Part shown: positions 1 to 64,000 of the stretch, one piece after another | Layout: the number at the start of each line of letters is the position of its first letter | How positions within the stretch are numbered: position 1 is the stretch's first letter | IMG/VR virus record: IMGVR_UViG_3300027905_000001 | Coordinates: 1-64,000 of that record | DNA from: a virus | DNA: 64,000 nt | Reading direction: 5' to 3' (one strand) | Program-made: the position numbers and the translations under genes | The notes under the pieces: model-generated | The model's database searches: none | Told to the model about the DNA's origin: nothing | What the model saw: only the letters and a program-made list of their open reading frames with translations

Positions 1-296
1 CTTCCTCCACTTACACCTGGGTCAAGGATCGTTGCGGTGAATTGGGGAGTGCTGGATTTTACGAGCGCGATCATGGATGAGAGTTGGGCCGCTGTCATTG
101 TGCCCCATTCGACGGTGTACTTGCGTTTGTTGGCGATGTACTGGAGGTTCATTGTGCCTGCTGCGTTGCGTTTGCTGTCGCCAATCATATAAATTGAGTT
201 TGTGATCTTAGACGCCTCCGGTACGTTTGTTCCATTAACGGTTATAGTTGCCACGGCATCACATCCTTTCATTTTAGGTATAAGAAAAACCGCCAT
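1..296 (-). CDS. Tail-module protein, 5' part only (ORF runs off window start); start uncertain (ATG at 296, 272 or 188)
   Basis: Open minus-strand frame from window edge to about 296; called by position downstream of tape measure, no domain recognised. Confidence 0.3.
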   Translation of the reverse strand, partial: MAVFLIPKMKGCDAVATITVNGTNVPEASKITNSIYMIGDSKRNAAGTMNLQYIANKRKYTVEWGTMTAAQLSSMIALVKSSTPQFTATILDPGVSGG

Positions 297-348
297 GACA
301 GCGGTTGAACTTTTTTGGATTACACCAAAGTCCTTGAAGGAATCCAGC

Positions 349-1161
349 CTATCCAGTAACGCTCGATGTGTTCAAATTCCTAAGTACAGGTATAACGTTT
401 TCGTAATATCTAAAAGTTTCCACCTCCTTACTGCTACTCCTTGATTTATCATGGAATAACTTTCCGTATTCCTCAGTTTTAAGGCCATGTCTATTCGCGA
501 GTATCCCAACCATGTTGGCGCTTATCCCTAACTCCTTACCTATGTCTGTTGCTGAAAATGTTTTCATGCCAGCTTCGGGCAACGGTAGCAGGAATTCACC
601 TGTGATAATTTTAGTCGCATGGCTTTCTAGAACTTGTCTATATGTTCCGTCATATCCCCCAGCTATTTTCAGAAGAATAGCGGCTTCGCGAGCTCTAGCG
701 TTTGCCTCTCTGGTTTTTGATGCGCTCTTTTGGTATTCTGTCATTTCGATTAGTTTAGACTTGTCCGCCACATATGCGCCAGTTTGACGTATTTCAGGTA
801 GAACATCACGGCGTATCCATTTTCTGAATTGAATACCCATAGGCTTGTCGGTGTATTGGAGGAAACCATAGAGGCCGTCTTCGTAGAATATGGTTAATTG
901 GGTTGTTTTGTTTGGTACTACCATAGAAGTAGTAGCACTTTTTACCATTTCCTTGAAAGACTTAAGGACCTCGCCTCTCAATACATCATACTCGACACCT
1001 AGTTCGAATTCCTCTGCGCTGATGCAATCTTGAATAGTTTTCGAAGCGTCTGCATAATCGAGTAATGATACAACTTCACTAGCTATCCAGCATGGTTTTC
1101 CATTCCAGATAAAGGTGTGAACTTTGGTTCCGTTAAATTCTTTGATTATTAAATTATTCAC
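349..1161 (-). CDS. Phage antirepressor (Bro-N N-terminal domain plus KilA-C C-terminal domain)
   Basis: 270 aa; Bro-N-like core (FYEDGLYGF...FRKWIRRDVLPEIRQTGAY) and KilAC-like C-terminus. Confidence 0.8.
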   Translation of the reverse strand: MNNLIIKEFNGTKVHTFIWNGKPCWIASEVVSLLDYADASKTIQDCISAEEFELGVEYDVLRGEVLKSFKEMVKSATTSMVVPNKTTQLTIFYEDGLYGFLQYTDKPMGIQFRKWIRRDVLPEIRQTGAYVADKSKLIEMTEYQKSASKTREANARAREAAILLKIAGGYDGTYRQVLESHATKIITGEFLLPLPEAGMKTFSATDIGKELGISANMVGILANRHGLKTEEYGKLFHDKSRSSSKEVETFRYYENVIPVLRNLNTSSVTG

Positions 1162-1301
1162 TTTCTTTTCGCTCCTTTATTTGCCAACACTTGATAAAAG
1201 AGCATTCATTCTGTTATACTTGTAACAAAGTAAGCCTTTATTAAGGTTGGTTTTAGTTGTTTGGAAGATTCGTTGTTCTTGGTCGGAGAGCGAATCTTCC
1301 T

Positions 1302-1475
1302 TTAATTTTGTCTTTCTTTAGTTTTGAGCCATTCTGAGACAGCATCCTTGTCAAATCTAATGATGTTTCCTTGCTTAATGAAAGGCATACCGGCTTTTCG
1401 CCATCGCTCACTTGTTCTTCTGCTAATCTCAAGCCATTCGCATAACTTGTCAACCGAGATAAATTCCTTATCCAC
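1302..1475 (-). CDS. Excisionase/AlpA-family HTH (HTH_17-like) DNA-binding protein, GTG start, 57 aa
   Basis: Frame not in ORF track (under 60 aa): VDKEFISVDKLCEWLEISRRTSERWRKAGMPFIKQGNIIRFDKDAVSEWLKTKERQN; AAAGGG RBS upstream of GTG. Confidence 0.65.
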   Translation of the reverse strand: MDKEFISVDKLCEWLEISRRTSERWRKAGMPFIKQGNIIRFDKDAVSEWLKTKERQN

Positions 1476-1506
1476 CTCTCACACCCTTTCATATACCTAC
1501 ATGTAT

Positions 1507-1536
1507 ATTATACACGACAGCATACGACATGGTCAA
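1507..1536 (-). promoter_or_regulatory. Sigma-A-type promoter for the HTH/antirepressor operon (TTGACC-18-TATAAT)
   Basis: -35 TTGACC at 1531-1536 and -10 TATAAT at 1507-1512 on the minus strand, about 30 nt upstream of the GTG start. Confidence 0.5.
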
Positions 1537-1619
1537 GGTAAATTATGCAAATAAAACTCTTTACATAACCTTGTCCATAGCTGTATGATGAGGGAAATAT
1601 TAGAAGTTGGAGGAAAGCT

Positions 1620-2291
1620 ATGAATGATGAAATAGTAGGTTACGTTTGCCCTATTTGCGATACGCCAAACCCGTTGTCAACGAATTACTGCCTTAAGTGT
1701 GGGCATTGGCTATTGGATACAAATACTAAAGCAAGGCCTATTGCTAAGAGAGAATATAAACGGTATTTTAAGAATAACTCGATCGGAAGTAAGGTAGTAT
1801 CAATTATTAAATGGTTAGTGGTTGCCATACTCCTTATCTTCGTTGTTATGGTCATACTTGTTGCTTGCCATCTTCCTAGCTCGACGACTAATAACGTTCC
1901 TGTTACAAAACAAGTCGCTACGTTAAGTCCCGCCGATTTCAAAACCCAAAGTATTACTATTCCTTATGACGACATAGCCCGCCAGACTGAAGATTACGTT
2001 GGTAAAAAAACAATACTCACAGGCCAAGTGATACAAATCGAAGAAGGGCCTAATAATCAAATCATAATGCGGGTAAATATGACTAAAGGTCAATACGGAA
2101 TTTATAAAGACACAGTATGGGTAGATTACACTTACAAGCAAGGAGAGAAACGCTTCCTCGAAAAAGACATCGTGAATATATGGGGATCCGTTACGGGTCG
2201 AAAAACATACACATCAGCAATGAAGGTTGACATAACGATTCCAGAAATAAACGCATATATAATAGAGATGGCCCCACAATCTAACACTTGA
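1620..2291 (+). CDS. Membrane protein with N-terminal zinc ribbon and one transmembrane helix
   Basis: 223 aa; CPICD...CLKCGH zinc-ribbon motif, hydrophobic stretch VVSIIKWLVVAILLIFVVMVILVA; GGAGG RBS; divergent from the HTH gene. Confidence 0.6.
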   Translation: MNDEIVGYVCPICDTPNPLSTNYCLKCGHWLLDTNTKARPIAKREYKRYFKNNSIGSKVVSIIKWLVVAILLIFVVMVILVACHLPSSTTNNVPVTKQVATLSPADFKTQSITIPYDDIARQTEDYVGKKTILTGQVIQIEEGPNNQIIMRVNMTKGQYGIYKDTVWVDYTYKQGEKRFLEKDIVNIWGSVTGRKTYTSAMKVDITIPEINAYIIEMAPQSNT

Positions 2292-2296
2292 TAAAA

Positions 2297-2337
2297 ATAA
2301 CCTCAATTCGTTAATTTAGCGGACTGAGGTTATTTTA
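2297..2337. terminator. Hairpin plus T-run between convergent genes (likely bidirectional terminator)
   Basis: ATAACCTCA ... TGAGGTTAT stem followed by TTTT. Confidence 0.5.
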
Positions 2338-2340
2338 TTG

Positions 2341-5187
2341 CTACTTTGGATAGTTAAAACTCGAATCGTAACCCTGATTCGTCGAAATTCTATCATTCTC
2401 ATTCACCGTATAGGGTCTTATGATTCTCGCAAACGTGCGCCCGTCGATACTCACGTTAACTTGCATCATTTGCGATTGACCAGAATTACCACCGCTCCCT
2501 GATGTACTAGGATTGGAGTTGCTACTAATTATGCTTCCAAGTTGCCCGAGAGGTATTACTGCTTCGGGGCCAGCCTCCCCAATCATTGCTAATTGCGGTG
2601 CGGTCACAACTCCACCTGATGCAAGCGCAGGAATTGCCGACGAAGCAATACTAGCACCAACGCCAGCCAATGCCGTTCCGGCTGCCGCAATTCCTCCTGC
2701 AATCAAGTCTGTTCCACCAGTCGCGACAGTTAGCCCAGCTAGTCCAGCCGCGGCCAAGACACCTTTATTATTGCTGGCCCAATTCCCTATCCCTGTACCA
2801 ACGTTTGATATTGTTTGACCTGCCGCACTCGCTAAGGATGCTATAGATGACATCGCACTGCTGACAGCGGAGGAAAATGATTGCTCAACCTTCACCGCCC
2901 AAGTTGATACCATGGATTCAGTTGCACCAAGGGTAGCGTTCCACGCGTTTTGGAATTCTGTTCCGAACAATGACATGGCTGAGCTCGCGCTATTCGCAAA
3001 GGTCGAGAAATCAGAGGTTGCCGATGTTTCCCACGAGTGGATAGCTTGTGCTGCGGAATCGAAACCCGAATTGAAATCTTTTTCTAAAGTTGCTGCGAAC
3101 GCGCCGAGCGCCAACGAGGCGGCACCTTCCCAGCCGGAGATAGAGTTTCCGACGGATTCAAAAGCTTTTACAGCGCCAGTTTCCCACGCGGATATCGAAT
3201 TATTTATGGCGCTAAATTCTTTTTCTGCTGCGGTTTCCCATCCTGAAATAACCTCTCCAACTTGTCCAAATGCACTCGCTGCGCTTGATTCCCAATTTGA
3301 TATGGATTTTTCGACCGCACTCATATCTGCGATTAAATCAGCTTTCCAATCAGATACTTTATTTCCAATTGCATCTAAAGCCGAACTAATATCATCAGTC
3401 AGCGCAACGTCCACGTTAACCAAGCTAGGAGCAAATGATCTAACCTTATCTTGGATCTGACTGAATACCGGCTCAGTTTGATCCTGTATGTGGCAAGGTA
3501 TCATAAATGGGGCCGATGTGGGAGGGGTCGGAGGCGGCGGCATCGGCCCAAACATAACGGGTATCACTAATCCTTTATTCTTATCATTCCCCAACCCACT
3601 CAACGAATTAGCCAACCCCGATGGCACAACCGGAGGTGTTGGTGTGCCACCCGAGCCTCCTGCGCCACCTGAGCTATTACCCGAGCCTGTATCCTTCGTG
3701 ATATTATGCAATTGGTCGAAGCTCATGACATTCGCGTTCAGCGTCTTGCCTAGTGCTTTTTGCTTATCATTCAGTCCATCCGTCGATGTGCCAAGTCCAT
3801 CAGTAGACTTTGCTGCCCCATCTGCTGCCGTGCCTGTATTACTAAAGGCGTTCGACCAGTTAGCGGCCCATTGCTGCCCGATATTGCTAAAATCTCCTGA
3901 GACTAAATCCTCGAATACAGTGCGAACATCCCCCACAAAAGCGGTAATATAACGAATAGCAACGGCTAAGTCGTCACCTATCGTTATAAATACTTCTCCA
4001 ACGTCTGCGCCAACCTTTTCCAGCTCAGTTAATGCCGGAATCAAAGCATCGGACAAATTACGCTTCATTTGCTCCCAGTCTGCATTAAGTTTAGCCTGTC
4101 TATTCGAGAGAGTATCCGCTTGAGTGCCGTAATAACCAGTCGCGTCGCCAGTCTTTGCCATAATAGCTTGATAGGCCATTAACGCAGTTTGTGCGTCCGT
4201 CATAGTCTGGCCTTGTTTAATAACACCTTCGCTTAAGGCACGATTCTTAAGGTCAGTAGCGGTTATTTCAATGCCTAGACTTTTCAAGCCCCTCGTTTGT
4301 CCTTCCATGCCCATCTGTAACGACTGGAACACTTCTGACGGATCAACTCCGCGAAGCTTGCCTAAGTCATATGATAATTGCGTAATGTGCTCAGACATGT
4401 CCTCCGCTTGCTTGGGGTCGAAGCCCTGCATACTGGCGTTCATATATTCCTTGCCCATCATACCCTTGAGTGTCTGCTCGTCTACACCGTAAGAATCACT
4501 GAGTTTCTTGGTGAACACTTCTGCATCGTCACCCATTGAACCCATGGCGGCAGAGAATTGTCGCTGTGCATCTTGGGTAGTGGCTGCATAATTAGTAATG
4601 GCTTTGCCAGCGTTATATATTTTGTCGATGAACATAACTGCTAATCCAAGCGCAAATAATTCAGGTAGCGCGGTGTTAATTATGTCGCCAGCTGCTGATA
4701 ACTTCATTGCCATGCCTGTACTTGAATCACCAATCACGGCAAATGCTTCTGATAAAGTTGTCTTGAGATTGTTGAATTTTGTCATTGTTGCTGAGGTGTA
4801 CGCTTCTGCCGCATCTGCTGAGGCTGTAAAGCTCTTAACTGCACCCTTGGCGAACTCAACATGGACATCAGAAGCGTTTTGTAGGACTTTTTCGTACACC
4901 CCAATATCCACGCCAGCATCAGCAAAGGTCTGCCTTACTCGTTGTTGAAATTCTTGTAAATTCTCGCCGGATTGCATAGTAAAGTCGGCGATTGTCCGTT
5001 GGCCAGCGGCTATTGAAGCAACAAGCGAATCTGTATTCATTTTTGGAATAGCTATTCCTTTTAGGCCAACGAGTGCCTCGTTTTTAAATGTTAGTATGGA
5101 TTGTTGTGCGCCTTTTAGGGTTGTTTGGAGTTGCGAAGAATCTGCCCCAACGCGAGCAACTATATTTCCGACTACATTATCTGCCAT
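2341..5187 (-). CDS. Tail tape measure protein
   Basis: 948 aa, Ala/Gly/Ser-rich with tandem SxWE repeats and C-terminal MIGEAGPEAVIPL-type motif; last gene of the tail assembly block. Confidence 0.9.
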   Translation of the reverse strand: MADNVVGNIVARVGADSSQLQTTLKGAQQSILTFKNEALVGLKGIAIPKMNTDSLVASIAAGQRTIADFTMQSGENLQEFQQRVRQTFADAGVDIGVYEKVLQNASDVHVEFAKGAVKSFTASADAAEAYTSATMTKFNNLKTTLSEAFAVIGDSSTGMAMKLSAAGDIINTALPELFALGLAVMFIDKIYNAGKAITNYAATTQDAQRQFSAAMGSMGDDAEVFTKKLSDSYGVDEQTLKGMMGKEYMNASMQGFDPKQAEDMSEHITQLSYDLGKLRGVDPSEVFQSLQMGMEGQTRGLKSLGIEITATDLKNRALSEGVIKQGQTMTDAQTALMAYQAIMAKTGDATGYYGTQADTLSNRQAKLNADWEQMKRNLSDALIPALTELEKVGADVGEVFITIGDDLAVAIRYITAFVGDVRTVFEDLVSGDFSNIGQQWAANWSNAFSNTGTAADGAAKSTDGLGTSTDGLNDKQKALGKTLNANVMSFDQLHNITKDTGSGNSSGGAGGSGGTPTPPVVPSGLANSLSGLGNDKNKGLVIPVMFGPMPPPPTPPTSAPFMIPCHIQDQTEPVFSQIQDKVRSFAPSLVNVDVALTDDISSALDAIGNKVSDWKADLIADMSAVEKSISNWESSAASAFGQVGEVISGWETAAEKEFSAINNSISAWETGAVKAFESVGNSISGWEGAASLALGAFAATLEKDFNSGFDSAAQAIHSWETSATSDFSTFANSASSAMSLFGTEFQNAWNATLGATESMVSTWAVKVEQSFSSAVSSAMSSIASLASAAGQTISNVGTGIGNWASNNKGVLAAAGLAGLTVATGGTDLIAGGIAAAGTALAGVGASIASSAIPALASGGVVTAPQLAMIGEAGPEAVIPLGQLGSIISSNSNPSTSGSGGNSGQSQMMQVNVSIDGRTFARIIRPYTVNENDRISTNQGYDSSFNYPK
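2877..3330 (-). repeat. Tandem imperfect coding repeats inside the tape measure gene (repeated ISGWE/SAWETGA peptide units)
   Basis: Repeated peptide units around residues 620-770 of the tape measure; explains spurious antisense ORFs. Confidence 0.5.
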
Positions 5188-5721
5188 TTAATCACCCCCT
5201 ACCGTCATTGATGCTATAGCCTTATTAAGGCCGCTTCCTATTTCGCCAAGCATAGTCTGCTTTATCTCTTCAAAATGTTCGGGTAATGCTTTTTGAAGGA
5301 AGTGCGTTCCCTCCCGTTCGGTCAGACTACCATTTGCTATTCCTACCTCGCGTTCAGCAGTTCCCTTGCGTGGTATAACTCTCCTCGGTCCCTTGTAGCT
5401 CGTGAATCCAAGGTCGAAGAATCTGGCATACCACGTTGTCTTTATCCTATACACCGTTTTCCCTTGTGGAGTTTTTTCTATCTTGAGCGCCATTGCTTTT
5501 TTTAATGTTCCGCTTATGTGCTGTTCGGTTCTGCCGTATCTGCCAAGGAAATCTACCCCTTGCTGGTTGATAGGCACAAGATTTGCCAAGGCATAATTCA
5601 TAGCCATACTTGCACCTGATTTAGCAGCCTTAGTGATAAGAGATTGTGAGACATTGCCGAGTTCTTCAAATTTAGCTGTAAGTTCGTCGATTCCGTCAAT
5701 AGTTGGCTCGTAATCGCTCAT
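5188..5721 (-). CDS. HK97 gp10-like tail-component protein (likely start at internal ATG 5721)
   Basis: WYARFFDLGFT motif resembling gp10-family yARfvEfGT; GGAAGGAGG RBS before MSDYEP; stop abuts tape measure start. Confidence 0.5.
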   Translation of the reverse strand: MSDYEPTIDGIDELTAKFEELGNVSQSLITKAAKSGASMAMNYALANLVPINQQGVDFLGRYGRTEQHISGTLKKAMALKIEKTPQGKTVYRIKTTWYARFFDLGFTSYKGPRRVIPRKGTAEREVGIANGSLTEREGTHFLQKALPEHFEEIKQTMLGEIGSGLNKAIASMTVGGD

Positions 5722-5799
5722 ATTCACCCCTCCTTCCCATTCCTGCGCATTAGACAATAACCCGCCAATTACTCTCCAATATACAGGCAAGAGCAGGGC

Positions 5800-6444
5800 C
5801 TAGACCCCGCTCCTCAACGCCACAATTGTATAAACCTGCCCGCAATACTTAATCTTCATAATTCCCGGTCTGATCGCGTATGTCCCGTCTTTAGGCTTCA
5901 ATAACGTTCCGTCTATCGACAACGCTACGTCAGGCTGAAATAGTTTCTCGCTATCATTTTGCATTTTGTAGAAGTAACTAAAAATGCCAACATCAAAAGA
6001 CGGTGTGAGTTTCAAAGGGATACTAAAGTTCGAGCCAATGATTATAGGTCGACTACCGTTCAGCATTTCGGTTTTTTGCTTGAGAAGGTTGAATATCTCT
6101 TCGCCAGTCTGAGGTTTTTTGTCAATACCCTCTATGATACTGTCATAAAACTCTTGCGGCTTGGACGCTTGAGCAAAAACCCCTGTGTAGTAGTCATTCC
6201 GAATGTCACGGTAAAACTCTGTTTTTTGCTTTTCTTGATATGCCTCAATAATAAGGTTGTATTCAACAGGAGTTAAGTCCCAAAACTCATCAGGTCTTAT
6301 TCCTGCTCGTATAGCGTTTTTATAGACAACTTCCCAGTCCCAACCTATTGCAGGATCGTCTGCGGAGTTTCCGGTGCTGGTTCCGGCGTTACTGGTTTCT
6401 CCACCGCCGGTTGTTCGTTTTTTGGGAATGTCGCCGCGATACAC
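5800..6444 (-). CDS. Tail assembly chaperone extension (T-like part, expressed by -1 frameshift as a G-T fusion spanning 5800..6695)
   Basis: Frame opens in the -1 frame overlapping the G 3' end; no independent RBS; continues IPKKRTTGGGE after the slip site. Confidence 0.6.
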   Translation of the reverse strand: MYRGDIPKKRTTGGGETSNAGTSTGNSADDPAIGWDWEVVYKNAIRAGIRPDEFWDLTPVEYNLIIEAYQEKQKTEFYRDIRNDYYTGVFAQASKPQEFYDSIIEGIDKKPQTGEEIFNLLKQKTEMLNGSRPIIIGSNFSIPLKLTPSFDVGIFSYFYKMQNDSEKLFQPDVALSIDGTLLKPKDGTYAIRPGIMKIKYCGQVYTIVALRSGV

Positions 6445-6695
6445 TCAAATACTTTCTTGATAGCAGCATTAGGATCGCTGTAATCATCAACTAAATCCAT
6501 AGCTTTATCGGCAGTAATTTCCGGCAGCTCGCGTTTAAGTGATTCAGCAAGGATTTCCCCGACCTGCTGGAAGGATAGCTCTTTCAGATTCCATTTATCA
6601 ACATTGAGGTCAAATACTTTTTCAAGCTTAGCGATTCCCTTCATACCTAATCTGAGTGTTCTATCTTGGTCGAGTGTGTAAATTACTGGTAACAT
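6345..6695 (-). CDS. Tail assembly chaperone (G-like, short form)
   Basis: 116 aa acidic protein between major tail and tape measure; contains slippery heptamer near its 3' end. Confidence 0.65.
   Translation of the reverse strand: MLPVIYTLDQDRTLRLGMKGIAKLEKVFDLNVDKWNLKELSFQQVGEILAESLKRELPEITADKAMDLVDDYSDPNAAIKKVFECIAATFPKNEQPAVEKPVTPEPAPETPQTILQ
6417..6423 (-). other. Programmed -1 ribosomal frameshift site, slippery heptamer A_AAA_AAC
   Basis: AAAAAAC in the G zero frame (cca aaa aac); -1 slip reads aaa aaa cga into the downstream frame. Confidence 0.6.
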
Positions 6696-6895
6696 TATTG
6701 CTTTCCTCCTATTTTCGTTTGTTCTGGCGCAATGTCGGCAGTTACATTACTTACCAATGCCGCCACTTTGGACTGACTAGCAATTAACTGGTCCAGTCTT
6801 GACCTTATATCAACAAGTGCATCGAATAGCTCATTTACATCTGCTGCGAGCTTTGCGGCCATGTCAGTTTGGGCACTCATTTTAAATTCCTCCAT
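6695..6895 (-). CDS. Hypothetical small structural-module protein (66 aa)
   Basis: ORF between major tail and chaperone genes, coupled start/stop overlap. Confidence 0.45.
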   Translation of the reverse strand: MEEFKMSAQTDMAAKLAADVNELFDALVDIRSRLDQLIASQSKVAALVSNVTADIAPEQTKIGGKQ

Positions 6896-6936
6896 TTTAT
6901 TTTATGTAAGGGAAGAGGGGGTTTCAAGCCCCTCTG

Positions 6937-7668
6937 TTAAGTCGTACGTACAGCGGTGATGGTATACGTTTGCGAAGAGTAGCCTGCACCCGAAATGACC
7001 AGCGAAACTAAATGTGATCCAGCCGTTGAAAATGCAATAGCCGGGGATGCTGTACCTACTGTAAATGCAGCACCTTGGATAACTCCATCGACGTACAATG
7101 TGCATTGCAACGATTCTGAGGCTGTTGGTGTAAATGCAATCGACGTTGATGTAATGAAATCATATCCATATGACATTGTGGAGCCGCTAAAACTTGGCGA
7201 GAACGTGCCACTTGTGCCGGACGCTGTTAGTCCTGTTAGCGCAGGAGCAGGGACGGTAGCAAACGAAGGTTCGCCGTTTATCGTCAGCGTACACTTGAAT
7301 GTTGCCGCCTTTGTTACGTCCAAATCTCCACCCATTTGCAGGTCGCTTATCATGCATGTTGCAGACCAACTCGCTCCTACGATTGACGGGAAAGTAATCG
7401 TGCATAAGGCCATTTCACTAGCAATAAAGTTTGCATTCAGTGTCATTTGCCCGGCATCTGCTGTATCAAAAAGACCTTCAACGCCAAATGTTCCAGCGTC
7501 TGCAAGTCCGGCCATGATCTGCTTGAACCCGTTCGGACTGGATAGGGTCGTTACGTCAATGGCGGTGCGCTTCATCTGCGGAGTGGATAACTTGGTTAAT
7601 CCACCGATGTTGGTTGCGCCGATGGTAAGCGTTGCTCCTATGCCAGAGCTAATATTAGACAAATTCAT
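6937..7668 (-). CDS. Major tail protein
   Basis: 243 aa, Thr/Gly/Ser-rich beta-type sequence with Ig-like C-terminal portion, directly upstream of chaperone genes. Confidence 0.7.
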   Translation of the reverse strand: MNLSNISSGIGATLTIGATNIGGLTKLSTPQMKRTAIDVTTLSSPNGFKQIMAGLADAGTFGVEGLFDTADAGQMTLNANFIASEMALCTITFPSIVGASWSATCMISDLQMGGDLDVTKAATFKCTLTINGEPSFATVPAPALTGLTASGTSGTFSPSFSGSTMSYGYDFITSTSIAFTPTASESLQCTLYVDGVIQGAAFTVGTASPAIAFSTAGSHLVSLVISGAGYSSQTYTITAVRTT

Positions 7669-7677
7669 CGCCCTTTC

Positions 7678-8130
7678 TTAGTTTTGATTTTGGCTAGGGT
7701 TGTGCGTTACTGTGATGTCGAGCACGCCTTTGTAAAGTCTCACCCTAACCTCTTCGATTTTGGGTATTAACTCGTGATAATCGTCCTCGACTTCGATTTT
7801 TTGGATGTACTGCCCACCTACATACTGGAATACAAGCGATTCTAAGAAATCTCGGATTCGTTGCTGAAGGTCAAGTAATAACCATCCGGCATTGTGGTAA
7901 ATCTCAAGGCGATAGGTACTTATGAATTGAGCGATATTACCCACTAAATCCATTTCATGAGAGCGCCCCACGCGGTTGAATGTTGCATACGGTATACCAG
8001 GAGGATCAAAAACTCCGATATAGTAAAGTTGGTACTTTTGATTACCGTTACTATCCGTGTAGATGAAATCCGTGATGGTTGGGTTAACTTTCATGAAAGC
8101 GAACAACCCAGTTTCGAAGGATTGGTTCAT
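7678..8130 (-). CDS. Tail completion / head-tail joining protein (tentative)
   Basis: 150 aa, by position between head closure and major tail genes. Confidence 0.45.
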   Translation of the reverse strand: MNQSFETGLFAFMKVNPTITDFIYTDSNGNQKYQLYYIGVFDPPGIPYATFNRVGRSHEMDLVGNIAQFISTYRLEIYHNAGWLLLDLQQRIRDFLESLVFQYVGGQYIQKIEVEDDYHELIPKIEEVRVRLYKGVLDITVTHNPSQNQN

Positions 8131-8138
8131 TGCTTCAC

Positions 8139-8456
8139 CTACGTTTCTAACTTACAGAGAATTCTCATTTCCCTATTCAATCCGCCGACATTAAGGACAG
8201 TCTGAATAAGATACCTCACTCCGTTAAACAACACGTACATGTTGGATTGGGGAATCGGACTGTAATACAACTGAAATTCACATTCCGTCTCAGTGTGCAT
8301 GCTTGATGCCCCTTGATACATCCTGCCAGTGTTTGGCACGTATGCCACAAATCCAAACGTGATGACATCGACAAACGCATTGACTTCGCTGCCTACTAAA
8401 TCCTGTCCACTAGCTCTATTTTGCAGAGTGATGGAGTGAATCCGGTCATATCTCAT
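8139..8456 (-). CDS. Head closure / head-tail adaptor protein
   Basis: 105 aa; size, position and YVLFNGVRYLIQTV-type motif. Confidence 0.55.
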   Translation of the reverse strand: MRYDRIHSITLQNRASGQDLVGSEVNAFVDVITFGFVAYVPNTGRMYQGASSMHTETECEFQLYYSPIPQSNMYVLFNGVRYLIQTVLNVGGLNREMRILCKLET

Positions 8457-9039
8457 AACGGCAATGCCTCAGTTCTACCGTCAATGGTTGATAGTCAGTA
8501 ATGTTCATGAGAGCTATTTTCATCTTAGTGTAGGATTCCGTCATGAAGGGCTGATTATCTGGATCATAACCAAAATTAGCCTTACAGTACGTTGAGATGG
8601 CCCGTCTGACTAGGGGATCGCCACTGTCGAGTACGTCTTGAGCAACCCCTGCTTTAACCAAATCCGCTTGAGCAGCATTGATAAGGTCCTGCACTTCTGG
8701 ATCAAATGAAGTATTCGATGGATCGAGCCTAAGATAAGGCTTAATGTCATTTAGCTGCGGTCCGGTGCCAACGGTAAAAATATTCGTCGCATATTGTGTT
8801 GTGCCACCATGTGTTATTTGCCATGATATTTGATACTGCGTGCCAGTTATCAGAGCAGAAACGTCATACTGATAAACGCCAGTCACATAATTTGCAACTG
8901 GCGTATTGACGGGAACAACAACAGCTCCCGTGGCGAGATTGATAACGCCATAGGAGCCGTCAGAAGAGGCGAGAATAACGCTTGTAGCGCTGGTTAACTC
9001 GCCTCTGTGGTTTGTGCAGTTAAGAGTTTGGAGTGCCAC
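8446..9039 (-). CDS. Head-tail connector (gp6-like) protein
   Basis: 197 aa; C-terminal STYCKANFGYDP region typical of gp6-like connectors. Confidence 0.55.
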   Translation of the reverse strand: MALQTLNCTNHRGELTSATSVILASSDGSYGVINLATGAVVVPVNTPVANYVTGVYQYDVSALITGTQYQISWQITHGGTTQYATNIFTVGTGPQLNDIKPYLRLDPSNTSFDPEVQDLINAAQADLVKAGVAQDVLDSGDPLVRRAISTYCKANFGYDPDNQPFMTESYTKMKIALMNITDYQPLTVELRHCRYEI

Positions 9040-9054
9040 AAAGACCCCTCCTTA

Positions 9055-9645
9055 TTAGCCTGGAACGTCAAGCATAATGTCTAGTAGGTTACCTGCCAAC
9101 GCCGATGCTAGCGTGACCGTGTTGTTGCAGAGGTTAACCGAATCAAACGTTGTGGTAGGAGTAGTTGTTTCGAGCACGTTGTTGTTATACGCCTTGCTCA
9201 CCATATTCTTGGCAAAGGTATAAGGCAGTCCAAGCACCGATCCTATACCTACACTCACGCCATCACCCGCTCCAGAAGAGACTGGCAAGACAATTTGTGT
9301 AATGGTGACAAAAGCTTTGGTCCCGACTACAACAGTAGTTCCGTTAAGCGCGACTGTACTCGTTATGACGTTGCCGCCAATGTCTGTGCCTGTGATAACA
9401 ACGTTGCCTGTACTGGTGGATATTGCGCCCTTAACAACGTGATTGCGAGGAACATCAGGGCTTGTGATGCCTGTCGTAATTGTTTGGATAGCTGCCGTGA
9501 GCGCTGTATTTGCAAGCACGTAAACGTTACTTGCGGCAATCGGCGATATCTGATAGTCCACCTTTTGGAGCCATAGGCAATTTGTGCCCGCAACATTGGT
9601 CTGAATTACTTCGCCCATAAAGGGGTTGAATGGAGCAGTTGACAT
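9055..9645 (-). CDS. Hypothetical head protein (possible decoration protein)
   Basis: 196 aa Thr/Val/Gly-rich, immediately after capsid gene. Confidence 0.4.
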   Translation of the reverse strand: MSTAPFNPFMGEVIQTNVAGTNCLWLQKVDYQISPIAASNVYVLANTALTAAIQTITTGITSPDVPRNHVVKGAISTSTGNVVITGTDIGGNVITSTVALNGTTVVVGTKAFVTITQIVLPVSSGAGDGVSVGIGSVLGLPYTFAKNMVSKAYNNNVLETTTPTTTFDSVNLCNNTVTLASALAGNLLDIMLDVPG

Positions 9646-9710
9646 TGGATCACCTCATTCTTTCGTAATGGGAAAGGCCCTCCTCTGATTAGAGAAGAGA
9701 GCCTTATAGA

Positions 9711-11030
9711 TTAAGCGTGTGGAGTAGCCTCGACAAACGCCTCAGTCTGAGATACGCCGCCATCTCCCAATAACCAACCTTTATAGTAGACATCATTGGA
9801 GCCGAATCCCCATTCATACGATTTTTCAATCAAAACATCAGCAGACATATTGAAGTGGTAGAAGCTTAAGTCTCCAAAGAGAATCACGCCGTCAGCGATA
9901 TAAGGCGACATGATGACAGGATTACCGAGCAATCGTCCAACGATGGCCGTTTTCTGATAATCAACTTGCTCGCCGAGCGCGGTGCTTAACCCCCATTGTG
10001 GATTTTCAAGGAAGATCGGACGACCTACGGCATCCTTAATAGCGCATACGCCAGAGTAGAGGGTGTTACTGGACATTACCCAGAACGCGCCAGGATGATA
10101 AGGGGCCTTGAGTAAGGCTTTAGTGCCGGTGAATGTATCGTAGCTTAATCCTGCGATTCCTTGACCACTCTTGCCATATACATATTGGTTTTGACCTGAG
10201 CCAGCACCACCGGAACTAATCCAAGAAACTGCATTGAGGATACCCATAGGCTGCGAACTGGACTGACCAAGGCCGTTCAGTAACGCATTTTCGACAGCGA
10301 TCATGAGCTTTTTAAAGAGTTTGTCCACGATATACGCTTCAAAGGCATCGATGGAGAGTTGTTCAACTACGCGGGATACTTGAACCATTTTGATGAGGTC
10401 CCAAGCCATGAGAGAGAGATAACCCAAGGTATCAGTCCCTTGTGCTCCCGGAGCCATGACCATTGTTCCTTCTCCGGTCCATGCAGCATCCCCGAAAATG
10501 TTTTCAACGGCGATCTTGAGATTTCCCTTGACATTTGTTTTGCTAACAAAGGGATAAACAGCAGAAACGATGAGCATCTTTTGCACAACGAGGTCGAGGG
10601 TAATTTGCGGAATAGCTCCACCGGCGCTGGACGATCCAGAAGTGAAACGTAGCTCCTTAATATTACGATTGTTGCCAATGGCATTACCGGCATTGAGCAA
10701 GGAGCGTTCTTCGTCATTTAAGTCTTGAGCACCGTACTTGAGCATGCTGAAGAACGCATTGCGATACTCTTTAGTAGCACGAGTTTCGTACATTTTAGCT
10801 TCAGCAGTAGTAAGGCCACCGGCTGCACGGCTTTCGACGACAGGGATAACCGGAACTTGCTTGTTCTGGACTTTATTGCGAAGCTCAATCTTGGCAAGAA
10901 TGCCGCGTTTTTCTTCGCGTAAATCCTCTACCTCTTTGGAAACGACAGCCACATCCATTTCGGCACCTTGGTCGATTACTGCTCCGATTTCATCCATGCG
11001 GGCTTCGATTTCTTTAAGACGTTTTAACAT
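9711..11030 (-). CDS. Major capsid protein, HK97 fold
   Basis: 439 aa; N-terminal coiled-coil delta-like segment, then capsid-like core. Confidence 0.85.
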   Translation of the reverse strand: MLKRLKEIEARMDEIGAVIDQGAEMDVAVVSKEVEDLREEKRGILAKIELRNKVQNKQVPVIPVVESRAAGGLTTAEAKMYETRATKEYRNAFFSMLKYGAQDLNDEERSLLNAGNAIGNNRNIKELRFTSGSSSAGGAIPQITLDLVVQKMLIVSAVYPFVSKTNVKGNLKIAVENIFGDAAWTGEGTMVMAPGAQGTDTLGYLSLMAWDLIKMVQVSRVVEQLSIDAFEAYIVDKLFKKLMIAVENALLNGLGQSSSQPMGILNAVSWISSGGAGSGQNQYVYGKSGQGIAGLSYDTFTGTKALLKAPYHPGAFWVMSSNTLYSGVCAIKDAVGRPIFLENPQWGLSTALGEQVDYQKTAIVGRLLGNPVIMSPYIADGVILFGDLSFYHFNMSADVLIEKSYEWGFGSNDVYYKGWLLGDGGVSQTEAFVEATPHA

Positions 11031-11060
11031 TTATTTCATCCCTTCTTTTTGCAAAAATAA

Positions 11061-11083
11061 AAACACCTTATTTCAAGGTGTTT
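11061..11083 (-). terminator. Hairpin with T-run between protease and capsid genes (possible partial terminator)
   Basis: AAACACCTT ... AAGGTGTTT stem followed by TTTTT on the minus strand. Confidence 0.35.
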
Positions 11084-11961
11084 TAGAGCATAGTTCTTAT
11101 CTTGAGAATTTGACGCTTACGCTGTTCTTCAGCTTTTGTTTGCAGGTCTTTGGTTTCCTGCTCCTTTTGAGCTAGTGCGCGAGCTTCTTCGTCAGCAAGA
11201 CGCTTGGCTTCTTTAGCCTTTGTTTCCATATCCTTACGGTGAAGCTCTTTGTGCCGTTGCTCTTGCTCACTTTTCAGACGGCTTCGAGCACTGACGCTGG
11301 TATCCTCGTATGCTGGGAAGTCAACCACGGATACGTCATAAATCTTGTCAAATTTATAGATAGTCCGTGTCTTGGTTTTTTCATCCCAGTTATCACTCTC
11401 GGTACTGAAAGCGAAGGACATTTTATCTAGATTGCCACTCCTGACAAGTTCGTGAATATCACTAGCTTGTGTCGTATTAGCAAGCCTAGCGACTACTCCC
11501 ATGCCTTTAGCGTCTACTGTAAGATCAAGCGAACCTCCTTTTGTGGAGGCTAAAGGCGGAACGTGCATGCTGTGATTGTATTTCAGGACCACATTAGACA
11601 GGTCAACGCCCTCAAGCGCATTATGGTCAATCCGTTCGTACCATTGATCGCCCCGCCAATCTATAAATAAAGGGGTTGTGGTATCAAACACGATAGGACG
11701 TCCCTCAAGTACCTTTTGCGCTGGTTGATCATCAGTGCCACCTAATAGGCTTGCCCGAACCTCTACGGCCCTGTATTCGATCTTATCCACCTTGGAGCGT
11801 TTACTGTCAACCTCGGGATCATCTTCTTCGGGATCATCATCAACCATGGGATTACCATCTTCATCCTGCACCATCGGATTACCATCATCGTCAAGAATTT
11901 GGTTTCCCTCATCGTCAAGTGCCAGGATACATTTTCCTTCGGAATCTAGTTTCTTTTTCAC
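11083..11961 (-). CDS. Prohead protease (HK97 family) with coiled-coil scaffold-like C-terminus
   Basis: 292 aa; MSFAFS and SVVDFPAYEDT motifs; N-terminal acidic repeats; K/E-rich C-terminus. Confidence 0.75.
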   Translation of the reverse strand: MKKKLDSEGKCILALDDEGNQILDDDGNPMVQDEDGNPMVDDDPEEDDPEVDSKRSKVDKIEYRAVEVRASLLGGTDDQPAQKVLEGRPIVFDTTTPLFIDWRGDQWYERIDHNALEGVDLSNVVLKYNHSMHVPPLASTKGGSLDLTVDAKGMGVVARLANTTQASDIHELVRSGNLDKMSFAFSTESDNWDEKTKTRTIYKFDKIYDVSVVDFPAYEDTSVSARSRLKSEQEQRHKELHRKDMETKAKEAKRLADEEARALAQKEQETKDLQTKAEEQRKRQILKIRTML

Positions 11962-12032
11962 GTGCTCACCACCTTTCTGATTTATTTAGTCTTGTGAGGT
12001 TAGAGGGTTCGCGTGGCTGATTAAGCGGATGT

Positions 12033-13436
12033 TTATTCTTTAGCACCTTCGCCACCCCCGTTTTCATCTACAATAGGTTCTTTTGTTTTGCCATCATCGT
12101 TATTTGGTGCAGGAGGTTGCTTTGCTGTTTTTGACATATTAAGTTGGTAGTCGTTTTTGATATTCACATCCACGAAGTTTAGGGATTCTACTGTGCGTTC
12201 GCCGCCAACTTGAGGAGCATAACCAAACAATTCCCTGTACTCATTTATTGAGAAGATCCCCAACGGTCCTGCATATTGGAGAATTTGCGTTTTGGTCAAG
12301 TCGCTTGTGTGCTCAATACGGTTAGCTGTAAAAATAATCTTGTTTCCAAACCCTCTTTGCCTGTCAGTGAATACCTTATAGGTAAATGCTTCAGAATACT
12401 GTTTCAGGATTGGTGATATAACAGAGTTAAACACAGCGTTGAACTCAGATTCGTTGTATTCGGAGAAAACGAATTTTGCATTGACATTGTAGTACCCAAA
12501 TACTTGACGTTGTATGGCTTCCATCTGAGGTGCGTCCAGCAAGACCGCTTTACCGTCAATCGGCTTGAATTCCCCCATAGAATCGTCCGTGACAATAATC
12601 CCACCATTGTTGTTAATGTCAAAAAACTTACTTAATAACTCATTTGCCTTAGCCTTTAAATCCGAGACTTTTAGAACACCCGGGAATTTCAAGCTACCAC
12701 GAATATTTGCAGGGGCATTTTCAACTGCCTTAATAATGCCGTTGTGGACGGTATTAACCAACTCTGTGAGTGGGCGTATTGCTTGGTCGTTGTAGCTTCC
12801 CATGAGATCATTTTCGAAATAATCACGCTTGATATGGATAATCTGCTCATATGGAACTATGATTTCTTCCCCGCCTCGGAAGTTGAATTTGACGAATAAG
12901 TTTCCTGTTTCGTCGTCAGTTATGACTTCCTTCGATTCCATGTAGGTTACGAACGATGAATTGAGAGGGTAGAAACCTAACGTATTACCCATACTAGGGC
13001 CGGGGTTTTCGTCCTCCTTGAGGTATACCCAGCCGTTGTTATGGATAAGGAGGTTTGTCGTTAATTTAAAAAGGAACTCCGATGAGTTCATGTAAGGGTT
13101 GGGTTGGCCGCTCAGGAGGTTGGCTATGTTGCTATTCTGAGGGATTGTATCAGTAGCCGTGCTACCGTCTGCCCTTGTGCTGGTTACATATCGAATATGC
13201 TTCACGTCTGCCTTTGCTACATGCGTCGCTATGGCTCTTAGACACATGCGCATAAGGTAGTTGTAATAGATTGAGCCGTTGGTATTTGAGGCGACCGGGA
13301 GATACCCGTTGAGCGTTCTGAATTGACCGAATACTGGGGGGGATTGCTGTTGCTGGGGTTGGGTTTTCTTGGGGAACATGCCGGAGAACATGGAACGTAT
13401 TTCTTTGATCATTAGATGTGAACCACCTCCTTTCAT
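12033..13436 (-). CDS. Portal protein
   Basis: 467 aa, position between terminase large subunit and protease, portal-like composition. Confidence 0.8.
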   Translation of the reverse strand: MKGGGSHLMIKEIRSMFSGMFPKKTQPQQQQSPPVFGQFRTLNGYLPVASNTNGSIYYNYLMRMCLRAIATHVAKADVKHIRYVTSTRADGSTATDTIPQNSNIANLLSGQPNPYMNSSEFLFKLTTNLLIHNNGWVYLKEDENPGPSMGNTLGFYPLNSSFVTYMESKEVITDDETGNLFVKFNFRGGEEIIVPYEQIIHIKRDYFENDLMGSYNDQAIRPLTELVNTVHNGIIKAVENAPANIRGSLKFPGVLKVSDLKAKANELLSKFFDINNNGGIIVTDDSMGEFKPIDGKAVLLDAPQMEAIQRQVFGYYNVNAKFVFSEYNESEFNAVFNSVISPILKQYSEAFTYKVFTDRQRGFGNKIIFTANRIEHTSDLTKTQILQYAGPLGIFSINEYRELFGYAPQVGGERTVESLNFVDVNIKNDYQLNMSKTAKQPPAPNNDDGKTKEPIVDENGGGEGAKE

Positions 13437-13458
13437 GCATAGTCACGCTGGCTGTGAG

Positions 13459-13626
13459 CTAGTTACAAATTGGAGTTTTCTTTGAAGTTGGAACGCTAGT
13501 GATTTGCTGGCAAAGTAGAAGTATCGTTTTTGCTATATCGCAAGCAGCTTCGCCACTCACCTTACCTAATTCCTGAATTTTTTGAAGGTGCTCGATTTGT
13601 CCTTGAATGATTTTTACATAGTCCAT
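13459..13626 (-). CDS. Hypothetical small protein (55 aa) in the terL-portal gap
   Basis: ATG-started ORF MDYVKIIQGQIEHLQKIQELGK; RBS spacing suboptimal. Confidence 0.3.
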   Translation of the reverse strand: MDYVKIIQGQIEHLQKIQELGKVSGEAACDIAKTILLLCQQITSVPTSKKTPICN

Positions 13627-13685
13627 TATTATCTACCTACTTCCTTTTAATTTGGGCATAAAAAAATCACTCTATATGAGTGGTG

Positions 13686-15386
13686 TTAAATTAAACTGTC
13701 GAATATCTCTTTTTTCCTCAAGTAAACCGTATACGCATCCAGGAGACTAAGTGCCCCATCAATGAATCCTTTTGACTTGACCTTAACTGGGGTTATATTA
13801 GCGTTTCGGTCAGTTTCGACAGCTAAATTGCACAAGCAAAATTCGAGCATTGGGTTTTTATTGTAGTTAATTCTCTTCATTCCAAAGTCTGCACCCATGT
13901 CTTTCAACGGCCTATTTAACGTCTTCCCACCTTGAATAACCTTGGCATCCTCCTTGACCATCGCACTCCCAAAGCCCTCATTTTCCATTTCCTTAATCCA
14001 GTATTCGGAATTCCAAAAATCATATCCTATGGTTTGGATATACAAGTTATAATCATCACGCATATCCACGAACCAACTTGTTACATATGAATAATCAACT
14101 CTATTTCCCGGTGTCAGCGTGAGTAATCCGCGATCTATCCAAGCCTGATAAACAACTTGCTTGGCAGGTGGTGCGTTAATGAACGTTTCGGATGGCATCC
14201 AATACATTTGGTGGCAGAGGAATTTATTTTCTAGCCTCGGAAATAATAACGTCGCGCTCGTTAAGTCAGTCGTGCTACTAAGATCAACCCCTCCGACACA
14301 GTAAAGTCCTTTGATTTCTTCAAGCTCAAATGTTTCCTCATTCCGAATTGTACTGTATTCAAGGAACGCATTACTCAGCGTACCAATGACGTTAAAGTCT
14401 TTAGTCAAGACAGTATTCTTAAAAGTTCGGTCAACCGCCGCTTTCCTAACGTTTTCCCTCAGCGTTTTGACAACTTTAATAGTTCCAAGCCCAGGGTTCG
14501 CCTTTACCCAAACTGATTCATTCTTGAAATCGTCATCCTTGTCCAGTATATAAAGCAAAGGTAGAAAATGTTCGTCCTCGTAACCCTCTATCCCGTTTAT
14601 TACATTAACCGCATATTCGAACTGGAAGTCAAAGATACTCTCACGAATGAATCCGGCAGTCGTTATGCACCACATTAACGGTTGATCCCTAGTGCCGAAA
14701 GACTGTTTCATTACGTCATAGAGTTCTCTTGTACGCATTCCATGTAATTCGTCCATAAGACAAACGTGTGTATTCAATCCGTCTAGACTATTTCCATCAC
14801 TGGATAATGGCTCAAACTTACTAAATGTCGCGGGGAAGCTTAGGTCAGTTCGACGCTTTTTGATGTGCTTTTGAAGAGAGGTTGATTGCCTGACGATGTT
14901 CGTTGCTTCCGCAAAGATGATTTTTGACTGATCGAGCTTCGTGGCTACGCTGTAAACCTCACTGCCGCCTTCGCCATCCCCGACAAGCCCATACAATCCA
15001 AGCGCTGCCGCCAGACTACTCTTACCGTTCTTGCGACCAACTAGTAGTAATACTTCTGTATATTTCCTAAGACCTTCTGAATTAACAAACCCATAAACCA
15101 ATTGGAGCATTGCCTTTTCCCACAAATCCAGCACAAATGGCTTCCCTATCCACTTCCCTTTACTCTGCTTGCATAACGTTTCAACGAAGTCAATCGGCTT
15201 AGTGCCCTTCTTAATATCGAAGTGGTACTCGCCTGGATTGCTCAAGTCATCGACTATCTTTTCATAGGCTTTCTTAACATAAATACATGCTACTATTTCG
15301 CCTGATTGGATTTTATCGTTGTATTCTGTGATGTAGTTAACAAAAGGCTCACTGAGCGTAGCGTTGGAGGAATTCGAGCAAGTCAT
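13686..15386 (-). CDS. terL: Terminase large subunit (likely start at ATG 15386; track start 15410)
   Basis: Walker A GRKNGKS, Walker B-like LMDELH, C-terminal nuclease-like region; GGGGAGG RBS before MTCSNSS. Confidence 0.9.
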   Translation of the reverse strand: MTCSNSSNATLSEPFVNYITEYNDKIQSGEIVACIYVKKAYEKIVDDLSNPGEYHFDIKKGTKPIDFVETLCKQSKGKWIGKPFVLDLWEKAMLQLVYGFVNSEGLRKYTEVLLLVGRKNGKSSLAAALGLYGLVGDGEGGSEVYSVATKLDQSKIIFAEATNIVRQSTSLQKHIKKRRTDLSFPATFSKFEPLSSDGNSLDGLNTHVCLMDELHGMRTRELYDVMKQSFGTRDQPLMWCITTAGFIRESIFDFQFEYAVNVINGIEGYEDEHFLPLLYILDKDDDFKNESVWVKANPGLGTIKVVKTLRENVRKAAVDRTFKNTVLTKDFNVIGTLSNAFLEYSTIRNEETFELEEIKGLYCVGGVDLSSTTDLTSATLLFPRLENKFLCHQMYWMPSETFINAPPAKQVVYQAWIDRGLLTLTPGNRVDYSYVTSWFVDMRDDYNLYIQTIGYDFWNSEYWIKEMENEGFGSAMVKEDAKVIQGGKTLNRPLKDMGADFGMKRINYNKNPMLEFCLCNLAVETDRNANITPVKVKSKGFIDGALSLLDAYTVYLRKKEIFDSLI

Positions 15387-15645
15387 CTTTAGTTTCCTCC
15401 CCTTTCGCATCAGGTAACATCTTAAGTAGCTTATCCACTAAATTAGCATAAGCCCTAGTCCCGGAGTAGTACATGGTCACGTCTTTAGCCTTTGCTGTGC
15501 CGCCGTTTATTTTGGCACTAAGCTTTTTGATGATAATGTTTATGTCTGCCATTTGAGCTATGAAGTCGCGGGCTATGTTGCGTTGTTCAGGTTGGATTAG
15601 GGATAGGAGATCGTCGAGGGGGTTGAGTTCGATTGTTGGTTCCAT
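15349..15645 (-). CDS. Hypothetical protein (98 aa) overlapping terL start
   Basis: ORF with 3' end overlapping terL by about 38 nt; no motif recognised. Confidence 0.45.
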   Translation of the reverse strand: MEPTIELNPLDDLLSLIQPEQRNIARDFIAQMADINIIIKKLSAKINGGTAKAKDVTMYYSGTRAYANLVDKLLKMLPDAKGEETKDDLLEFLQRYAQ

Positions 15646-16011
15646 ATTTTAGCCTCCGTATAAAACCAAAAAAGGCGGCTACCAACACATTCCGTTATGG
15701 AGTGCATTGATAACCGCCTTTTGCAGGTAGGTTATGTTATTAAATTAAATGTTGATTTGAATTTGCACCACGCAGGAGCCTTGGTCATTAACCCTAATTC
15801 GCTAATAACTCTGGCCTTACCGCTCTCTCCCACTTTGCCTATCATGGCATCACTGAAGCTTTCATACGTGGTTGATGCCCATATAATCGTCCTGCCTCTT
15901 TTGCTTTCGAAAAAACACTTAGCGCGCCACGTTTTGCGATCGTCCTCTGAGATTGTGTTATACTCACAACCAATACAACTCAAATATCATCATCCTCTCG
16001 TTTTCGAGTCG

Positions 16012-16146
16012 TTAAATCTTCTCCTTAACAGTCGTCTCTACCGTCTTAACTTTTCCGTCATGACAGACAATCTTGACTTCTCCATAGTCGGGGAGTGTGA
16101 TCGTTTTATCCTTGCCGTCGTGGGATAGTGTGATTTTGTTTTGCAT
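16012..16146 (-). CDS. Hypothetical small protein (44 aa), translationally coupled (TAATG)
   Basis: MQNKITLSHDGKDKTITLPDYGEVKIVCHDGKVKTVETTVKEKI; GGAGGT RBS; ATG overlaps upstream stop. Confidence 0.45.
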   Translation of the reverse strand: MQNKITLSHDGKDKTITLPDYGEVKIVCHDGKVKTVETTVKEKI

Positions 16147-17018
16147 TAGTTACCTCCGTTGGGTGATTTCCACAAGTCTCGTTCACGGCACAAAGGACAT
16201 CTACTCAAGCCGTTATCTTCTTTGCTCTTGCAATTATAGCAGGTTATTGGTCGCCATCTGCTGTATTTAAAGCACCTCAACCCATCGCAACTTTCGCCGA
16301 TTGCTTCGGCACAATTCTGACATGACTTTTCTTTTACTTTTATTTCGATTGGCTCCCATTTATTGAGATTGGTACATTTGTAATATTGTCGGCAACACCC
16401 CTCCTCAACATTTCTGCAAGTGGTACAGCCCTTCGCTTGTTTCTCTTCACTGGGCTCACTGCTTGCCCCCATTTTAATTAGTGCTTGTCCGAGTTCGAGG
16501 GCTTCTTGTGGGGTTAATTTTTGATTAAGCACGTAGTACGTGCCATGCATCTGAACACGAACGCTGTCAATGCACCCACGGTCAACCTTCAGTGTCATAT
16601 CATCTTTAGTTATCTCGACATTTTCTATCTCGCCATCCTCATCATTGGCATTGTAGATGGCGTTTATTTGTTCCATGCACTCATTAAAGGTAATAGCTCC
16701 ACTATAAAGAAATGCCAGCCATTTAGACGCTTGTCCTTCTTTATCCACTGGCTTATATGTAATTTTAACGTTGGACATTTTGGGTTCCTCCTCTAACTTC
16801 TTTATTGCTAACTTAAGTTCTTCGAGTACGATTTCAATTCCGTCAAGTGGGTGATGTTTATCGAAAACATGATAACAACCGTCTGGAAGTCTTTTGTATC
16901 TATTTGCCTTTTTCCGCTTTTCGCTCAAGACTTTTATTAACTTCTCTATTCCGAAGCAAATACAGGTTAGAGACGTGATCGTTATTATGCAAAATGCCAA
17001 GGTTAGCATTAGTTGCAA
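16146..17018 (-). CDS. Membrane-anchored Cys-rich protein
   Basis: 290 aa; N-terminal hydrophobic helix; C-terminal third with many CxxC pairs. Confidence 0.5.
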   Translation of the reverse strand: MQLMLTLAFCIITITSLTCICFGIEKLIKVLSEKRKKANRYKRLPDGCYHVFDKHHPLDGIEIVLEELKLAIKKLEEEPKMSNVKITYKPVDKEGQASKWLAFLYSGAITFNECMEQINAIYNANDEDGEIENVEITKDDMTLKVDRGCIDSVRVQMHGTYYVLNQKLTPQEALELGQALIKMGASSEPSEEKQAKGCTTCRNVEEGCCRQYYKCTNLNKWEPIEIKVKEKSCQNCAEAIGESCDGLRCFKYSRWRPITCYNCKSKEDNGLSRCPLCRERDLWKSPNGGN

Positions 17019-17341
17019 CCCTCCGATTCCTGCACTATCTCTACTCGCTTATCACAAATAGGACAGTGAATAGTCGGTCTGCCAACAAGCTTCCTGCTTA
17101 TGTAAAGTTCAATCTTGCCACACCTTGGGCAGTCGCCGTATGTCATAATTCTAGGGTTTTTGACGCTTCCGTGGCCTACAGTTGGGATTAGTTGGCCTTC
17201 GTTTTTAGCTTTACACTTCTCCTTAGATCTATTTATGAAAATTATCATTGCCCACGAAAAGGCAACGCAAGATGCCATAAGAAGTATCCACGCAATCTCA
17301 AGAAAGAAGTTTGCTATCTGCTGGTTCATGCCGCACCTCAC
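17009..17341 (-). CDS. Small membrane protein with C-terminal zinc ribbon
   Basis: 110 aa; transmembrane segment IAWILLMASCVAFSWAMIIFI; CPRCG...CPICD. Confidence 0.5.
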   Translation of the reverse strand: MRCGMNQQIANFFLEIAWILLMASCVAFSWAMIIFINRSKEKCKAKNEGQLIPTVGHGSVKNPRIMTYGDCPRCGKIELYISRKLVGRPTIHCPICDKRVEIVQESEGCN

Positions 17342-17859
17342 TTCGACTTCAATAACCTAAACTTCTGTTTCGCATATTCAGGGATGAAATTATCTAAATC
17401 CTTTTGAAACAATAGGTAGAGATTGAGTGACAATCTATTCGACGAAAAGAAGTAGATCGGATTGAAGTACCATTGAGTGATTACATCATCACCAATCTTT
17501 ACCTCGATCTTAGCCATAATTCTTTTCTTAACCATCCTATTAAGGAATAAAACAGTATGTCTTTCGGTATCTCGGATTACGTTTGCCATTTGCGGTATGT
17601 CCATTGCCTTTATGCCACCATTGCCACGGTAGCCGATCATATTAGTTGTCGAGTAAACTTTCTTACTTAACAAAAACAGATTAGCTATATCAGACTTGGT
17701 TATTTCGTTTGGCAATTCTACATCCTGAAACGTTTTGACGAAACTGCTTTTATTCCAAAAGAGATAACCTTTTTCTTCGTCGAACATATCTTTGAAGTAT
17801 GTCTTCTTTGTGCTCACAACGTTACCATGGTCATCTGTTATTTCGGTCGCCCTTATCAT
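17338..17859 (-). CDS. Hypothetical protein (possible winged-helix DNA-binding protein)
   Basis: 173 aa ORF coupled to downstream gene; weak resemblance to RepL-like winged-helix proteins. Confidence 0.4.
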   Translation of the reverse strand: MIRATEITDDHGNVVSTKKTYFKDMFDEEKGYLFWNKSSFVKTFQDVELPNEITKSDIANLFLLSKKVYSTTNMIGYRGNGGIKAMDIPQMANVIRDTERHTVLFLNRMVKKRIMAKIEVKIGDDVITQWYFNPIYFFSSNRLSLNLYLLFQKDLDNFIPEYAKQKFRLLKSK

Positions 17860-18020
17860 CGAATCACCTCTAAAATCGTGGGTACATTTAAGGCGTTCTA
17901 TGTACCTGTAAAATTTGACTACCTAAAATGCTGAAACCCTTGGTATAAGCGACTTTAAGGGTTCTGGATTAAGTAAATCATGCAAACTCACATATATTAT
18001 ATACGTGTGAATCTGCATGA

Positions 18021-18329
18021 TTAGAGTTGTTTTGCGTCTACCTTCTCCACCCAAACTATATCCCCATTAGCATCGAACTTCAGCTCATCATCATGCCTAG
18101 CTCTAGTTTGTTCGTGGCACTTCCTGCATAGGAGTTCGAGGTTATTCCAGCTATAGCACTTCTCAGGGTTGTTAACGGTGTCCCATGCTGTTATAGGGTC
18201 CTTGTGGTGGACTTCTTCGCCTTTGGATCCGCATTGCTCACAGAGACCGAACTTAGAGGCAAAGAAAGCTTTGCGGCATTTGATCCAGGCGCTTCGTCCG
18301 TAGAATAGTTTGAGTTGGCCTTGACTCAT
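18021..18329 (-). CDS. HNH endonuclease (terminase-associated type)
   Basis: 102 aa; CEQCG...VHHKDP...LELLCRKCHEQ (HNH with zinc-binding Cys pairs). Confidence 0.85.
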   Translation of the reverse strand: MSQGQLKLFYGRSAWIKCRKAFFASKFGLCEQCGSKGEEVHHKDPITAWDTVNNPEKCYSWNNLELLCRKCHEQTRARHDDELKFDANGDIVWVEKVDAKQL

Positions 18330-18871
18330 TGGGTATCGTTTGCGATATCAACCGCATAGGGGAGTATCATTACCTTTAAGTTGGGGCATTGGGATTGTAG
18401 ATCGTTGCGCAGCCTTTCTATATCGTCACAACGTAGTAATGCACCAAGTTTCAGGACTAATGTATCGCTATTCATGATAGTAGCGGTGCTAATGATATAA
18501 TTAGTCTGAAAACTCATCTTTTTGTTAATCTCTTCAAGCATCGATTTCACATCTCGCTCAGAGTATTCCTTTTCTCTACGCCATGTTACGGTTATTGCGT
18601 CGTTGCTTTCTTGTACTTGGACATTATAAGTTGGTGTAGATTCCGCAAGGCCAAGTAAGTCAAATCGGTTTGAGTAGCCCCTGTATATCATACTTCTAGT
18701 CATAAAGTCGTTCTCAACGGCTACGACAAGAACATCCCTAAGTACCTCAACTACTCCTTCTGGATTAGATTGCAAAAGGTCTTGGCTTATAGAGAATGTT
18801 CCTCTTCTGTCGAGCAGGACGCTTTCTTTGCGCTTGTTTTGGCAGAAAACGTTTTTACCTAAGTTACCCAT
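18326..18871 (-). CDS. Hypothetical protein (likely start at ATG 18871; track start 18919)
   Basis: ORF with GGAGTGAGG RBS before internal MGNLGKN; no motif recognised. Confidence 0.5.
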   Translation of the reverse strand: MGNLGKNVFCQNKRKESVLLDRRGTFSISQDLLQSNPEGVVEVLRDVLVVAVENDFMTRSMIYRGYSNRFDLLGLAESTPTYNVQVQESNDAITVTWRREKEYSERDVKSMLEEINKKMSFQTNYIISTATIMNSDTLVLKLGALLRCDDIERLRNDLQSQCPNLKVMILPYAVDIANDTQ

Positions 18872-19047
18872 TTTCCTCACTCCTTCTTGTTCGGTTAGGT
18901 CATCGTCTCTAGTGTTCATGCAATTACCACCTTTTACCTATACTTACGAGAACATAAAATTACTTACCAAGTTTTTGCCGAATTTCTGGGGTGAAATCAA
19001 AAAACACCACTCAGTATCACGAGCCTTTGGTACACGGCAGATGGTTT

Positions 19048-19099
19048 AACCCCCTGGTATAGGGGTTGGGGGGTGCCTTTATCCCCTCTTTTATACCAG
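19048..19099. repeat. G/C-rich nested inverted repeats downstream of terS (possible packaging-site or structured element)
   Basis: AACCCC(19048-19053)/GGGGTT(19062-19067) hairpin nested within CTGGTATA(19054-19061)/TATACCAG(19092-19099). Confidence 0.35.
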
Positions 19100-19230
19100 T
19101 TTTCGACATAGTTGGGGCATCAATCCGGCATTTAACAACTTCCAGCGCTTGGTTAGCGCATCCGGCTGGCTATTCACCGCCTAAGTTATTCTTAGCCTCA
19201 CATCTCACCCCTGCCTCAGAAGTCTCCTGC

Positions 19231-20130
19231 CTAGATACTATCCTCAGCAGCCTTGCGCCGGATCTCTAAGTCAGCCTCATTAACTGCGGTCCTGCGCTCT
19301 GCAAGTTTAAGATTAGCGTCATCAACTTTGCGCCGATGCTGATCCGGAGTGAGGTCAAAGAAGTCCGCCAGCCGGTCAAGTGCCTTATGCTTGTCGTGGA
19401 ACTTAATAGAGATACCATCCTTAGTCTGCCGAATCTCCTGCACCATCGAAGTGTCCACCTGGTCGCTGTTTTTGATCCTAACGAAGTTGACATCCTGCAC
19501 CTGGTACTGACCGTCCGGGCCGACTACGCGCTGGCCGTCGAGATATACCCAATCCTGAGTGGTCCCGAACTCAAAGAAGTCTCCAGGATCGGACATTGCT
19601 ATTTTTTCGTAGACCTCCAGTACATCGCGCTTGGTAAGAAAGATGTCCTGAGCTATATCACCTTTCAGCCGCCGGATCTCTGCCGCAACCTTAACGTCTC
19701 TTAACATCCGGCTGCCCTGGACATGTGCGCCGGCCTTTGGACACCCTGCTTTTATTGCGGCCATCGTTGCGTTGTGATCCTTGACAAAGTGTAGCGCGAA
19801 TAGCTGCTGCTTTTCTGTGAGCGGCGAACTCTCTACTATATAATGCGTCTCGCTCCCGGCTGCTTCTTCCGGCCGTTTCTTTCCCTGGTCCGTTGCCGCT
19901 TTCTTCCGGCCGGACTTCTTGTCCGTTGCAACGCTCTTCTTTTGCGTTGCATTGCGTTGCTTGCCTTGCGTTGCGTTCTGCGTTGCATCGTTGGCCGCTT
20001 CTGCTTTGGCCCAGTTCTCTCTGTTCTTCCGGCTGCGGATCGTGCCCGCGCTGATTCCGTGTTTTGCTGCAAGGTCCCGAAGCGTAATCTCTGTCGTCTC
20101 GTATTCTGCGCGTATTACTAGCCAATCCAT
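19231..20130 (-). CDS. terS: Terminase small subunit
   Basis: N-terminal HTH (ITLRDLAAKHGIS), low-complexity basic linker, conserved LTEKQQLFALHFV...NATMAAIKAG core. Confidence 0.8.
   Translation of the reverse strand: MDWLVIRAEYETTEITLRDLAAKHGISAGTIRSRKNRENWAKAEAANDATQNATQGKQRNATQKKSVATDKKSGRKKAATDQGKKRPEEAAGSETHYIVESSPLTEKQQLFALHFVKDHNATMAAIKAGCPKAGAHVQGSRMLRDVKVAAEIRRLKGDIAQDIFLTKRDVLEVYEKIAMSDPGDFFEFGTTQDWVYLDGQRVVGPDGQYQVQDVNFVRIKNSDQVDTSMVQEIRQTKDGISIKFHDKHKALDRLADFFDLTPDQHRRKVDDANLKLAERRTAVNEADLEIRRKAAEDSI
19928..19994. repeat. Tandem imperfect TTGCGTTGC repeats inside terS (coding for NATQ-type repeats)
   Basis: About seven overlapping copies of GCGTTGC/TTGCG between 19928 and 19994. 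Confidence 0.5.
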
Positions 20131-20173
20131 TTACATTTTCACAACCCTCCCTACATGTTTGCTACTATATATC

Positions 20174-20202
20174 TTGCATATGTCTTGACACCATGATATA
20201 AT
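20174..20202 (+). promoter_or_regulatory. Sigma-A-type promoter for the plus-strand island (TTGCAT-17-TATAAT), overlapping TTGACACCATGATATAA motif
   Basis: -35 TTGCAT 20174-20179, -10 TATAAT 20197-20202; shared motif also present at 21448. Confidence 0.5.
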
Positions 20203-20236
20203 AAGTTAAGATCTAATTTTGAAGGAGGTAAACGGC

Positions 20237-20632
20237 ATGACAAAGCTCGAAATTGCTAAAAACATTAATGCCATCAAGGATTTAGGCCGCATTATTGCAA
20301 CGAATTGGGAGATGGACTTTGTTGAAGGAGGAATCTATGACAATAAGGGCAATGTCGAAAGCTGGACTGACCGTGATAATTCAAAAGTGGCCTTTAAGCC
20401 CGAAAGCACCGGCACGATAACTTATGTCCTTCAATGCAATAAAGTCCCCTGTCACGTAGTAGACTACACTAGCACTGATGAAACTCGCGCCCTTGGCGCT
20501 ACTGGCTGTGAAGATGAAGCTGAATGCCTGGTATTACCTGAAACAAAAATGATAATTACCTACGTTTCCACTGAAGATGATTTCAACGAAATGGGATATT
20601 ACTTAGTGGAAATGGAGATTGTCAATGAGTAA
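20237..20632 (+). CDS. Hypothetical protein (131 aa)
   Basis: GAAGGAGG RBS 8 nt before ATG 20237; no motif recognised. Confidence 0.6.
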   Translation: MTKLEIAKNINAIKDLGRIIATNWEMDFVEGGIYDNKGNVESWTDRDNSKVAFKPESTGTITYVLQCNKVPCHVVDYTSTDETRALGATGCEDEAECLVLPETKMIITYVSTEDDFNEMGYYLVEMEIVNE

Positions 20633-21230
20633 TCGCCATGGACACCCCCTTACTTCTGAACAAAAGGGAGCGAGGGAGATTGAATATCGGAAAATGGCAT
20701 TGGAATTTCATAAAGAAACAGGACGTTCGCCCCGGATGGCAGACTTACCTTTTCCTTATAAAATCTTTAAGGTTCACGACACGTGGAATGCATTTCTTGA
20801 AGATTGCGGGCTAGAGGTTAACCGTTTAACCACGGACGTTGAGAAATATTCTTTAATATTCGATTACAAGGAATTAGCTAAAAACTTAGAACGGACTCCT
20901 TACGCATTAGAATTTTATAAAAAATTTGGTTGCCAATACGCAGTCCGCAAATTATTTGGATCATGGAATGCATTTGTTAAAGCTTGTGATCTTAAATTAA
21001 ATAGATTCACAGGAGCAGAAAAAGAAGAACTTGTGGAACGCGTCTTGAAATTAGCTAAGAAATTAGGTAAAACACCTACAACTCGTGAATTTAATGCACA
21101 CGCAAAGAAAAGTAATCTATGCACGACGATGGTTATATGTCGGTATTTCGGAACATGGACGGAATGCCTTGAGTTTTGCGGGTTAGAGCCTAACCAAAAT
21201 AAAAATTTTAAGCGTAGAAAGAAGGATTAG
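20619..21230 (+). CDS. Protein with three tandem ~55-aa repeats (tentatively homing-endonuclease-associated HTH-like repeat)
   Basis: Repeats ending WNAFLEDCGLE / WNAFVKACDLK / WTECLEFCGLE. Confidence 0.55.
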   Translation: MSMSNRHGHPLTSEQKGAREIEYRKMALEFHKETGRSPRMADLPFPYKIFKVHDTWNAFLEDCGLEVNRLTTDVEKYSLIFDYKELAKNLERTPYALEFYKKFGCQYAVRKLFGSWNAFVKACDLKLNRFTGAEKEELVERVLKLAKKLGKTPTTREFNAHAKKSNLCTTMVICRYFGTWTECLEFCGLEPNQNKNFKRRKKD

Positions 21231-21232
21231 CG

Positions 21233-21397
21233 ATGGCAGAAACAACAACCGACGACCGCGAACGCATGACACTACGCATCCCCCAGGACATTTGGCGCAT
21301 GATCAAAATGGACCTGATTGACAAAAAAGAAAAGTCGGCCAATGAGCTTATCACAAACTTAATATATGAGCACTACAAAGTACCCCGGCCGCAATAG
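21233..21397 (+). CDS. Ribbon-helix-helix (CopG/Arc-like) DNA-binding protein, 54 aa
   Basis: Not in ORF track (under 60 aa); MAETTTDDRERMTLRIPQDIWRMIKMDLIDKK...; GAAGGA RBS; start overlaps upstream stop. Confidence 0.55.
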   Translation: MAETTTDDRERMTLRIPQDIWRMIKMDLIDKKEKSANELITNLIYEHYKVPRPQ

Positions 21398-21447
21398 CTG
21401 GGGGTTTTCTTTACCTAAAAATACTTAATATTTATTGTCTTAATGCC

Positions 21448-21476
21448 TTGACACCACGACATAAAAGATGTATTAT
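21448..21476 (+). promoter_or_regulatory. Sigma-A-type promoter (TTGACA-17-TATTAT) with long GC-rich leader
   Basis: -35 TTGACA 21448-21453, -10 TATTAT 21471-21476; shares CTTGACACCAYGAYATAA with the 20185 region. Confidence 0.55.
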
Positions 21477-21648
21477 TAACACATGGAAAACAGCACTCCA
21501 GCCCAATCCAGTGCAACAAACGCTTCCCCCGGCCAATTGCGGTCCGGGTCCGCCAAGAAGCCGAGAGAGAAAAGTTGACCGTGTGTCAGGGAAGAAGATT
21601 AATCCCGACAGGCTACAAAGGGAGCCGGGGAAAAAGGAGTTTTAAATT

Positions 21649-21858
21649 ATGAAACAAACTTATTACAGCGTTGGTTATTACTCAGGAAGATCGAACAGCA
21701 CTAGCACGGCGTTTTTTGATACTAAAGAGGCGGCTGAAAAATTTGCAGATCATGATTACAGGGATAACGTGGTAGCGCATCACGTGAGCAAGCCTGAGAC
21801 GATTGCGAAATACGATGAGCTAGTTGCTATGACGGCGTTTGAGCTTAGAGACCGTTAG
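21649..21858 (+). CDS. Hypothetical protein (69 aa)
   Basis: AAAAAGGAG RBS then ATG; no motif. Confidence 0.55.
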   Translation: MKQTYYSVGYYSGRSNSTSTAFFDTKEAAEKFADHDYRDNVVAHHVSKPETIAKYDELVAMTAFELRDR

Positions 21859-21971
21859 GATTTGCAGATGGCACCGGCCAGCACCCGGTGTAATGCACTA
21901 GCAGGCGTCCAAAGTCGCCGCAAATGCATCCCGACAGCTCGCAAGGAACGGGGAAAAGGAGGTCAGGACAG

Positions 21972-22418
21972 ATGCTCTATCACAGATTTACTAACTCATC
22001 AAACGTAATGTCCAACTGGGGTCACGCAATGTTTGCGGCCAACAGGGACGCGGTCGAAAATTACGGTAGTAAAGAGTTTATCTTTAAATCATCTAGGGAC
22101 AATAGCAAAACGATCAAGTCGCTCAAATCACTGATTATCAAAACTTGGAAGTACGATCAAAAAAATGGCTTTACCGGGGACTTTGGCAACGGCTGCACAG
22201 ATGATTACTACTACAACGTCAAGGATAATGCAGTGGACGCTATTAGTATTTACAACAGCTTTGACCCGTCTAGCGTTGTGGAGAGCGCCGATGCTTGGGA
22301 CTCCGAGCTTTATCAATGGTTTTGGGAGCGTATCGCGGAGCCTAACGGCATTATGGCAGTTACAACTCAAGATGGGGCAATAGTATTTGATGCAGACTTA
22401 ATTAAGGAGGTATGTTAA
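21972..22418 (+). CDS. Hypothetical protein (148 aa; track start 21924)
   Basis: GGAAAAGGAGG RBS before ATG 21972. Confidence 0.55.
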   Translation: MLYHRFTNSSNVMSNWGHAMFAANRDAVENYGSKEFIFKSSRDNSKTIKSLKSLIIKTWKYDQKNGFTGDFGNGCTDDYYYNVKDNAVDAISIYNSFDPSSVVESADAWDSELYQWFWERIAEPNGIMAVTTQDGAIVFDADLIKEVC

Positions 22419-22679
22419 ATGTCTAATGAGGATGACGTTATGTTTTTCAAAATAGCAAAGGTTAAAGCCGCTATCAGCAGGGTCCTAGACGGGTGCGTAA
22501 ACGAGTTGCCGGATATCCAGTTTGGATGGAGCGGATCAGTTATCGAGGTTTATTTATCCGGCGGTAATTATCAAGTCCGCAACCTTATCGAGTCCCATTT
22601 TGTAAATAGCAGGAGGTATAAAGGCGTTACAATTACAAACAACGACACCAAAAAGCGTATCAGCTTTATTTTAAATTAA
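22419..22679 (+). CDS. Hypothetical protein (86 aa)
   Basis: AAGGAGG RBS, start abuts upstream stop. Confidence 0.55.
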   Translation: MSNEDDVMFFKIAKVKAAISRVLDGCVNELPDIQFGWSGSVIEVYLSGGNYQVRNLIESHFVNSRRYKGVTITNNDTKKRISFILN

Positions 22680-22700
22680 GAAATTGAAGGAGTGTTAAAA

Positions 22701-22919
22701 ATGAAACGATTAGACATTTTTAAAAGCGAAGGTGGATACAGATTAGCATTGGGAATCTACAACGACAGCCCCGTAATTGACAAGTCTCCTTGGTTCGAAA
22801 CCAAGGAAGAGGCCGAAAAAGCAAGGCGCGAAGTCATAGAAGAAGATGAGCGAGAAGCCAAAATTGAGCAGTATATCCAAGATGGCAATATCGAGGCCCT
22901 CGAAAACATGGATAAGTAA
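22701..22919 (+). CDS. Hypothetical protein (72 aa; track start 22692 GTG)
   Basis: GAAGGAG RBS before ATG 22701; acidic C-terminus. Confidence 0.5.
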   Translation: MKRLDIFKSEGGYRLALGIYNDSPVIDKSPWFETKEEAEKARREVIEEDEREAKIEQYIQDGNIEALENMDK

Positions 22920-23013
22920 TTGCAGAGGATTAGGAGCCTAAAAACTCCTAATAATGCGCTAGGCAAGCGGTTCCAAGCCCGCGCCAATCGCAATTTTGAA
23001 AGGTGGAGCAATC

Positions 23014-23250
23014 ATGAAATACACCATAGCTGAATACCACGGCATAGACCGGCACCAAATGCAAGCCCATACCGAGGAAATCATTACCAAGCTTGAATTT
23101 ATTCGAACAACATGCACGGATGCCGAATCGCTCGAATACACTGACGCCCAACTCGAATTTTACCGCGAAGAACTAGCCAGTAAATCCCTGCTTATGTCAT
23201 CATGGTGGGAAGTTGAGAACTACATGCGGAAAGGTAGGAAAATAGCATGA
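23014..23250 (+). CDS. Hypothetical protein (78 aa)
   Basis: AGGTGGAG RBS before ATG 23014. Confidence 0.5.
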   Translation: MKYTIAEYHGIDRHQMQAHTEEIITKLEFIRTTCTDAESLEYTDAQLEFYREELASKSLLMSSWWEVENYMRKGRKIA

Positions 23251-23438
23251 CCATCTACATCCATGAGTTTTACAAGGACAAGGAAAAGGCGCTCGCATTG
23301 GCTGAACTACCGGACGAACTAGATTATCACCGATTTGTCCACGGCTGTGAGCCTAAAAAGGTGAACATAGTCCCTTATTGGGCAGATTGCGACAAGTACA
23401 AGGCGAATAAGTCCACCATGACACTGTTTATTAGCTAA
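23247..23438 (+). CDS. Hypothetical protein (63 aa)
   Basis: Start overlaps upstream stop (ATGA). Confidence 0.45.
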   Translation: MTIYIHEFYKDKEKALALAELPDELDYHRFVHGCEPKKVNIVPYWADCDKYKANKSTMTLFIS

Positions 23439-23518
23439 CATCAAGGCTTTTAGCCTTGGCTCAGCCGCTTTTTGAGCGGTTCAGCGAGGACTAAAAACGA
23501 ATGAAAGAGGTAATTTAC

Positions 23519-24439
23519 ATGAGCATGATCAACGAACAACTAGCCCAACGATCAAAGGAAAACATGAGTTTTTCCGACTACAAACCCGGCAGCGCAACGG
23601 CTGAATTCAACCAGGAAATAGCCAACGTCACCACGTTAGTTGAATCGGCCAAGCTCAGGGTATCCGACGAAGGGAAAGCCAAGCTAGATCGTTTCCTAGC
23701 CTCTTACACCTCTCGTTATGCCGCATGGACCAATAAGCGCAACGCAAATGGTGCAGGACATGTTAGTGTTATGATCGCAGGCCCAGCTAACTACAACATG
23801 AGAGCGCACGAAAAGTACATGAGCCGTGAAGGTAATCTCTGGAAAGAATACGAGGAATTCCGAAACCCTGAGTATAAAATTTCCTCCATCGTCGCAGGTG
23901 ACAGAGTTATAAAATCCAATGATGTCAACGCTATTGAAAAATTGCAGGAGAAAATAGACGGACTTGAAAAAATGCAGGAATTAATGAAAGCTTGTAACGC
24001 CATCATCCGTAAAAAGAAGCTGACCGACGAAGAGAAGATTGCTGCAATGGTAGAAGCTGGAGCCAGCGAAAAAGCCGCAAAAGAAACCTTGACCCCTAAT
24101 TTTATGGGCAGAATAGGTTTTGCCTCTTATTCGCTCAGTAATAACAACGCAACGATCCGAAACGCCAAGCAACGAATATCCCAGCTTGAGAAGATCGCTG
24201 CACGCGGCACGCAAGAGACTGTCATAGAATCAGACGCGGAGGAAACAAACGGCATACGCATAGTTGACAATGTTGAAGCGCATCGGCTGCAAATATTCTT
24301 TAATGGCAAGCCATCGGCAGAAGTTCGAACACAGTTAAAGAAAAATGGATTTAGGTGGACGCCTAGTATTTCCGCGTGGCAGTCGTATCGAAGTGAGAGC
24401 GCAAACCGGGCAGCGCGTGAAATAGTGGCAGCAATGTAA
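23519..24439 (+). CDS. Hypothetical protein (306 aa) with conserved-looking C-terminal RLQIFFNGKPS...GFRWTPSISAWQSY module
   Basis: AAAGAGG RBS before ATG 23519; C-terminal motif resembles small domains seen in phage/conjugative-element proteins (tentative). Confidence 0.5.
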   Translation: MSMINEQLAQRSKENMSFSDYKPGSATAEFNQEIANVTTLVESAKLRVSDEGKAKLDRFLASYTSRYAAWTNKRNANGAGHVSVMIAGPANYNMRAHEKYMSREGNLWKEYEEFRNPEYKISSIVAGDRVIKSNDVNAIEKLQEKIDGLEKMQELMKACNAIIRKKKLTDEEKIAAMVEAGASEKAAKETLTPNFMGRIGFASYSLSNNNATIRNAKQRISQLEKIAARGTQETVIESDAEETNGIRIVDNVEAHRLQIFFNGKPSAEVRTQLKKNGFRWTPSISAWQSYRSESANRAAREIVAAM

Positions 24440-24523
24440 TTATATCGCGGGACCATCTTTGGCCCTGCTCCAAATGTCCGATTATGGGCACTTGGAGGAG
24501 AATCAAAATTTAGAGGTGATCAA

Positions 24524-24712
24524 GTGGCGGAAACGTGGTTCTCTCGACTTAAAACAGAGATAGAAGATTCGAGAGACTTGCAAGAAATTCTTGGTGTTAA
24601 AGTTATCGAGCATCTTTTGTGGAACAATATCTCTCGCGAACAATACGAAACTCTCTCTAGCCTGCGCGTAAAAAGAATCCTGGAAAATTGGCACGAAGAA
24701 TTTTTGGCTTAA
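24524..24712 (+). CDS. Hypothetical protein (62 aa)
   Basis: Short ORF with GGAGGAG upstream. Confidence 0.4.
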   Translation: MAETWFSRLKTEIEDSRDLQEILGVKVIEHLLWNNISREQYETLSSLRVKRILENWHEEFLA

Positions 24713-24767
24713 ATCCACGCCGGACTATTCCGGTTTTTTCCCAACTAAAATTAAGGAGGAATAACTT

Positions 24768-25382
24768 ATGTTTCATGCGTTCACGCTCGAACAAGCGAAC
24801 CTCAGAGAGGTCCAAGGTTGGAAGGTCGGCCAACATGTCCAAGTCAAAGAATGGCGTGGTACTTACGAAATCGAAGGCTACCACCAATACGGAAGGCAAA
24901 ACGAGTACACCACTGTATACCTTGCCAAGCTCAAGAAAGACGGTACTAAGAGCAAATACAGCGGCGATACACCTATCGCTAACCTCATGCCATTGGGAGC
25001 GGCACAACCAACAACAGACAGCGCAGGACGAACAGCACTGCAGGCGGCACAGGAGCTATTCGGTAGCGGCTTTGCTAAACACGGATGGTATAACACGGAT
25101 CGCGAATCACTGGTAAAGGTTGAGACGATCAGTAAGACAGGACGCGTCAAGGTGCAAGATATAAGCGTCAAGGCTGGAATTACGGCACGTTCAAAGACTG
25201 TAGATGGACATAAAGTTTACAGTCAAGAAGATCGCCTGGTAAACTTTGCGGATCTCGAATACGGTCTAAGTGGAGATATAAAAACATTCACGCCGCGCCT
25301 TTTTTGGGGTGAATGGGGCTTTTGGCATGATGGGGAAATTATCAAGGCCCCAGATATGAAGCTTACGTGGTTGCTAGATTAA
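24768..25382 (+). CDS. Hypothetical protein (204 aa)
   Basis: AAGGAGG RBS; last gene of the island, followed by terminator. Confidence 0.55.
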   Translation: MFHAFTLEQANLREVQGWKVGQHVQVKEWRGTYEIEGYHQYGRQNEYTTVYLAKLKKDGTKSKYSGDTPIANLMPLGAAQPTTDSAGRTALQAAQELFGSGFAKHGWYNTDRESLVKVETISKTGRVKVQDISVKAGITARSKTVDGHKVYSQEDRLVNFADLEYGLSGDIKTFTPRLFWGEWGFWHDGEIIKAPDMKLTWLLD

Positions 25383-25392
25383 CATAATTTAA

Positions 25393-25416
25393 AGCCGGAC
25401 ATCATCCGGCTTTTTG
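25393..25416. terminator. Rho-independent terminator closing the plus-strand island
   Basis: AGCCGGA ... TCCGGCT stem followed by TTTTT. Confidence 0.65.
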
Positions 25417-25439
25417 GCGTTCCCGTTATTATCTTTCCG

Positions 25440-25835
25440 GCTCCATAGGCTTATACGCCACCCTAGCCCATGCAAGCCCTAGAACGCCGTATAAGCCCCC
25501 ATAATCTCCGTGTGGTCACTATGCAACCTATCGTTATCCAAGGCCCTTATATACCGTTCTGTGTCCTATCATATCGCAAGCCCTACAAGACGTTTTAAGC
25601 CCTCGAAATATCAAAGGCATAACTATGTCAATCCCTAACTATTCAACGCCATACAGGTGCCATTCTGCGCCTGTGATAACGCTCTGCGCCTATGTGCCGA
25701 TACCCTAACGACGGCGGCAAAACGTCCTCTAATTACCTCAATTTGTCGCCTATTGTCGAAGTTCGCCTGATTTCACCCTGATTTTATGACCATATTTCGA
25801 CATTCCCAAAATTCTCTCGACATTCCCAAAATATC
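25440..25835. repeat. Repeat-dense non-coding region (iteron-like direct repeats)
   Basis: Seven or more AAGCCCT-type motifs (including GCAAGCCCTAGAACG / GCAAGCCCTACAAGAC), TCTGCGCCTRTG x2, TCGACATTCCCAAAAT x2. Confidence 0.6.
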
Positions 25836-25893
25836 GGTTTCTTGTAATTTTTATAAAATCGCTCCACCGAAAAAATATCCCCAGCTTGTAAAA

Positions 25894-26133
25894 TTATTCG
25901 TCCTCGAATCGACAACCGCGGTTACTCTTCATCATCCGATCTCTTGCCATAAACGCCATACTGTTCTCGAACTCTTCCCATTTTCGAGCTGTCTCGTATC
26001 GCTTGTATGCACTTAGGTATTCGTCGCAATATGAAGCAGGAACATTGGCGCAGCTAGAACAACTAGAACTAGAGCGTCCTATATCGCGATATATTCGGGG
26101 TTTGTAGCATCTGCATCGAGGCGGTTCTCTCAC
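25894..26133 (-). CDS. Small Cys-rich protein (79 aa), GTG start
   Basis: TAAGGAGGG RBS 8 nt before GTG 26133; CRCYKPRIY...CSSC...C. Confidence 0.45.
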   Translation of the reverse strand: MREPPRCRCYKPRIYRDIGRSSSSCSSCANVPASYCDEYLSAYKRYETARKWEEFENSMAFMARDRMMKSNRGCRFEDE

Positions 26134-26257
26134 TAGTTGCTCCCTCCTTAATCCATAGGCAATGGTCAACGTCATACTTCCTGCATAAGGCGCAGTTGGT
26201 TCGTTCAAGGCTTTTGTCTATTGCGCTGAATTCTTTGCAGCTTCTGTTCTCTCCCAT
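26069..26257 (-). CDS. Small Cys-containing protein (62 aa), overlapping the downstream ORF
   Basis: GAGGG RBS before ATG 26257; CKEF...CALC...HC. Confidence 0.4.
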   Translation of the reverse strand: MGENRSCKEFSAIDKSLERTNCALCRKYDVDHCLWIKEGATSERTASMQMLQTPNISRYRTL

Positions 26258-26293
26258 AAATTAGCCCTCATTTTAGGATAATTTTCGAACAAT

Positions 26294-26429
26294 ATTAAAG
26301 CATGCTTTTTTAGTTTGAATTAAAGCATGCTTTTTTGGTTTTTGTTTATGTAATTAAGGCATGCTTTTTCTATGTCTGAAATTAAGGCGTGCTTTTATGT
26401 ACCACCATCAAGATTAAGGCATGCTTTTT
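26294..26429. repeat. Five tandem copies of palindrome-containing site ATTAARGCRTGCTTTT (candidate protein-binding array)
   Basis: Copies start at 26294, 26319, 26353, 26381, 26413; each contains AAGCATGCTT-like palindrome. Confidence 0.7.
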
Positions 26430-26703
26430 GAGTAAAAAAGTGAACACCCTCAATTAAGAAGGTGTTCGAGTGAGAATAGAGAAGGAGGACAAAATTAAAA
26501 GCCCTTGCGAGCTTGTCAAATATTCAAAATAAAGCCGGTTCCAGATCGTAGAACCGGATTCTCCTTCTACACACGGTAGATGAGTTAAATAAACGAAGCA
26601 CCGAACGACCACGATACGTAGGTCAATTCGATGCTTCTCAATGTTATAATCATAAACCTTTTACAGCTCAAATGTGGTAATAAATCGGTAATATTCTGGT
26701 AAT

Positions 26704-27276
26704 CTATACGTATTTACTAAAATAAAGGTATCTTTGAAATAATGGCCCTAATATCTCCCACAATACTTCAAGCGCTTCTCTGTTAATCTTCCTTAACATT
26801 TCGTTTGTGATATAAACTCTACCAACAGAATGGCGCTCGTTAAACACAATCTCAATGTTCCTCCATGTCATGACTTCAAAGTATTTAGACCTAATAACGG
26901 TTTCCTGTTCCCTCGTTAATGCCTTCAGCGCTTCATCAATCTGCTCCATCTCAAGCGTCTTAAACCTCATCTTCGACCGATCCTCGTCAATCCAAGCCTC
27001 AACTAATTCCCTCGTAACCTCTCTGCGCCCTGCTATATGCTCGGTCGGCGAAGTTGTAGTTGTTGCGTGCGGCATACCGATAATTCTACTTACGCTGTTC
27101 TCGAATAACCATAGCTCTCCCGCGCTCAATGCTTGTTCCCATACCAGGATTCTCTGCATAGTTGTCACGACTTCTGCTTTATGTTTTTTATAGAGTTTCA
27201 AGCGTTCTTCGAGTATGTTTTGGGATTCTTTTATCATTGCTATGGTTATTACCTCCTCTCTACCGTTTTGCGCCAT
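26704..27276 (-). CDS. Sigma-70 region-4-like late transcription regulator (ArpU/RinA-like, tentative)
   Basis: C-terminal LTREQETVIRSKYFEVMTWRNIEIVFN...VGRVYITNEMLRKI resembles region 4 HTH; sits before the packaging module. Confidence 0.5.
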   Translation of the reverse strand: MAQNGREEVITIAMIKESQNILEERLKLYKKHKAEVVTTMQRILVWEQALSAGELWLFENSVSRIIGMPHATTTTSPTEHIAGRREVTRELVEAWIDEDRSKMRFKTLEMEQIDEALKALTREQETVIRSKYFEVMTWRNIEIVFNERHSVGRVYITNEMLRKINREALEVLWEILGPLFQRYLYFSKYV

Positions 27277-27619
27277 AACTTCCAGGCAAGCGGTTATTTA
27301 AAGCGTCGGAATTTGGATAAAGTTTATTTCTGTTTTTTTCCCAATCAGTGTGATCAACTTTTCCTGAGAGTTGGCGAGATAGTTCGCGCGTCTTTAAGAT
27401 ATCCTGCATTTTCCCGTTTTCAAATATTTCTATTTCTTCACTTTCAAACATCTCGAACCCTTCCTCAAAAACCTCGTTGATGAATTTCAACGTATACCCA
27501 TTATGGTAATCGTGCTTTATCATATTTCCTAACATGTGAACCTTTTTCTCGATTTCCATCCATCTGGCAATTCCGCTTCTTACATCATCTGCCTCAGAGC
27601 CAAACATTATCTTTTTCAT
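27260..27619 (-). CDS. Hypothetical protein (119 aa)
   Basis: GGGGGAAATTGAGGAA RBS then ATG. Confidence 0.5.
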   Translation of the reverse strand: MKKIMFGSEADDVRSGIARWMEIEKKVHMLGNMIKHDYHNGYTLKFINEVFEEGFEMFESEEIEIFENGKMQDILKTRELSRQLSGKVDHTDWEKNRNKLYPNSDALNNRLPGSYGAKR

Positions 27620-27634
27620 TTCCTCAATTTCCCC

Positions 27635-27799
27635 CTATCCCCTAAATACCATCGTTACAACAAAATAAAATATCGGAGCTTGCACAATCAAGAGGATGAA
27701 TCTTTTTAGCGGTTTTTCATTTCCGAAAATGTTCATTAGTACTATTGCCGTGTTTATTCCGAGTGCGTAGTAGCCACATATTTGTAAGGGTAGGTTCAT
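27635..27799 (-). CDS. Small membrane protein (54 aa, two predicted TM helices), ATGA-coupled
   Basis: Not in ORF track; MNLPLQICGYYALGINTAIVLMNIFG...; GGGAGGAAC RBS; ATG overlaps upstream TGA. Confidence 0.45.
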   Translation of the reverse strand: MNLPLQICGYYALGINTAIVLMNIFGNEKPLKRFILLIVQAPIFYFVVTMVFRG

Positions 27800-28191
27800 G
27801 ATTGTTCCTCCCTATACTTTTCTTTCAACCTAAGATATTCTTCGCGCTCGTGCTTCTCATGGCGTTCCTTCTGCTTTCTATCAGATTCCTCTCTGGCTAA
27901 CCTTCTAGCCTCGCGAAGTTTATCATAATCGTCTCCTCCGATAACACCGAGTTTCTTAAGCTCTTCAACTAGCCATTTTTGTCCATCTTTTTCAAAGAGA
28001 TATTGTTGAACGGAATGTGATTTATAAATCCTTATTTCACTGCTATCTCCGTCATCATCTTGCTTAGCAACCATCAATCCACCGTCTGTAGTGGCTATGG
28101 TTATCGCTTCTGCGAACTGAGCACAATGAATGAATGCGATTGTTTTACCTATGAGATCTTCACCTTTTTCGATAAAATACATTTTATTCAA
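27796..28191 (-). CDS. Hypothetical protein (131 aa) with charged coiled-coil-like C-terminus
   Basis: ORF track frame, operon context. Confidence 0.5.
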   Translation of the reverse strand: MNKMYFIEKGEDLIGKTIAFIHCAQFAEAITIATTDGGLMVAKQDDDGDSSEIRIYKSHSVQQYLFEKDGQKWLVEELKKLGVIGGDDYDKLREARRLAREESDRKQKERHEKHEREEYLRLKEKYREEQS

Positions 28192-28795
28192 CTTCCTCCG
28201 TTTCCCAATAACTCATTTCGGATTCCATTGCTTCGATAAGTTGTTCGATGGTTTCTATGGGTTCTTCATAACCAGTGAAGGCTTCGAATTCAGATTCGGT
28301 GGCCCTGGCTTCGTTGAAAATCTTGATTAACTTTGATAGTTTTATTAGATTTTCTTTCATTGCTTCATCCATTACCTCGGTTGGTCCGTCCCACTGCCCC
28401 AAACTCTTAATATCAAACACGATCCCCACACAGAAAAGCGCATCATCTTCCATAATCTTAAACTCGGCATGATGAATATCCGTCTCATATGCCCAGGCCA
28501 CTTCTCCTTCATTATGCCAAATAGCTTCTATCTGTTTACATTTCTGTTTCGCTAAAGCTGAATGAACGCATTCGCAATCACATTCCTCGAAAATTCCGTG
28601 TTCATCGAGGTAAATTGTCTTTCCATCAAAACATCCAACTTCTTCGTTAATAGCTCCCCTAAATTCTGCGTTGTCATCCGAATATCCGAACACTACGACG
28701 AACCCGAGTTCCTTAGCCCTTATTGTATCCACTTTGCTTATCTCATTACCCATTTCATTACCGTCCAACATCTCGGCAAACTCCTGTATATTCAT
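28184..28795 (-). CDS. Hypothetical acidic protein (203 aa)
   Basis: ORF track frame, operon context. Confidence 0.5.
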   Translation of the reverse strand: MNIQEFAEMLDGNEMGNEISKVDTIRAKELGFVVVFGYSDDNAEFRGAINEEVGCFDGKTIYLDEHGIFEECDCECVHSALAKQKCKQIEAIWHNEGEVAWAYETDIHHAEFKIMEDDALFCVGIVFDIKSLGQWDGPTEVMDEAMKENLIKLSKLIKIFNEARATESEFEAFTGYEEPIETIEQLIEAMESEMSYWETEEVE

Positions 28796-29025
28796 TACTT
28801 TTCCTCCTTAGCCGAATTCAAGTTCCTAATCCTAAATCCCAAACCCCTCAACTTCTCCCTAATCTCATTAATCGAAAAGCTGGACATATTCCTTATCTCT
28901 GGCAATCCGAGATACGACATCTTAGTCAAATCCTCAAGGGTATTGATTCCTGCATTTCTCAGGCAACGCAAAGTTCTTGCGGTTAATCCGAGCTCTTCGA
29001 TTGTTTTATTGAGCGTGTCGTTCAT
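28795..29025 (-). CDS. RNA polymerase alpha-subunit C-terminal-domain-like (helix-hairpin-helix) protein
   Basis: 76 aa; IEELGLTARTLRCLRNAGINTLEDL matches alpha-CTD HhH pattern. Confidence 0.6.
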   Translation of the reverse strand: MNDTLNKTIEELGLTARTLRCLRNAGINTLEDLTKMSYLGLPEIRNMSSFSINEIREKLRGLGFRIRNLNSAKEEK

Positions 29026-29035
29026 ACTTTTACTC

Positions 29036-29242
29036 CTATTCCATCTTTTGTTTCGGCTTCAATTTGCCGCGCTTCTTATCCCGAACATACTGGATGAACT
29101 CCTTCTTGATATACAGTAAATCCAAAACCTTACCGAACATCCATAAATAAGCTTTTATCCCCAGCGCAACGATAATCATGGCCATAATGAGTAGTGATAT
29201 CGTGACTATTATCCAAGCTGTCCAGTAGTTAATTGTTGTCAT
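29036..29242 (-). CDS. Small membrane protein (68 aa)
   Basis: Single TM helix WIIVTISLLIMAMIIVALGI followed by basic tail. Confidence 0.45.
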   Translation of the reverse strand: MTTINYWTAWIIVTISLLIMAMIIVALGIKAYLWMFGKVLDLLYIKKEFIQYVRDKKRGKLKPKQKME

Positions 29243-29544
29243 TATCCCAGCTCCCTTGGCTTAATCAACTCAGCCATAACCCCCAACCATATTGCATCCG
29301 CTACATTCGATGTTATCCATGCCGTAATACTAGCTGCAACCAGCGTTGCGAATAAGATCAACTTAAAATCATTTATCATCGTTGTCCTCTGCCTTCGCCT
29401 GGTTATTCACATCCGGCATTTTAAGATAATACAACCATAATATTCTTAGCATCCTGAGCATCGTCTCATTAGTCATCGTTGATTACTCTCATTAGTCCGC
29501 AAACAATGCAACGCTTTGACTTTTGGTAATAGCTCCACTCGTGC

Positions 29545-29964
29545 TTACATCTTTTCTGTTGTTTTGTCATACGCTTTCTCCTTTCGATAGTTCAACTCAA
29601 GCGTGGCGTAACCAATTATGTCGCGTATGGTGTCTTCTATCGCCTCGTCCTTTACTTGTGCAGGATTATTATCCAATTGTTCGATGCGGTTCAGCTTGTC
29701 CGATATGCGGATATAGAATCCTACCGGGCCATATTTGTCACGAAGTTGATCATAGGAATTTCCGTAGTCAGTGTTTTTACGTTCGATCAGATCAGCTATT
29801 GGATTAAGGATTTCGGAGAATTTGTTTTCCTTCGGAACTTCGATTGGCATCCAACATTTAAGCCTTGGGATGCATTGATTACATACTATCTGGGCATTAT
29901 CATACTTACAGGTTTTGCACGTTTTATTGATCATTTTGTTCCCCCTTAGCATCGAATATCTCAA
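29545..29964 (-). CDS. Hypothetical protein, tentatively DUF1599-like (nucleotide-modification-associated) with N-terminal Cys pairs
   Basis: CKTCK...CNQC then ERKNTDYGNSYDQLRDKYGPVGFYIRISDKLNRIEQL. Confidence 0.4.
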   Translation of the reverse strand: MRYSMLRGNKMINKTCKTCKYDNAQIVCNQCIPRLKCWMPIEVPKENKFSEILNPIADLIERKNTDYGNSYDQLRDKYGPVGFYIRISDKLNRIEQLDNNPAQVKDEAIEDTIRDIIGYATLELNYRKEKAYDKTTEKM

Positions 29965-30127
29965 GCCTCTTCAGCTCCATCTCGCCATTGACAACTCGAC
30001 TAAATATGTCGCAAAGGATAGCGTTGAGGTCGTTTCGACTTTTGATAGGCGTTGCTTCTGATCGCTTACCGCTGGCCGGAATATCTCCTGCGTAGTATTT
30101 GCCGTTGATGGCTAGGATTTTATTCAT
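29924..30127 (-). CDS. Hypothetical small protein (67 aa; track ORF 29924..30202 trimmed to ATG 30127)
   Basis: MNKILAINGKYYAGD...; upstream part of the track ORF overlaps MazG-like gene. Confidence 0.35.
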   Translation of the reverse strand: MNKILAINGKYYAGDIPASGKRSEATPIKSRNDLNAILCDIFSRVVNGEMELKRLEIFDAKGEQNDQ

Positions 30128-30654
30128 ACTTCCACAAAATATCCTTTCGAAATCAATTTCTTTTCGTGCAATATCCGTTGATCTTCGACCGATATCCCCC
30201 ACTTATCCGCAATAGTATAGATCATCGTGACCGCACTCTGCGCAACGTCGAATGCCTCTTCGATTAATCTTAAAGGATTTCCTTCGCCCGTCTTAAGTCT
30301 CGGTTTCTCTCCGCTCATTTGATTATTTTTACCGATTACTTGAAGTAATTCCCCTAGCTCCTCAATCAACTTGTAGGTGCATGATTCGATAGTTGGTAGG
30401 AGTCCATTGAGTCGGTCGAAGGATATAAATTCTATGGCATCATCTTCTCTGCCTTTCGCCTCAAACCACTCCCCATCCAGACAAGTTTTCCCATCGCAAT
30501 CAGGGTATTTTTTGCAGTTGTTGCAATCCCACTTTTGTTTCCACCCTGTTAAATCATAGACCGTACAGGCCATACTACATGCTAATGTTTCGTGCTTGGC
30601 ACAATTCTCGCATGTCATTTCTCGTTCTTGTCTCATTTCACCGCATTCTTTCAT
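30124..30654 (-). CDS. MazG-like nucleotide pyrophosphohydrolase with N-terminal Cys-rich extension
   Basis: IEELGELLQVIGK and EEAFDVAQSA (MazG-type EExxE helix pair); N-terminal CxxC clusters. Confidence 0.6.
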   Translation of the reverse strand: MKECGEMRQEREMTCENCAKHETLACSMACTVYDLTGWKQKWDCNNCKKYPDCDGKTCLDGEWFEAKGREDDAIEFISFDRLNGLLPTIESCTYKLIEELGELLQVIGKNNQMSGEKPRLKTGEGNPLRLIEEAFDVAQSAVTMIYTIADKWGISVEDQRILHEKKLISKGYFVEV

Positions 30655-30706
30655 TTTGTACCTCCAATTTTTATTTAATTATTGCTATTTAGTTAAACTT
30701 TACTTA

Positions 30707-31219
30707 TTAAAAATCTCCATATAATTCAAGATAGTCTAAAACTACACCACCACACTGACAAACAACATTAAATCCATCAAACTCGCTAATTGGTATACTC
30801 TTCCTTCCTCCTGAGAGTGCATCATTCCAAAACCGCATGAGCTCATCTAGTTCCAGCCTGTAGATTTTATACTTGGTTGTCATTTCGATGAGTAGGAAGG
30901 ATGTTCCGCCTTGAGCCTGCCAATTCTTTAGAAATTCAATTTGATGTGGTTCGATGTTGGATAAAGGGAATCGTTTTTGATCGTGGCATTGTTTGGCATC
31001 AAAGGCGACAGGTGCTCGTCCTTTTACTACTCCAATGTAATCTATTGTTGATTTTTCGCTTGGATAAGCTGACGTAACTTTTCCTTTTGACCAAATAACT
31101 TTCCAAGGAACCCAAACTTTTTGGATAAGAGCATCACCTTTGGCTTGGTATTGCTCGTTGGCATGTTCGATAAGTTGCTCTAGCCCCTTACCCCTATTAG
31201 CGTATAGCGTATTACTCAC
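30707..31219 (-). CDS. recU: Holliday junction resolvase RecU-like
   Basis: 170 aa; STIDYIGVVKGRAPVAFDAKQC...FLLIEM matches RecU core. Confidence 0.65.
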   Translation of the reverse strand: MSNTLYANRGKGLEQLIEHANEQYQAKGDALIQKVWVPWKVIWSKGKVTSAYPSEKSTIDYIGVVKGRAPVAFDAKQCHDQKRFPLSNIEPHQIEFLKNWQAQGGTSFLLIEMTTKYKIYRLELDELMRFWNDALSGGRKSIPISEFDGFNVVCQCGGVVLDYLELYGDF

Positions 31220-31337
31220 TACTTAATTCCCATCCTCCGATCCGTCTTATCCGCCGTTTTCACCATCGCTATTGTCACAATGTAAATAATAATGGCAATT
31301 GTGGATATTGCGCCTGTCCAAAACCCTTGCCACCACA

Positions 31338-31778
31338 CTAGGAATCACCTCTTTCCATGTACAATAAGACAGCCTTGCAAATGGCTCCTGACGCCGTATC
31401 GGCTACCACCCAATCATATTCAATAGTGGCTTTATATACAGTTTCGTCGCCGATACCTGAATAATGTTGGAGATTAGTTGGATAGAAACGGTCAAATAGT
31501 TTCATGGCATCCTCAATACTTCTTGACCAATCTTTTAAGCCATGGACGATATGTTTCATTTCATCAATTTCGCTAGCCTCTATTTGCCTGTATCTTTCCT
31601 TCATGATTTCCGGATTCCTAAAGGCTCTCCACGGTTCCCTATCGTTGGGTTTTTGGAAAATGACATAAAGGTAATCACCTCTTTTTTCTTCCCAAATTGT
31701 CCAACTTAAGACTTTTGTTGCTATTAATAGATTTAGTTTCGTGCCGGGTTTTAAGGTTAAAATCTCATCTCTACTCAC
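31338..31778 (-). CDS. Hypothetical protein (146 aa)
   Basis: ORF track frame, operon context. Confidence 0.5.
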   Translation of the reverse strand: MSRDEILTLKPGTKLNLLIATKVLSWTIWEEKRGDYLYVIFQKPNDREPWRAFRNPEIMKERYRQIEASEIDEMKHIVHGLKDWSRSIEDAMKLFDRFYPTNLQHYSGIGDETVYKATIEYDWVVADTASGAICKAVLLYMERGDS

Positions 31779-31984
31779 TCAACATTCCCCCTCTTCGCCT
31801 TTTTCTTCTTATTCAAAATCTTCTCACATACCCAGCTCATACACTCGCCACATGATCCATTGCACGCTTCTTTCAGCGTTTCACAAACTAAGCCAGCTCC
31901 ATCTTCGCGAGGTGCAGATTCGGGGCATTGTAGGCACTTACACGGACTTCTTACGCGCAGCTTCGATTTAGCTATAGTGATCAA
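31775..31984 (-). CDS. Small Cys-rich protein (69 aa)
   Basis: CKCLQCPE...CNGSCGEC; coupled to neighbours. Confidence 0.4.
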   Translation of the reverse strand: MITIAKSKLRVRSPCKCLQCPESAPREDGAGLVCETLKEACNGSCGECMSWVCEKILNKKKKAKRGNVE

Positions 31985-32004
31985 TCCTTTCTGTTTGTCG
32001 AATT

Positions 32005-32208
32005 TTAGAAGGGTAGCTTAGGTAATTCCTCTAGTAATGGGTTTCTACCATAAACCCTTACCTCGCATTCATCGCAGAAGACAGGGTTTATTGGCATCCC
32101 CCTGCATCCGCATTGTTCACCTTTACAGCAAAATTCTGGTTCGTATTCGTCGTAGACTTCTATTTCTTTGTGGCATCCATCGCATTCGTAGATTTTCAAC
32201 CGAATCAC
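32005..32208 (-). CDS. Small zinc-ribbon protein (67 aa)
   Basis: CDGCHKE...CCKGEQCGC...CDEC. Confidence 0.45.
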   Translation of the reverse strand: MIRLKIYECDGCHKEIEVYDEYEPEFCCKGEQCGCRGMPINPVFCDECEVRVYGRNPLLEELPKLPF

Positions 32209-32216
32209 TCCTTTTG

Positions 32217-32735
32217 TTAATTGATATAATTTGACATTAATTTTGCCCCGGCTTCTTGTACGACCTTAACCGCTTGTTCAAGTTCTTTATATACTCCTAG
32301 CCCTATCTGTTTTCGATTAATCATTAAGTAGGCTCGCCATTTTTTGGATGATTTGCGCCAACTAACGCCCCTAAATCCTGAATTAGTTTTGCATTCTGCT
32401 TTTCTATTTTGCATGTTTACTGAATGAGTTACATTTCTAAGATTCCCTTTTGTATTATTTAATGTGTCATGGTCAACGTGATCTACCACTAAATCATCGG
32501 GGCAATTGGTTATTAATCGATGTAGGCGTTTTGGTTTCAATCCTTCGCTAATCGACACATTACTTATGGCATAAAACGAACTTGTCCCTTCAGACCAAAG
32601 AGCATGCCACTTTGCACCACCTTTTTGGGCTATCTCTAAATCCTCCCTATCAATTAAAGTTTCCATCACAGATCCATCTTCTCTATCTAAAAATATTGCC
32701 ACTTTATCCCCTCTAAATTCGAATCTGTTTTTCAT
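32217..32735 (-). CDS. HNH homing endonuclease with AP2-type DNA-binding domain
   Basis: HRLI...DHVDHDTLNNTKGNLR (HNH) and SGFRGVSWRKSSKKWRAYLMINRKQIGLGVYKELEQA (AP2-like). Confidence 0.75.
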   Translation of the reverse strand: MKNRFEFRGDKVAIFLDREDGSVMETLIDREDLEIAQKGGAKWHALWSEGTSSFYAISNVSISEGLKPKRLHRLITNCPDDLVVDHVDHDTLNNTKGNLRNVTHSVNMQNRKAECKTNSGFRGVSWRKSSKKWRAYLMINRKQIGLGVYKELEQAVKVVQEAGAKLMSNYIN

Positions 32736-32783
32736 ATTCTCACCTCCTTTTCTTATCTATATTATACCATAAGCTTACCTAAG

Positions 32784-32812
32784 TTGCACTAAGGTTAAGC
32801 ATGGTATATAAT
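32784..32812 (+). promoter_or_regulatory. Consensus sigma-A promoter (TTGCAC-17-TATAAT) with flanking inverted repeat TATACCAT/ATGGTATA
   Basis: -35 32784-32789, -10 32807-32812; IR arms at 32763-32770 and 32801-32808. Confidence 0.6.
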
Positions 32813-32830
32813 ATAATTCGAGGTGAGGAA

Positions 32831-32992
32831 ATGGGAGATTTAAAAAACAGGCAAAGATATACAACTTCCTTGGATAATGAGCTAGTGGAAAAGCTCAAAA
32901 AGTTATCAGAGAAGACGAAAATTGCCCAATCAAAGTTACTGGATGAAGCAATAGAATTAGTTCTTAAGAAATATGGGAAGCCTGATAAGTAA
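32831..32992 (+). CDS. Ribbon-helix-helix (CopG-like) DNA-binding protein, paralogue of 38993..39172
   Basis: GAGGTGAGGAA RBS then ATG 32831; RQRYTTSLDNELVEKLKKLSEKTKIAQSKLLDEAIELVLKKYG. Confidence 0.6.
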   Translation: MGDLKNRQRYTTSLDNELVEKLKKLSEKTKIAQSKLLDEAIELVLKKYGKPDK

Positions 32993-33031
32993 GGGTTTCC
33001 CTTCCTTTCTGGTATTTAATTAGAATGATTA

Positions 33032-33446
33032 TCAAAAAGGAATGTCATCATCTAAGGAAACTCCGTGACCAAATGAGCCTTTAGCCTCACTTGAGCTATT
33101 CGAGGATTCCGATAAGTTGCTATTCTTCGGGCTAAGGAATTCCACTTCGTCGGCAATCACGTCGTATGACCTTTTTTTTATTGCCATCCTTATCCGTGTA
33201 ATCACTAATCTGTAGCGACCCTGTGACAAGGGCCTTATTTCCTTTTGCTAATGCGTTTGCACATAGCTCTGCAAGCTGTTTAAAACATTTCACGTTAATA
33301 AAATCTGTCTCTTTCTCGCCTGCGGAATTCTTAAACCTTCGCCCGACCGCTAGTGTGAAGTTGGAAATAGCAACGCCCGAAGTTCCATAGCGTAACTCAC
33401 AATCCCTCGTTAAATTCCCTGACAAAATAATCTTATTCATGCTCAC
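33032..33446 (-). pseudogene. ssb: Single-stranded DNA-binding protein gene interrupted by a frame change in an A8 run (33172-33179)
   Basis: N-terminal OB-fold frame 33132..33446; C-terminal frame 33032..33229 ends in acidic tail DDDIPF; one fewer A restores a ~137-aa SSB. Confidence 0.75.
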
Positions 33447-33615
33447 TTACCTCTTTCTGCTCAATCTCGAACTTAGCCCATAACCACACAATGATATTTA
33501 ACAGATCATCCTTGGTTGTTCCGTTGTGAGTTACTAGGTCTAACTCGTTTTGCACAACTTTAATCTTTTGATATTCTTCTAGCTCATCCCAATTTGGATA
33601 TTTCATTTTTGGCAC
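33433..33615 (-). CDS. Hypothetical protein (60 aa)
   Basis: ORF track frame, coupled to ssb. Confidence 0.4.
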   Translation of the reverse strand: MPKMKYPNWDELEEYQKIKVVQNELDLVTHNGTTKDDLLNIIVWLWAKFEIEQKEVSEHE

Positions 33616-33627
33616 ATCCTCATCCTT

Positions 33628-34032
33628 TTAGATCAAGTATCCTTTTCCCTTGCAACATTCGCACACCTTCCATTGAGTACACATACCCAAGTCGATAAAC
33701 CAACCCTCAAGAACCTCGGTTACCTTTAGCCCCATGCCTTTGTCACCCACCTCTTTTGGCTGTTTCGAACAAGGACTTATATTGCTATCACACTCACATT
33801 CATCGCACTCTTCACAGGCAGTAACCATCGGCATCTTGTCCCACAATATGGATTCCGGCGTTGCTGTGCATTTTTGCTCACCAAGCATTTGCTTTATCGC
33901 TGGATTAAGATTAATTGACCAAAAAAGCATAGCCTTGTTATCCTCATCGTGCCTTAGTGGATGCTTGCCTAAGTAAATGTGAGTCGGTCCACCTTCGAAT
34001 TCGTTGATTATTCTTGGATTCATTTTAAACAC
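33628..34032 (-). CDS. Hypothetical Cys-rich protein (134 aa)
   Basis: CEECDECECD and CECCKGKGY clusters. Confidence 0.45.
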   Translation of the reverse strand: MFKMNPRIINEFEGGPTHIYLGKHPLRHDEDNKAMLFWSINLNPAIKQMLGEQKCTATPESILWDKMPMVTACEECDECECDSNISPCSKQPKEVGDKGMGLKVTEVLEGWFIDLGMCTQWKVCECCKGKGYLI

Positions 34033-34048
34033 ACATCCTCATTATTTT

Positions 34049-34744
34049 CTATTGTCCTATTGGTTCGCTTATTTTCTCGAATTCCAGTACATACACCCAC
34101 GGATTTAAGCCCCATCCGTAGCCTCGTTTTTTGTTTAAATTATCCCAAAGTTCACTAAATGCATCCCTGGCCGTGAGATCAAATTCGGCAACATCGTCAA
34201 ATTTTCCATCACCTATTTTGTCGTGAAAATCAATACAACCTTCGCTTCTTGCGTCTTCCTCAGTTATGATCTGCAACCTCTCGGCTCTAATATTTGTCAC
34301 CTTCAGGAATAACCTAGCGGCTTTGCGTGGCATATAGATCGATGGCCGCCAGTAGTTAAAATGCTCAGGGTTATCATCTGCCCTGTATACTATTGGGCAA
34401 CCTTCAAAATCGTCGATATCAAGTTTTCCAGTTACTACCCGATAGTCCATATCAAGCTGTGACCACGTTTCTCGAACCCAAAGGATATCTCCGACATCAC
34501 GGGGTATTTTGCAATAATGACTTACCCGCCCATTATCCGACTCCCAGCACACGCACCCCTCGTTTTTGGAATTTGTCGAACTCGTGATTCTGCCAATAAT
34601 ATGATAATTTTCAGGCGGTTGATATTTAACTACTCGCCTTGTTTGAGTTTTCCTCCCTTCCAGAATCGCATTAATGGACTCACTAGAAAAAATTATCGGC
34701 TTTTCTTTAATCATTTTTTGCTCCTTTCTAGGCCCTCTATCCAT
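34049..34744 (-). CDS. ASCH/PUA-like domain protein (tentative)
   Basis: 231 aa; EGRKTQTRR motif near N-terminus. Confidence 0.45.
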   Translation of the reverse strand: MDRGPRKEQKMIKEKPIIFSSESINAILEGRKTQTRRVVKYQPPENYHIIGRITSSTNSKNEGCVCWESDNGRVSHYCKIPRDVGDILWVRETWSQLDMDYRVVTGKLDIDDFEGCPIVYRADDNPEHFNYWRPSIYMPRKAARLFLKVTNIRAERLQIITEEDARSEGCIDFHDKIGDGKFDDVAEFDLTARDAFSELWDNLNKKRGYGWGLNPWVYVLEFEKISEPIGQ

Positions 34745-34830
34745 CTCGCCTTATAGTTTTGTACCTATTTTAATTTATCCAAGCCCTAGCACCACTCTAT
34801 GGCCCTCTCATAGGATTATGCTCACTCCCA

Positions 34831-35490
34831 TCATGCGCGGATTACTCGCAATAACATCTCCTCAAATTCAATCTCCCTCAGCTCTCGAAGCGACCTTATG
34901 TTATCTCCCACGACAACCCATGCTTGCTTTATTTTTTCTTCAAGGCCAAAGTTCTCGTCAATATTTGCCATGATTCTGTCCATGACTTCTTCCGTTTCCT
35001 CGACTTCTCGCGCGGTCCATGTTGGTTCTGGTTCGGCTAGGTCGCCAACATCATGATACAAATATGATTCATCCTCAACTTTTTCGTCGAAACATTCTGC
35101 TTCATATGTCCCGTAACATTCTGAAACTTCGCTTTGTGATGTTTTAGGTTCGACTTTACCAACTTCCGCACAATCATCCACCCCCTCACTCTCCAACGCC
35201 TCAGACACATCTTCTCGCTCTTCTACGGCAACCTCAGCCACTTCCTCCGCACTCTCTTTAACTTGCTCGATGACCACCTTTCTTATCTTGATCTTCGCGT
35301 TAGCCTCCAACCCTTTTTTAAGCAAATAAGCTACACTTGTGCTAACGTCATACTTTCGCGCTACGTCGATGGTTAGCCCAATCGCGTTAAACTGTTCTAT
35401 TGTTGTTATTTCTGCTCGCAATTTGTTTGCATTTTCAGATATTTTTGACATGTTCAGCCTCCTCATTCTTGTTATAGTTGCGTTTTCCAT
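34831..35490 (-). CDS. Hypothetical acidic protein (219 aa)
   Basis: ORF track frame; highly acidic middle region. Confidence 0.45.
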   Translation of the reverse strand: MENATITRMRRLNMSKISENANKLRAEITTIEQFNAIGLTIDVARKYDVSTSVAYLLKKGLEANAKIKIRKVVIEQVKESAEEVAEVAVEEREDVSEALESEGVDDCAEVGKVEPKTSQSEVSECYGTYEAECFDEKVEDESYLYHDVGDLAEPEPTWTAREVEETEEVMDRIMANIDENFGLEEKIKQAWVVVGDNIRSLRELREIEFEEMLLRVIRA

Positions 35491-35701
35491 TGTCTGAGTA
35501 TCCTAATTCGTCCCAATCGAAGATACCCACGTTCGAGCCCATGTCATGTTTGGCTCTAAAATTGCAGATCCTTTTGGTGTTGCATCGTAATTCCTCCGCT
35601 ATTTGCCTGTCTGTAAGTCCGTTTAGCCATAGTTGCTCGATAGCTTCAGCTTCCATAGGGCTTATTGATTGTGCCATTTTCATTTTGTACCTCCCTAACA
35701 A
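35435..35701 (-). CDS. Small HTH protein (sigma region-4-like)
   Basis: LWLNGLTDRQIAEELRCNTKRI pattern. Confidence 0.45.
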   Translation of the reverse strand: MLGRYKMKMAQSISPMEAEAIEQLWLNGLTDRQIAEELRCNTKRICNFRAKHDMGSNVGIFDWDELGYSDNGKRNYNKNEEAEHVKNI

Positions 35702-36029
35702 GTTTTACTCCATAAAAATCCATCAACTTCGCACATGTAGGGCAAGGTATAGGATCAACCTCATCAGCGCATACTAGATACAACTCTGCACCTTCAAGGC
35801 TTTCCCTCGCATTAATGAGTGCCATTTGCTCTGCATGCACACTAGAACATTCGGCGTAATCTCCTACGTTATGCTCTATATCCAATCTGGAGCACGTAAC
35901 GCATGTTGTAGGGCTTGTATTCCATCCCTTTGATATAATCTGACCATGCAGGACGATTACGCATGCGTAGCGACGCTTGAGGCAGTTCGAGCAGGGTAAT
36001 AGTTTTCGTGCTTCGTCGAAGTAGTTCAA
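35646..36029 (-). CDS. dCMP/cytidine deaminase family zinc-dependent deaminase
   Basis: VHAEQMALINA ... PCPTCAKLM (HAE and PCxxC zinc-binding motifs). Confidence 0.8.
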   Translation of the reverse strand: MNYFDEARKLLPCSNCLKRRYACVIVLHGQIISKGWNTSPTTCVTCSRLDIEHNVGDYAECSSVHAEQMALINARESLEGAELYLVCADEVDPIPCPTCAKLMDFYGVKLVREVQNENGTINKPYGS

Positions 36030-36751
36030 ATGTTACCCTCCATAGCTTTTCTCAAATCATCCTTGATGTAATAATTGCACCCGTGCATCTTAAGTACCAT
36101 TTCGACATTCTCGCCAGTCTGTTTCCAGTCAATCTGATTCGCTCTTGAATCGTAATTCCAGCGACCAACTTTCCAAAGGTCAACGTGTTTATGGAGAATA
36201 TGGATAAAGTCAAGTGCATCGGCAGGAATGATGATAGGCTCAAGACTTACCCATGTTTTTATTCCAAGCGTTCTTGCCGTTATGATGGCAGCTATTCGAT
36301 CATCTACGGGTGCTGCGCCTTTTTCCCACCGTTCAGAGCATTTGCGGACAGTCAAGGTTGTCCCGAACGAATCACCCTTTTCGTACAAGCTAAAATCTCT
36401 ACTCGCCCTCATGCCGCCTTTTGTTAGAACGGTGAAGTTTGCTCCTGCGTTTTTGATGGCTTCGATAATTTCTTTGGTTGGAGTTGTGTCAATATCGCAA
36501 TAAGGATCTGTTGAAAAGCATAGAAGGATATTCTTGCCTTTGAACTTACCGCTTGATAATTGCTTTTTGGTCGCTTCAACTATTCCTTCGCGCGGTTTAA
36601 CGTCAGCGAAATCTTCGTTTGGTTTCCATCTGTCGTGCATCTTTTTGGCAAAGCAATAAGTACATAAATGTGAACATCCCTCGTAGATATTAAGAGCTAA
36701 GGGTGCATATTCAAGAGCTTTTCCGCTCGGCTTATAAATCGGATTGATCAT
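36026..36751 (-). CDS. Radical SAM enzyme (function unknown)
   Basis: 241 aa; CSHLCTYC (Cx3Cx2C) cluster near N-terminus. Confidence 0.65.
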   Translation of the reverse strand: MINPIYKPSGKALEYAPLALNIYEGCSHLCTYCFAKKMHDRWKPNEDFADVKPREGIVEATKKQLSSGKFKGKNILLCFSTDPYCDIDTTPTKEIIEAIKNAGANFTVLTKGGMRASRDFSLYEKGDSFGTTLTVRKCSERWEKGAAPVDDRIAAIITARTLGIKTWVSLEPIIIPADALDFIHILHKHVDLWKVGRWNYDSRANQIDWKQTGENVEMVLKMHGCNYYIKDDLRKAMEGNI

Positions 36752-36766
36752 ATTCTTCCTCCTCTA

Positions 36767-36949
36767 TTAGTCCCTATAGGCTTTTATACACTTCCCGATA
36801 TCCATTTGCGTACCTGCACTTTTTGCAAGAACTGAACCCACTAACACGGAATCAAGGAATTCCCTAGCCTTCTTAGCTTCGTCGGGCGTTAGGTAATCTC
36901 TATATGTTTTTCGTGGCTTTTTGAATTGTCGGGCTGTTTTACCGAGCAT
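36767..36949 (-). CDS. Hypothetical small protein (60 aa)
   Basis: ORF track frame between loader and radical SAM genes. Confidence 0.35.
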   Translation of the reverse strand: MLGKTARQFKKPRKTYRDYLTPDEAKKAREFLDSVLVGSVLAKSAGTQMDIGKCIKAYRD

Positions 36950-36961
36950 GGCTTGCCCCTC

Positions 36962-37471
36962 CTAATCTTTTTTTGTCCTGTGGTCAAAATCTTTGGCAAA
37001 TAATAAATGATCTACCGTCATGCCTAAAATCCTAGATACTGTAGCCTCGCCGTAATCTCCTAATCTTTCTTCAAGTGGTTTGGGGTAGTAGTTCGTCGTA
37101 AACCCCGTCAATAGATTGGCGCGATACCTTAGATCAATCAGCCGGTAATACATCGCTTGCACCCATTCTGTGGGTTTTTCCTTGCCGACATCGTCCAAGA
37201 TCAGAGCTTGAGCCTTGGCTAAAGTTTCAATCTTTGCCTCCATGCCACTTTCGTTTTTCCTGAACTGAGCATCCCTTAACTCTGCAAGTAAGTCGGCAGA
37301 CGATACAAACACAACCTGCACCCCTTTATCAAGCATGTCCTTGGCGATAATGCTGGCTAACATCGTTTTCCCTACTCCTGGATTTCCGAGCAATAAAAAC
37401 CCTTTGGCGTCCGATTCACTTTTGATTAATTCAGGCCATAGCTTTAAGTAATTAATTACACCCTTGTGCAT
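36962..37471 (-). CDS. DnaC/IstB-like helicase-loader ATPase (N-terminus probably longer; frame open upstream to about 37730)
   Basis: Walker A GNPGVGKT, Walker B LILDDVG; upstream 87 in-frame codons lack a canonical start. Confidence 0.7.
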   Translation of the reverse strand: MHKGVINYLKLWPELIKSESDAKGFLLLGNPGVGKTMLASIIAKDMLDKGVQVVFVSSADLLAELRDAQFRKNESGMEAKIETLAKAQALILDDVGKEKPTEWVQAMYYRLIDLRYRANLLTGFTTNYYPKPLEERLGDYGEATVSRILGMTVDHLLFAKDFDHRTKKD

Positions 37472-37730
37472 GTTTCGGTTTCCGTCGTTGACTTTATAAT
37501 TAGCAAGGCTGTATCTGAGCTGTTGAGATGTTAGCCCGGATGATTTTAGTTTTCTGGCCGCGTTCTTCTTAATCTTACAAACACACTCCTTGTAAAGCGT
37601 TAGTCCGTATAAGTCTTTTTCATCAGTGGCAACTATCTCCCGATCTTCACAATCAGAGCAGTTATATTTCTTTTCGACAGGTTTTAAACTGTATCCAGAT
37701 GTTCCAGTGTTGAAAAGGTTAAGTCTGTTC

Positions 37731-38651
37731 CTAACTTCTTCCTCTGAGGATTTCGGAGAGTATGGGGTCCGTTTCCCAAGGTTTAGAATCTCCTTGATCG
37801 ATTGAATTGCTTCCAGTTTTGTTACCTCCCTTGGCTTTTAAGTTCTTGCCCCATTTAACACAATTTCCCAGCCACGTATTAATCTGTGATCTTGGTTTAC
37901 TTTTTACATCAAGCGGCTTATCTAGTTTGTCGAAAGACCAGTCCTTAATCGCTCCCAAGATATCTATGGTTGGGTATCGTTCTTGAAGCTCTCGGTACAT
38001 TTTCAATTCCTTCGCCCTGTCAATCGGATAATCCTTAACTTTTTCAAGTGTGCGAATTAGGTCTATTTCATCAGGCAGAAGAATGAGATCATTTTCTTTT
38101 CTTTCTTTTACTTCCTTTCCTTTACTATTCTCTTCTTTAGGGATTTCTGTAGGAAATAATCCATCTTCAAGAGGATTAATGTCTACATTAACTACAGATG
38201 GTAGGTTGTTACCGTCAACATAAACCATATTTACAGTAAAATTATCAGTTTGCTTAGGTGGAGAAATAAGTAGATATTCAGATATGAGCGTTATCTCTTT
38301 GCGTCTTTCTACAGATTTGAAGTATCTTTTTTGGATTCCTCCGCTAGTAAGTATTTCGTATTTTAGATACAAGGATGAATTGAAAAATTCCCACTTAATG
38401 CAATCAGAAACTATCTCGGTGATAATATTAATGTCTACATTAACCTTACTGGAGAGTAGTAATTGTTCGCGCTCTGTCCATTTATAGAAATATCCTTCCT
38501 TATATATTTTCATAAGAAGTTTGATTAAAACCGCAAATCCAGTGATCTTATGCTTTGCTTCAATAAGCAAAACTTTGTCGTCTTGGTCCATGTCAATATC
38601 GAGGGGAAAATAATCCAATCCCTCTTTTTGCGGTCTTGCCAAGTCATTCAC
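37731..38651 (-). CDS. Phage replisome organiser (DnaD-like, Lin1244/Lin1753-type N-terminal domain)
   Basis: 306 aa; N-terminal FPLDIDMDQDDKVLLIEAKHKITGFAVLIKLLMKIYKEGYFYKW. Confidence 0.65.
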   Translation of the reverse strand: MNDLARPQKEGLDYFPLDIDMDQDDKVLLIEAKHKITGFAVLIKLLMKIYKEGYFYKWTEREQLLLSSKVNVDINIITEIVSDCIKWEFFNSSLYLKYEILTSGGIQKRYFKSVERRKEITLISEYLLISPPKQTDNFTVNMVYVDGNNLPSVVNVDINPLEDGLFPTEIPKEENSKGKEVKERKENDLILLPDEIDLIRTLEKVKDYPIDRAKELKMYRELQERYPTIDILGAIKDWSFDKLDKPLDVKSKPRSQINTWLGNCVKWGKNLKAKGGNKTGSNSIDQGDSKPWETDPILSEILRGRS

Positions 38652-38862
38652 CTTCCACTAAAGAAAAAATATCATCATATGGAATATCAAGCTCCTCAGC
38701 TATCTTCTTGGCTGTAGCAGGACTAGGGTTGAATCTGCCCTTTTCGATTGCATAAATACTTTCCTTGGACACTCCAACCTTCTTGGCTAAATCTGCAATT
38801 GACACGCCTTTTCTTATCCTTAACTCCGCTAATTTAGCTCGGTCGGTTTTAATTTTTAACAC
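38644..38862 (-). CDS. XRE-family helix-turn-helix transcriptional regulator
   Basis: 72 aa; LRIRKGVSIADLAKKVGVSKESIYAIEKGRFNPS (Cro/CI-type HTH). Confidence 0.75.
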   Translation of the reverse strand: MLKIKTDRAKLAELRIRKGVSIADLAKKVGVSKESIYAIEKGRFNPSPATAKKIAEELDIPYDDIFSLVEGE

Positions 38863-38942
38863 TTACTTACCTCCGTTTCCTTAATCATCCTACTTATACA
38901 TTATAACATATACTTGTACAAGTAACAATCAATAGGTATAAA

Positions 38943-38979
38943 TTGAAATAACTTTGTGTAGACTGTATAATACAAAGTT
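38943..38979 (+). promoter_or_regulatory. Consensus sigma-A promoter (TTGAAA-17-TATAAT) bracketed by 8-bp inverted repeat AACTTTGT/ACAAAGTT
   Basis: -35 38943-38948, -10 38966-38971; IR arms 38950-38957 and 38972-38979 flank the -10. Confidence 0.6.
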
Positions 38980-38992
38980 GGGAGGAGATATT

Positions 38993-39172
38993 ATGACTGG
39001 CGAATTAAGAAATAGAGAACGTTTTGGCGCTGCTTATGATAAAGATTTACTGGCCGGATTACGCAAATTATCAAAAGATACACGAATTCCAGCCAGTAAG
39101 TTGATTGATGAGGCGTTAGAGGATTTATTGAAAAAATATGGAGTTGAGGTGAAGAGAGAAAGCCAGGAGTGA
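38993..39172 (+). CDS. Ribbon-helix-helix (CopG-like) DNA-binding protein, paralogue of 32831..32992
   Basis: GGGAGGAG RBS then ATG 38993; RERFGAAYDKDLLAGLRKLSKDTRIPASKLIDEALEDLLKKYG. Confidence 0.6.
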   Translation: MTGELRNRERFGAAYDKDLLAGLRKLSKDTRIPASKLIDEALEDLLKKYGVEVKRESQE

Positions 39173-39213
39173 TTCCCTGGCTATTTTTTTACTCCCAATA
39201 CATCTGACTTTTC

Positions 39214-40440
39214 TTACTCGACCCCTATTCTAGCCCTTGCAATACCCGCATAAGCTTTTTCTTTGTCAATTCCGATAAAATGGCAACCTACACCCTTTGC
39301 GGCCAATGCGGTTGTGCCTGATCCAATAAAGGGGTCTAGCACCGTACCGCCTTGAGGTGTGACAAGTTTAATTAAGTACTTCATGAGATCAAGGGGCTTT
39401 ACGGTAGGGTGATTATTACCTTCGCCCCGTTCCCTCTTGGAGGCCTTAGCACAATAAAAGAATCTACTTGCCCCTCCCGAATCGCCATAACTAATCATTT
39501 CCGTTCCCTCTGGACGACTTTCTCTTGCGTAAGCATTAGCCTGATAACCTTTACTTGATACTCCCTTTTTAGCTCCAGTTCCACTTTTCAGTATGCCTGT
39601 TTGCTCATCCAGAACTGCAGCTGCTACTTCATCAAAAATTATGTTTGCGGGAAATCTTCCCAATGGATTACTTTGGCTTTCTGTTAAGTTGGTTCCCTTT
39701 CCGTTTCCATATACTGTATTTGGTGTACGTGGTGGTCTACCTCTATCGTCATTGGTCCCTATTCGGCTATCGTTGATATTGATCCCACCTGTTCCCCATT
39801 TAAGAACATTAGCCGCCACTGTCTTTTCGCTTAATGGTTTTCTGGCAACTACAATAGGTTCATGCGCAGGTTTTAGAGCCGTACCCCAACCGTCCCATTG
39901 CTTTGCTTCATCAGTTTGAGCATCTAGATCGAATGTTCCACCCAACTCATACGATGCTGGCCTATCTCCCTGCTCTAAATGGATGTTATTGAAACCCATC
40001 CCTTGCTGCTGAAAATTAGTCTTTTCCAGCTTGCAGTAATCCTTTGTATTAGCTGACCCGTAAAGCAGTTTACCTTCAATACCCTTGGCAATGTTGTAAG
40101 ACTTAGGGAATCCACTGCCATAAATCCACATGATCTGATCCCTGATCTCGAATCCAGCGTCTTCAATAGCACAAGCCATTCGGTGGTATGTTCTGCTCCC
40201 ACCGAAGGATAGTAGATATCCCCCAGGCTTTAGTACACGTAAAAATTCTTTCCACATTGCAACGTTGTAGGCAATTCCGGTATTGTCCCAAGACTTCCCC
40301 ATGAATCCCAATTCATAAGGCGCATCCGTTACGCCAGAATCTATACTATTTGCGGGTATTCCCTTCATAACTTCCAGGCAGTCACCTAAAATAATTGAAT
40401 CAAGCAAACTTTTACCCCTCCCTTTACTCAGCCTGTCCAC
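39214..40440 (-). CDS. DNA amino-methyltransferase (N6-adenine or N4-cytosine, beta-class motif order)
   Basis: 408 aa; DAPY catalytic-type motif near N-terminus, AdoMet motif VLDPFIGSGTT near C-terminus; no cognate nuclease adjacent. Confidence 0.75.
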   Translation of the reverse strand: MDRLSKGRGKSLLDSIILGDCLEVMKGIPANSIDSGVTDAPYELGFMGKSWDNTGIAYNVAMWKEFLRVLKPGGYLLSFGGSRTYHRMACAIEDAGFEIRDQIMWIYGSGFPKSYNIAKGIEGKLLYGSANTKDYCKLEKTNFQQQGMGFNNIHLEQGDRPASYELGGTFDLDAQTDEAKQWDGWGTALKPAHEPIVVARKPLSEKTVAANVLKWGTGGININDSRIGTNDDRGRPPRTPNTVYGNGKGTNLTESQSNPLGRFPANIIFDEVAAAVLDEQTGILKSGTGAKKGVSSKGYQANAYARESRPEGTEMISYGDSGGASRFFYCAKASKRERGEGNNHPTVKPLDLMKYLIKLVTPQGGTVLDPFIGSGTTALAAKGVGCHFIGIDKEKAYAGIARARIGVE

Positions 40441-40523
40441 CCAGCATCAATAACCCATCCAACTTATAGATAAAATAATCCTTCTGCTCCTTTTTGTTTT
40501 TATTCAAATGCCCAGCTTTGGCA

Positions 40524-40892
40524 TTATTCTATGAACCATTTACCGTACTTTAATTTTTGTCTAGTTACCGTCCATGTTCGCTCATTATCCTGCAAGCACT
40601 GATTGTCGGTATCCCTACCACGATAAGTACTTTTATCATTACCGCTCAATGTAACTATGACAGTTTTACCTTCGATCCATGCCGAAAGAGCTTCTTGCCA
40701 AGTGACTTCTTGAGGCACCGGCTCCCAATCCTCATCAAATAGCAGCTGTGTAGGCTCGTCGGTTGATCCTTGTCTCTGGAGCCTCTTGAATGAATTAAAG
40801 AAATATATTTCCCCGTTCTTCATCCTTTTATAAGGAGTTATTGCTTCTGGATTATTTAAGGCAAGTGTATATAATTCTCCAGTTTTAAGCAT
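40524..40892 (-). CDS. Hypothetical protein (122 aa)
   Basis: ORF track frame. Confidence 0.45.
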   Translation of the reverse strand: MLKTGELYTLALNNPEAITPYKRMKNGEIYFFNSFKRLQRQGSTDEPTQLLFDEDWEPVPQEVTWQEALSAWIEGKTVIVTLSGNDKSTYRGRDTDNQCLQDNERTWTVTRQKLKYGKWFIE

Positions 40893-40924
40893 TTAATCAC
40901 ACTCATTTCTCTCTATTATTATCT

Positions 40925-41571
40925 CTAAATGTAATCATTCACGTTTTTCCTAAACAATCCACCCATACTCTTCTGCCATACTGACTTATTATTTTTGCCA
41001 ATTTCCTGCTTGGTCATGACAGGTTTTGTCGCTGCTTCGAGTTCTGGCATGCCGGATTTTATTCTGGCGTTGAAGCATTTCCTTGAGATGTTATTGGATT
41101 GTGCGAGTTGGATGTAGCTCGTGGTCATAAGGCGCATCTCTTGGAAAATCTAGTATCAATTGGAGTAGTGGCTGCTATTTCGGCGCTCCATCCCCTGCCC
41201 ATTCTGGTAACAAAAGTACCCTTTGATATTCCGTTTCTCACAGCTATGTCCTCATATTCCTTGGGATATTTGCGCTTCTTTTCAGCCATGATCTTAATGA
41301 TCGTATCTCGCTCAATAGAAGGTATCTCTGACGCTTCTTTAGGTGACATGCCCCCTCTCGTTACGCGAGAATAAAACAATGACCTGCTTATGCCGTTTCG
41401 TTCTGCTATGATTAGCCATTCACCCCATTTGTGGTAGTTGACAGGGGTTGTTATAGCTCGCTCAATACTCCACGCTAGGTCACGCACTCTTGCTGTGACT
41501 ACTCTTTCGTTGATGCCATTTTGTGCCGCCATAGCATACTTGTCAGGATTGATATAGAAGGAGTAAGACAT
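40925..41571 (-). pseudogene. HTH-repeat protein (four NGIS-type repeats) split by a frame change at an A4/T4 run (41143-41146)
   Basis: Repeats 1-3 in 41125..41571, repeat 4 in 40925..41137; one extra T on the coding strand joins them. Confidence 0.5.
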
Positions 41572-41622
41572 ATTTACCTGCTTTGATTAATGGGGCGGCC
41601 TTTCAACCGCCCCTATATTTAA

Positions 41623-41862
41623 TTACTCAATCACTATGACCTTGCCTGATTCTAGCCACGTTTTTACACCTTCACATTCCGAACCTCCATTTATAGATTC
41701 ATAGAGGTATCCTTCGCAAAAACCATCGCCATCGTCACAGTTTTTGCAACCAAAGCAGTATTCTTCGGTTACTTCCCAGCACTCAGGATGGAGATGTACG
41801 CTAGATACTGTTCTGCCATCTGTTGATACCCACTCGACAGACTTGCTTCCTTTTTCAATCAT
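41623..41862 (-). CDS. Hypothetical small Cys-rich protein (79 aa)
   Basis: CFGCKNCDDGDGFCEG. Confidence 0.4.
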   Translation of the reverse strand: MIEKGSKSVEWVSTDGRTVSSVHLHPECWEVTEEYCFGCKNCDDGDGFCEGYLYESINGGSECEGVKTWLESGKVIVIE

Positions 41863-41986
41863 CTCATTGCACGCGAAACATCGTCGGGTCTTTCTGGTCC
41901 TTAAAATAGGTGAGCTCCTTATAAATGTGGCTATTTTACTCCCTCCTCGAATGAGGCAAGTGTGAGTTGCCGTTGTGTTTGGTTAC

Positions 41987-42731
41987 TTAAAAAGGATAAA
42001 GTTCTAGTGGAATATTTCTTCCAGCCTCCGCGATTACAACAATTTTTCCTGTCAACTCTTCGATTTCTCTAACCATTCTTTCTGCGTTGGAATTGCTGTC
42101 TGATAAATGAAGTAGCACTATCTTCTTCACTTGCGACAAATCATTAGCTCGCAAAAACTCTTTGACATGCTCAAGTGAAAAATGGCTTTCGAGTAGTCGG
42201 TTTTTCATGCTTTGGGGGATGTAGCCAGCTTCAATGTTTGCGTCAAGGGTATCTTTGCAGTAGTTTGATTCTACAAGGATATAATTTAGTGAATTAAAAC
42301 GATTGCGAATATAGTAGGTATCCGTACAAAAAATAAGTTTTTCGCTGGTTGGTTTGTATTGAATTAGGTAGCCGAAAGGCTGATCGCAATCATGTTGAGT
42401 GTCGAACGGTAAAACGATGAAATCTCCAACTTGAAACTGTACGCCAGCGTCAACCATTTGTGTTCTGTGGCTCTGAGATATGCCTATTTGCTTGGCTGTT
42501 CCGGAAGAGGTATAAATATCTACACCCGCCTTAATAACGTCCTTTGCGCTTCGTGAATGGTCAAAGATGTTCGTGGGTTATTAGGCACCCACGGATACGA
42601 GATAGATTAAAATCTAGGGATTGTTGTATTTTTTTAAAAGAAACTCCACATTCAATTAAAAGAGAACCGGTGTCGCTTTCTAAAACATAGCCATTTGCCC
42701 TTGATGACGAACTGATAACCTTGAGGTGCAT
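41987..42731 (-). pseudogene. MBL-fold metallo-hydrolase gene with frame change inside the HxHxDH motif; 5' end overlaps the HNH gene 3' end
   Basis: N-terminal frame MHLKVISSSSRANGYVLESDTGSLLIECG...ITHEHL then stop; C-terminal frame FDHSRSAKDV... (41987..42457); removing one T at 42563-42565 gives THEHLDHS. Confidence 0.65.
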
Positions 42732-43300
42732 TGTACTTTCCCCTTTCTCTCTTTAAATCTCCAAATGAATCCTCCAGCTTGTTTCCTAGTTAATCCTGGT
42801 TTGTATTCTGTCTCGCTTGCAACTTGAAGAATGTTCCTTCCGCATACTCCAGTTAACCTAAAGGCCTCTTGAGCGTTGGGATATTCGGCTAGTAGCTCGC
42901 CATTTAGGTTGTATTGTTGAATGGCATTAGGTCTTATGAATTTGTTGTATTTATTCATTCCTTTTAGCATGTTTGGATGAATAGATATTGCATGGATAAC
43001 ATTTTCGCTCCCAGATACCCACTCTAGGTTTTCAACCTTGTTGTTTTGCTTATTGCCATCCTTGTGATTTATCTGAGGCTTATTATTGACGTTGGCTATA
43101 AAAGCTTCAGCAACAAGTTTGTGAATTCTCGCATACCTTACACGTCCTTTATGAGTAAGGACTACGGAAAGATAATCCTTTTTACTGTTTTTATTAGACA
43201 AGATAAACCCTTCCCTTAATTTCTTGAAGCTTTTCAACCTACCCTTGGTTGATATTTGATATACACCCTCAAATCCCTCAATATCTTTCCATAGTTCCAA
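42680..43300 (-). CDS. HNH homing endonuclease with NUMOD4-type N-terminus
   Basis: WKDIEGFEGVYQIS...GRL (NUMOD4-like) and HKDGNKQNNKVENLEW (HNH). Confidence 0.75.
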   Translation of the reverse strand: MELWKDIEGFEGVYQISTKGRLKSFKKLREGFILSNKNSKKDYLSVVLTHKGRVRYARIHKLVAEAFIANVNNKPQINHKDGNKQNNKVENLEWVSGSENVIHAISIHPNMLKGMNKYNKFIRPNAIQQYNLNGELLAEYPNAQEAFRLTGVCGRNILQVASETEYKPGLTRKQAGGFIWRFKERKGKVQCTSRLSVRHQGQMAMF

Positions 43301-43357
43301 TTTTCACACCTCCCTAATTTACTTACTCCCTGAATTTATAACCTTTAAGTTCATAGC

Positions 43358-44380
43358 CTAAAACCCTGGGCCAGTGGTTTGATTATTCGCTTCCTCGGCC
43401 TTTTTATCCATCTCAACTATTTCAGCATCAGTAATCCCTTCTGGTTCCGTAACTGCTTCTCGGTCGCTTGAAACTTCCTCGCCTTGGATATCCACAACAT
43501 CTCCCTTATTAGCGTTTTCGGCAATGACCTGCTCGACCTCGGCTTCTTTAAATTCGTGTTCGAGCTGATTTAGTCGCATGTAATCATCATCAATCTTTTG
43601 ACTGTCAATGGTAATGTCTTTGTAGGCGGCAATAAAAACAGTTTTGAAGCACATTTTATCGAACCATCCCTCGACTTGCTCTTTACCGGCCGGCTTACCA
43701 TTTTTCCAGATTGTCTTTTCTCCGCCCCAAAACTCGGCAGAAGCTTTATCCGGTTTCCTCTTCTCGATATCCTTACGCGGCATAACAACAAGTTTGTTTT
43801 TCTCAGGATGATCAAAATAGATATGATAATAGAAACCTCCTACAATATCACCACGCTCAAAGTCGTTGGTGATCTCAAACTCATAATGTTCAACTTTATT
43901 GGCGTGGGATTTTTTATGCGATTTGAATTTATCCGTCGAATAAACAAGTTCGACCACAACGTCATCTGGCACATCTAAGCCATATTTAACTGCCTTGAGC
44001 TGCCTACCTCTGTATCCCGGCATGAAGGTAATGCCATATTTATTGAGTGCCCCTTGCTTGAAGGGGATTAGGCTAACGTGGTTCTCTTGTGTCGGGTCCC
44101 AGCCAATCCTAGCTGCCGCCACAACGCTCTGAGCAAGTTCCTCCATATTGATATTCCCCCAGGTGTAGGATAGTTGTTCCTGGTAATCTCCGGTCTTCTT
44201 GAGGCGCTTTTCCTCTGCCTTCTTGAGCATGGAATCGGCAACAATAAAGTAGTTTTGCGCTAAACGCTTCTGAAAGTTAGTTAGTGCAATATCGCCAACG
44301 CTACCTTTAAATTCAGCTAATACCTTGTTCATAAATCGTTCCGACATTGGTTGCTCTTTTACCGCTACTTCATTTGCCAT
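43358..44380 (-). CDS. recT: RecT-family single-strand annealing protein
   Basis: 340 aa; RecT-like core with PW...M..KT-type region and acidic C-terminal tail. Confidence 0.65.
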   Translation of the reverse strand: MANEVAVKEQPMSERFMNKVLAEFKGSVGDIALTNFQKRLAQNYFIVADSMLKKAEEKRLKKTGDYQEQLSYTWGNINMEELAQSVVAAARIGWDPTQENHVSLIPFKQGALNKYGITFMPGYRGRQLKAVKYGLDVPDDVVVELVYSTDKFKSHKKSHANKVEHYEFEITNDFERGDIVGGFYYHIYFDHPEKNKLVVMPRKDIEKRKPDKASAEFWGGEKTIWKNGKPAGKEQVEGWFDKMCFKTVFIAAYKDITIDSQKIDDDYMRLNQLEHEFKEAEVEQVIAENANKGDVVDIQGEEVSSDREAVTEPEGITDAEIVEMDKKAEEANNQTTGPGF

Positions 44381-46380
44381 TATTCTTGTACCTCCACTCT
44401 CAAAATAGGATCTTCCACACTGACGATCAACTTAATAACCTGCGAATTTACCCCCACAAAACTGCTCAAGCTTTCCGCGTTATCGACAAAAATAGGGCAA
44501 CTAACTCCATAAAACTCTGACAGCAAATTGATAATTTCTAATCCGGTATTAATTTTTCCACCGTTATTAGCACCATCGAATTCAACGAGCACTCCGTTCG
44601 TATCTACCAGTGTCCGACAAACTTCTTTCTCCGTCCCATCGTTCAGGGTGTCAAACAACTTGAACTTGACTGTTTCGAACTTGCTATTAATCCTATCTTC
44701 CAGCATTTTCACTTTCGCACTTGTGAACTGTTTAATCAGGAAATCGTGTCGTTCGTATTCGCTGAGTTCTTGTGCAAGTTTGCTTTCCTCTGCCTTTAGC
44801 TCATTAATGCGAATATGGGCCTTTTCGACTACTTCCTTCTGATTCAAGGTTTTGTTCAGGGCTTCAATTGTGTCTGCAATTTCTTGCTTTCTGGCTAGGA
44901 TTTCGGTTGTTGTATCTTCGACGGGCTTGTCCAGTTCGACGTTAATCCTGTCTAGAGTGGCTTTAAATACAGAATAAGTGCTGTCTGCATCATAATTAAC
45001 GACTGTCGGTTGTTGCTGCTCTGTTATTGCGGTTTCTAATTCGGAAAGGCGAATATTGATTCTTTTCAAAGATTCTTCCAACGTGCTGAGACTCGCAGAA
45101 TCTATTTCCTTTTCCTCGTTAAGAACTTCGGCCCTAGCCGCCTTATCTTTGCCCTTGGCGCGAATAGATGCCAATGCCTGAACTTTGTCCTTGTCGAAAT
45201 TCTCTTTCAGCTTATCTATCTTTTCTTGAGTTTTTCCTTCGGGCAAAGGTTGTTCGCAAGTTGGACAATTAAAGCCTTCTGGAGCTACAAATTGCCTCGA
45301 ATTTTCTTCGCTCCACTCTTTGCGAAGTTCGATAATTTTTCCAGCAATTGCATCAAGTTCCGCAATTCTTACAAGGGAATTAGAGCCTAACCTCGATACT
45401 TCCTTGGAAATGGAATACTTTTCACCTTCAAGATTTGCTTTTTCGTCAACCAACTTTTTGGATTCAGCCCCAGCTTTTACTTCAAGTTCTAACTTCCGCC
45501 CATTAATCTGATTCTGTAATGCATACGCCTGTTGCTGTTTCTGACGATACAAACTAGCCCCTTGAGCGTTTGTAGCTAGCTCTAATTCAATGCCCTGTAA
45601 AGTGGCTTTCTGCTCCTGTAGCGAGGTTTCTATAGCTGTGTAGTCAACCTCATCTACGGATATCGACCGTTGCTGTTCACTGATTCTGGCAGGTATCCCA
45701 TCAAGATCCTTTTTGGTGTTTTTGATCTTCTCGGCTATGACTAATTTGTGATTTTCGATTGTTCTGCCCGAATTGATTACGGTTAAAAGGTCCAACATGC
45801 TTTTATCGGATGCTGTTACGCATGAATCAATAACGCCTGAGTCTGATAAATTACCTGATATTTCGAACAGAATCTTGCGCCGTTCTTGCCAAGTCCAGCC
45901 CTTGCCATCCGTATTGAAAAAGAGGGGATTCGTTAGGAGTTTGAAGATATTTTCTTTTATGAGAAGGTTAATTTCTAGGACATAATCCTTGGCTTTCACA
46001 GGGACGTCGTTTACCCAGTAGGACGTTTCATTTCCGTCAAAGATGGTTTCTTGCGAACCTCTTTTTTTAACCCATTTTTCTGAGAGTTGGCGCTTTAGTT
46101 TTAGAGACTTGCCGTTTACAAGAAAGATTCCCTCGACGCTTGATTCAAGATGATGGATTTCGTTGCCGTCTTTGTCTTGTGGTTTTATTTGGTAGTCTGA
46201 TCTTCCGTCCGAATCCTTTCCAAATAAAAGCCACTGACTAGAGTTATAAATCGTGGATTTATAAGTTGCATTTCTTCCGTAAACATCAGCATTTTTTCCG
46301 TTTAACTCAAGGGTAAAATCCTCTACGCCTTTGAAATTAATTAGGTGCAGTGATTGTAATTGAATAATAGTTTGATTCAT
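44380..46380 (-). CDS. SbcC/Rad50-like ATPase with long coiled coil
   Basis: 666 aa; N-terminal P-loop-like YGRNATYKSTI, central coiled-coil, C-terminal ATPase lobe; adjacent to recT. Confidence 0.6.
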   Translation of the reverse strand: MNQTIIQLQSLHLINFKGVEDFTLELNGKNADVYGRNATYKSTIYNSSQWLLFGKDSDGRSDYQIKPQDKDGNEIHHLESSVEGIFLVNGKSLKLKRQLSEKWVKKRGSQETIFDGNETSYWVNDVPVKAKDYVLEINLLIKENIFKLLTNPLFFNTDGKGWTWQERRKILFEISGNLSDSGVIDSCVTASDKSMLDLLTVINSGRTIENHKLVIAEKIKNTKKDLDGIPARISEQQRSISVDEVDYTAIETSLQEQKATLQGIELELATNAQGASLYRQKQQQAYALQNQINGRKLELEVKAGAESKKLVDEKANLEGEKYSISKEVSRLGSNSLVRIAELDAIAGKIIELRKEWSEENSRQFVAPEGFNCPTCEQPLPEGKTQEKIDKLKENFDKDKVQALASIRAKGKDKAARAEVLNEEKEIDSASLSTLEESLKRINIRLSELETAITEQQQPTVVNYDADSTYSVFKATLDRINVELDKPVEDTTTEILARKQEIADTIEALNKTLNQKEVVEKAHIRINELKAEESKLAQELSEYERHDFLIKQFTSAKVKMLEDRINSKFETVKFKLFDTLNDGTEKEVCRTLVDTNGVLVEFDGANNGGKINTGLEIINLLSEFYGVSCPIFVDNAESLSSFVGVNSQVIKLIVSVEDPILRVEVQE

Positions 46381-46776
46381 CTATTTCCCATCCTTTTCAG
46401 TTTTATTTTTCCACCACAACGGAAGATTTCTCCTAAACAAGGGCTTATCTCCATCCCAACCGTCGATATTATAAATCGGTATCATCTCCATTAACGCGAC
46501 ATTATGCTCCCTATTGCACCCTTCCGACTGCTCCCAAGCCCCGCATAAAAATATTGCATCGCAGCTACTTACAAGCTCCTCGCAAAAGGTCAGAGCTAAT
46601 GCTCGTTGTTCTGGTACTTTGTCGCTGAGATAGGAAAAAGAGTGAACTGGCGAGATTGGGATAACGCCGAACTTTGTTAATGCTTGGCAGATGTGCGTGA
46701 TGGCTTGGAGGTTTTGCTTTTTGCCGTTGAAGGGGTGGCAGATATACACTTTTTTCATAATTGTCCTCCTTCGCAT
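46381..46776 (-). CDS. Nucleoside 2-deoxyribosyltransferase-like (DUF4406-type) protein
   Basis: VYICHPF...CDAIFLCGAWEQSEGCNREHNVA pattern. Confidence 0.55.
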   Translation of the reverse strand: MRRRTIMKKVYICHPFNGKKQNLQAITHICQALTKFGVIPISPVHSFSYLSDKVPEQRALALTFCEELVSSCDAIFLCGAWEQSEGCNREHNVALMEMIPIYNIDGWDGDKPLFRRNLPLWWKNKTEKDGK

Positions 46777-47183
46777 TCACACGGTCCGACCTGTTCTAAA
46801 TCTCCCTCGCATGGTCTATAATAGGGTTGAGATATTTTTTCTTCGTCCGGGGTTCCCTCTGCAAAGGGAGCCTCTTCTTTTTGCATAACTAAGCTAATAA
46901 GCGTTTCTCCTTCGTAATCGATAAAGTACAACTCACATTCAGCACCATTCATGGGGTCAACATAAGTAGTAGATGGTCCATGATAACAAAGCTCGGGAAA
47001 AACAAAGTCTAACTCGCTGTTAATGATGGCATCTACTTTGTCCCAACTCACATTCGGCATAGAAACTACTCTGATCACTGATGTTCCGTCGTTAAGGAAT
47101 TCAAGGCCAGATCTATGGATTAAGCTTGGATATTCGGCTAACCCTTGGACCGCTTGAAGTTGTTCGATTGTAAGTCTTTTCAT
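46755..47183 (-). CDS. Hypothetical protein (142 aa)
   Basis: ORF track frame. Confidence 0.45.
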   Translation of the reverse strand: MKRLTIEQLQAVQGLAEYPSLIHRSGLEFLNDGTSVIRVVSMPNVSWDKVDAIINSELDFVFPELCYHGPSTTYVDPMNGAECELYFIDYEGETLISLVMQKEEAPFAEGTPDEEKISQPYYRPCEGDLEQVGPCECEGGQL

Positions 47184-47403
47184 TTACTCACTCCCCTTCA
47201 TTCTTCATCATCCAGAAAACTCTCAAAAATCAACGTGTCTTCATACGTGTTGTCCGCCTTACCGTATAACCACCAATCCATCATTACGTTATACTACCTC
47301 TTTTCTTTAAAGATGCTTTATCCTAGCAATTTAAAGAAAGAGATATAACACATAATATGCTCTAGGTGGTTCGAGCTTTAGTTAACTAAAGCGTTTAAGT
47401 GAA

Positions 47404-48351
47404 TCATGTTAGTTTTTTACCAATTTCCAAGATAACTTTGGTAGTGCAAGCGTCACCAGCTCCTCGATACATTTGTGTGTCGCTAATTCCTGCAAGCATG
47501 ACCTTATCTATGATTAAGTCAGATATGCTCTGAAGCCTCCAAAACTCACGAGGAGTTAGCCTTCTTAATCTTCCTTCAATAAGTATCTTGGGTTGCCTAT
47601 TCCCGCCTTCACAGGGGGTTATGCAAGGACTTAAGCCATCAATTCCATATACTCTGCGAATATTGTCTTGACCATGTATATCCAGCATCCCGATGACATT
47701 AATCATTGTCATACCGCTGTGATTTCCCCCGCTATGTCCCCCTGCCGTTAATGTTCTAGCAACTGTGGTTTTTGTTGACTTGCCGATTGTAGAATATTCG
47801 TTAACTTCGTATTCGAGAGGAAATACTTTTCCAGTACCTCGTCCTCTAAGATGTCCGACAGTGAACACCCTCTCCCGATTTTGTGGGACTCCGAAGTTTT
47901 TGCTGTTGAGCAGTTCCCACTCCACGTCATACCCCAGTGCGTCCATTTGATAGAGTATTTCGAGGTAGTCAAATCCTTTATTGCTGGATAGCATTCCCTT
48001 AACGTTTTCATAGAGAATATACTTGGGTCGATATTCTTCTGGAGTCTCCCTGACGAGTCTAAATACTTCTGAAACAAGAGAACTTCTGTCTCCCTCAAGC
48101 CCTGCTCGCTTTCCTGCAATACTAAAGTCTTGGCAAGGTGCTCCGAAGCACCACATGTCTGCCCTTGGAATGTCTGTAGCATTAGTTGCTCTAATGTCTG
48201 CACCTTCTGGCTCCTTCCCAAAAATTATTTTGTATATTTGTCGTTTGTGCTTGTCCCATTCAACCGAGTAAACACATTTATGTCCAGCTTGCTCCATGCC
48301 CATTCGGATTGTGCCGATTCCACAGAAGAGATCGATGAAGGTTAAATTCAT
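47404..48351 (-). CDS. DNA (cytosine-5)-methyltransferase
   Basis: FCGIGT (motif I-like), PCQDFS (catalytic PC motif), ENV motif. Confidence 0.85.
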   Translation of the reverse strand: MNLTFIDLFCGIGTIRMGMEQAGHKCVYSVEWDKHKRQIYKIIFGKEPEGADIRATNATDIPRADMWCFGAPCQDFSIAGKRAGLEGDRSSLVSEVFRLVRETPEEYRPKYILYENVKGMLSSNKGFDYLEILYQMDALGYDVEWELLNSKNFGVPQNRERVFTVGHLRGRGTGKVFPLEYEVNEYSTIGKSTKTTVARTLTAGGHSGGNHSGMTMINVIGMLDIHGQDNIRRVYGIDGLSPCITPCEGGNRQPKILIEGRLRRLTPREFWRLQSISDLIIDKVMLAGISDTQMYRGAGDACTTKVILEIGKKLT

Positions 48352-48767
48352 ACGATTAACCCCTCTTTTATCAACATATCTTCTAAACTACGTCCAGTTG
48401 GCGTATACTGTTGGTGTATCGTTTCCTTTATGTCTTGGCTGTCCGTTGGCGCGGATAGCCTTTCTTCGCGTCCGGGTGCCCTCTTCAAGAAAAAGGTAAT
48501 ACTCGCTCCACTTGGATCATCAATGCCATACGCCTCATTAAATGTTCCATCTTCATCAAGAAGCACACTTGGCTTTCTGTAAACCGCGTCAGGGAATATC
48601 TTGTCTATTTCTACATCACACTCGTTGTAGTCGGCATTTGGTTGAGAGATGAAGTTAACCGTCCGCGAAATTCCTATGCCGCTGATGCTTGAATAAATGA
48701 ACAGTGATGGTACACGTTCACTGAGATTGACAATGGATAAAACTTGGTTATTGGTTAAGCCTCGCAT
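48348..48767 (-). CDS. Hypothetical protein (139 aa)
   Basis: ORF track frame, coupled to the C5-methyltransferase. Confidence 0.45.
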   Translation of the reverse strand: MRGLTNNQVLSIVNLSERVPSLFIYSSISGIGISRTVNFISQPNADYNECDVEIDKIFPDAVYRKPSVLLDEDGTFNEAYGIDDPSGASITFFLKRAPGREERLSAPTDSQDIKETIHQQYTPTGRSLEDMLIKEGLIV

Positions 48768-48927
48768 TTCCCTAACCCCCTCATATTCAGCGTTCTGACC
48801 TTTTCTGTGACACGATGCACTATCACCAAGCGGTCGGGGCAGTCAATTGAGATCAGCCACGCTTCGGGGTTAATGCCAAGCGCTTTGAGCTTTATCTTTT
48901 GTGAGCGAGTTGGACATTTTGCATTTT

Positions 48928-49185
48928 TCATCGTTCAATCCCCCACTGACAGCTATCCACATAAAGCGGTACAACCTGCCTCTGCGCCATCATGCGCGTA
49001 TCTACATAATCAACAACCTTATCCATCTCTGTATCCCTCATGCCCTGCATGATCAGTTGCCAGTCGTGATGATGCTCCTGCTTTTTAACCTTAGCTCGCT
49101 GACTGAGTTTTTCGCGCTTGTACGCTTCGATTTCGCGTCTGATGATGCTGCGCTTAAGGATCCAGCGCAGTAGTTTTTCTAGCAT
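48928..49185 (-). CDS. Hypothetical protein (85 aa)
   Basis: ORF track frame. Confidence 0.4.
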   Translation of the reverse strand: MLEKLLRWILKRSIIRREIEAYKREKLSQRAKVKKQEHHHDWQLIMQGMRDTEMDKVVDYVDTRMMAQRQVVPLYVDSCQWGIER

Positions 49186-49379
49186 TTTGATGCTCTCCTT
49201 TTTCGTTTATTTCTCACCTTTGCCCCTTTAGTAGCAAATGGGATAACAAGTTGAGAAAACCATACGCCGCCTTCATCCATCTCCCAAATTGTCCCGCATG
49301 GGCATGTAGTTTTTATCTGTCCATCGGGGAAATTCATCACTTTGCCGCAAGTGCAGATTTGGTCCTTTTGTTTGGTCAT
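49179..49379 (-). CDS. Small zinc-ribbon protein (66 aa)
   Basis: CTCGK...CPCG. Confidence 0.4.
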   Translation of the reverse strand: MTKQKDQICTCGKVMNFPDGQIKTTCPCGTIWEMDEGGVWFSQLVIPFATKGAKVRNKRKRRASKC

Positions 49380-49392
49380 AAAGGATGCCTCC

Positions 49393-49683
49393 TTAAATCC
49401 TTATACTTTCACCAAGCTCCTTTTCAATGCGCTCAACTTCAGACATCAGTTCTCTAAACCCCGACGCTCTGCTTTCGCGAATCTGACGATGGAGCAAGAA
49501 CTTATAGGCTTGATTGATCGTGCTCACTGAACCCTCAAATACTAACCTTTCATCCCCGGCCTTAGCTCCCTCGCGTGTCTCTGTACCCTTTTGATCGTTT
49601 TTGTGTGTGCTTTTGCTATACACCGTCCATTGGTAAGGGTCTGAGATGACGCAATACTTTTCGTTGACATCGATTCTTGCCAT
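49393..49683 (-). CDS. Hypothetical protein (96 aa)
   Basis: ORF track frame. Confidence 0.4.
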   Translation of the reverse strand: MARIDVNEKYCVISDPYQWTVYSKSTHKNDQKGTETREGAKAGDERLVFEGSVSTINQAYKFLLHRQIRESRASGFRELMSEVERIEKELGESIRI

Positions 49684-49937
49684 TAGTAACTCCTTCCACC
49701 CAACAGATTCTTCATTTGCGATAAAAACCTCATTCTTGGATTTGTGCTACGAGCCATAGCAGAGTTCATAACATCTTGGGATTCGCGCTTTTGCTTGCGG
49801 GTTTCTTTCTTGGACCCCCACACAAAATGACGAACGCAATGATAGGTTTTCTCCATGTAATCCCAATAGGATAGCCCTTGCTTTCTTGCAGCTTGACTGG
49901 CTTGGTTTGCCGTGTTATTGCTTTTCATTTTGTTCAA
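49683..49937 (-). CDS. Hypothetical basic protein (84 aa)
   Basis: ORF track frame. Confidence 0.35.
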   Translation of the reverse strand: MNKMKSNNTANQASQAARKQGLSYWDYMEKTYHCVRHFVWGSKKETRKQKRESQDVMNSAMARSTNPRMRFLSQMKNLLGGRSY

Positions 49938-50172
49938 CCTCTTTCTCGTCTTCGATGGCCTCGCTTAAATCAATCTGCCCCTTGGCTAATTCGATCAACT
50001 TGGCATTTTCAGCCTTGAGTTGGTCGAGTTCGTTTACTGGTTCATCTTTCCATCCAACTAACGTTTCGCCAGTTCCGGCACATTCATAACAAACCGCGTT
50101 ATATCCAGTTCCATAACCGAAAAATCCTCCACCATTACATTTTGAGCAAGGCGTTGTTATCGGTTTTTTCAT
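49915..50172 (-). CDS. Small zinc-ribbon protein (85 aa)
   Basis: CSKCNGGG...CYECAGTG. Confidence 0.4.
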   Translation of the reverse strand: MKKPITTPCSKCNGGGFFGYGTGYNAVCYECAGTGETLVGWKDEPVNELDQLKAENAKLIELAKGQIDLSEAIEDEKEVEQNEKQ

Positions 50173-50186
50173 GAACTATCTCCTTT

Positions 50187-50375
50187 CTACGCTACCTGAT
50201 ATCTCCTGATTAATCCGAGCGTAATCTCCGCCACTTGGACCGCATACGCCATGCTTGTCATCTTTCCAAGGTTGACATTATTAGCTCGTATGTCATTAGT
50301 GGTTAACGCCATGACTTCGCGAAATTCTGCGTTAGTCATTGAGCCTAATTTGGCTTCTAGGGTTTTTCTGAGCAT
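50187..50375 (-). CDS. Hypothetical protein (62 aa)
   Basis: ORF track frame. Confidence 0.35.
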   Translation of the reverse strand: MLRKTLEAKLGSMTNAEFREVMALTTNDIRANNVNLGKMTSMAYAVQVAEITLGLIRRYQVA

Positions 50376-50596
50376 GTTTTCGCCTCGCTTTCCTCGTTCT
50401 TGCGGTTAGCGAATTGGCAATTACCTACGCCAACCATCCCACCACATTCCTTTTCGCAATAATACTCAGTAGTCGGAGCTAAGACATGGCATTTGGGTAG
50501 ATTGCCGCATACCGCACATTGGCACTCCTTGCATGCTGGACCGCGTTCAATCCTCATTAATCTACTCCTTTCTACACAATCCTCAGCGGACACCAT
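50357..50596 (-). CDS. Small Cys-rich protein (79 aa)
   Basis: CKECQCAVCGN...C. Confidence 0.35.
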   Translation of the reverse strand: MVSAEDCVERSRLMRIERGPACKECQCAVCGNLPKCHVLAPTTEYYCEKECGGMVGVGNCQFANRKNEESEAKTCSEKP

Positions 50597-50854
50597 TCCG
50601 GGCTTGTCCTGGTATTAATCGACGGTATGCGGGTTGCACACTTCTTCGTGGACTGTGGCGCTTTAGGGTGATTGCAAAGGCTCTTTCTGCCTGAGCGTAT
50701 GAGCCATGGGCAGGTCTTGCATCTTGGTAGGATCATGGGGTTATCTCCTTTCGTCATCTAGTGATCCCATAAAAAACGAACGCCACCGCGAGGATAACAA
50801 CTATTAGGCTTATCACTTTTGTTCTCACCTCCCTTCGTGCCAACGTTTTCACAA

Positions 50855-51694
50855 TCACTCATTGGCTTTCACAAACCGTTCGCGCATATCGTCGATAAGT
50901 TTCAGATCGTTTTCGGTTAGTTGGGCATCATCAGGGACCTTCTCTGTCAACGCCTCCATAACGCTCTCATTCCACCTAATCTGATAGCCGCTATGCCCAT
51001 TCTTCACATAAGGGAATTCTTCGCCATAAGGTTTTCCAGCTTCCGTAATACGCCAATCCTTATTGCCTTTGGCATCTACTTGTTGTTCCAGTAATCCTTT
51101 AGCGAGTAATGCCTTATTCGCATTGACCGCACTAATTCCAAGACGTTTACCAACTTCGGTAGGATTTAAGTATCCGGTTTCGTGTTCGGCAGCAGGGAGA
51201 CATTTCGCAATATCCTGTAAATTTAGGCCGCTGTTTGTTTCTACTGCGCGAATACATGCGGCCTGGGCTATGCCGATACTTATACCTAGCTTTTCTTTGA
51301 GATATTCCGCTGTGTCAAATGCGTCTTTGATTGCTGGCCGGACGCGGGAAGATGTTCTCTTTTGCTTTGGCGCGGTTAACGTCTTCTCCATTTCCTCAAA
51401 CTTGGTCACGTAAGTTGCTGTGAAGAGTACGCCCTTTTCGCCTGTCATTTTGTTGGCTACCATGTCGCAGCCTTTGCGGGTTAGGAGGTAGCAGGGGCGG
51501 CTTTCGCCTTTGGCATCAATGTAAGTACTCGGGATGAAGAAATCTAACGAACGGAATTCTCCGTTGGTTAAGTGGGTTTCATACGTAGCGATCTTAGCGA
51601 GTAGGTCAGAATGCCTAACGTCTGTCATTTCGGCGGCATCCCGGCTGTCAATTACATAAACCCCGTCTTGGTTGATAACTTGCAATTTGTTCAT
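50855..51694 (-). CDS. Phage regulatory protein, Rha/antirepressor-like N-terminal domain
   Basis: 279 aa; VIDSRDAAEMTDVRHSDLLAKI near N-terminus. Confidence 0.55.
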   Translation of the reverse strand: MNKLQVINQDGVYVIDSRDAAEMTDVRHSDLLAKIATYETHLTNGEFRSLDFFIPSTYIDAKGESRPCYLLTRKGCDMVANKMTGEKGVLFTATYVTKFEEMEKTLTAPKQKRTSSRVRPAIKDAFDTAEYLKEKLGISIGIAQAACIRAVETNSGLNLQDIAKCLPAAEHETGYLNPTEVGKRLGISAVNANKALLAKGLLEQQVDAKGNKDWRITEAGKPYGEEFPYVKNGHSGYQIRWNESVMEALTEKVPDDAQLTENDLKLIDDMRERFVKANE

Positions 51695-51697
51695 ATT

Positions 51698-52363
51698 TCA
51701 CCCCCTCGCTAACCGCTTTTTGGCGATATTTGACTTTTTAATCAATAAGTCTCTAATTTGGTAGTAATCGAATCCAAGTTCATAAAGTACAGCAATCTTA
51801 TGTGTTTGATTCTCAACAAGTTCCATTTCGCCAGAAGTCATAAAGTCGAGTGCGACAGCCTTTTTATCCGCTCCACGTTCCTTACGGATACTTGCGGCAA
51901 TTTTACCAAGAGCCGCTTTGTAGGATAGGTCGATAAAAAGTTTGTAATCCCACTCGCTACGATTTGGATTTTCCTTAATCCTATCTAGCAAAGGTTTGCG
52001 AGTTGGTTTGAGTGTCATTTTACCGATTTGGCGTTTTTGAAGTTCGGTTCGCATTTCGTAGAATTGGCGAACGAGTTCGGTTTTGAAATCAATTACAGTT
52101 TCGGTATTTCTCAGGAAGGTAACTAAGAGTGTTGCTTGCTCCTCGTTCAGGTGATAAACCTTTCTAATTTGCGTACCACCTTTTGTTTCAAAGGGTGTCA
52201 TTTCAAATGATACCCTTCCGAACTTTTCGAGCCGTTGCTGATGCTTTTCAATCAATAGATAAACTGAACGGTTTGCAATTTTTGCATACTCAGCGATTAC
52301 ATCACTCGTTGTAAATGGTATAGCCTTGATAGAGTTCGGTTCAAGAAAAACTAAGTCACCCAT
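51698..52363 (-). CDS. Phage regulatory protein, Rha/ORF6N-like
   Basis: 221 aa; IPFTTSDVIAEYAKIANRSVYLLIEKH N-terminal motif. Confidence 0.55.
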   Translation of the reverse strand: MGDLVFLEPNSIKAIPFTTSDVIAEYAKIANRSVYLLIEKHQQRLEKFGRVSFEMTPFETKGGTQIRKVYHLNEEQATLLVTFLRNTETVIDFKTELVRQFYEMRTELQKRQIGKMTLKPTRKPLLDRIKENPNRSEWDYKLFIDLSYKAALGKIAASIRKERGADKKAVALDFMTSGEMELVENQTHKIAVLYELGFDYYQIRDLLIKKSNIAKKRLARG

Positions 52364-52662
52364 TAAAATCCTCTCCTTGATTTAGTTGGCCGCTTTTTGA
52401 TTCGACTCTTGAGCTTGAACCAAATTGATAATCGCGATAACTCCTTCACGAATCTTCTTAGAGCTATAAATTGGAGGAAGATACGTGACTTTATTTTTTG
52501 ATGCCAAATAATTTCTCTCCTTTTCGTTTTATGTGTATAATACTTTCGCAAATAGTAAATAATATTAACGTCGAGATCAAATAAAAAGGAATTGCTTAGA
52601 AAAAGCGTGGACAAGTATTGCGTAAATGTAAATACAATTTATAATGTAACGTGTAAGTAATA

Positions 52663-52905
52663 TTAACGCAATGCGTCCAACACCGCCTCGGATTGGGCTT
52701 CCATTTCTACGTCTGGGAACAACTCGTTAACTGGAGTATCAAACAAGAAAGATAGCTTCAGCATTAACTTGCCACTAGGCGTTGCGTTGCCGTTCTCAAT
52801 ATACCTTATCATGGTCCCAGTAACTCCGACGGCAGCGCCTACTTTATCCTGTGTGCCATAGGCTCTTCTTAGTTGTTTGAATCTTTCTCGTTTATGTCTT
52901 GTCAT
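52663..52905 (-). CDS. Cro-like XRE-family HTH regulator (first gene of early operon)
   Basis: 80 aa; QDKVGAAVGVTGTMIRYIENGNATPS HTH; divergent from repressor gene. Confidence 0.7.
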   Translation of the reverse strand: MTRHKRERFKQLRRAYGTQDKVGAAVGVTGTMIRYIENGNATPSGKLMLKLSFLFDTPVNELFPDVEMEAQSEAVLDALR

Positions 52906-52985
52906 TCTGTATCACCACCTTTGTCCTTGATAGAATATTATCACGTAAATCATATTAACGCAATATGTAAATTATACTTTCTTTT
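52906..52985. promoter_or_regulatory. Divergent promoter/operator region of the lysogeny switch (ATATTAACG operator-like repeats)
   Basis: ATATTAACG at 52953-52961, with related copies at 52660-52668 and 52560-52568. Confidence 0.5.
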
Positions 52986-53345
52986 ATGGAAATGAGGAAA
53001 ATATTTATGATTATCGGTATGGGCAGTAGAATTAGAGTTCTTCGACTTGAACGAGGGTTAACACAGGACCAAATGGCATATAAACTGGACATGAATCGTG
53101 CGAATTTCTCACATTACGAAAGAGACACATCTTCCCCACCGTGCGAAGTTCTGGTCAAAATAGCTGATATTTTAAATACAACTACAGATTTCCTTCTTGG
53201 ACGCACAGATACTAATCCACCCGATGCTGCAACAATCAAACAACTACAAGGAATTAATGAATTACCGCAAGACAAGAGAAGATTTGTAATAAATATAATA
53301 AATTCGATTATTTCAGAAATAATCGAAGAGGCTAAGGAGGAATAG
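52986..53345 (+). CDS. CI-like XRE-family repressor (probable start at ATG 53007)
   Basis: N-terminal HTH (LERGLTQDQMAYKLDMNRANFSHYE); start of integrase gene follows immediately. Confidence 0.7.
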   Translation: MEMRKIFMIIGMGSRIRVLRLERGLTQDQMAYKLDMNRANFSHYERDTSSPPCEVLVKIADILNTTTDFLLGRTDTNPPDAATIKQLQGINELPQDKRRFVINIINSIISEIIEEAKEE

Positions 53346-53347
53346 GT

Positions 53348-54826
53348 ATGCATGGAATACTATACCTGCGCAAAAGCAGAGAAGATGAGCAATATGAAAA
53401 AAATACTGGCGAAGATGTTCTGCAAACCCATCGCGAACGTTTGGTTATGCTCTGTAAGTCGCGGGAAATTACCTTCGACGAACGCGCAGAGGTACGAAGC
53501 GGTGATACGATCGCAGGTCGGCCTAAATTTCAGAATATACTAGATACGGATCTCCCCTCTGGTCAATACTCTTGTATCATTGTTACTGAAATTTCTCGAC
53601 TTGGCAGAGGGGACATGGAGGATGCAGGAAGAATATACAAAACCATAATCCACAACGAGATTAAGATTGTCACGCCGAATAAAATATATGATCCGTTAAA
53701 CCCTTCCGATCTTCGCCAGCTAAGGTTCGAGCTATTCATGTCTCGGGAGGAATACGAAAGCATTAAGGAAAGACTATGGAATAATAGAAATTACCGGGCA
53801 ACACAAGGTTATGCCGGCAATTATATTGTCACGCTCGGTTTTCGCCAGTCCAGGGGGATAGTCGAGATAATCCCCGAAGAGGAAAAATTAGTGCTTGAAA
53901 TATTTACGATGCGCTCTGAAAATTACTCCTATCAAGAAATAGCGGATTACTTTAATTCCAGAAATTTAAAGACAAAACGCGGAACAAAGTATCATGAATC
54001 TACAATATATAAGATATTAAAAAATCCCAGGTATATAGGAGTGGCTAAGTGGCAAGGCAAGGAATATATAGCTAAGCACCCTGCGATAGTCTCATTGGAC
54101 CTATGGAACTCTGCGCAGGATATCAACGCTGAAAGACATCACAAGAGACGAGGGTCAAAAAACGATAACCCTTATCTAGTAGAGCTATACTGTCGAGAAT
54201 GCGGGCAAAGGATGTACGGGGAACGCTCTACCCCGCAAAGGGTAATAGATGGTGTTCGAAAGCTATATAAAAGCAGAGACATCTATATTTGTAGGGGCAG
54301 AAAAAGCATCCCTAAATGTTGGCACCACATAGGAGCCAGCGTTGTTCACTCGACCATCCTTGATGAGCTTGGGAAGATAATATCAGATCCGCAGATTTTT
54401 CTTGAGTTAGTCAACGAGAGAGAATCAAGACTTGGCGTCGATACTAATGGTTTATCAGATCAAGTGGATGAATTAAATAAGCAAGTCAAGGATAAAAACA
54501 TCCTTTTGGTAAAAATAGAGAACGATTATGAAAAAGGCGACCTATCCGCTTTGCTATATACTAAACACGTTGAAAAAATATCCAAAGAAATAGCATCTAT
54601 TGAAGGTAGGATAAAAAAAATTAAGGCCGATTTATTAAAATCAGCCATTAAGATTAGTCCTCCTATGGAATTACAATCAATTTTGAAAACATTCCTAAAT
54701 AACTGGAACGCCTATCCTAATAGTGACAAGAAGCTCATCATTAGATCATTTCTTCCCAGGGTTGAGGTGAACAAGCAGGGTGAATTCTTTATCGCTATTA
54801 CTTTGCCTGATTCTATCGAAATTTAG
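53348..54826 (+). CDS. Large serine recombinase (prophage integrase)
   Basis: 492 aa; N-terminal resolvase-type catalytic region (YLRKSRED), recombinase domain, Cys-containing zinc ribbon, coiled-coil C-terminus. Confidence 0.85.
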   Translation: MHGILYLRKSREDEQYEKNTGEDVLQTHRERLVMLCKSREITFDERAEVRSGDTIAGRPKFQNILDTDLPSGQYSCIIVTEISRLGRGDMEDAGRIYKTIIHNEIKIVTPNKIYDPLNPSDLRQLRFELFMSREEYESIKERLWNNRNYRATQGYAGNYIVTLGFRQSRGIVEIIPEEEKLVLEIFTMRSENYSYQEIADYFNSRNLKTKRGTKYHESTIYKILKNPRYIGVAKWQGKEYIAKHPAIVSLDLWNSAQDINAERHHKRRGSKNDNPYLVELYCRECGQRMYGERSTPQRVIDGVRKLYKSRDIYICRGRKSIPKCWHHIGASVVHSTILDELGKIISDPQIFLELVNERESRLGVDTNGLSDQVDELNKQVKDKNILLVKIENDYEKGDLSALLYTKHVEKISKEIASIEGRIKKIKADLLKSAIKISPPMELQSILKTFLNNWNAYPNSDKKLIIRSFLPRVEVNKQGEFFIAITLPDSIEI

Positions 54827-54884
54827 CAAACGGGAAACCTTCCGACAATTTCAAAATAGGGAAGGTTTCCCGTTTGCGGTTTTA
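54827..54884. terminator. Strong bidirectional rho-independent terminator after the integrase gene
   Basis: Perfect 17-bp stem CAAACGGGAAACCTTCC / GGAAGGTTTCCCGTTTG, 16-nt loop, then CGGTTTT. Confidence 0.75.
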
Positions 54885-55145
54885 TATCTTTCCTTCATAT
54901 AATAAGGATTTCAAGAGTTCTATTCCGTCATTGAATCCCTGCTTATATGTATTTTCCAGAAGAGCATCCACTCTTGATGTTGATAATTCTTCATAGCGAT
55001 CAAAAATATTTCTTTCCTTACCCAGTAATCTTATTATGTCAACGCTCAAGGAAATGGATTCTTTTATCCACTCACTGTAATCAGTTGTTTCTTTTGTTTT
55101 TTGATAAGCAACGCCAAAGATTCTTTCCGGCATCAGCTTGTCCAT
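54882..55145 (-). CDS. Hypothetical protein (87 aa), convergent with integrase
   Basis: ORF track frame; weak RBS; lies in the probable boundary zone between the two elements. Confidence 0.35.
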   Translation of the reverse strand: MDKLMPERIFGVAYQKTKETTDYSEWIKESISLSVDIIRLLGKERNIFDRYEELSTSRVDALLENTYKQGFNDGIELLKSLLYEGKI

Positions 55146-55555
55146 GATAATATCAAGTATTTTTTCAGTCGGAATATTTTTTTCAATATCTATATCCTCA
55201 TCTCCTGCCTGAATTTATGTTTTACCAGTCTCTATATACTAGAACGTGTGTTCTTAATTTTCAAGGGGTAATTTGTCGCAAAAGAAATAAATCGTTTCTC
55301 TTCCCCTTTCTCTCGCTACCCGTAGGAACAAAGTCCTACAATCAGTCCTAGATATAATTCAGAATATTTATTTAAGTTATTGACAGTATACGCTATAACG
55401 TTTGTCGAAATCGCGTGAAATAAAGGAGGCCAAATGTGAATATTTTGTGATTATAAATTATACTTAAGTCTACATATTATAATACCTGCTACATTTTTGT
55501 GTTAGCAGGATTAATCCTATCCTCTGTGGAAGTATTTTCCTATGGTGGTGAGGCG

Positions 55556-55777
55556 ATGGATTTAGAAGATAAGTTAAAGGATAACAAAATACAATACATA
55601 CTAGACAAGCGTGATATGTCGCAAAAAGACCTTGCCGCAACGCTCGGGTGGTGGCCGAGTGACATAAGCGACATCGTTAACGGTAAGGTTAAGCGCCTTA
55701 CGCTCATTCGCGCTTCGATGATATCCGTTGCTCTCGGGTATTCGGTTGAGTATATTTGGCCTACTTTATTCAAGTAG
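55556..55777 (+). CDS. XRE-like HTH regulator (track start 55499)
   Basis: DKRDMSQKDLAATLGWWPSDISDIVNGKVKRLTLIRASMISVALG. Confidence 0.55.
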   Translation: MDLEDKLKDNKIQYILDKRDMSQKDLAATLGWWPSDISDIVNGKVKRLTLIRASMISVALGYSVEYIWPTLFK

Positions 55778-55914
55778 GCCAAATATTTTTTTATATTTTT
55801 TTAGTCATAAAATTAGACTTTCGTCTATATACTTTATCACACCCAGTAAGCCACCGTCACACCACGTCTTACACTATACTACGCCAGTCAGACAAAATTT
55901 TGAGAGGTGAGAAT

Positions 55915-56121
55915 GTGAAGAAAAGAAGAACTTTTTGGGACGGAGATGATCTTTGCTCAAAGCTAGACGCAATACCAGAAAATGAACTAAGTACCATAAT
56001 CCGCATGGCACTACGAGCATGGTTTAAGATCGACAGCAAGCCCGAACTAACCGTTACCGACGCAAGGCAGATAGCGCAGGAGCTGGTAAGGCAACGCAAA
56101 GTTGAAAGGAGCGAACGCTAA
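55915..56121 (+). CDS. Hypothetical small protein, GTG start (68 aa)
   Basis: GAGAGGTGAG RBS; ORF track frame 55756..56121 trimmed to the RBS-supported start. Confidence 0.4.
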   Translation: MKKRRTFWDGDDLCSKLDAIPENELSTIIRMALRAWFKIDSKPELTVTDARQIAQELVRQRKVERSER

Positions 56122-56281
56122 TGTTCTGGAAGAAATCCATTAAAGCCTCCAAACTCTCAGGGCTTATCAAGGAAATAGCTAAGGCGGCATCATTAGTACC
56201 TTATGGGGATGGCGCGCTGGACTTAGGTTGGGAGGAACTAACCGTCAGTGATCTACTCGAATGGATGGAGGAAAGTTTATA
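56121..56281 (+). CDS. Hypothetical small protein (52 aa), TAATG-coupled
   Basis: Not in ORF track; MFWKKSIKASKLSGLIKEIAKAAS...; start overlaps upstream stop. Confidence 0.35.
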
Positions 56282-56299
56282 GGAAGTGAGGTTGAAATA

Positions 56300-56527
56300 A
56301 TGGACATAACTAAAATCCAAAAAATCGTTCGCAAGGCTATCAAGGACTACGCCATTACCGCAAAGTACGATGAGGAAATTCTAGTATCATTTCTCAGCGT
56401 GGATATTTTCCGGGAGATCAACGAGGATTCCCCGGCACCTCTCTCGGATCCCAAGGCTCCCCCTCGCCGCAATACTAACCAGAATGCATTAGGTCTGGTA
56501 AATCACGAAGCAGGTGAAACGCCATGA
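56300..56527 (+). CDS. Hypothetical small protein (75 aa; track start 56261)
   Basis: GGAAGTGAGG RBS before ATG 56300; 3' end overlaps next gene (ATGA). Confidence 0.4.
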   Translation: MDITKIQKIVRKAIKDYAITAKYDEEILVSFLSVDIFREINEDSPAPLSDPKAPPRRNTNQNALGLVNHEAGETP

Positions 56528-57852
56528 GTGAAAAATCATCGTCCGTAAAGCCCGACCTGATCGGCTTGACATCCTCTACTCTGGTCAAACTTGGACGCTT
56601 TGCCCTACGTCATATCGGCAGTCCCAACAACTCCTATGCGAACAAGATAATGCTGAACTGGAAACGCAATGACATATGCACCGAAACCAAAGAGCGAGGC
56701 AAGGATTACACAGAGAAGAAATACCCTACGCTAGTGGAAAAGACAATGAAGGGTCATAATCGAGTACTTAGATACAAGATACCCACCGGTCTAAATCCGC
56801 AGAAAGTCATGAAATCCCTCTACGACATCGAGTTCGATCTCAAGTCAGAAGTCCTATTCAAGCGACTTGAGAACGATCCCAAAGCGCACTTCTCACTCAC
56901 TATCTTATCCGGCAAACTGTTAGACATTATCAACTACTCCAACGAGGCCAGTATTACTCCAGATGGCAAGGAGTTAAGCAAAGGTCTATGGATACCTCTA
57001 GGGTGGTCAAGAAGGGGCTTGGAACAACTTAATTTAGCCTCTAGCAACAGCCCTCATCTTATGATCGGAGGGGCTACAGGAGGCGGCAAGAGCATCCTTG
57101 GCAGGCTTATCCTTGCTACCCTCCATATCCGCTATAACCGTGATGAATGCCGACTATGGCTCTGTGACCTTAAACATGGCAACGGCACAGCAAGGCTAGG
57201 GAAAAACCCTCTCCTTGTAGATAGGACTATTTCTGATCCGGGCGAAGCAGAACAAATGATGGACGATCTCTCTGTGATTATTGGCGAGCGATATAATTTA
57301 TTTAAGGAGTATGAGTGCGACGATTTACAGGCGTTTAACGAGGAATATCCAAGATTGAGATTGCCGCGCATTGTGGTTTATGTGGATGAATTAACCAAAC
57401 TTGAGGGCAAGGAGTTCTCCAGGGCTCGTGAAAAGATGACTAAAGTCACGGGGGAATCCAGGGGTGCAGGAGTGCATGTTATTATCTCTTGTCACAGGCC
57501 CACAGCTAACCTTGTGTCCGGCACGATGAAGAACAATATCTCTGCCGTTGTCGCGTTTAATTGCAACGCTGTATCGGCTCGTGTGTTGCTTGGAGAAGAT
57601 CCGGAGGATTACAAGGCAGCCAGCATGATTGATCCAGATATCGAAGGTCGAGCATTGTTTAAATTTAAAGATGAGGTATTGCTGCAGGTCCCCTACATCG
57701 ACAACCATGCAATCAAGTCCCTTATGGCCAACTATCAAAAAGCGATAATTAAAGGTAAGGTCGAGCCAGTGATACAGGCTGTTATTTCCACTAGGGTGGT
57801 TGAGCACTCAGTCGGGCACTCACTCGGTCATACTATTGAGCACCCCCAGTGA
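56524..57852 (+). CDS. FtsK/SpoIIIE-family DNA translocase-like ATPase
   Basis: 442 aa; Walker A GGATGGGKS, Walker B-like VVYVDEL. Confidence 0.75.
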   Translation: MSEKSSSVKPDLIGLTSSTLVKLGRFALRHIGSPNNSYANKIMLNWKRNDICTETKERGKDYTEKKYPTLVEKTMKGHNRVLRYKIPTGLNPQKVMKSLYDIEFDLKSEVLFKRLENDPKAHFSLTILSGKLLDIINYSNEASITPDGKELSKGLWIPLGWSRRGLEQLNLASSNSPHLMIGGATGGGKSILGRLILATLHIRYNRDECRLWLCDLKHGNGTARLGKNPLLVDRTISDPGEAEQMMDDLSVIIGERYNLFKEYECDDLQAFNEEYPRLRLPRIVVYVDELTKLEGKEFSRAREKMTKVTGESRGAGVHVIISCHRPTANLVSGTMKNNISAVVAFNCNAVSARVLLGEDPEDYKAASMIDPDIEGRALFKFKDEVLLQVPYIDNHAIKSLMANYQKAIIKGKVEPVIQAVISTRVVEHSVGHSLGHTIEHPQ

Positions 57853-57966
57853 TTGTACTCAACGATTCAATGCGCTTTATAGGCTCCTTTGGTCATGCCG
57901 TGCGGTCCGTAAAGTGCTTTATTATCCTTACTTTTTTATTTTGTATTTATTTTATATTTTTGCGAG

Positions 57967-58605
57967 GTGAAAATTGTGAACTTAGTGGCATATGGCAAGC
58001 AACGAGACGAACGAATTATGGGGCTAGTAGGGCTTGGGACAGCCTTTACGCGAAGCCAAATAGAGCGAGTTATATTTAAGGGAAGTAAGCGTAAGGCTCA
58101 GACTAGACTGCAGGTGCTATCCGATTCAGGGCGACTAAAAAAGATTATCCGCAGTCCCCACGAACCAGCCATCTATTGCCTCAAAAAACCCCGAAATATC
58201 GATCATTATTTACTTATCAATGAAATCTATTGTGCCGTAATGTCTCAGAAAAAGTCTTGGCATATCGTCAAGTGGCAATGGTCATATCCAATTATGGAAG
58301 GTAAGATTTGGGCAGACGCAATGGTTGATATTTACGACCAACTCAATAAGCGTAGGCATGTTATATTTGTTGAGGTTGAGCGTTACGCAGACCGTAAGTT
58401 CGAGAAGGATAAAAAGTATTCAGCCATTACCAGCGCGAACTGGACGAAAGAAGAGTGGGCGATTAAGGAGCCTACAAGGATATTGTTCCCGGCAATCCTA
58501 GTTGTCACCGAATGCAAATTAGAGGTCAAAAGCGAGTTGGATTTCTTTGTTGCCACGATGGACCAAGTCAAAAAAGACATTTACTCTATTATCTTAAGGA
58601 GGTAA
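57967..58605 (+). CDS. Replication-relaxation-family-like protein (winged-helix N-terminus), tentative
   Basis: 212 aa; N-terminal LVGLGTAFTRSQIERVIF...RLQVLSDSGRLKKI; central VIFVEVERY. Confidence 0.45.
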   Translation: MKIVNLVAYGKQRDERIMGLVGLGTAFTRSQIERVIFKGSKRKAQTRLQVLSDSGRLKKIIRSPHEPAIYCLKKPRNIDHYLLINEIYCAVMSQKKSWHIVKWQWSYPIMEGKIWADAMVDIYDQLNKRRHVIFVEVERYADRKFEKDKKYSAITSANWTKEEWAIKEPTRILFPAILVVTECKLEVKSELDFFVATMDQVKKDIYSIILRR

Positions 58606-58609
58606 CACC

Positions 58610-58828
58610 ATGGGTAAACTAGGAAAAGTGACCACAAAGGCCACCTATGGAATCCTGAATCTGGCGATGAAACCTATTTACGATCAGATGAAAAAAGAGA
58701 GAAAAGAAGAAGTTAAAAGATGGAACAAATCGCTAGATATAGCTTCTCAGGATGCAATGGCCGAGGCTAGATATTTTGAAGTAAGGCAGCCGTTTGATTC
58801 GATTATCCACAAGCACCCATTGTGGTAG
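58610..58828 (+). CDS. Hypothetical small protein (72 aa)
   Basis: AGGAGG RBS then ATG 58610. Confidence 0.45.
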   Translation: MGKLGKVTTKATYGILNLAMKPIYDQMKKERKEEVKRWNKSLDIASQDAMAEARYFEVRQPFDSIIHKHPLW

Positions 58829-58848
58829 TAATGACAATAGTAATGACT

Positions 58849-58880
58849 TTTAGCCCCTTCGTAAACCGAGGGGCTATTTT
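58849..58880 (+). terminator. Rho-independent terminator
   Basis: TAGCCCCT ... AGGGGCTA stem followed by TTTTA. Confidence 0.55.
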
Positions 58881-59003
58881 AATGCCCTGACATAACGAAA
58901 CCCCAGCATTTGCCGGGGGTTAGTTTTTATTCTCTATTATTTATGGCTATTCGGATTATATGGTGGAAAATGAGTTTGGAATTTCCAGTTTTATAATAAA
59001 TAA

Positions 59004-59064
59004 TTACTACTATTATAGCGTTATCGCTTGACAAATTATAGCGATAACGCTATAATAGTAGTAA
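59004..59064 (+). promoter_or_regulatory. Consensus sigma-A promoter (TTGACA-17-TATAAT) embedded in a perfect 24-bp inverted repeat (operator-like)
   Basis: Arm 1 59004-59027 TTACTACTATTATAGCGTTATCGC; arm 2 59041-59064 exact reverse complement; -35 59028-59033; -10 59051-59056. Confidence 0.7.
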
Positions 59065-59124
59065 CAGCTAAAGATTACATGAACCCGACAGCCCATAAGG
59101 GGCGGGGCGAGAGGAGAATATAAA

Positions 59125-59985
59125 ATGGCAAATGAAGTCGTCAAGGAATACTACAAATGGGATGAAACAGGTGAAGCTTTTGGCATAAGTATAAGCTACG
59201 ATGCCGGAGATGACTGTGGTCCAGTTGCTGGGCTTAAACTAAGTGGTGGACAACCAAAAGAAGTCAACGGTCAAAATGTCGTTTGGTTCGAAAAAACAAC
59301 CAAAGGTCAGCCCGTCGCCATAAAGTATAACAGCCGTCCCGATTTAGCAGCCCTTGTGAACGAGTATAAAAAGTTTCAGGCTGAGCAACAAACAAGGCAT
59401 AATACCCGGGCTGCTGCACATCAAGCCGAGCGGGAAGCCATAGACAACCCTCTACTTGAGGACATGGAAGCAGAAGCTGTTGAATTGCGGAAAAAGATTC
59501 CGACCGGGCATATCGAGGTTGATGTCGAGGATAATGGCAATCTTGACGGCTATCCTAATTTAAAATACTCAGTAAACGGCGTTGAATTGCCTTGGGATAA
59601 GGTCAACCATATTGGCACTGCGAGTGCGATTCGCCCAGGCGCATTAGGTTCTTTTGCTCAAATTTATGTCGTATCTATCGCCAAGGATCAAATCGAACAA
59701 ATCAAAAAAGAGCAGGAAGAGAAATCGGCAATCAACCAAGCTAAAAAAGAGGCTTACCAAAGAGAATTAACTGGGACTATAATCCCTCCGGCGGCCTTAG
59801 AGGCTTACAACTATTACCACGGTGACGCAGAACTAGCATGGGAAAAAGAAGATGAATCCTCTTGGGCTCTTATTGAACGATGGACCACTTATATCGAGGC
59901 ACAACATGGGATTGCCCCTCGTAAATTACAGCACATGGTTTCGGAATCCGCGCGCGAAGAGAATTATGGGATCAATGAGGGTTAG
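59125..59985 (+). CDS. Hypothetical protein (286 aa) under the palindromic promoter
   Basis: GAGAGGAG RBS; no motif recognised. Confidence 0.55.
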   Translation: MANEVVKEYYKWDETGEAFGISISYDAGDDCGPVAGLKLSGGQPKEVNGQNVVWFEKTTKGQPVAIKYNSRPDLAALVNEYKKFQAEQQTRHNTRAAAHQAEREAIDNPLLEDMEAEAVELRKKIPTGHIEVDVEDNGNLDGYPNLKYSVNGVELPWDKVNHIGTASAIRPGALGSFAQIYVVSIAKDQIEQIKKEQEEKSAINQAKKEAYQRELTGTIIPPAALEAYNYYHGDAELAWEKEDESSWALIERWTTYIEAQHGIAPRKLQHMVSESAREENYGINEG

Positions 59986-60007
59986 TGGAGAGAGTGTTTG
60001 AAAAAAG

Positions 60008-60035
60008 AAAGAGCCGTAATCAATCGGCTCTTTCT
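60008..60035 (+). terminator. Hairpin terminator-like element
   Basis: AGAGCCG ... CGGCTCT stem followed by T-rich tract. Confidence 0.4.
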
Positions 60036-60077
60036 GGATAACTTTTTATTTCAATCCACGCCTTACGGCGACAATCC

Positions 60078-60106
60078 TTGATGGGATTTATTACCCATAA
60101 TATAAT
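60078..60106 (+). promoter_or_regulatory. Sigma-A-type promoter (TTGATG-17-TATAAT) with inverted repeat ATGGG/CCCAT in the spacer
   Basis: -35 60078-60083, -10 60101-60106. Confidence 0.5.
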
Positions 60107-60145
60107 CCAAATAGCAGTATATGTCAAGACTAAGGAGGGCATTTC

Positions 60146-60853
60146 GTGAAAAAGAAACATCGGTCTATTTCGCAGATACTTGATAGATCGAAATCTGCCG
60201 AATCAAGAAGAGCTATCACTATAAATTGGTCAAAGTCATGGGAAAATGAGACCATGGAACTCATACGTAACCTTGAACAGGCTGTAAGGGCCATGGATTA
60301 CGATCAGCTATGCATTAATACCAGGCAGCTTAAGGCGGTTACTCAAAAACGTTTTGGAGCCCTGCCAAATATATTTATGCACCTCACTAAGGCTGGTGCC
60401 GCAGAGAAAAACCCGGAAAAAGAACCCGAACCATTAGCCAATGCAGCTGTACAAGATATACACAAAAAGCAGGATGTCCCAAAAGAACCAGATGAGCCGA
60501 GCCATGCGGAGGAGCAGCATGTGCCCGGAATCTGCATAGACTGTGGTGTCAGTTTTAATGCTAAAACCAGCCGCCAAAAGCGGTGCCCCGAGTGCCAAGT
60601 TGAACACAACAAGGCGTTACGGTTAGCCGCGGCCAAGGCAACTCAAGATGTCAAAAGAGATAGGCCTCTTTTGGATATCATGGAGGGATACATTACGGTA
60701 AAAGAATGGGCGAGCAAGCACGGTAAGAGTCCGTCCAGCGCTCAGAATATATTGTCCAATTCCCCTACTCTTGTACCAGCTGCCAGAAAGGTGCGCAATC
60801 CTCGCGGCGGCGTGGATATCTGGGTCGTACCAAAAGAGACAATATGGCCTTAA
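60146..60853 (+). CDS. Hypothetical protein with C-terminal zinc ribbon (GTG start)
   Basis: 235 aa; CIDCG...CPECQ; TAAGGAGGG RBS. Confidence 0.5.
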   Translation: MKKKHRSISQILDRSKSAESRRAITINWSKSWENETMELIRNLEQAVRAMDYDQLCINTRQLKAVTQKRFGALPNIFMHLTKAGAAEKNPEKEPEPLANAAVQDIHKKQDVPKEPDEPSHAEEQHVPGICIDCGVSFNAKTSRQKRCPECQVEHNKALRLAAAKATQDVKRDRPLLDIMEGYITVKEWASKHGKSPSSAQNILSNSPTLVPAARKVRNPRGGVDIWVVPKETIWP

Positions 60854-60865
60854 TAAAATAAAGGA

Positions 60866-61054
60866 ATGATAGCGATGGAACTTAAAGACGTACTAACAGG
60901 TCCCGAAGCTGCGCAACTTTGGAGCATTGGAGAGTCAACAGTCCGCAATGCAGCTGCGGCGGGTAAATTCAACGAAGACGAAGCTCGAAGGGCAGGGAAA
61001 AACTGGCTAATCACCAGAGAAGGCATGAAAAGAGTATTTGGTGATCCTAACTAA
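60866..61054 (+). CDS. Small HTH DNA-binding protein (62 aa)
   Basis: LTGPEAAQLWSIGESTVRNAAAAGKF...WLITREGMKRVFG. Confidence 0.5.
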   Translation: MIAMELKDVLTGPEAAQLWSIGESTVRNAAAAGKFNEDEARRAGKNWLITREGMKRVFGDPN

Positions 61055-61161
61055 ATGGTCCATACCATTTAGTTACAATTATGGAAACAGGGTTTTGATC
61101 ATTCCACCATAAAATCCGCAGAGCCTATATTTCTTGGCTTTTAGGATATCTTCTGTATTTT

Positions 61162-61416
61162 TCACGCCTTATTCCTCCCATACTTCTTTTCGTACATTGG
61201 CTTAAGAATTGCATAAAAGTCGCAATCCTCCAATTTATTCCCATACTTATCCCTGAATTCAGCTTGCAGTTTTTGTCTAGGAATGTGGCAACTCCCTTTG
61301 TAAGGGCATTCGCAAGGCCCCTTGACCATCGTGTCGCCATAGCATTCTTTTTCTTTACAATCGTGATGTCCTTGGCAGATAGGATATTCCATGTAATGGC
61401 CCGAGCATTCTTTCAT
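61162..61416 (-). CDS. Small Cys/His-rich protein (84 aa)
   Basis: Multiple C and H pairs (CQGHHDCKEKEC...CECPYKGSCH). Confidence 0.4.
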   Translation of the reverse strand: MKECSGHYMEYPICQGHHDCKEKECYGDTMVKGPCECPYKGSCHIPRQKLQAEFRDKYGNKLEDCDFYAILKPMYEKKYGRNKA

Positions 61417-61781
61417 TATTTCATCTCTCTCCTAAAAATCTCATTAATCCTACCGACCATCTCCACCGGCAACGCAACCCGACACATCTCATAATTACTA
61501 TAATCCGAAGGAGATATACCAAGTGACTTAGCCATCTTTGAGATAGTTATCTGTAACTCTTTTCTCTTAGCCCTAATCGATATCATTTGTACTTCATTCC
61601 TACTATTTGCCTTGACCACTTCTCTTATTTCTTCTTCTCGGTATTCCCTGATCGATTCCTTGGTCTGCTTTGTTAAGCAACTGAGGTTACGGCAATCGTA
61701 TGTCCCGCCATGAGTTCCGTTCGGACCATCCCATAAGGCGAAAACGTATTTAGTCGGGTCGTTGCAGGTTTGACAGTTCAT
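61416..61781 (-). CDS. Zinc-ribbon plus C-terminal HTH protein (121 aa)
   Basis: N-terminal CQTCN...C; C-terminal LQITISKMAKSLGISPSDYSNYEMCRVALPVEMVGRINEIF. Confidence 0.45.
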   Translation of the reverse strand: MNCQTCNDPTKYVFALWDGPNGTHGGTYDCRNLSCLTKQTKESIREYREEEIREVVKANSRNEVQMISIRAKRKELQITISKMAKSLGISPSDYSNYEMCRVALPVEMVGRINEIFRREMK

Positions 61782-61967
61782 CTACTCATCCTCCTTCGTG
61801 CATCTTTTACCATTCCAGAACGCGCAATCAGCATAGCAACTCCAATTGTCTACACTAAATCCCATATAGCAATTCAATCGCTTCTGTTTATCTTGGGAAG
61901 ATTCCAATATTGGTTCTCTATCTTCCACCGACCCATTTATCGCATGCCAATTTTCCTTCATGTTCAT
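61782..61967 (-). CDS. Hypothetical small protein (61 aa)
   Basis: ORF track frame, coupled. Confidence 0.35.
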   Translation of the reverse strand: MNMKENWHAINGSVEDREPILESSQDKQKRLNCYMGFSVDNWSCYADCAFWNGKRCTKEDE

Positions 61968-62166
61968 TTATTTAACCTCCCTACATGTTCGCAAGTATTG
62001 CACATCCACCCTTGAAAGTAAGAATTCCAATACGATAAGCAACCACATTTTGGACAGAGTTTCATTTATTTCCCCTCTTTCTTCTTCTTTTTGAGTTCTC
62101 TAATGCAATCCTGCCTCAAATATCAGATTGGCCATTATTCCGTTGCGAAGTGGTTGGGGGTATTCT

Positions 62167-62421
62167 CTAAAATACACACTCGCACGGAAGTTCATCAAAA
62201 AAGCTCAATTGCTTACCATGCGTCTTGGCTAACTTCCAAAACTGAGCCGATGCAATATGCTCTGTCGCGGGAACATCATTACGCTTCATTTCTTCAAACA
62301 TTGGTTCCATTTCATCGAGATACATATCCGACTTTATGGAGTGACCTATTTCATTTTCTGCCTCTTTTGCCTTTAACCATATGTCGGGTCGCGTCATATA
62401 AACGATGTACCAATGTTGCAT
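62167..62421 (-). CDS. Hypothetical protein (84 aa)
   Basis: ORF track frame. Confidence 0.4.
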   Translation of the reverse strand: MQHWYIVYMTRPDIWLKAKEAENEIGHSIKSDMYLDEMEPMFEEMKRNDVPATEHIASAQFWKLAKTHGKQLSFFDELPCECVF

Positions 62422-62446
62422 CCCCGCCTTTAAACACCCAATGCAA

Positions 62447-63058
62447 TTAGCGTGTTTGAATGTGCCGTAGGTCCCAGGGGGGAGTTATTCCTATTTCTTT
62501 TGTGCTTTTTATTGTGTGATCCCAAAGAATAAGAGGGTAGTCCGTCTTGTATCCCCTTATGCCTAATATTGACGAACGTCTTTGCGCTCTGCCTTTTTCC
62601 TTCTCCGACTTGTCGAATCCGTAGTATATGGTAACTTCTTCGCAAATTCCGTCTTTGACAGGGAAATTTTCCTTGAGGTATTTATCGAAGGGAACCGTTT
62701 TTATTCTGTTTGTGCAAAGTATTTGTCCTGCTCCAAACTTGAACCCTCCTACTTCTCGGCATACATCGAATTGGTCTTTTACTTCCCATCCGTCCATATT
62801 TGCGTAGGTAATCGGAACGCCTATATAATTTGCTACATCACCCTTGAACCGTTTTATATCCGCATCCTCTACCCTTTTATTAATATCGTGATTAAGGAGG
62901 ATTAAATCTTTAGTTCCGTATTTCCTAGCTACTTCTATTGCTGTTTTTGCCGAACTATGTCCTCCAGAGTAACAAATCAAGCGTTTTATAATTATTTTAC
63001 CTCCCCTTCTCGATCCATTCAAGGACCGAATTTCTCTCAATTCTCCAATCTCTGGCAA
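62447..63058 (-). CDS. PAPS-reductase-family PP-loop ATP pyrophosphatase-like protein (start uncertain)
   Basis: PP-loop-like ICYSGGHSSAKTA; N-terminal 20 codons of the track ORF overlap the upstream HTH gene. Confidence 0.5.
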   Translation of the reverse strand: MPEIGELREIRSLNGSRRGGKIIIKRLICYSGGHSSAKTAIEVARKYGTKDLILLNHDINKRVEDADIKRFKGDVANYIGVPITYANMDGWEVKDQFDVCREVGGFKFGAGQILCTNRIKTVPFDKYLKENFPVKDGICEEVTIYYGFDKSEKEKGRAQRRSSILGIRGYKTDYPLILWDHTIKSTKEIGITPPWDLRHIQTR

Positions 63059-63176
63059 TCTTAAACGCCCTTAGTCCTCCACTTTTAATTGCCCTCTTGA
63101 CCGTTTGTTCGCTCACTTTTAAAAATGTTGCAAGTTCTTTAGGGGTTGTGATTTCTGGTAAATTATCAAGTACCAA
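62997..63176 (-). CDS. Excisionase/AlpA-family HTH (HTH_17-like) protein, TTG start, 59 aa
   Basis: Not in ORF track; (M)VLDNLPEITTPKELATFLKVSEQTVKRAIKSGGLRAFKIARDWRIERNSVLEWIEKGR; GGAGGT RBS 9 nt upstream. Confidence 0.55.
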   Translation of the reverse strand: MVLDNLPEITTPKELATFLKVSEQTVKRAIKSGGLRAFKIARDWRIERNSVLEWIEKGR

Positions 63177-63412
63177 CTATATCTAACCTCCATTCTATTA
63201 TATCTAAGTATATCACAAAATAGCATAGTTGTACATGTTAGCAAGGTAAAAAATGGTCAATATTTCTAGATACTTAGCCATTGTTGATAGTGACTTGCTT
63301 CGTCGTTCTTGCTTCGTTTATGGTTCGCGTATAGTTGTGATTTAGTAGCTCAACTTCGTCGTTCCCTTATAATCCGGTAAGAGGGAACGGAAACGTTTAG
63401 ATAGTTACCCCC

Positions 63413-63964
63413 TTACGCCACGCCTTGTACTCTTAACACTTTCATAATCTCATCCTCAAGGTTTTCTAGTTTTCCAAATTTGTAATTTATCCTATAGAGC
63501 CTTATGTTATTGTCCCTACAATACCTGTTCTTTAGGACATCATGAGCTACCGTATTCCCTCCCCACTCATCACCCTCTTTATGCTGCGCCCCGTCAATTT
63601 CGATTAAAAAGGGCCTTAATTCTCCTTGGATATAGAAATCGAACCTCAATAATTTACCGTTTAAGCCCTTTAACCCTTTAAATGTTTTTTCTTTCTGGAA
63701 TATAGCATTATACCTTGTTAATATTTCTATAGCCTTTTCTTCGCCGAATGATTTTCCCGTCATGCAATTTCGACAAATAGGGTTTTTGATTAATAGCTTT
63801 CTTTTAACAAGCATGGTGTTGTTGCATTTAGGACATAGGCATTCGATCTTGCCATATTTCTTACCTAGATTTATAAGTCCACTAACTTTTAACTTCTCTT
63901 GATTTCGTTCAAAGTTAATTTGATTAGTTATGGCTTTCTGTGCCTTAGATTTACTCAACCACAA
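63413..63964 (-). CDS. Endonuclease with N-terminal zinc ribbon and DUF559/Vsr-like PD-(D/E)xK core (possible homing endonuclease)
   Basis: CPKCN...CRNC; LRFDFYIQGELRPFLIEIDGAQH ... NIRLYRINY. Confidence 0.5.
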   Translation of the reverse strand: MWLSKSKAQKAITNQINFERNQEKLKVSGLINLGKKYGKIECLCPKCNNTMLVKRKLLIKNPICRNCMTGKSFGEEKAIEILTRYNAIFQKEKTFKGLKGLNGKLLRFDFYIQGELRPFLIEIDGAQHKEGDEWGGNTVAHDVLKNRYCRDNNIRLYRINYKFGKLENLEDEIMKVLRVQGVA

Positions 63965-64000
63965 ACACTCCTTATATACGTTCTTAAAGAAGATCCGGTA

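Follow-up and report, generated by a model that had tools for sequence, protein, structure and literature searches.

The window, by which we mean the whole stretch of DNA analysed (64,000 nucleotides, 64 kb), is a prophage in Candidatus Desulfosporosinus infrequens and represents a temperate Bacillota phage. The 204-aa protein encoded beside the repeat-rich segment studied here (25420-25893; below, the stretch) is 100% identical to a protein of this bacterium, and a Logan contig (SRR6195974) is identical to the window across 15 kb. A variant is represented by a 79-kb JGI contig, whose Cys-rich protein is 99% identical. The late operon starts on the minus strand with the ArpU-like activator and its promoter, followed by the small Cys-rich genes (Table 1). 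The second of the latter (79 aa, 26133-25894) most likely starts at the GTG codon at 26133, behind a GGAGGGAG ribosome-binding site. The stretch lies where the initial annotation had placed it, between the hairpin terminator of the accessory island (25391-25413) and the 3' end of the Cys-rich genes (25894). The hairpin terminates the plus-strand island, and it has a terminator-like score on the minus strand as well. It follows from this gene order that the stretch sits between two converging transcription units, just past the start of the late operon.

Further along the minus strand, the gap between the TerS and TerL genes is about 3.8 kb long (15411-19230) and contains an HNH endonuclease gene (18329-18021) and several genes of unknown function, an unusual layout that is odd for a packaging module. 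At the other side of the window, past the serine integrase gene, the segment 55051-55450 is repeat-rich, AT-rich (GC 0.31) and non-coding, and includes TAGGACTGATTGTAGGACTT; it may be the attachment-site region.

The island encodes a 312-aa protein whose sole match is a PHROG labelled 'primase', with no Pfam match above the threshold, and also an HNH_repeat protein (20619-21230). The family of the 204-aa protein is found in conjugative elements too (loci L030, L031, L032), beside ArdC, relaxase/NikA, ParA and AcrVA2-like genes. Given this context, together with the HNH_repeat protein and the 'primase' match, the island resembles an anti-defence, or 'leading region', gene set. Inside the same plus-strand island there are two matches to the type-P5 twister ribozyme (21863-21919 and 22921-22982, both on the plus strand; 39.7 and 44.1 bits, above the Rfam gathering threshold). 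They have the same direction and bracket three small ORFs (21924-22919); none was found in nine related loci.

Table 1. Coordinates of the features in the window and, in the last six lines, in related loci (L numbers).
Feature	Position	Strand	Remark
Serine integrase gene	53348-54826
Rha-type regulators	50855-52363
Lin1244-type replication protein gene	37731-38651		replication genes from near 37.7 kb onward
Early genes		-	extending down to the ArpU-like gene
ArpU-like late activator gene	27276-26704	-
Repeats ATTACCA/ATTACCG/ATTACCA	26675-26703	-	three 7-nt repeats 11 nt apart; outside the stretch
Two small Cys-rich genes	26257-25894	-
Pair AAAATATC(N7)CTTGTAA (D5)	25828-25891	+	spacing 44, 75% identity; just past the Cys-rich gene stop codon
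Exact 16-mer pair TCGACATTCCCAAAAT (D6)	25797-25832	+	period 20; minus-strand reading ATTTTGGGAATGTCGA
Weak sigma-70-like site TTGGGA-17-TAAAAT	25781-25809	-	9/12 matches; -35 inside the proximal 16-mer
Two short direct pairs, TTGTCG and CCTGATTT	25743-25786	+	spacing 10 and 11, respectively
Direct pair TCTGCGCCT(G/A)TG (D7)	25664-25694	+	spacing 19
Direct pair TAACTAT(G/T)...	25620-25651	+	spacing 16
Module A GGGCTTAAAACGTCTTGTAGGGCTT	25578-25602	-	two GGGCTT motifs 19 nt apart; best match in the window to the B-C block of the relatives
Module B GGGCTTATACGGCGTTCTAGGGCTT	25474-25498	-	two GGGCTT motifs 19 nt apart; reverse complement of AAGCCCT/AAGCCCC motifs
Imperfect inverted repeat GGCTTATACG...CGTATAAGCC (I1)	25448-25497		19-nt arms, 79% complementary; encloses module B; also in predicted folds
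Hairpin AAAGCCGGA-CATCA-TCCGGCTTT (inverted repeat I12)	25391-25413	both	GC-rich; left border of the stretch
Accessory island, 5.2 kb	20219-25382	+
Island promoter TTGCAT-17-TATAAT	20174-20202	+	read directly; back to back with the short TerS upstream region
TerS (small terminase subunit) gene	20130-19231	-
TerL (large terminase subunit) gene	15410-13686	-	HK97-like type; portal gene beyond
Element copies, L013	5980-6086, 6976-7090		further copies in other loci
Element copies, L022	3703-3816, 2895-2947
Element copies, L016	11714-11827, 10262-10337
Xer-like tyrosine recombinase gene, L025	8943-9836		end of reverse-strand island, at the position of the stretch
Xer-like tyrosine recombinase gene, L027	6708-7619		same
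Xer-like tyrosine recombinase gene, L020	8926-9816		same

The stretch contains no convincing ORF, as had been stated in the initial annotation. The longest frame has 42-43 codons' worth of amino acids (42-43 aa), there are 4-12 stops per frame, no credible gene is found in 25383-25893, and an independent gene caller applied to the identical Logan contig places no gene in the stretch. Autocorrelation shows no period-3 signal in the stretch; the peaks are instead at lags 10, 11 and 19, that is, in helical phase (10-11 and 19-20). The GC content is 0.45, as in coding DNA, with a short AT-rich patch at 25840-25893. The strands differ in composition: the plus strand has 141 C and 71 G, so that on the late (minus) strand G is about twice as frequent as C, and the GC skew of -0.31 is the strongest among all ORF-poor stretches.

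The observation of repeats is confirmed. Two exact copies of TCGACATTCCCAAAAT start at 25797 and 25817, 20 nt apart from start to start, and two copies of TCTGCGCCT(G/A)TG are at 25664 and 25683, with the spacing of 19. The count of seven or more AAGCCCT-type motifs, given initially, holds under a loose definition, but not for the exact word, as AAGCCCT occurs three times (25474, 25578, 25597). There are four AAGCCC and eight CCCT in the stretch, all on the plus strand, and no AGGG. Pairs not named earlier are TAACTAT (25620/25636), TTGTCG (25743/25753), CCTGATTT (25766/25777) and AAGCCC (25474/25493). Altogether there are six adjacent direct pairs, whose periods are 20, 19, 19, 16, 11 and 10; each of them has one contiguous matching core (16, 9, 8, 7, 7 and 6 nt), followed by a diverged spacer. 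A seventh pair, at 44, is looser.

The repeats are enriched relative to shuffled sequence, which was the check proposed with the initial observation. At offsets of 6-30 nt, the stretch has five exact runs that are 7 nt or longer, compared to 0.83 in 2000 dinucleotide shuffles; the observed number was reached in a fraction of 0.002 of these shuffles, and the 16-nt run in none. Among the 474-nt segments across the 64 kb, the stretch ranks in the top 1-2% by repeat runs, the equally high-scoring segments including the neighbouring array at 26294-26435 and the low-complexity coding part of TerS. Its counts of AAGCCC and CCCTA are reached by about 0.5% of the segments. Fourteen nucleotides of the 16-mer (CGACATTCCCAAAA) have a third exact copy at 6420-6433 (minus strand), inside the tail-region gene 6345-6695; this partial copy is probably due to chance.

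Several families of short direct repeats in an intergenic region had been taken initially to be typical of replication origins or of arrays of binding sites, with the remark that the replication module lies elsewhere. The remark is correct, as the replication genes, including that of the Lin1244-type protein (37731-38651), are about 12 kb away. The stretch is similar to iteron origins (lambda ori, oriV of iteron plasmids) in having direct repeats in non-coding DNA at a roughly helical spacing, with the autocorrelation lags of 10-11 and 19-20, and it has the short AT-rich patch at 25840-25893. Unlike these origins, it has no multi-copy iteron family: there are six different pairs, none of them a family of at least three long (17-22 bp) regularly spaced copies, the sole long repeat (16 nt) is present in two copies, and Tandem Repeats Finder reports no array inside the stretch. 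Nor is there an adjacent initiator gene, the neighbours having no initiator domains, or a clear unwinding element; we see no clear DnaA boxes and no sizeable AT-rich segment, and the GC content of 0.45 is coding-like. Finally, the stretch has no similarity to plasmid or phage records and is absent from relatives. The origin suggestion is thus unsupported, and it is extremely unlikely that the stretch is an iteron-type origin or a second origin. Whichever of the readings considered below holds, a false candidate for a second replication origin is removed.

Another known type of direct repeats is that of late-activator sites. The sites bound by activators of the ArpU family and related ones are 7-nt direct repeats between the gene of the activator, which they follow immediately, and the late promoter (Quiles-Puchalt et al. 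2013, PMC3753634). In the window, ATTACCAGAAT-ATTACCGATTT-ATTACCACATT begins at the base after the ArpU-like stop codon and is followed by TATGATTATAAC (26643-26654, minus strand), and in L011, the nearest relative, the layout of repeats after the ArpU-like gene is identical. Judged by their sequence and position, the repeats at 26703-26675 are predicted to be the expected late-activator sites. The stretch shares with Ltr/ArpU sites the presence of short direct repeats in non-coding DNA between the late-activator and terminase genes. However, the Ltr/ArpU repeats directly follow the activator gene, whereas those of the stretch differ in sequence and are situated downstream of the first late genes; moreover, the former are protein-binding and control late transcription, while for the stretch such a role is only proposed. 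As the expected repeats are at 26703-26675, 0.8 kb from the stretch, we rejected the stretch as the ArpU-binding site.

The stretch as such has no counterpart in the collections searched. Megablast and blastn against phage records produced no match, nor did a search against plasmid records. When IMG/VR was scanned for exact occurrences of the 16-mer and of a two-copy pattern, chance matches alone came up, as checked by blastn. The dual GGGCTT pattern, applied to IMG/VR and metagenomes, yielded elements of related phages, described below, and about 20 probable chance matches, but nothing window-like.

Related loci were retrieved via the ArpU-like protein (75-82% identity) or the 204-aa protein, not via the motif. 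The window and its relatives share the ArpU-like protein, the Cys-rich proteins, island genes and host machinery, while the TerS of the relatives is unrelated to that of the window. The plan of the related loci is a late activator, a Cys-rich gene, at least one reverse-strand island, and then TerS. Coding in relatives had been named initially as an observation that would speak against the non-coding assignment. The position of the stretch is indeed coding in relatives, but the DNA there is not homologous to the stretch. In L025, L027 and L020 it is occupied by a gene for an Xer-like tyrosine recombinase (Phage_integrase and SAM_1 domains in L025 and L027, assignment by sequence similarity in L020), in L010, L029 and L036 by small RHH or NikA-like genes, and in L022 there is no spacer at all. 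Since close relatives have no spacer there, the stretch is dispensable for this phage type. No homology was revealed when the stretch was compared with all related loci by blastn, nhmmer and six-frame tblastn, or when the recombinase and RHH genes were compared with the stretch by tblastn; hence the stretch is not a decayed copy of those genes. Shared 10-mers are uninformative (215 positions matched at the background of 235), and as shared 12-14-mers are expected by chance, we relied on a test with a 22-position pattern, described below.

The recombinase genes bring to mind phage attachment sites. Similar to the stretch, lambda attP-type regions, with arm-type Int sites and tandem Xis sites, contain several short direct-repeat families in a few hundred bp, and it is the position of the stretch that is taken by the tyrosine recombinase gene in relatives. 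Unlike attP, the window has no recombinase gene there and no core-type inverted repeats were identified; further, no non-coding DNA adjoins the recombinase gene in the relatives.

A conserved non-coding element, approximately 110 nt long and read on the late-gene strand, precedes TerS in the relatives. It is formed by block A GTTTTGAGCTTAGTAATTAGC, a hairpin, block B TTAATTAGTGGGCTTAGG and block C ATTGATTGTAGGGCTTGTGGTGAGG, in this order, followed by the ribosome-binding site and the start codon. By its profile, each locus of the relatives has 2-4 copies of the element, every copy in the late sense, and no border of their reverse-strand islands lacks one. Full copies precede late-sense genes such as TerS and are followed by a ribosome-binding site and ATG. 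At other copies, the terminator hairpin of the next reverse-strand island comes directly after the element, the same arrangement as in the stretch. The element appears to exist as two subtypes, which precede island terminators and late genes, respectively. The islands of the relatives start at a fixed point right after AAGGA of the element. The copies that a single phage carries are paralogues that have diverged, rather than duplications of the core.

The A/B hairpin of this element has 21 pairs. In the alignment 91.8% of the cells are paired, compared to 77.8% in shuffles, of which none of 500 was as high. For covariation, the score of 0.484 compares with 0.249, 12 pairs are changed on both sides, and controls with a slid partner have 31-55% of cells paired. 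With G-U pairs making up about one quarter of its cells, the hairpin can form only on the late-sense strand, which suggests a signal in a single-stranded nucleic acid, either RNA, the simplest option, or DNA. The element has no match in Rfam. The lambda nut and HK022 put sites act in cis, as RNA, and enable RNA polymerase to pass terminators. The element of the relatives, and the stretch only by extension, may be likened to them, as it combines a conserved linear motif with a hairpin and is repeated in one orientation within a transcription unit, with some copies just before terminators. Unlike nut and put, to which it has no sequence or Rfam relationship, it has a representative without the hairpin, namely the stretch itself. 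As a lead, the island-boundary element of the relatives is more interesting than the stretch.

An alternative to a transcriptional signal is that the boundary elements are points of insertion and excision for the Xer-like tyrosine recombinase, the stretch being a landing pad with two copies of the site. Indeed, the copies flank the islands as direct repeats, the islands start at the fixed point after AAGGA, the element contains a long imperfect palindrome, and in L020, L025 and L027 the recombinase gene is exactly at the position of the stretch. However, the island of the window has no recombinase, the copies in one phage are diverged paralogues rather than duplicated cores, and the share of G-U pairs in the hairpin, about a quarter, indicates a single strand, most simply RNA. 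We consider a recombination site to be very doubtful.

On the minus, late-gene strand, the AAGCCCT motifs of the stretch form two modules GGGCTT-N13-GGGCTT with the cores 104 nt apart. This exact pattern occurs only twice in the 64 kb, both times in the stretch and on the minus strand. The bases common to both modules constitute a 22-position pattern, with which we searched the protein-retrieved loci. The best matches, with 3 mismatches of 22, are inside the L013 and L022 elements upstream of late genes, in the late sense; in shuffled sets of loci, none of 100 reached 3 mismatches, the best being 4, once. In the opposite direction, the profile of the B-C block of the relatives has its top hit in the window at 25602-25575, on the minus strand, with an E-value of 0.52; the chance of the top hit falling in the 474-nt stretch on the minus strand is about 0.4%. 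We conclude that, as far as sequence likeness can tell, a relationship exists between the GGGCTT modules and the core of the element in the relatives, the likeness having been seen first and tested afterwards. The core of the B-C block, two GGGCTT-type motifs 19 nt apart, is present twice in the stretch, and the orientation and position also agree: late-gene sense, at the border of a reverse-strand island, beside the terminator at 25391-25413. The full-element profile has no significant match in the window, and R1, a covariance model of the hairpin, has no match in the stretch and scores best (E-value 0.11) elsewhere in the window. Hence the stretch holds the core only, not the whole element. 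The TerS upstream region of the window was also aligned with the element of the relatives; the alignment was unconvincing, and we do not claim homology.

In the light of these data, an array of binding sites, the second meaning considered initially, is plausible and partly strengthened, as the contiguous cores are spaced by 10-11 and 19-20 bp and the AAGCCCT pairs match the element of the relatives, whereas the function of the sites is putative and judged from sequence.

The position and composition of the stretch also call to mind the packaging site of a cos phage that depends on HNH, where the recognition repeats for terminase and the cut site would lie. Many temperate phages of Gram-positive bacteria have cos after the late activator and before the terminase genes, and cos regions are typically repeat-rich non-coding DNA. 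The stretch has both properties, the TerL is HK97-like and an HNH gene is nearby. Against this, 5.3 kb, taken up by the island, separate the stretch from TerS, and no obvious symmetric cut site was found. Moreover, the GGGCTT modules are common to phages with unrelated TerS and occur there several times per genome, which is unexpected for a packaging signal. As the TerS of the relatives is unrelated, the shared GGGCTT motif is not TerS-specific and is unlikely to be a terminase recognition site. A cos function is therefore very unlikely.

The right part of the stretch contains a weak sigma-70-like site on the minus strand, 25809-25781, and the second 16-mer is situated 20 bp upstream of the proximal 16-mer of this site. 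As sigma-70-like sites in the region are not enriched (3 compared to 3.4 in shuffles), this is only a candidate promoter. With the hairpin at 25413-25391 it could delimit a separate minus-strand gene, about 380 nt long, for a non-coding RNA. The order of the promoter-like and terminator-like sites on this strand is right, the composition is strongly strand-biased, and the fold-energy z-score of the minus strand is -3.2. On the other hand, the plus strand folds equally well (-3.1), the promoter prediction does not exceed chance expectation, and the predicted fold has the GGGCUU motifs largely in paired segments. There are no homologues, and Rfam 15 has no match in the stretch at the gathering threshold or even up to E-value 10; a search for tRNA and tmRNA also found none in the stretch. 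A separate RNA gene seems quite unlikely. The idea of a sponge RNA was considered as well. Sponge RNAs display their motifs in loops, and we rejected it because of the predicted pairing of GGGCUU.

The stretch could also be a functionless relic, the remnant of islands and boundary elements that were gained and lost, the tandem pairs being slippage duplications that have not yet decayed. This would agree with the abutting genes, without a spacer, in the relatives, with the stretch being unique to one genome, with its coding-like GC content, and with the survival of the element core while the hairpin is gone; two cores 104 nt apart are what is expected after deletion of the island between them. 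Yet phage genomes rarely keep 0.5 kb of useless DNA, the matches in the pairs are contiguous whereas neutral decay predicts scatter, every G-rich motif retains a single orientation, and there is no trace of coding homology or of the period-3 signal. We regard the relic as rather unlikely, if a serious competitor.

The explanation that we prefer, tentatively and with somewhat less than even confidence, is that the late operon and the island meet in the stretch at a composite cis-regulatory junction, where copies of the boundary element are combined with a weak promoter-like segment overlapped by the tandem 16-mers. The left half (approximately 25440-25640), read on the late strand, would provide two diverged cores of the boundary element, GGGCTT-N13-GGGCTT; the right half (25780-25893) would provide the weak promoter-like site with its -35 box in the tandem 16-bp repeat; and direct pairs of 10-20 bp would lie between the halves. 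The repeats may be recognition sites in the late-gene orientation, at the level of either the DNA or the RNA being transcribed, for a factor that the phage group has in common; the obvious candidate is the small Cys-rich protein encoded just upstream. The sites might then help late transcription to restart at, or to pass, the two-way terminator and the antisense island on the way to TerS. Several observations do not favour this junction: no collection searched contains a homologue of the whole stretch, the hairpin, which is the best-supported part of the element in the relatives, is missing, close relatives have no spacer at the same position, the promoter-like site is weak and of a kind that is not enriched, and neither strand folds better than the other as RNA (z about -3 for both).

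In a wider and more speculative version, the elements of the relatives and the stripped-down copies in the stretch would constitute an undescribed cis-acting module that lets temperate Bacillota phages carry reverse-strand anti-defence-like cassettes in the late operon. It might be either a nut/put-like RNA signal carrying late transcription through two-way terminators or a single-strand hairpin site for cassette exchange by the Xer-like recombinase, with the stretch as a multi-site version. This generalization we consider improbable.

If the repeats are working sites, they mark the way in which this phage group keeps the packaging and structural genes expressed despite islands on the opposite strand, and they offer a testable example of phages insulating and regulating swapped-in cassettes. 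Genes of these islands are known otherwise from conjugative elements, where they are in the 'leading' regions, the first to be transferred. Even as a mere relic, the stretch would mark gain and loss of islands at a recombination hot spot.

Several smaller observations concern the same region. The word TGTCGAA, which we take to be the Spo0A-box consensus, is present at 25754 (plus strand) and 25796 (minus strand), and direct reading shows the near copies TGTCGCC and TGTCGAG beside them. In the entire window it occurs 17 times at 7.7 expected, and none of 100 shuffles reaches 17; these are dinucleotide shuffles, which leave gene content uncontrolled, and most copies are inside genes. A reading of these copies as Spo0A boxes, the host being a spore former, is a tentative idea.

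Between the presumed late promoter and the Cys-rich genes there is a leader of about 380 nt, with four terminator-like hairpins at 26442-26617 (minus strand). Five such hairpins were found in the region at 1.0 expected, and in the relatives, too, a terminator hairpin is situated ahead of the Cys-rich gene. The leader hairpins upstream of the Cys-rich genes may serve regulated read-through. Finally, the segment 26294-26435, which follows one terminator-like hairpin (26467-26442, minus strand) and precedes the Cys-rich genes, contains five copies of ATTAARGCRTGCTTTT with the palindromic core AAAGCATGCTTT at irregular spacing (25, 34, 28 and 32); a promoter-like site is at 26298-26270 (minus strand). 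The array is found at no other place in the window and looks like an operator array.

Follow-up and report, generated by a model that had tools for sequence, protein, structure and literature searches.

Stoperators, known from mycobacteriophages L5 and Bxb1, are single-orientation repressor sites that lie inside transcribed regions and block elongation; about 20-30 such asymmetric sites are dispersed genome-wide, and they match the operator of the immunity repressor. Lambda-type replication origins carry iterons, 4-6 direct repeats with an internal dyad and A/T-tract flanks in AT-rich DNA, and the metboxes of MetJ, an RHH repressor, are tandem palindromic boxes that are contiguous at 8-bp spacing. 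In Gram-positive siphophages, the Ltr proteins (RinA, ArpU, LtrC) recognize 7-nt direct repeats, 2-4 in number, that lie just beyond the gene encoding the regulator (Quiles-Puchalt et al. [quoted passage not shown] 2011, PMC3152322). According to its citation in PMC3152322, lactococcal phage TP901-1 has an activator, Alt, encoded directly upstream of its tandem binding repeats, which occupy -76 to -32 of the late promoter and abut a promoter with a poor -35.

Here we describe one regulatory-looking repeat cluster in a single uncultured prophage. The phage is temperate, and the contig in which it is integrated belongs to Candidatus Desulfosporosinus infrequens, under whose name the identical protein P0004 is filed at the source. 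The cluster, five palindromic-core sites just downstream of an Ltr-type regulator gene, is a variant of a known element type, the phage cis-regulatory repeat array. By comparing the locus with those of its relatives, assisted by scans for the motif in the window (the whole stretch of 64,000 nucleotides that was analysed) and in public databases, we tentatively hypothesize that the array is an operator or roadblock for a putative, probably dimeric, DNA-binding protein other than the Ltr-type regulator. The genes of the prophage are mostly on the minus strand, and the landmarks of the window that are needed below are as follows.

52.6-54.8 kb: lysogeny switch and serine integrase.
30-46 kb: recombination and replication genes.
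37731..38651: replisome organiser, with a DnaC-like loader in the same replication module (nearest replication genes 36962-38651).
38092-38138: (TTTTC)n internal repeat tract of the replication module.
26704..27276, minus strand: Ltr-type (ArpU/RinA-like, DUF722) late regulator gene, 190 aa.
26069..26257, minus strand: Cys4 ORF of 62 aa (C7, C22, C25, C33), with the Shine-Dalgarno (SD) sequence GAGGG at 26269-26265.
20219..25382: block between the regulator and terS-like genes, reversed, with the opposite direction of transcription.
20130..19231: terS-like gene, with its own internal TTGCG repeats.
18329..18021: HNH gene.
15410..13686: terL.

The reversed block holds an HNH-repeat protein, an RHH protein, two twister-P5 ribozymes and a 312-aa phrog_19458 protein, and a bidirectional terminator at 25391-25413 closes this convergent block; the prophage as a whole is rich in insertions, including HNH genes and the reversed cargo block. 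The 62-aa Cys4 ORF is the positional and sequence homologue of a small Cys ORF that follows ltr in relatives: it aligns with the type found in the relatives L002, L008 and L014, and is 36% identical to the corresponding ORF of the relative L179 (pairwise E = 1e-9). Because a 53-aa Cys4 ORF is normal at this position in L179, the ORF of the window is probably intact. The 104-aa ORF that overlaps it is an orphan. A single frameshifted gene in place of the two overlapping Cys-rich ORFs was considered and rejected; a fused query retrieved only the contig's own 79-aa call. Searches of Pfam, PHROG and NCBIfam returned no match for the Cys ORFs or for a 204-aa ORF.

The original prediction had described five near-identical sites downstream of the regulator gene, and all five are confirmed at the starts given, in one shared orientation, as copies of the unit ATTAARGCRTGCTTTT.

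26294..26309: site 1, ATTAAAGCATGCTTTT, with the perfect 12-bp palindrome AAAGCATGCTTT at 26297-26308.
26319..26334: site 2, ATTAAAGCATGCTTTT, with the perfect palindrome AAAGCATGCTTT.
26353..26368: site 3, ATTAAGGCATGCTTTT, carrying AAGGCATGCTTT.
26381..26396: site 4, ATTAAGGCGTGCTTTT, carrying AAGGCGTGCTTT; the most divergent of the five.
26413..26428: site 5, ATTAAGGCATGCTTTT, carrying AAGGCATGCTTT.

Measured from the regulator stop (26704), the array extends from 276 to 410 nt downstream, and it ends 37 nt before the ATG of the Cys-rich ORF (26257). Allowing at most one mismatch, ATTAARGCRTGCTTTT matches five times in the 64-kb window against 0.00 expected (100 shuffles), all five inside the array; the search elsewhere in the genome that the original prediction had proposed as a check thus finds no other copy within 64 kb, and the motif is not scattered. 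Likewise, the 12-bp core AARGCRTGCTTT matches 24 times with up to two mismatches in the window (25.7 expected), with no excess outside the array, and its matches with 0 or 1 mismatch are the array copies only. Copies 3-5 differ by A-to-G changes in the left arm or the centre of the palindrome, all three substitutions being A-to-G on the plus strand. The conserved unit reaches past the palindrome in every copy, taking in an ATTAA at one end and a T-run at the opposite end.

Pairwise identity is 94% among the 16-nt cores and 39.5% (optimal alignment) among the spacers, as against 39.1 +/- 2.1% for shuffled spacers. This contrast makes the 16-bp units look as if they were held by purifying selection, and random-level similarity together with unequal lengths (9-18 nt) in the spacers argues against a recent tandem duplication. 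From start to start, or equally from centre to centre, the sites are 25, 34, 28 and 32 bp apart, i.e. 2.38, 3.24, 2.67 and 3.05 helical turns; the sites are thus not phased and do not sit on one face of the helix. That the array is not a CRISPR, as had been suggested, agrees with these dimensions: CRISPR-type layouts have repeats of about 24-48 nt and spacers of similar length, whereas these repeats measure 16 nt and are separated by spacers of 9-18 nt. The stretch 26250-26400 has a GC content of 27-30%, the most AT-rich of the region, largely because of the repeats' own A/T flanks. Neither the region nor the array had a BLAST match among GenBank phages. A Logan contig identical to the window stops within the array; assemblies tend to end at repeats.

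To place the array in an evolutionary context, the DNA downstream of ltr was read or scanned in 14 IMG/VR loci (L001-L014) and 12 loci from Logan, NCBI, ENA and JGI (L179-L190), whose regulators are 71-83% identical to that of the window (75-82% in the 14 IMG/VR loci). No GCATGC-type array is present downstream of ltr in any of them, including the closest relative, L179 (regulator 83% identical), and L001 (in these two the regulator is 82-83% identical to that of the window). The loci read in detail share a common layout: ltr is followed by periodic repeats, a -10-like element and a short leader that ends in a terminator-like hairpin and T-tract, and the SD then comes within about 10-25 nt and precedes a small Cys-rich ORF of 51-83 aa. 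In L179 the hairpin GAGCGCTG...CGGCGCTC is followed by ACTTTTTATTGAGGTGATCATTATG, and hairpin and T-tract abut the ribosome-binding site of the small Cys4 gene. At the equivalent position the window has a hairpin of different sequence, GAACACCTTC...GAGGGTGTTC, followed by ACTTTTTTACTC (ACTTTTT also follows the L179 hairpin); then come about 160 bp with the array, and only after these TGAGGGCTAATTTATG.

26271..26434, minus strand: segment of about 160 bp absent from L179, with edges good to +/-5 bp, between the T-tract and the SD of the Cys4 ORF.

The boundaries of this segment were read by eye, the MAFFT alignment being poor across the gap. Since the L179 hairpin directly abuts the ribosome-binding site and the array is missing from all relatives examined, the array appears to be a lineage-specific insertion of about 160 bp, or else to have been deleted in all other lineages. 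The insertion point falls exactly between the conserved hairpin T-tract and the ribosome-binding site of a conserved gene. If the array is indeed a protein-bound gate, the empty site of L179 offers a clean natural experiment on how phages gain cis-regulatory modules by small insertions.

The gene upstream, the last of the early cluster, has properties that fit the Ltr superfamily of late activators (RinA, ArpU, LtrC). Source databases start it at an internal Met (177 aa, 27237..26704). Its product matches phrog_36, 'transcriptional regulator' (E = 5e-9), and matches Pfam DUF722 weakly; many homologues have DUF722 among their precomputed matches, and in two of them Sigma70_r4_2 is present as well. 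In an AlphaFold model built with 25 homologues (mean pLDDT 82.4, pTM 0.72), the C-terminal ~70 residues superpose on sigma region 4 domains such as 3hug and 2h27 (target-normalised TM-score 0.72-0.81, rmsd 1.3-2.4 A); Foldseek gives this likeness weak E-values (0.27 and above). Between the regulator gene and the Cys4 ORF the following features can be recognized in addition to the array.

26714-26709, minus strand: degenerate fourth copy, AATACG, of the repeat in the next line, within the last ltr codons just upstream of the stop (whole element 26676..26714).
26703-26698, 26692-26687 and 26681-26676, minus strand: ATTACC three times with an 11-nt period, from the first base after the ltr stop onward.
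26643..26671, minus strand: putative Ltr-dependent promoter, TTGAGC (26671-26666), 17 nt, TATAAC (26648-26643).
26525..26557, minus strand: terminator-like hairpin T1, CCGGTTC...GAACCGG (26557-26535) with a CTTTATTTTG tail.
26434..26467, minus strand: terminator-like hairpin T2 + T6, GAACACCTTC-TTAATT-GAGGGTGTTC (26467-26442) with T6 at 26439-26434.
26319-26314 and 26297-26292: alternative weak promoter candidate, TTCAAA, 16 nt, TAATAT, with the core of site 1 in its spacer.
26270..26299, minus strand: candidate promoter of the original prediction, TTTAAT (26299-26294), 18 nt, TAAAAT (26275-26270).

The periodic (T)ATTACC element (match count 2, against 0.02 expected) is the expected binding site of the Ltr-type regulator, separate from the array. 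Repeats with a period of 11 or 22 nt right after the ltr stop recur in relatives, as ATTACC in L001, L010, L005 and L184, ATTACA in L179, AAAAGTACC three times in L188, and 22-nt repeats in L013, L180 and L189. The putative Ltr-dependent promoter begins about 5 nt downstream of the last ATTACC repeat; its TATAAC -10 region is kept in L001, L013 and L179, and the -35 is poor in relatives, which is the pattern expected of an activator-dependent promoter. A start near 26636 would put the ATTACC repeats at about -78 to -40, so that the position of the Alt repeats in TP901-1, as cited, would be matched by the ATTACC element of the window and not by the array. With the Ltr systems the array shares a terminator between the regulator gene and the downstream unit. 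Ltr repeats are, however, 7 nt long, present in 2-4 copies and adjacent to the gene, whereas the array consists of five 16-bp units with palindromic cores, 276-410 nt off and beyond two hairpins; gene-adjacent repeats of the Ltr kind are found instead in ATTACC x3 at 26703-26676. As the ATTACC element fits the published Ltr architecture and the array does not, the array is not the regulator's expected target, and telling the two apart matters for the design of gel-shift experiments in this phage family.

Both hairpins stand between the regulator gene and the array; a terminator scan found T1 and T2 here and no intrinsic terminator inside the array, and judging from their sequence they may terminate, pause or merely stabilise transcripts. 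As for a local promoter, promoter-like matches in the region are fewer (2) than in shuffled sequence (4.4). The weak promoter that had been proposed, TTTAAT-18-TAAAAT, exists as a sequence match but is a poor one: its candidate -10 (26275-26270) directly adjoins the SD (26269-26265), and a transcript starting 5-9 nt past that -10 would be stripped of its ribosome-binding site. In relatives, hairpin and SD are too close to accommodate a promoter, and their small ORF must therefore be read from a transcript begun before the hairpin. By analogy, the leader transcribed in the window would be about 380 nt long and probably includes the array.

These observations suggest the following arrangement. 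An inserted segment of about 160 bp would have brought in five same-orientation 16-bp sites, each with a 12-bp dyad core, that have since been kept by selection. They would lie within the transcribed leader of the first post-ltr gene, downstream of an Ltr-dependent promoter (at about 26671-26643) and of two hairpins. A protein bound there would gate the downstream unit by blocking or modulating RNA polymerase that arrives from upstream, as a roadblock similar to a stoperator, and/or would occlude or activate a weak local promoter overlapping site 1. What we infer here, from the sequence and its comparison with relatives, is that a protein binds, in which direction it regulates and where transcription starts. 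The array resembles the stoperators of L5 and Bxb1 in having same-orientation sites in what is probably a transcribed leader, between a putative promoter and genes, which makes a roadblock plausible; its orientation is uniform, and transcription through it would follow from the abutment of hairpin and SD in relatives. It differs in being a single cluster of five with a palindromic core whose motif is absent from the CI/Cro switch region. The likeness to metboxes consists in tandem short palindromes, with one dimer expected on each; here the spacing is 25-34 bp, and the window's only clear RHH gene is 5 kb away with no such site upstream. An operator is favoured by the conserved ATTAA and T-run flanks and the single orientation, which are more than hairpin formation needs, and by the contrast between cores and spacers. 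Against it stand the irregular, unphased spacing, which is unusual for cooperative operators, and the confinement of the array to one phage, so that comparative support comes from the core/spacer contrast only; the three A-to-G changes (plus strand), moreover, are ones that a helix of plus-strand RNA could equally accommodate by G-U pairing. Were a protein-bound gate to be confirmed, the first transcription unit after an Ltr-type late regulator would be under a second control, specific to this lineage.

On position, the simplest candidates for the binder are the Cys4 protein, by autoregulation, or a host factor, because the Cys4 ORF is the only gene with array sites upstream; in L179 the Cys4 gene is present without the array. 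The Ltr regulator itself is disfavoured, since the conserved unit is longer than one sigma-region-4 contact and has a dyad core, and the ATTACC element is separate. CI and Cro are unsupported as well: the repeats of the switch region (52555-52970) are of the ATTAACGCAAT type, and the array motif is absent there. Nor were array-like sites found in front of the RHH gene (21233..21397), an XRE gene (38644..38862) or two Rha genes, leaving those binders unsupported. Read on the minus strand, each unit gives AAAAAG, which recalls an UP-element subsite and raised the possibility of the phage-encoded RNA polymerase alpha-CTD; as the alpha-CTD gene is conserved in relatives that have no array, this resemblance was rejected as specific evidence.

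The original prediction had put another idea in first place, namely that the ArpU/RinA-like Ltr regulator binds the array to activate a late promoter that depends on it, with an operator array for another regulator as its fallback. The fallback stays the best explanation, and the headline reading is unsupported and now seems very improbable, even though the array is placed between ltr and the first late-side ORF, site 1 is overlapped by a weak promoter-like match, and a distal layout is possible in principle (RinA reportedly depends on DNA over 155 bp ahead of the terS start site, from which a terminator separates it; PMC3152322). The array is missing from relatives, L179 and L001 among them, whose regulators are 82-83% identical; its units are not 7-nt direct repeats; a sigma-region-4-like DNA-binding domain, as modelled, would be a monomeric reader of short asymmetric elements, ill-suited to a 12-bp palindrome; and the abutment of the proposed -10 on the SD and the placing of T1 and T2 between array and regulator gene also speak against it. 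A site of DNA transactions, i.e. an accessory iteron-like replication origin, or a partition or packaging array, is unlikely as well. Five direct repeats with an internal dyad in AT-rich DNA do resemble lambda-type origins, and elsewhere, among the matches listed, arrays of the same palindrome adjoin or sit in prim-pol/helicase genes (of AAA_25, VapE, DUF3987 and DUF5906 types). However, no initiator gene is adjacent, the replication module is 10 kb away and has its own (TTTTC)n tract, and the spacing (25/34/28/32 bp) is irregular; a prophage with a serine integrase need not partition, the terS-like gene 6 kb away has its own TTGCG repeats, and L179 keeps the same flanks without the array.

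An element acting in RNA, either as a structured or protein-binding module of the 5' leader of the mRNA for the 62-aa Cys protein (cys62) or as plus-strand hairpin terminators, built from pairs of repeats, against antisense transcription into ltr, would suit a position in a presumed transcribed leader, given that the hairpin of relatives is some 10-25 nt from the SD with no promoter room. In plus-strand RNA, repeats 1 and 2 can pair into a 12-bp helix with U6GGU5 after it. The folding z-score is -4.1 for the plus strand and -6.5 for the whole minus-strand leader, and G-U pairing in plus-strand RNA survives all three A-to-G substitutions (plus strand). Copies of a palindrome will, however, always pair with one another, so that the helices are not independent evidence, and they do not require the ATTAA and T-run flanks that every copy has; three substitutions are too few to show covariation. 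Inter-repeat helices would have loops of 13-16 nt, as against 3-8 nt in terminators; no plus-strand promoter was found in the region, the convergent block is already closed by its bidirectional terminator, and Rfam 15 has no match over the array at gathering or E-value thresholds. Such an RNA element we regard as rather improbable. The array may, finally, be a functionless remnant, the footprint of an insertion or an old tandem duplication. It occurs in one phage only, the prophage carries many insertions, and a very similar unit (CAAAAAAGCATGCTTTAATT) has arisen in another phage family by plain tandem duplication of the 3' end of a gene: the 3' terminus of an RHH-like ORF (...QKSML stop) is duplicated in L061, L069 and L025 as a 47-bp tandem repeat, which shares 20/20 nt with copy 2 of the window. 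Cores that are 94% identical between spacers at random level are nevertheless hard to obtain without selection or gene conversion acting on the cores alone, and a remnant is therefore an unlikely explanation too.

At a larger scale, the same palindrome recurs in other phages. A two-unit pattern scan of IMG/VR gave no match for a homologous array; in GTDB genomes the same pattern hit three unrelated loci (Zoogloea, a Saccharibacteria MAG), and a looser pattern hit 16 loci of diverse GC in JGI metagenomes, which share no gene content with the window. Because the databases contain many repeat arrays, convergence is the preferred reading of the GTDB and JGI matches. Pairs of AAGCATGCTT within 8-38 nt of each other occur at no fewer than 120 IMG/VR loci, compared with 23 for the composition-matched control AACCATGGTT. 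Of the listed loci, 76 belong to one prophage family with CAAGCATGCTTG pairs between cI and cro; this operator family was rejected as a counterpart of the array, being irrelevant here. Among the other listed loci, 11 have 5-10 copies in 15 kb or less, usually with A-tract and T-tract flanks and in one orientation, and the control palindrome never exceeds four copies per locus. Neither a protein shared between the window and the other palindrome-array phages (phmmer E < 1e-3) nor a Pfam family common to 140 array-adjacent ORFs was found among the matches listed. Literature searches for the strings AAGCATGCTT and AAAGCATGCTTT returned only primers, and the recognition sequences of the NrS-1 prim-pol are unrelated to the array palindrome.

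Palindrome arrays of this kind are thus a recurrent sort of cis-element and do not constitute evidence of homology with the array of the window. It is conceivable, though improbable, that (A)nAAGCATGCTT(T)n is the site of a widespread, unrecognised phage or host DNA-binding module with multi-copy arrays in unrelated phages (GC 30-66%), captured here as a gate in the leader of a late operon. Bearing on such a module is the location of arrays at replication genes in some phages: among the matches listed, several of the AAGCATGCTT arrays lie upstream of or inside prim-pol/helicase genes that belong to different families, and the sites inside those genes are in different reading frames, which points to signals at the DNA or RNA level.

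Directly after the stop codon of the ArpU/RinA-like late-regulator gene (ltr, 26704..27276, minus strand), three copies of ATTACC and a degenerate fourth are spaced with an 11-nt period (26676-26714, minus strand). Periodic repeats equivalent to this element are present in relatives, and it is probably here that the ArpU/RinA-like regulator really binds. Within the window, no ATTACC element and no other obvious late promoter is found ahead of terS. In its 5' part, the terS-like gene (299 aa) contains repeats of TTGCG/TTGCGTTGC (19942-19988), which read CGCAA on the coding strand, and a similar AACGCAACGCAA repeat occurs where the terS region starts in L179 (4418-4485), the closest relative, which lacks the palindromic array; the repeats in the terS-like gene may constitute a pac-type recognition site.

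In the leader ahead of the Cys4 ORF, a hairpin occupies the same position in the window and L179 (26442-26467 and 3705-3735, respectively), its sequence not conserved and both arms changed; in both it has ACTTTTT after it and, before it, a stretch that is CU-rich and anti-SD-like (TCCTCCTTCTC in the window, at about 26489-26479). Between T1 and T2, the two terminator-like hairpins that separate ltr from the array, a consensus -35 hexamer TTGACA (26519-26514) stands 16 nt ahead of TAATTT (26497-26492); RNA started at this promoter-like pair (26492-26519, minus strand) would run straight into T2, giving a length of about 50 nt.

Between the Cys4 ORF and terS lies a cargo block (20219-25382, plus strand) that is transcribed against the main phage direction. 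L179 has no such reversed block, its terS following within about 400 nt of the Cys4 ORF, and among other relatives the content of the block varies, including a tyrosine recombinase (L010), RHH proteins (L014) and radical-SAM genes (L001). In the window, the block contains two ribozymes, both scoring above the gathering score, which flank the ORFs at 21924..22919:

21863-21919, plus strand, Type-P5 twister ribozyme (RF02684), 39.7 bits
22921-22982, plus strand, Type-P5 twister ribozyme (RF02684), 44.1 bits

The 62-aa Cys4 ORF is overlapped in a different frame by a 104-aa Cys-rich ORF (25894..26208, minus strand; annotated in the source as 79 aa, P0001), whose only match among 5.8 billion proteins is itself, with no other homologue. 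Because its C-terminus (...MARDRMMKSNRG) resembles those of longer Cys ORFs in relatives, the overlapping ORFs could possibly derive from a longer, frameshifted ancestor. Within 25385-25830 (minus strand), about 390 nt contain no ORF and are rich in G on the minus strand; this stretch is bounded by a promoter-like match (25809-25781), which is preceded by a direct repeat (CGACATTCCCAAAAT, twice, at about 25797 and 25820), and by a bidirectional terminator (25413-25391). The stretch, perhaps a non-coding RNA, has a folding z-score of -3.2 and no match in Rfam.

Conserved across the phage family (L003-L013, L181, L182 and L184-L187) is a gene, lying a few genes ahead of ltr, for a 76-aa protein that is homologous to the alpha C-terminal domain of RNA polymerase and stands alone (28795..29025, minus strand; PF03118, E = 1.6e-17). 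Within the replisome-organiser gene (37731..38651), TTTTC is repeated in tandem about 9.6 times (38092-38138); this (TTTTC)n tract is a candidate phage origin. Just past the serine integrase of the prophage are FtsK/SpoIIIE and Replic_Relax genes (56524-58605, plus strand), and their position suggests that the prophage lies beside, or within, an integrative conjugative or mobilisable element.

The array palindrome also occurs, as (A)nAAGCATGCTT(T)n, in unrelated phage contigs of 34-59% GC in IMG/VR, with 5-10 copies per locus among the matches listed (L073, L074, L082, L087, L089, L099, L105, L112, L129, L136 and L147). Among these matches no protein shared by the contigs was found, and the copies often lie inside or upstream of prim-pol/helicase genes, in differing reading frames. 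Another palindrome-bearing contig, L069, has a 119-aa RHH-like ORF whose 3' end (...QKSML stop) is duplicated to form a 47-bp perfect tandem repeat (four copies, 1493-1643), in convergent orientation to a C5-methylase-like gene of 508 aa; the repeat is also found in L061, L072, L025 and L033, and a 20-nt piece of it (CAAAAAAGCATGCTTTAATT) matches the second array copy of the window at 20 of 20 nt.

Follow-up and report, generated by a model that had tools for sequence, protein, structure and literature searches.

Does a cluster of nucleotide- and DNA-directed genes in the early operon of a phage make up one pathway for DNA base modification, or do the genes serve separate purposes? The question concerns positions 29545-36751 of a window of 64,000 nucleotides, the whole stretch of viral DNA that was analyzed. 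The initial annotation placed there a possible base-modification set that, with further genes of the same operon, would help the phage to evade restriction. In our analysis, the nucleotide- or DNA-directed functions of these genes in an early phage operon stood, but a single base-hypermodification pathway did not. The flagged genes look like ordinary phage thymidine-precursor supply and simple DNA methylation, beside an unrelated radical-SAM enzyme. Taken overall, the best explanation is three independent functions (pyrimidine pool, methylation and a stand-alone radical-SAM enzyme), to which we give a probability of about 0.5 on genes and context, not biochemistry.

The prophage and its early operon

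The window contains a serine-integrase prophage in 'Candidatus Desulfosporosinus infrequens', an anaerobic, spore-forming sulfate reducer. Its early operon runs on the minus strand and carries all the flagged genes, and every ORF named earlier was recovered in place on that strand (Table 1). The equipment of the prophage includes a serine recombinase, a RecT/SbcC-like/MBL recombination set, DnaD/DnaC-like loaders and RecU; no DNA polymerase, ThyA or ThyX was found among its scanned ORFs. We read the region as the stretch of a temperate prophage's early operon that serves replication and accessory functions.

Table 1. Flagged genes of the early operon and the matches on which their assignments are based.
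Feature	Coordinates	Strand	Evidence
DUF1599 protein	29545..29964	-	Pfam PF07659 28.1 bits (cutoff 25), E 2.7e-6; phrog_1485 7e-24
Small conserved partner ORF of MazG-like gene	29924..30202	-	phrog_36537, 2e-8
MazG-like all-alpha (d)NTP pyrophosphohydrolase (predicted), two N-terminal Cys4-W modules	30124..30654	-	EExGE...ExxD, Foldseek
dCMP deaminase, short (127 aa)	35646..36029	-	PF00383 dCMP_cyt_deam_1 39.1 bits (cutoff 25); phrog_174 'dCMP deaminase' 2e-22
Radical-SAM protein, 241 aa, phage-specific SplB-like/DUF5131-like clade	36026..36751	-	Pfam Radical_SAM 35.6 bits (cutoff 29.5)
Orphan N6/N4 (amino) DNA methyltransferase	39214..40440	-	NCBIfam CcrM-like 2.3e-23, PRK13699 3.8e-21
DUF7768/DUF4406 protein (nucleoside 2-deoxyribosyltransferase-like)	46381..46776	-	PF24963 2.8e-14, PF14359 1e-8, phrog_355 7e-21
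Orphan Dcm-type C5 cytosine DNA methyltransferase	47404..48351	-	TIGR00675 212 bits (cutoff 100.65)

The four genes of the 29545-36751 segment do lie within about 7 kb, as described, but with other genes interspersed: RecU, an ABA-sandwich protein, an HNH-AP2 endonuclease, a frameshifted SSB, phrog_874 and a number of small ORFs. Over the whole flagged set, eleven unrelated replication and recombination genes intervene. A decaying prophage, whose gene set no longer serves a phage programme, would fit the two single-base homopolymer frameshifts of this operon, one in SSB (A8 run at 33172-33179) and one inside the HxHxDH motif of a metallo-beta-lactamase recombination gene (TTT at 42563-42565). 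Both frameshifts could, however, be metagenome assembly errors. Every flagged gene is intact, with its catalytic motifs preserved, and so, within the part scanned, is the structural module (TerS, TerL, portal, major capsid protein and tape measure); we consider decay improbable.

The two orphan methyltransferases proved to be a C5 and an amino enzyme, as annotated, with no restriction enzyme evident beside either. The CcrM-like and PRK13699 matches of the amino enzyme are each split in two stretches. Both enzymes would provide ordinary protective methylation of the phage DNA (m5C; m6A or m4C).

Probable genes of the pyrimidine pool

The tentative DUF1599 assignment was confirmed by a Pfam match above the cutoff. 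Its ORF likely starts at the ATG at 29934; the protein has one CxxC..CxxC..W module, and the motifs KNxDYGNS, DKxxR and DExxxDTxxD are conserved in the family alignment (A6). For the MazG-like protein, no match was found in Pfam, the family profile hits the integron MazG structures (iMazG) 2q73 and 2q5z weakly (E 0.19 and 0.4), and the hhalign probability is 4%. EELGE (residues 98-102) and EAFD (residues 133-136) are invariant in the family alignment (A2), and homologues are labelled 'nucleotide pyrophosphohydrolase' in their source databases. In Foldseek, the top 14 matches of the confident C-terminal half of the AF2 model are DCTPP1/RS21-C6/AF1178 all-alpha dNTP pyrophosphatases (probability <=0.96, E ~0.1), led by dCTPases, the mammalian DCTPP1 structures (0.96). 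Motif, weak profile matches and fold together support the name MazG-like, though not strongly; the Cys-rich N-terminal extension noted earlier is real. For the partner ORF, the likely start is an ATG at 30127 that shares bases with the stop codon of the MazG-like gene (ATGA); a similar small ORF lies 3' of MazG-like homologues in loci L012, L013, L167-L173, L169/L175 and L183.

In other phages, the DUF1599 and MazG-like families keep the company of RNR, DNA polymerase, ThyX and dUTPase. Among 79 viral DUF1599 loci, DNA polymerase A lies at most two genes away in 42, ThyX within 5 kb in 42, and dUTPase in 39; a dUTPase-ThyX-DUF1599 block is known from Asgard viruses (bioRxiv 10.1101/2021.07.29.453957). 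The MazG-like gene and small ORF are followed by ThyX in L169 and by DUF4406 and then ThyX in L183, ThyX follows directly in L184, and DUF4406 relatives also adjoin MazG-like and ThyX genes in L164. Since the MazG-like gene, the small ORF, DUF1599 and DUF4406 recur beside ThyX and dUTPase, their company points to conditioning of the dUMP/dTMP pool.

The dCMP deaminase call also held, with HAE at residue 65 and PCPTC (PCxxC) at residue 95. Judging from family membership and gene context, the MazG-like (DCTPP1-resembling) protein, the small ORF and DUF1599 would hydrolyse dCTP, dUTP or 5-methyl-dCTP to monophosphates, and the deaminase would turn dCMP into dUMP and perhaps 5-methyl-dCMP, on which dCMP deaminase is active, into dTMP. 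The host thymidylate synthase would complete the thymidylate supply. The DUF4406 protein, whose likeness to nucleoside 2-deoxyribosyltransferases was borne out by a phrog of that name, probably has deoxynucleosides or deoxynucleotides as substrates, for salvage or cleavage. Phage T4 has a pyrimidine shunt of this type, in which the gp56 dCTPase and the Cd dCMP deaminase, an all-alpha dNTP pyrophosphatase plus a deaminase, lead from dCTP through dCMP to dUMP, as proposed here. Unlike T4, the window phage has neither a dCMP hydroxymethylase nor a thymidylate synthase; its MazG-like and deaminase genes lie 5 kb from each other, relatives do not carry the two together, and the substrates of their products are predicted.

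The radical-SAM protein

The radical-SAM enzyme was correctly recognized by its CSHLCTYC motif (CX3CX2C, residues 26-33). It had been left open that the protein might be a housekeeping activase; profile searches placed it instead with uncharacterised SplB-like/DUF5131-like enzymes, so a DNA-modification role may apply to this gene alone. An identity as a glycyl-radical-enzyme activase (NrdG/PflA-like) or as a QueE-type 7-deazaguanine enzyme is very improbable: no NrdG, PflA or QueE model of NCBIfam or Pfam matches at E<=0.01, and the best NCBIfam matches are COG1533-type families, all scoring far below their cutoffs. NrdD, PFL, QueC, QueD, FolE and DpdA are absent from the window and from the recurrent neighbours, and the family motifs (CFxCDPY, LTKGG, RDFDL and EPxAA..R) are unlike those of activase and QueE models.

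The clade is large and phage-borne (949 clusters at E<=1e-30), and its hosts, drawn from many phyla, are nearly all strict anaerobes; a methanogen is among them. The nearest solved fold is that of spore photoproduct lyase (SPL, SplB; PDB 4fhc), whose EPGTSSFDGR...GYK...APIY aligns with the EPxAAxxxxR...G(I/Y)K...xxP block of the family; the family profile gave no sequence-level match to SPL in PDB. SPL has about 340 aa and the window protein some 100 residues fewer, so that the SPL C-terminal region is largely absent. Further differences are that the catalytic Cys140 of SPL aligns to an invariant Phe of the family, that position 34 is Phe where SPL has the second motif tyrosine, and that many hosts of the family are non-spore-formers. 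Most homologues have a precomputed match to DUF5131 (PF07505; phage Gp37/Gp68 family), and DUF5131 proteins are likewise phage- or prophage-borne, but the window protein scores 21.2 bits, below the gathering cutoff of 28.9. The DUF5131 protein of L167 has CX5CX2C and 335 aa, whereas the window protein has the canonical spacing. The wider SplB-like/COG1533 proteins (PA0069 and Rv2578c families) are among the closest known systems, and other SplB-like proteins have been connected with SOS/translesion and PCNA-binding repair genes (PMC3765255, PMC4929162).

We infer a stand-alone, DNA-directed radical enzyme. It would direct a 5'-deoxyadenosyl radical at DNA, with a pyrimidine lesion or adduct met during replication as the most likely target, and would repair or process DNA independently of oxygen, outside any base-biosynthesis pathway.

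Gene neighbourhoods and possible joint functions

We surveyed 163 loci with radical-SAM relatives (139 groups after dereplication at 90% identity). DUF1599 occurs in one of the 163, the MazG-like family in four to five (L005, L010, L012 and L013 by BLASTP, L007 by profile search) and the deaminase in one, 8.2 kb away. A MazG-like profile match in L009 was rejected because the protein is a DUF3850/ASCH protein.

In the window, the TTG start of the deaminase overlaps the radical-SAM stop (TTGA) and is preceded by a GGAGGG ribosome-binding site, by which the deaminase appears translationally coupled to the radical-SAM gene. Such an overlap usually signals co-expression and counts against independence. 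It would suit a joint pathway in which the flagged genes, from DUF1599 to the methyltransferases, together replace or hypermodify a base for restriction evasion. Every component acts on nucleotides or DNA, members of this gene pool adjoin one another repeatedly in related phages, and phage M6 uses the SPL-like radical-SAM protein gp53, described when reported as the first radical-SAM enzyme installing a DNA modification, in thymidine hypermodification (PMC8989533). This isomerase shares with the window protein its phage origin and, by structure prediction, its likeness to SPL, and it acts on DNA (PMC8989533), as the window protein would, but the M6 cluster has 5-HMUDK, aGPT-Pplase and a PLP decarboxylase acting on 5-hmdU DNA, none of which is found here. 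Among window ORFs of at least 110 aa and in the early operon, we found no route-defining enzyme: no dUMP/dCMP hydroxymethylase, base kinase such as 5-HMUDK, aGPT-Pplase, glycosyltransferase, DpdA, QueC, QueD or QueE, nor FolE or PurZ among the scanned ORFs. A tblastn search of cultured phage records with the radical-SAM protein gave 14 matches and no Pseudomonas phage such as M6. The phage lacks its own polymerase, the genes do not co-occur across the 163 loci, and the DUF1599 and MazG-like company described above is that of canonical dNTP supply. The radical-SAM/deaminase adjacency is specific to the window phage, as the gene downstream of radical-SAM in relatives of 77% and 81% identity is no deaminase. 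On this evidence we regard joint hypermodification as unlikely.

The slot immediately upstream of radical-SAM is held by MazG-type, DUF1599, DUF4406/DUF7768 or DUF3850/ASCH genes in L010, L012, L013, L016, L058, L029, L084 and L009. MazG-type gene, small ORF and radical-SAM form a cassette that recurs in L012, L013 and L016 (in L010 without the small ORF), and its third slot holds a true DUF5131 protein in L167/L168 and ThyX in L169. From these neighbours and slot swaps, the enzyme could act on pyrimidine nucleotides, namely dUMP, dCMP or dTMP from the MazG-like protein and the deaminase, for example by modifying C5 without folate or by a step like that of thymidylate synthase that would suit anaerobes. 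The overlap of DUF1599 with radical-SAM in L058, the adjoining DUF7768 or DUF4406 in L029, L084 and L062, and the coupling to a dUMP-producing deaminase agree with this, as does the thymine C5/C6 centre of SPL chemistry. However, ThyX and radical-SAM occur together in L019/L020 and L050, so there is no clean displacement, and the near-invariant family Cys81 is Thr in the window protein. Radical-SAM methylation of uracil C5 has no precedent known to us. Most of the 139 groups have DNA methylases, ParB, ParA or a sliding clamp nearby and no nucleotide-metabolism neighbour, and the fusion partners (D5 primase-helicase, Prim-Pol and ParB_N) are DNA-replication proteins, although these fusions may be gene-calling artefacts. 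A nucleotide-level role is therefore doubtful.

Returning to a stand-alone, DNA-directed enzyme, no neighbour is universal across the 139 groups. ParB_N(-methylase) genes are present in 61 of them, Dam lies at most two genes away in 7 of its 12 groups, and a small methyltransferase-like family does so in 12 of its 13 (P 1e-5). These enrichments are modest and confounded by common ancestry of the loci.

Prophage setting of the early operon

The window carries a prophage, whose landmarks are listed in the table together with the genes discussed here; portal, major head protein and tape measure genes were also found in ORF scans. A 123,551-bp contig of 'Candidatus Desulfosporosinus infrequens', a sulfate reducer of peat soil known from a metagenome-assembled genome (PMC6372793), encodes proteins 100% identical to the window's radical-SAM, MazG-like and DUF1599 ones. 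No DNA-level match to positions 29.0-37.5 kb was found by megablast in cultured phages. In our scan of the early operon and of ORFs of at least 110 aa, DnaD/DnaC-like loaders were present and no phage DNA polymerase was matched; the phage appears to depend on these loaders and therefore to use the host replisome.

Coordinates of the features discussed (positions in the window)
Feature	Position	Strand
Large terminase subunit	13686-15410	
Small terminase subunit	19231-20130	
Island between early operon and terminase genes	20200-25400	+
HNH_repeat protein, free-standing HNH-type endonuclease	20619-21230	+
Primase-like protein (phrog_19458)	23501-24439	+
Early operon, long	~50 kb to 26 kb	-
DUF1599 protein	29545-29964	-
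Small ORF (phrog_36537)	29924-30127	-
MazG-like protein	30124-30654	-
HNH_3+AP2, free-standing HNH-type endonuclease, adjoining SSB	32217-32735	-
SSB	33032-33446	-
phrog_874 protein	34049-34744	-
Predicted dCMP deaminase	35646-36029	-
Radical-SAM protein	36026-36751	-
Amino methyltransferase	39214-40440	-
Metallo-beta-lactamase recombination gene	41987-42731	-
NUMOD4+HNH_3, free-standing HNH-type endonuclease, between RecT and metallo-beta-lactamase gene	42680-43300	-
DUF7768/DUF4406 protein	46381-46776	-
~140-aa ORF	46755-47183	-
C5 methyltransferase	47404-48351	-
~140-aa ORF	48348-48767	-
Anti-repressor and Rha-like regulators	50.8-52.4 kb	
Serine recombinase	53348-54826	+
FtsK/SpoIIIE-family ATPase and Replic_Relax protein	56524-58605	+

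Two genes of the early operon carry homopolymer frameshifts. SSB is broken in a run of eight A (33172-33179), where deleting one A gives back a normal SSB with its DDDIPF end, and the split gene is either a pseudogene or an assembly error. In the metallo-beta-lactamase recombination gene, an extra T (TTT at 42563-42565) shifts the frame inside the HxHxDH motif; relatives such as the related contig L003 hold this gene as one 246-aa ORF. An intron split, involving the upstream HNH ORF, was rejected, since a single nucleotide shifts the frame and the HNH gene is free-standing. With two such frameshifts in one operon, this copy of the prophage may be decaying or mis-assembled.

The plus-strand island coding for the HNH_repeat and primase-like proteins may be an inserted element or a satellite. 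On the right-hand side of the serine recombinase gene, the FtsK/SpoIIIE-family ATPase and the Replic_Relax protein suggest a second, conjugative-type mobile element adjoining the prophage.

One modification pathway or three functions

The initial annotation had read the early operon genes as a possible set for modifying the nucleotide pool or DNA bases. All of its named ORFs are present on the minus strand, Pfam and PHROG agree on the DUF1599, deaminase, radical-SAM and DUF7768/DUF4406 proteins, and the catalytic motifs are intact in the radical-SAM, deaminase and MazG-like proteins. The four genes said to lie within about 7 kb are all there but form no contiguous block, being interrupted by genes for RecU, an ABA-sandwich protein, an HNH-AP2 endonuclease, SSB, the phrog_874 protein and several small Cys-rich ORFs.

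We compared 163 loci bearing relatives of the radical-SAM gene (80 from viral contigs, 80 from genome contigs and 3 from look-ups of the exact protein), dereplicated to 139 groups. Among the 163, the deaminase family of the window occurred once, 8.2 kb away, DUF1599 once, the MazG-like family in 4-5 and DUF4406-type genes in about 10. Hallmark enzymes were not found either. Scans of all ORFs of at least 110 aa and of the early operon turned up no thymidylate-synthase-like hydroxymethylase, base kinase, aGPT-Pplase, glycosyltransferase, DpdA/QueCDE or PurZ. Pfam, PHROG and NCBIfam models likewise returned no M6/ViI-type dUMP hydroxymethylase, 5-HMUDK kinase or aGPT-Pplase from these ORFs, and the 7-deazaguanine (Dpd/phage preQ0) set, consisting of DpdA/TGT with QueC, QueD, QueE and FolE, was not found. 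The hypermodification interpretation finds partial support: the gene identities hold, but neither co-occurrence nor a hallmark enzyme among the ORFs scanned backs a single pathway.

The best reading is that three unrelated functions lie side by side, namely conditioning of the pyrimidine pool, ordinary DNA methylation by orphan enzymes and a SplB-like radical-SAM enzyme. NCBIfam identified the methyltransferases as a Dcm-type C5 and an N6/N4 enzyme. As a caution for annotation, a deaminase, a MazG-type protein, DUF1599, methyltransferases and a radical-SAM protein found together in a phage do not indicate DNA hypermodification; such genes are drawn from a shuffled accessory pool serving thymidylate/dNTP supply and anti-restriction.

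The two ~140-aa ORFs flanking the C5 methyltransferase look paralogous, and one ORF of the related locus L004 matches both.

Affiliation and context of the radical-SAM protein

The 241-aa protein matches Pfam Radical_SAM (35.6 bits, cutoff 29.5), and its CX3CX2C [4Fe-4S] motif (CSHLCTYC) and partial TIM-barrel fold place it in the radical SAM superfamily. Its best NCBIfam matches were the COG1533-type models Rv2578c, PA0069 and 'radical SAM mobile pair B', at 52, 47 and 37 bits with partial coverage against cutoffs of 430, 360 and 410, which indicates a related superfamily and no family membership. Profile searches, proposed in order to classify this protein and the DUF1599 one, therefore took the radical-SAM protein to the superfamily only, its family cutoffs being missed, while PF07659 settled DUF1599 above its cutoff. 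A housekeeping activase is very unlikely: no NrdG or PflA model matched, and neither NrdD nor PFL was found in the window or among the recurrent neighbours. Most homologues bear PF07505 (DUF5131, Gp37/Gp68), for which the window protein scores 21.2 bits, under the gathering cutoff of 28.9. In RadicalSAM.org, DUF5131 shares one megacluster with spore photoproduct lyase (SPL, SplB).

Direct searches for SPL were negative: NCBIfam gave no SPL model at E<=0.01, the single-sequence search of PDB nothing meaningful, and the family profile against PDB chance matches only, with no SPL chain at E<=10. Foldseek of the model against BFVD returned generic radical-SAM proteins only. We then aligned the family by hhalign with the SPL sequence of 4fhc, taken from the PDB search (E 0.008, probability 2%). 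The cluster motif GCxxxCxYC and the EPxAA....R block line up. The catalytic H-donor cysteine of SPL (Cys140/141) falls, as Cys140, opposite an invariant Phe79, with an invariant Cys78 one residue upstream, in an alignment of 14-19% identity that may be off by one. As for the Tyr96/Tyr98 radical relay of SPL, this alignment pairs Tyr32 with Tyr96, while position 34 holds Phe in the window protein and Tyr in most of the family; the near-invariant family Cys81 is Thr in the window protein. Conserved residues include C78, C81, Y84, K111, R115, R118, R152 and K194. SPL is about 340 aa long with a C-terminal DNA-binding extension, whereas the window protein has no counterpart for some 100 of these C-terminal residues. 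The motifs align, but with the C-terminal residues missing and no SPL match in the direct searches, the predicted protein is SPL-like and not an SPL.

The clade is large: 949 clusters (50% identity) match the family at E<=1e-30 and 7454 at E<=1e-3, and only 14 cultured phage records match the protein, at no more than 35% identity. Nearly all hosts with a prophage copy are strict anaerobes; they span many phyla and include Dehalococcoidia, Desulfovibrio, Thermodesulfovibrionales, Coriobacteriia, Treponemataceae and a methanogen. Because so many of these hosts are non-spore-formers, and one an archaeon, we rejected a spore-specific SP lyase.

No neighbour of the radical-SAM gene is universal among the 139 groups. 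ParB_N(-methylase) genes occur in 61 of them and are at most two genes away in 21 (P 0.011). Of the 13 groups with a small methyltransferase-like family, which neither NCBIfam nor Pfam identified, 12 have it within two genes (P 1e-5), and Dam is as close in 7 of its 12 groups (P 0.003). C5 methylases, ParA, ASCH-like proteins and the beta sliding clamp also recur. In three library proteins (P0227, P0244 and P0253), the radical-SAM domain is fused to D5_N/DUF5906 primase-helicase, Prim-Pol and ParB_N; these fusions could be real or gene-calling artefacts. Relatives of the 231-aa phrog_874 protein, which has no Pfam match and nothing meaningful in a single-sequence PDB search, occur in 14 of the 163 loci and overlap the radical-SAM gene directly in three (L061, L091 and L139).

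SplB-like proteins of non-spore-formers have been tied to SOS/translesion operons and to archaeal PCNA-binding repair genes (PMC3765255, PMC4929162), and M6 gp53, the phage radical-SAM enzyme of thymidine hypermodification, is SPL-like and works on DNA (PMC8989533). From these links, the neighbours and the fusions, we tentatively take the protein for a stand-alone radical enzyme that is directed at DNA and serves anoxic hosts. Action on nucleotides instead is a less likely alternative, suggested by gene order: in the closest Peptococcaceae-type phages, MazG-type, DUF1599, DUF4406/DUF7768 or DUF3850 genes often lie directly upstream of the radical-SAM gene, and its slot can hold ThyX. Simple replacement of ThyX is itself unlikely, because both genes occur together in three loci.

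It is a long shot that the clade runs an undescribed radical reaction on DNA or pyrimidine nucleotides, either as an O2-independent lyase of non-spore lesions or crosslinks or as a modifier fed by the MazG-like, deaminase and DUF1599 proteins; with the modifier, prophage DNA would carry a new non-canonical pyrimidine. Literature searches found no functional studies of DUF5131, Gp37Gp68, DUF1599 or DUF4406. With thousands of SPL-like members in phages of strict anaerobes, the clade merits biochemistry; SplB-like proteins beyond spore-formers are a long-standing puzzle, and a phage version that is small, soluble and stand-alone makes them tractable at the bench.

Probable pyrimidine pool genes and the MazG-like unit

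The deaminase scores 39.1 bits against PF00383 (dCMP_cyt_deam_1; cutoff 25) and 2e-22 against phrog_174, and with HAE at 65-67 and PCPTC at 95-99 it fits a CDA-fold dCMP deaminase. Its gene overlaps the radical-SAM stop in a TTGA, with a GGAGGG ribosome-binding site. In relatives 77% and 81% identical, the gene overlapping that stop codon is no deaminase, so the coupling is private to this phage.

The MazG-like protein has no Pfam or NCBIfam model match. Its EExGE...ExxD signature (EELGE and EAFD here) is invariant in 23-24 homologues, and the AF2 model has three confident C-terminal helices, for which the top 14 Foldseek matches were DCTPP1/RS21-C6/AF1178 (probability up to 0.96). A metal-binding motif on a helical bundle supports a place in the MazG/all-alpha NTP pyrophosphohydrolase superfamily. 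The family profile matched integron MazG structures weakly (E 0.19 for 2q73, and 0.4), as did hhalign with canonical phage MazG (E 0.011, probability 4%). Single-sequence PDB searches with the MazG-like, DUF1599 and DUF4406 proteins gave nothing meaningful.

The DUF1599 protein scores 28.1 bits against PF07659 (cutoff 25), in keeping with DUF1599/NMAD1, and this domain was found on 19 of the 22 proteins listed in its homologue search, the window's own sequence included. No relationship to the MazG-like protein was found by BLASTP, nor to MazG-type profiles by hhalign with shallow alignments. Viral contigs very commonly encode DUF1599, with 580 confirmed stretches. Of 79 DUF1599 loci, 42 have a family-A DNA polymerase no more than two genes away, 42 have ThyX within 5 kb and 39 carry a dUTPase gene; RNR and an AAA_33 kinase are frequent neighbours as well. 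A dUTPase-ThyX-DUF1599 block of Asgard viruses has been read as thymidylate supply (bioRxiv 10.1101/2021.07.29.453957). The DUF7768/DUF4406 protein has Pfam E values of 2.8e-14 and 1e-8. Judged by gene context, the MazG-like, DUF1599 and DUF4406 proteins are consistent with routine adjustment of the dNTP and thymidylate pools. A DCTPP1-like pyrophosphatase together with a dCMP deaminase would turn dCTP and dUTP into dUMP for the host thymidylate synthase.

The Cys-rich N-terminus of the MazG-like protein consists of two CxxC-x(5-14)-CxxC...W modules (residues 15-42 and 44-63), each probably a zinc ribbon. One such module occurs in the DUF1599 protein, at residues 16-38 from the 29964 start or 6-28 from the 29934 ATG, and at least one copy in 10 of 23 MazG-like homologues, once C-terminal. 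The module behaves like a mobile mini-domain.

On its 3' side, the MazG-like gene almost always has a small ORF of about 67-80 aa (phrog_36537) whose start codon overlaps the MazG-like stop, in the window and in the related loci L012, L013, L167-L173, L169/L175 and L183, which suggests a two-gene unit. As third gene, the window has DUF1599, L012 and L013 have a radical-SAM gene of the window family, L167 has a true DUF5131 protein of 335 aa and L169 has ThyX; in L183, a Cys-rich ORF, DUF4406 and then ThyX follow. In L184, ThyX lies directly 3' of the MazG-like gene without the small ORF, and the order in L164 is DUF3850/ASCH, MazG-like, DUF4406. The radical-SAM neighbour in L009, considered as MazG-like, was rejected since Pfam identifies it as DUF3850/ASCH. 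In L183, 3' of the MazG-like, small ORF and DUF4406 genes, a LAGLIDADG-type insertion at 4646-6118, an intein or a homing endonuclease, splits ThyX.
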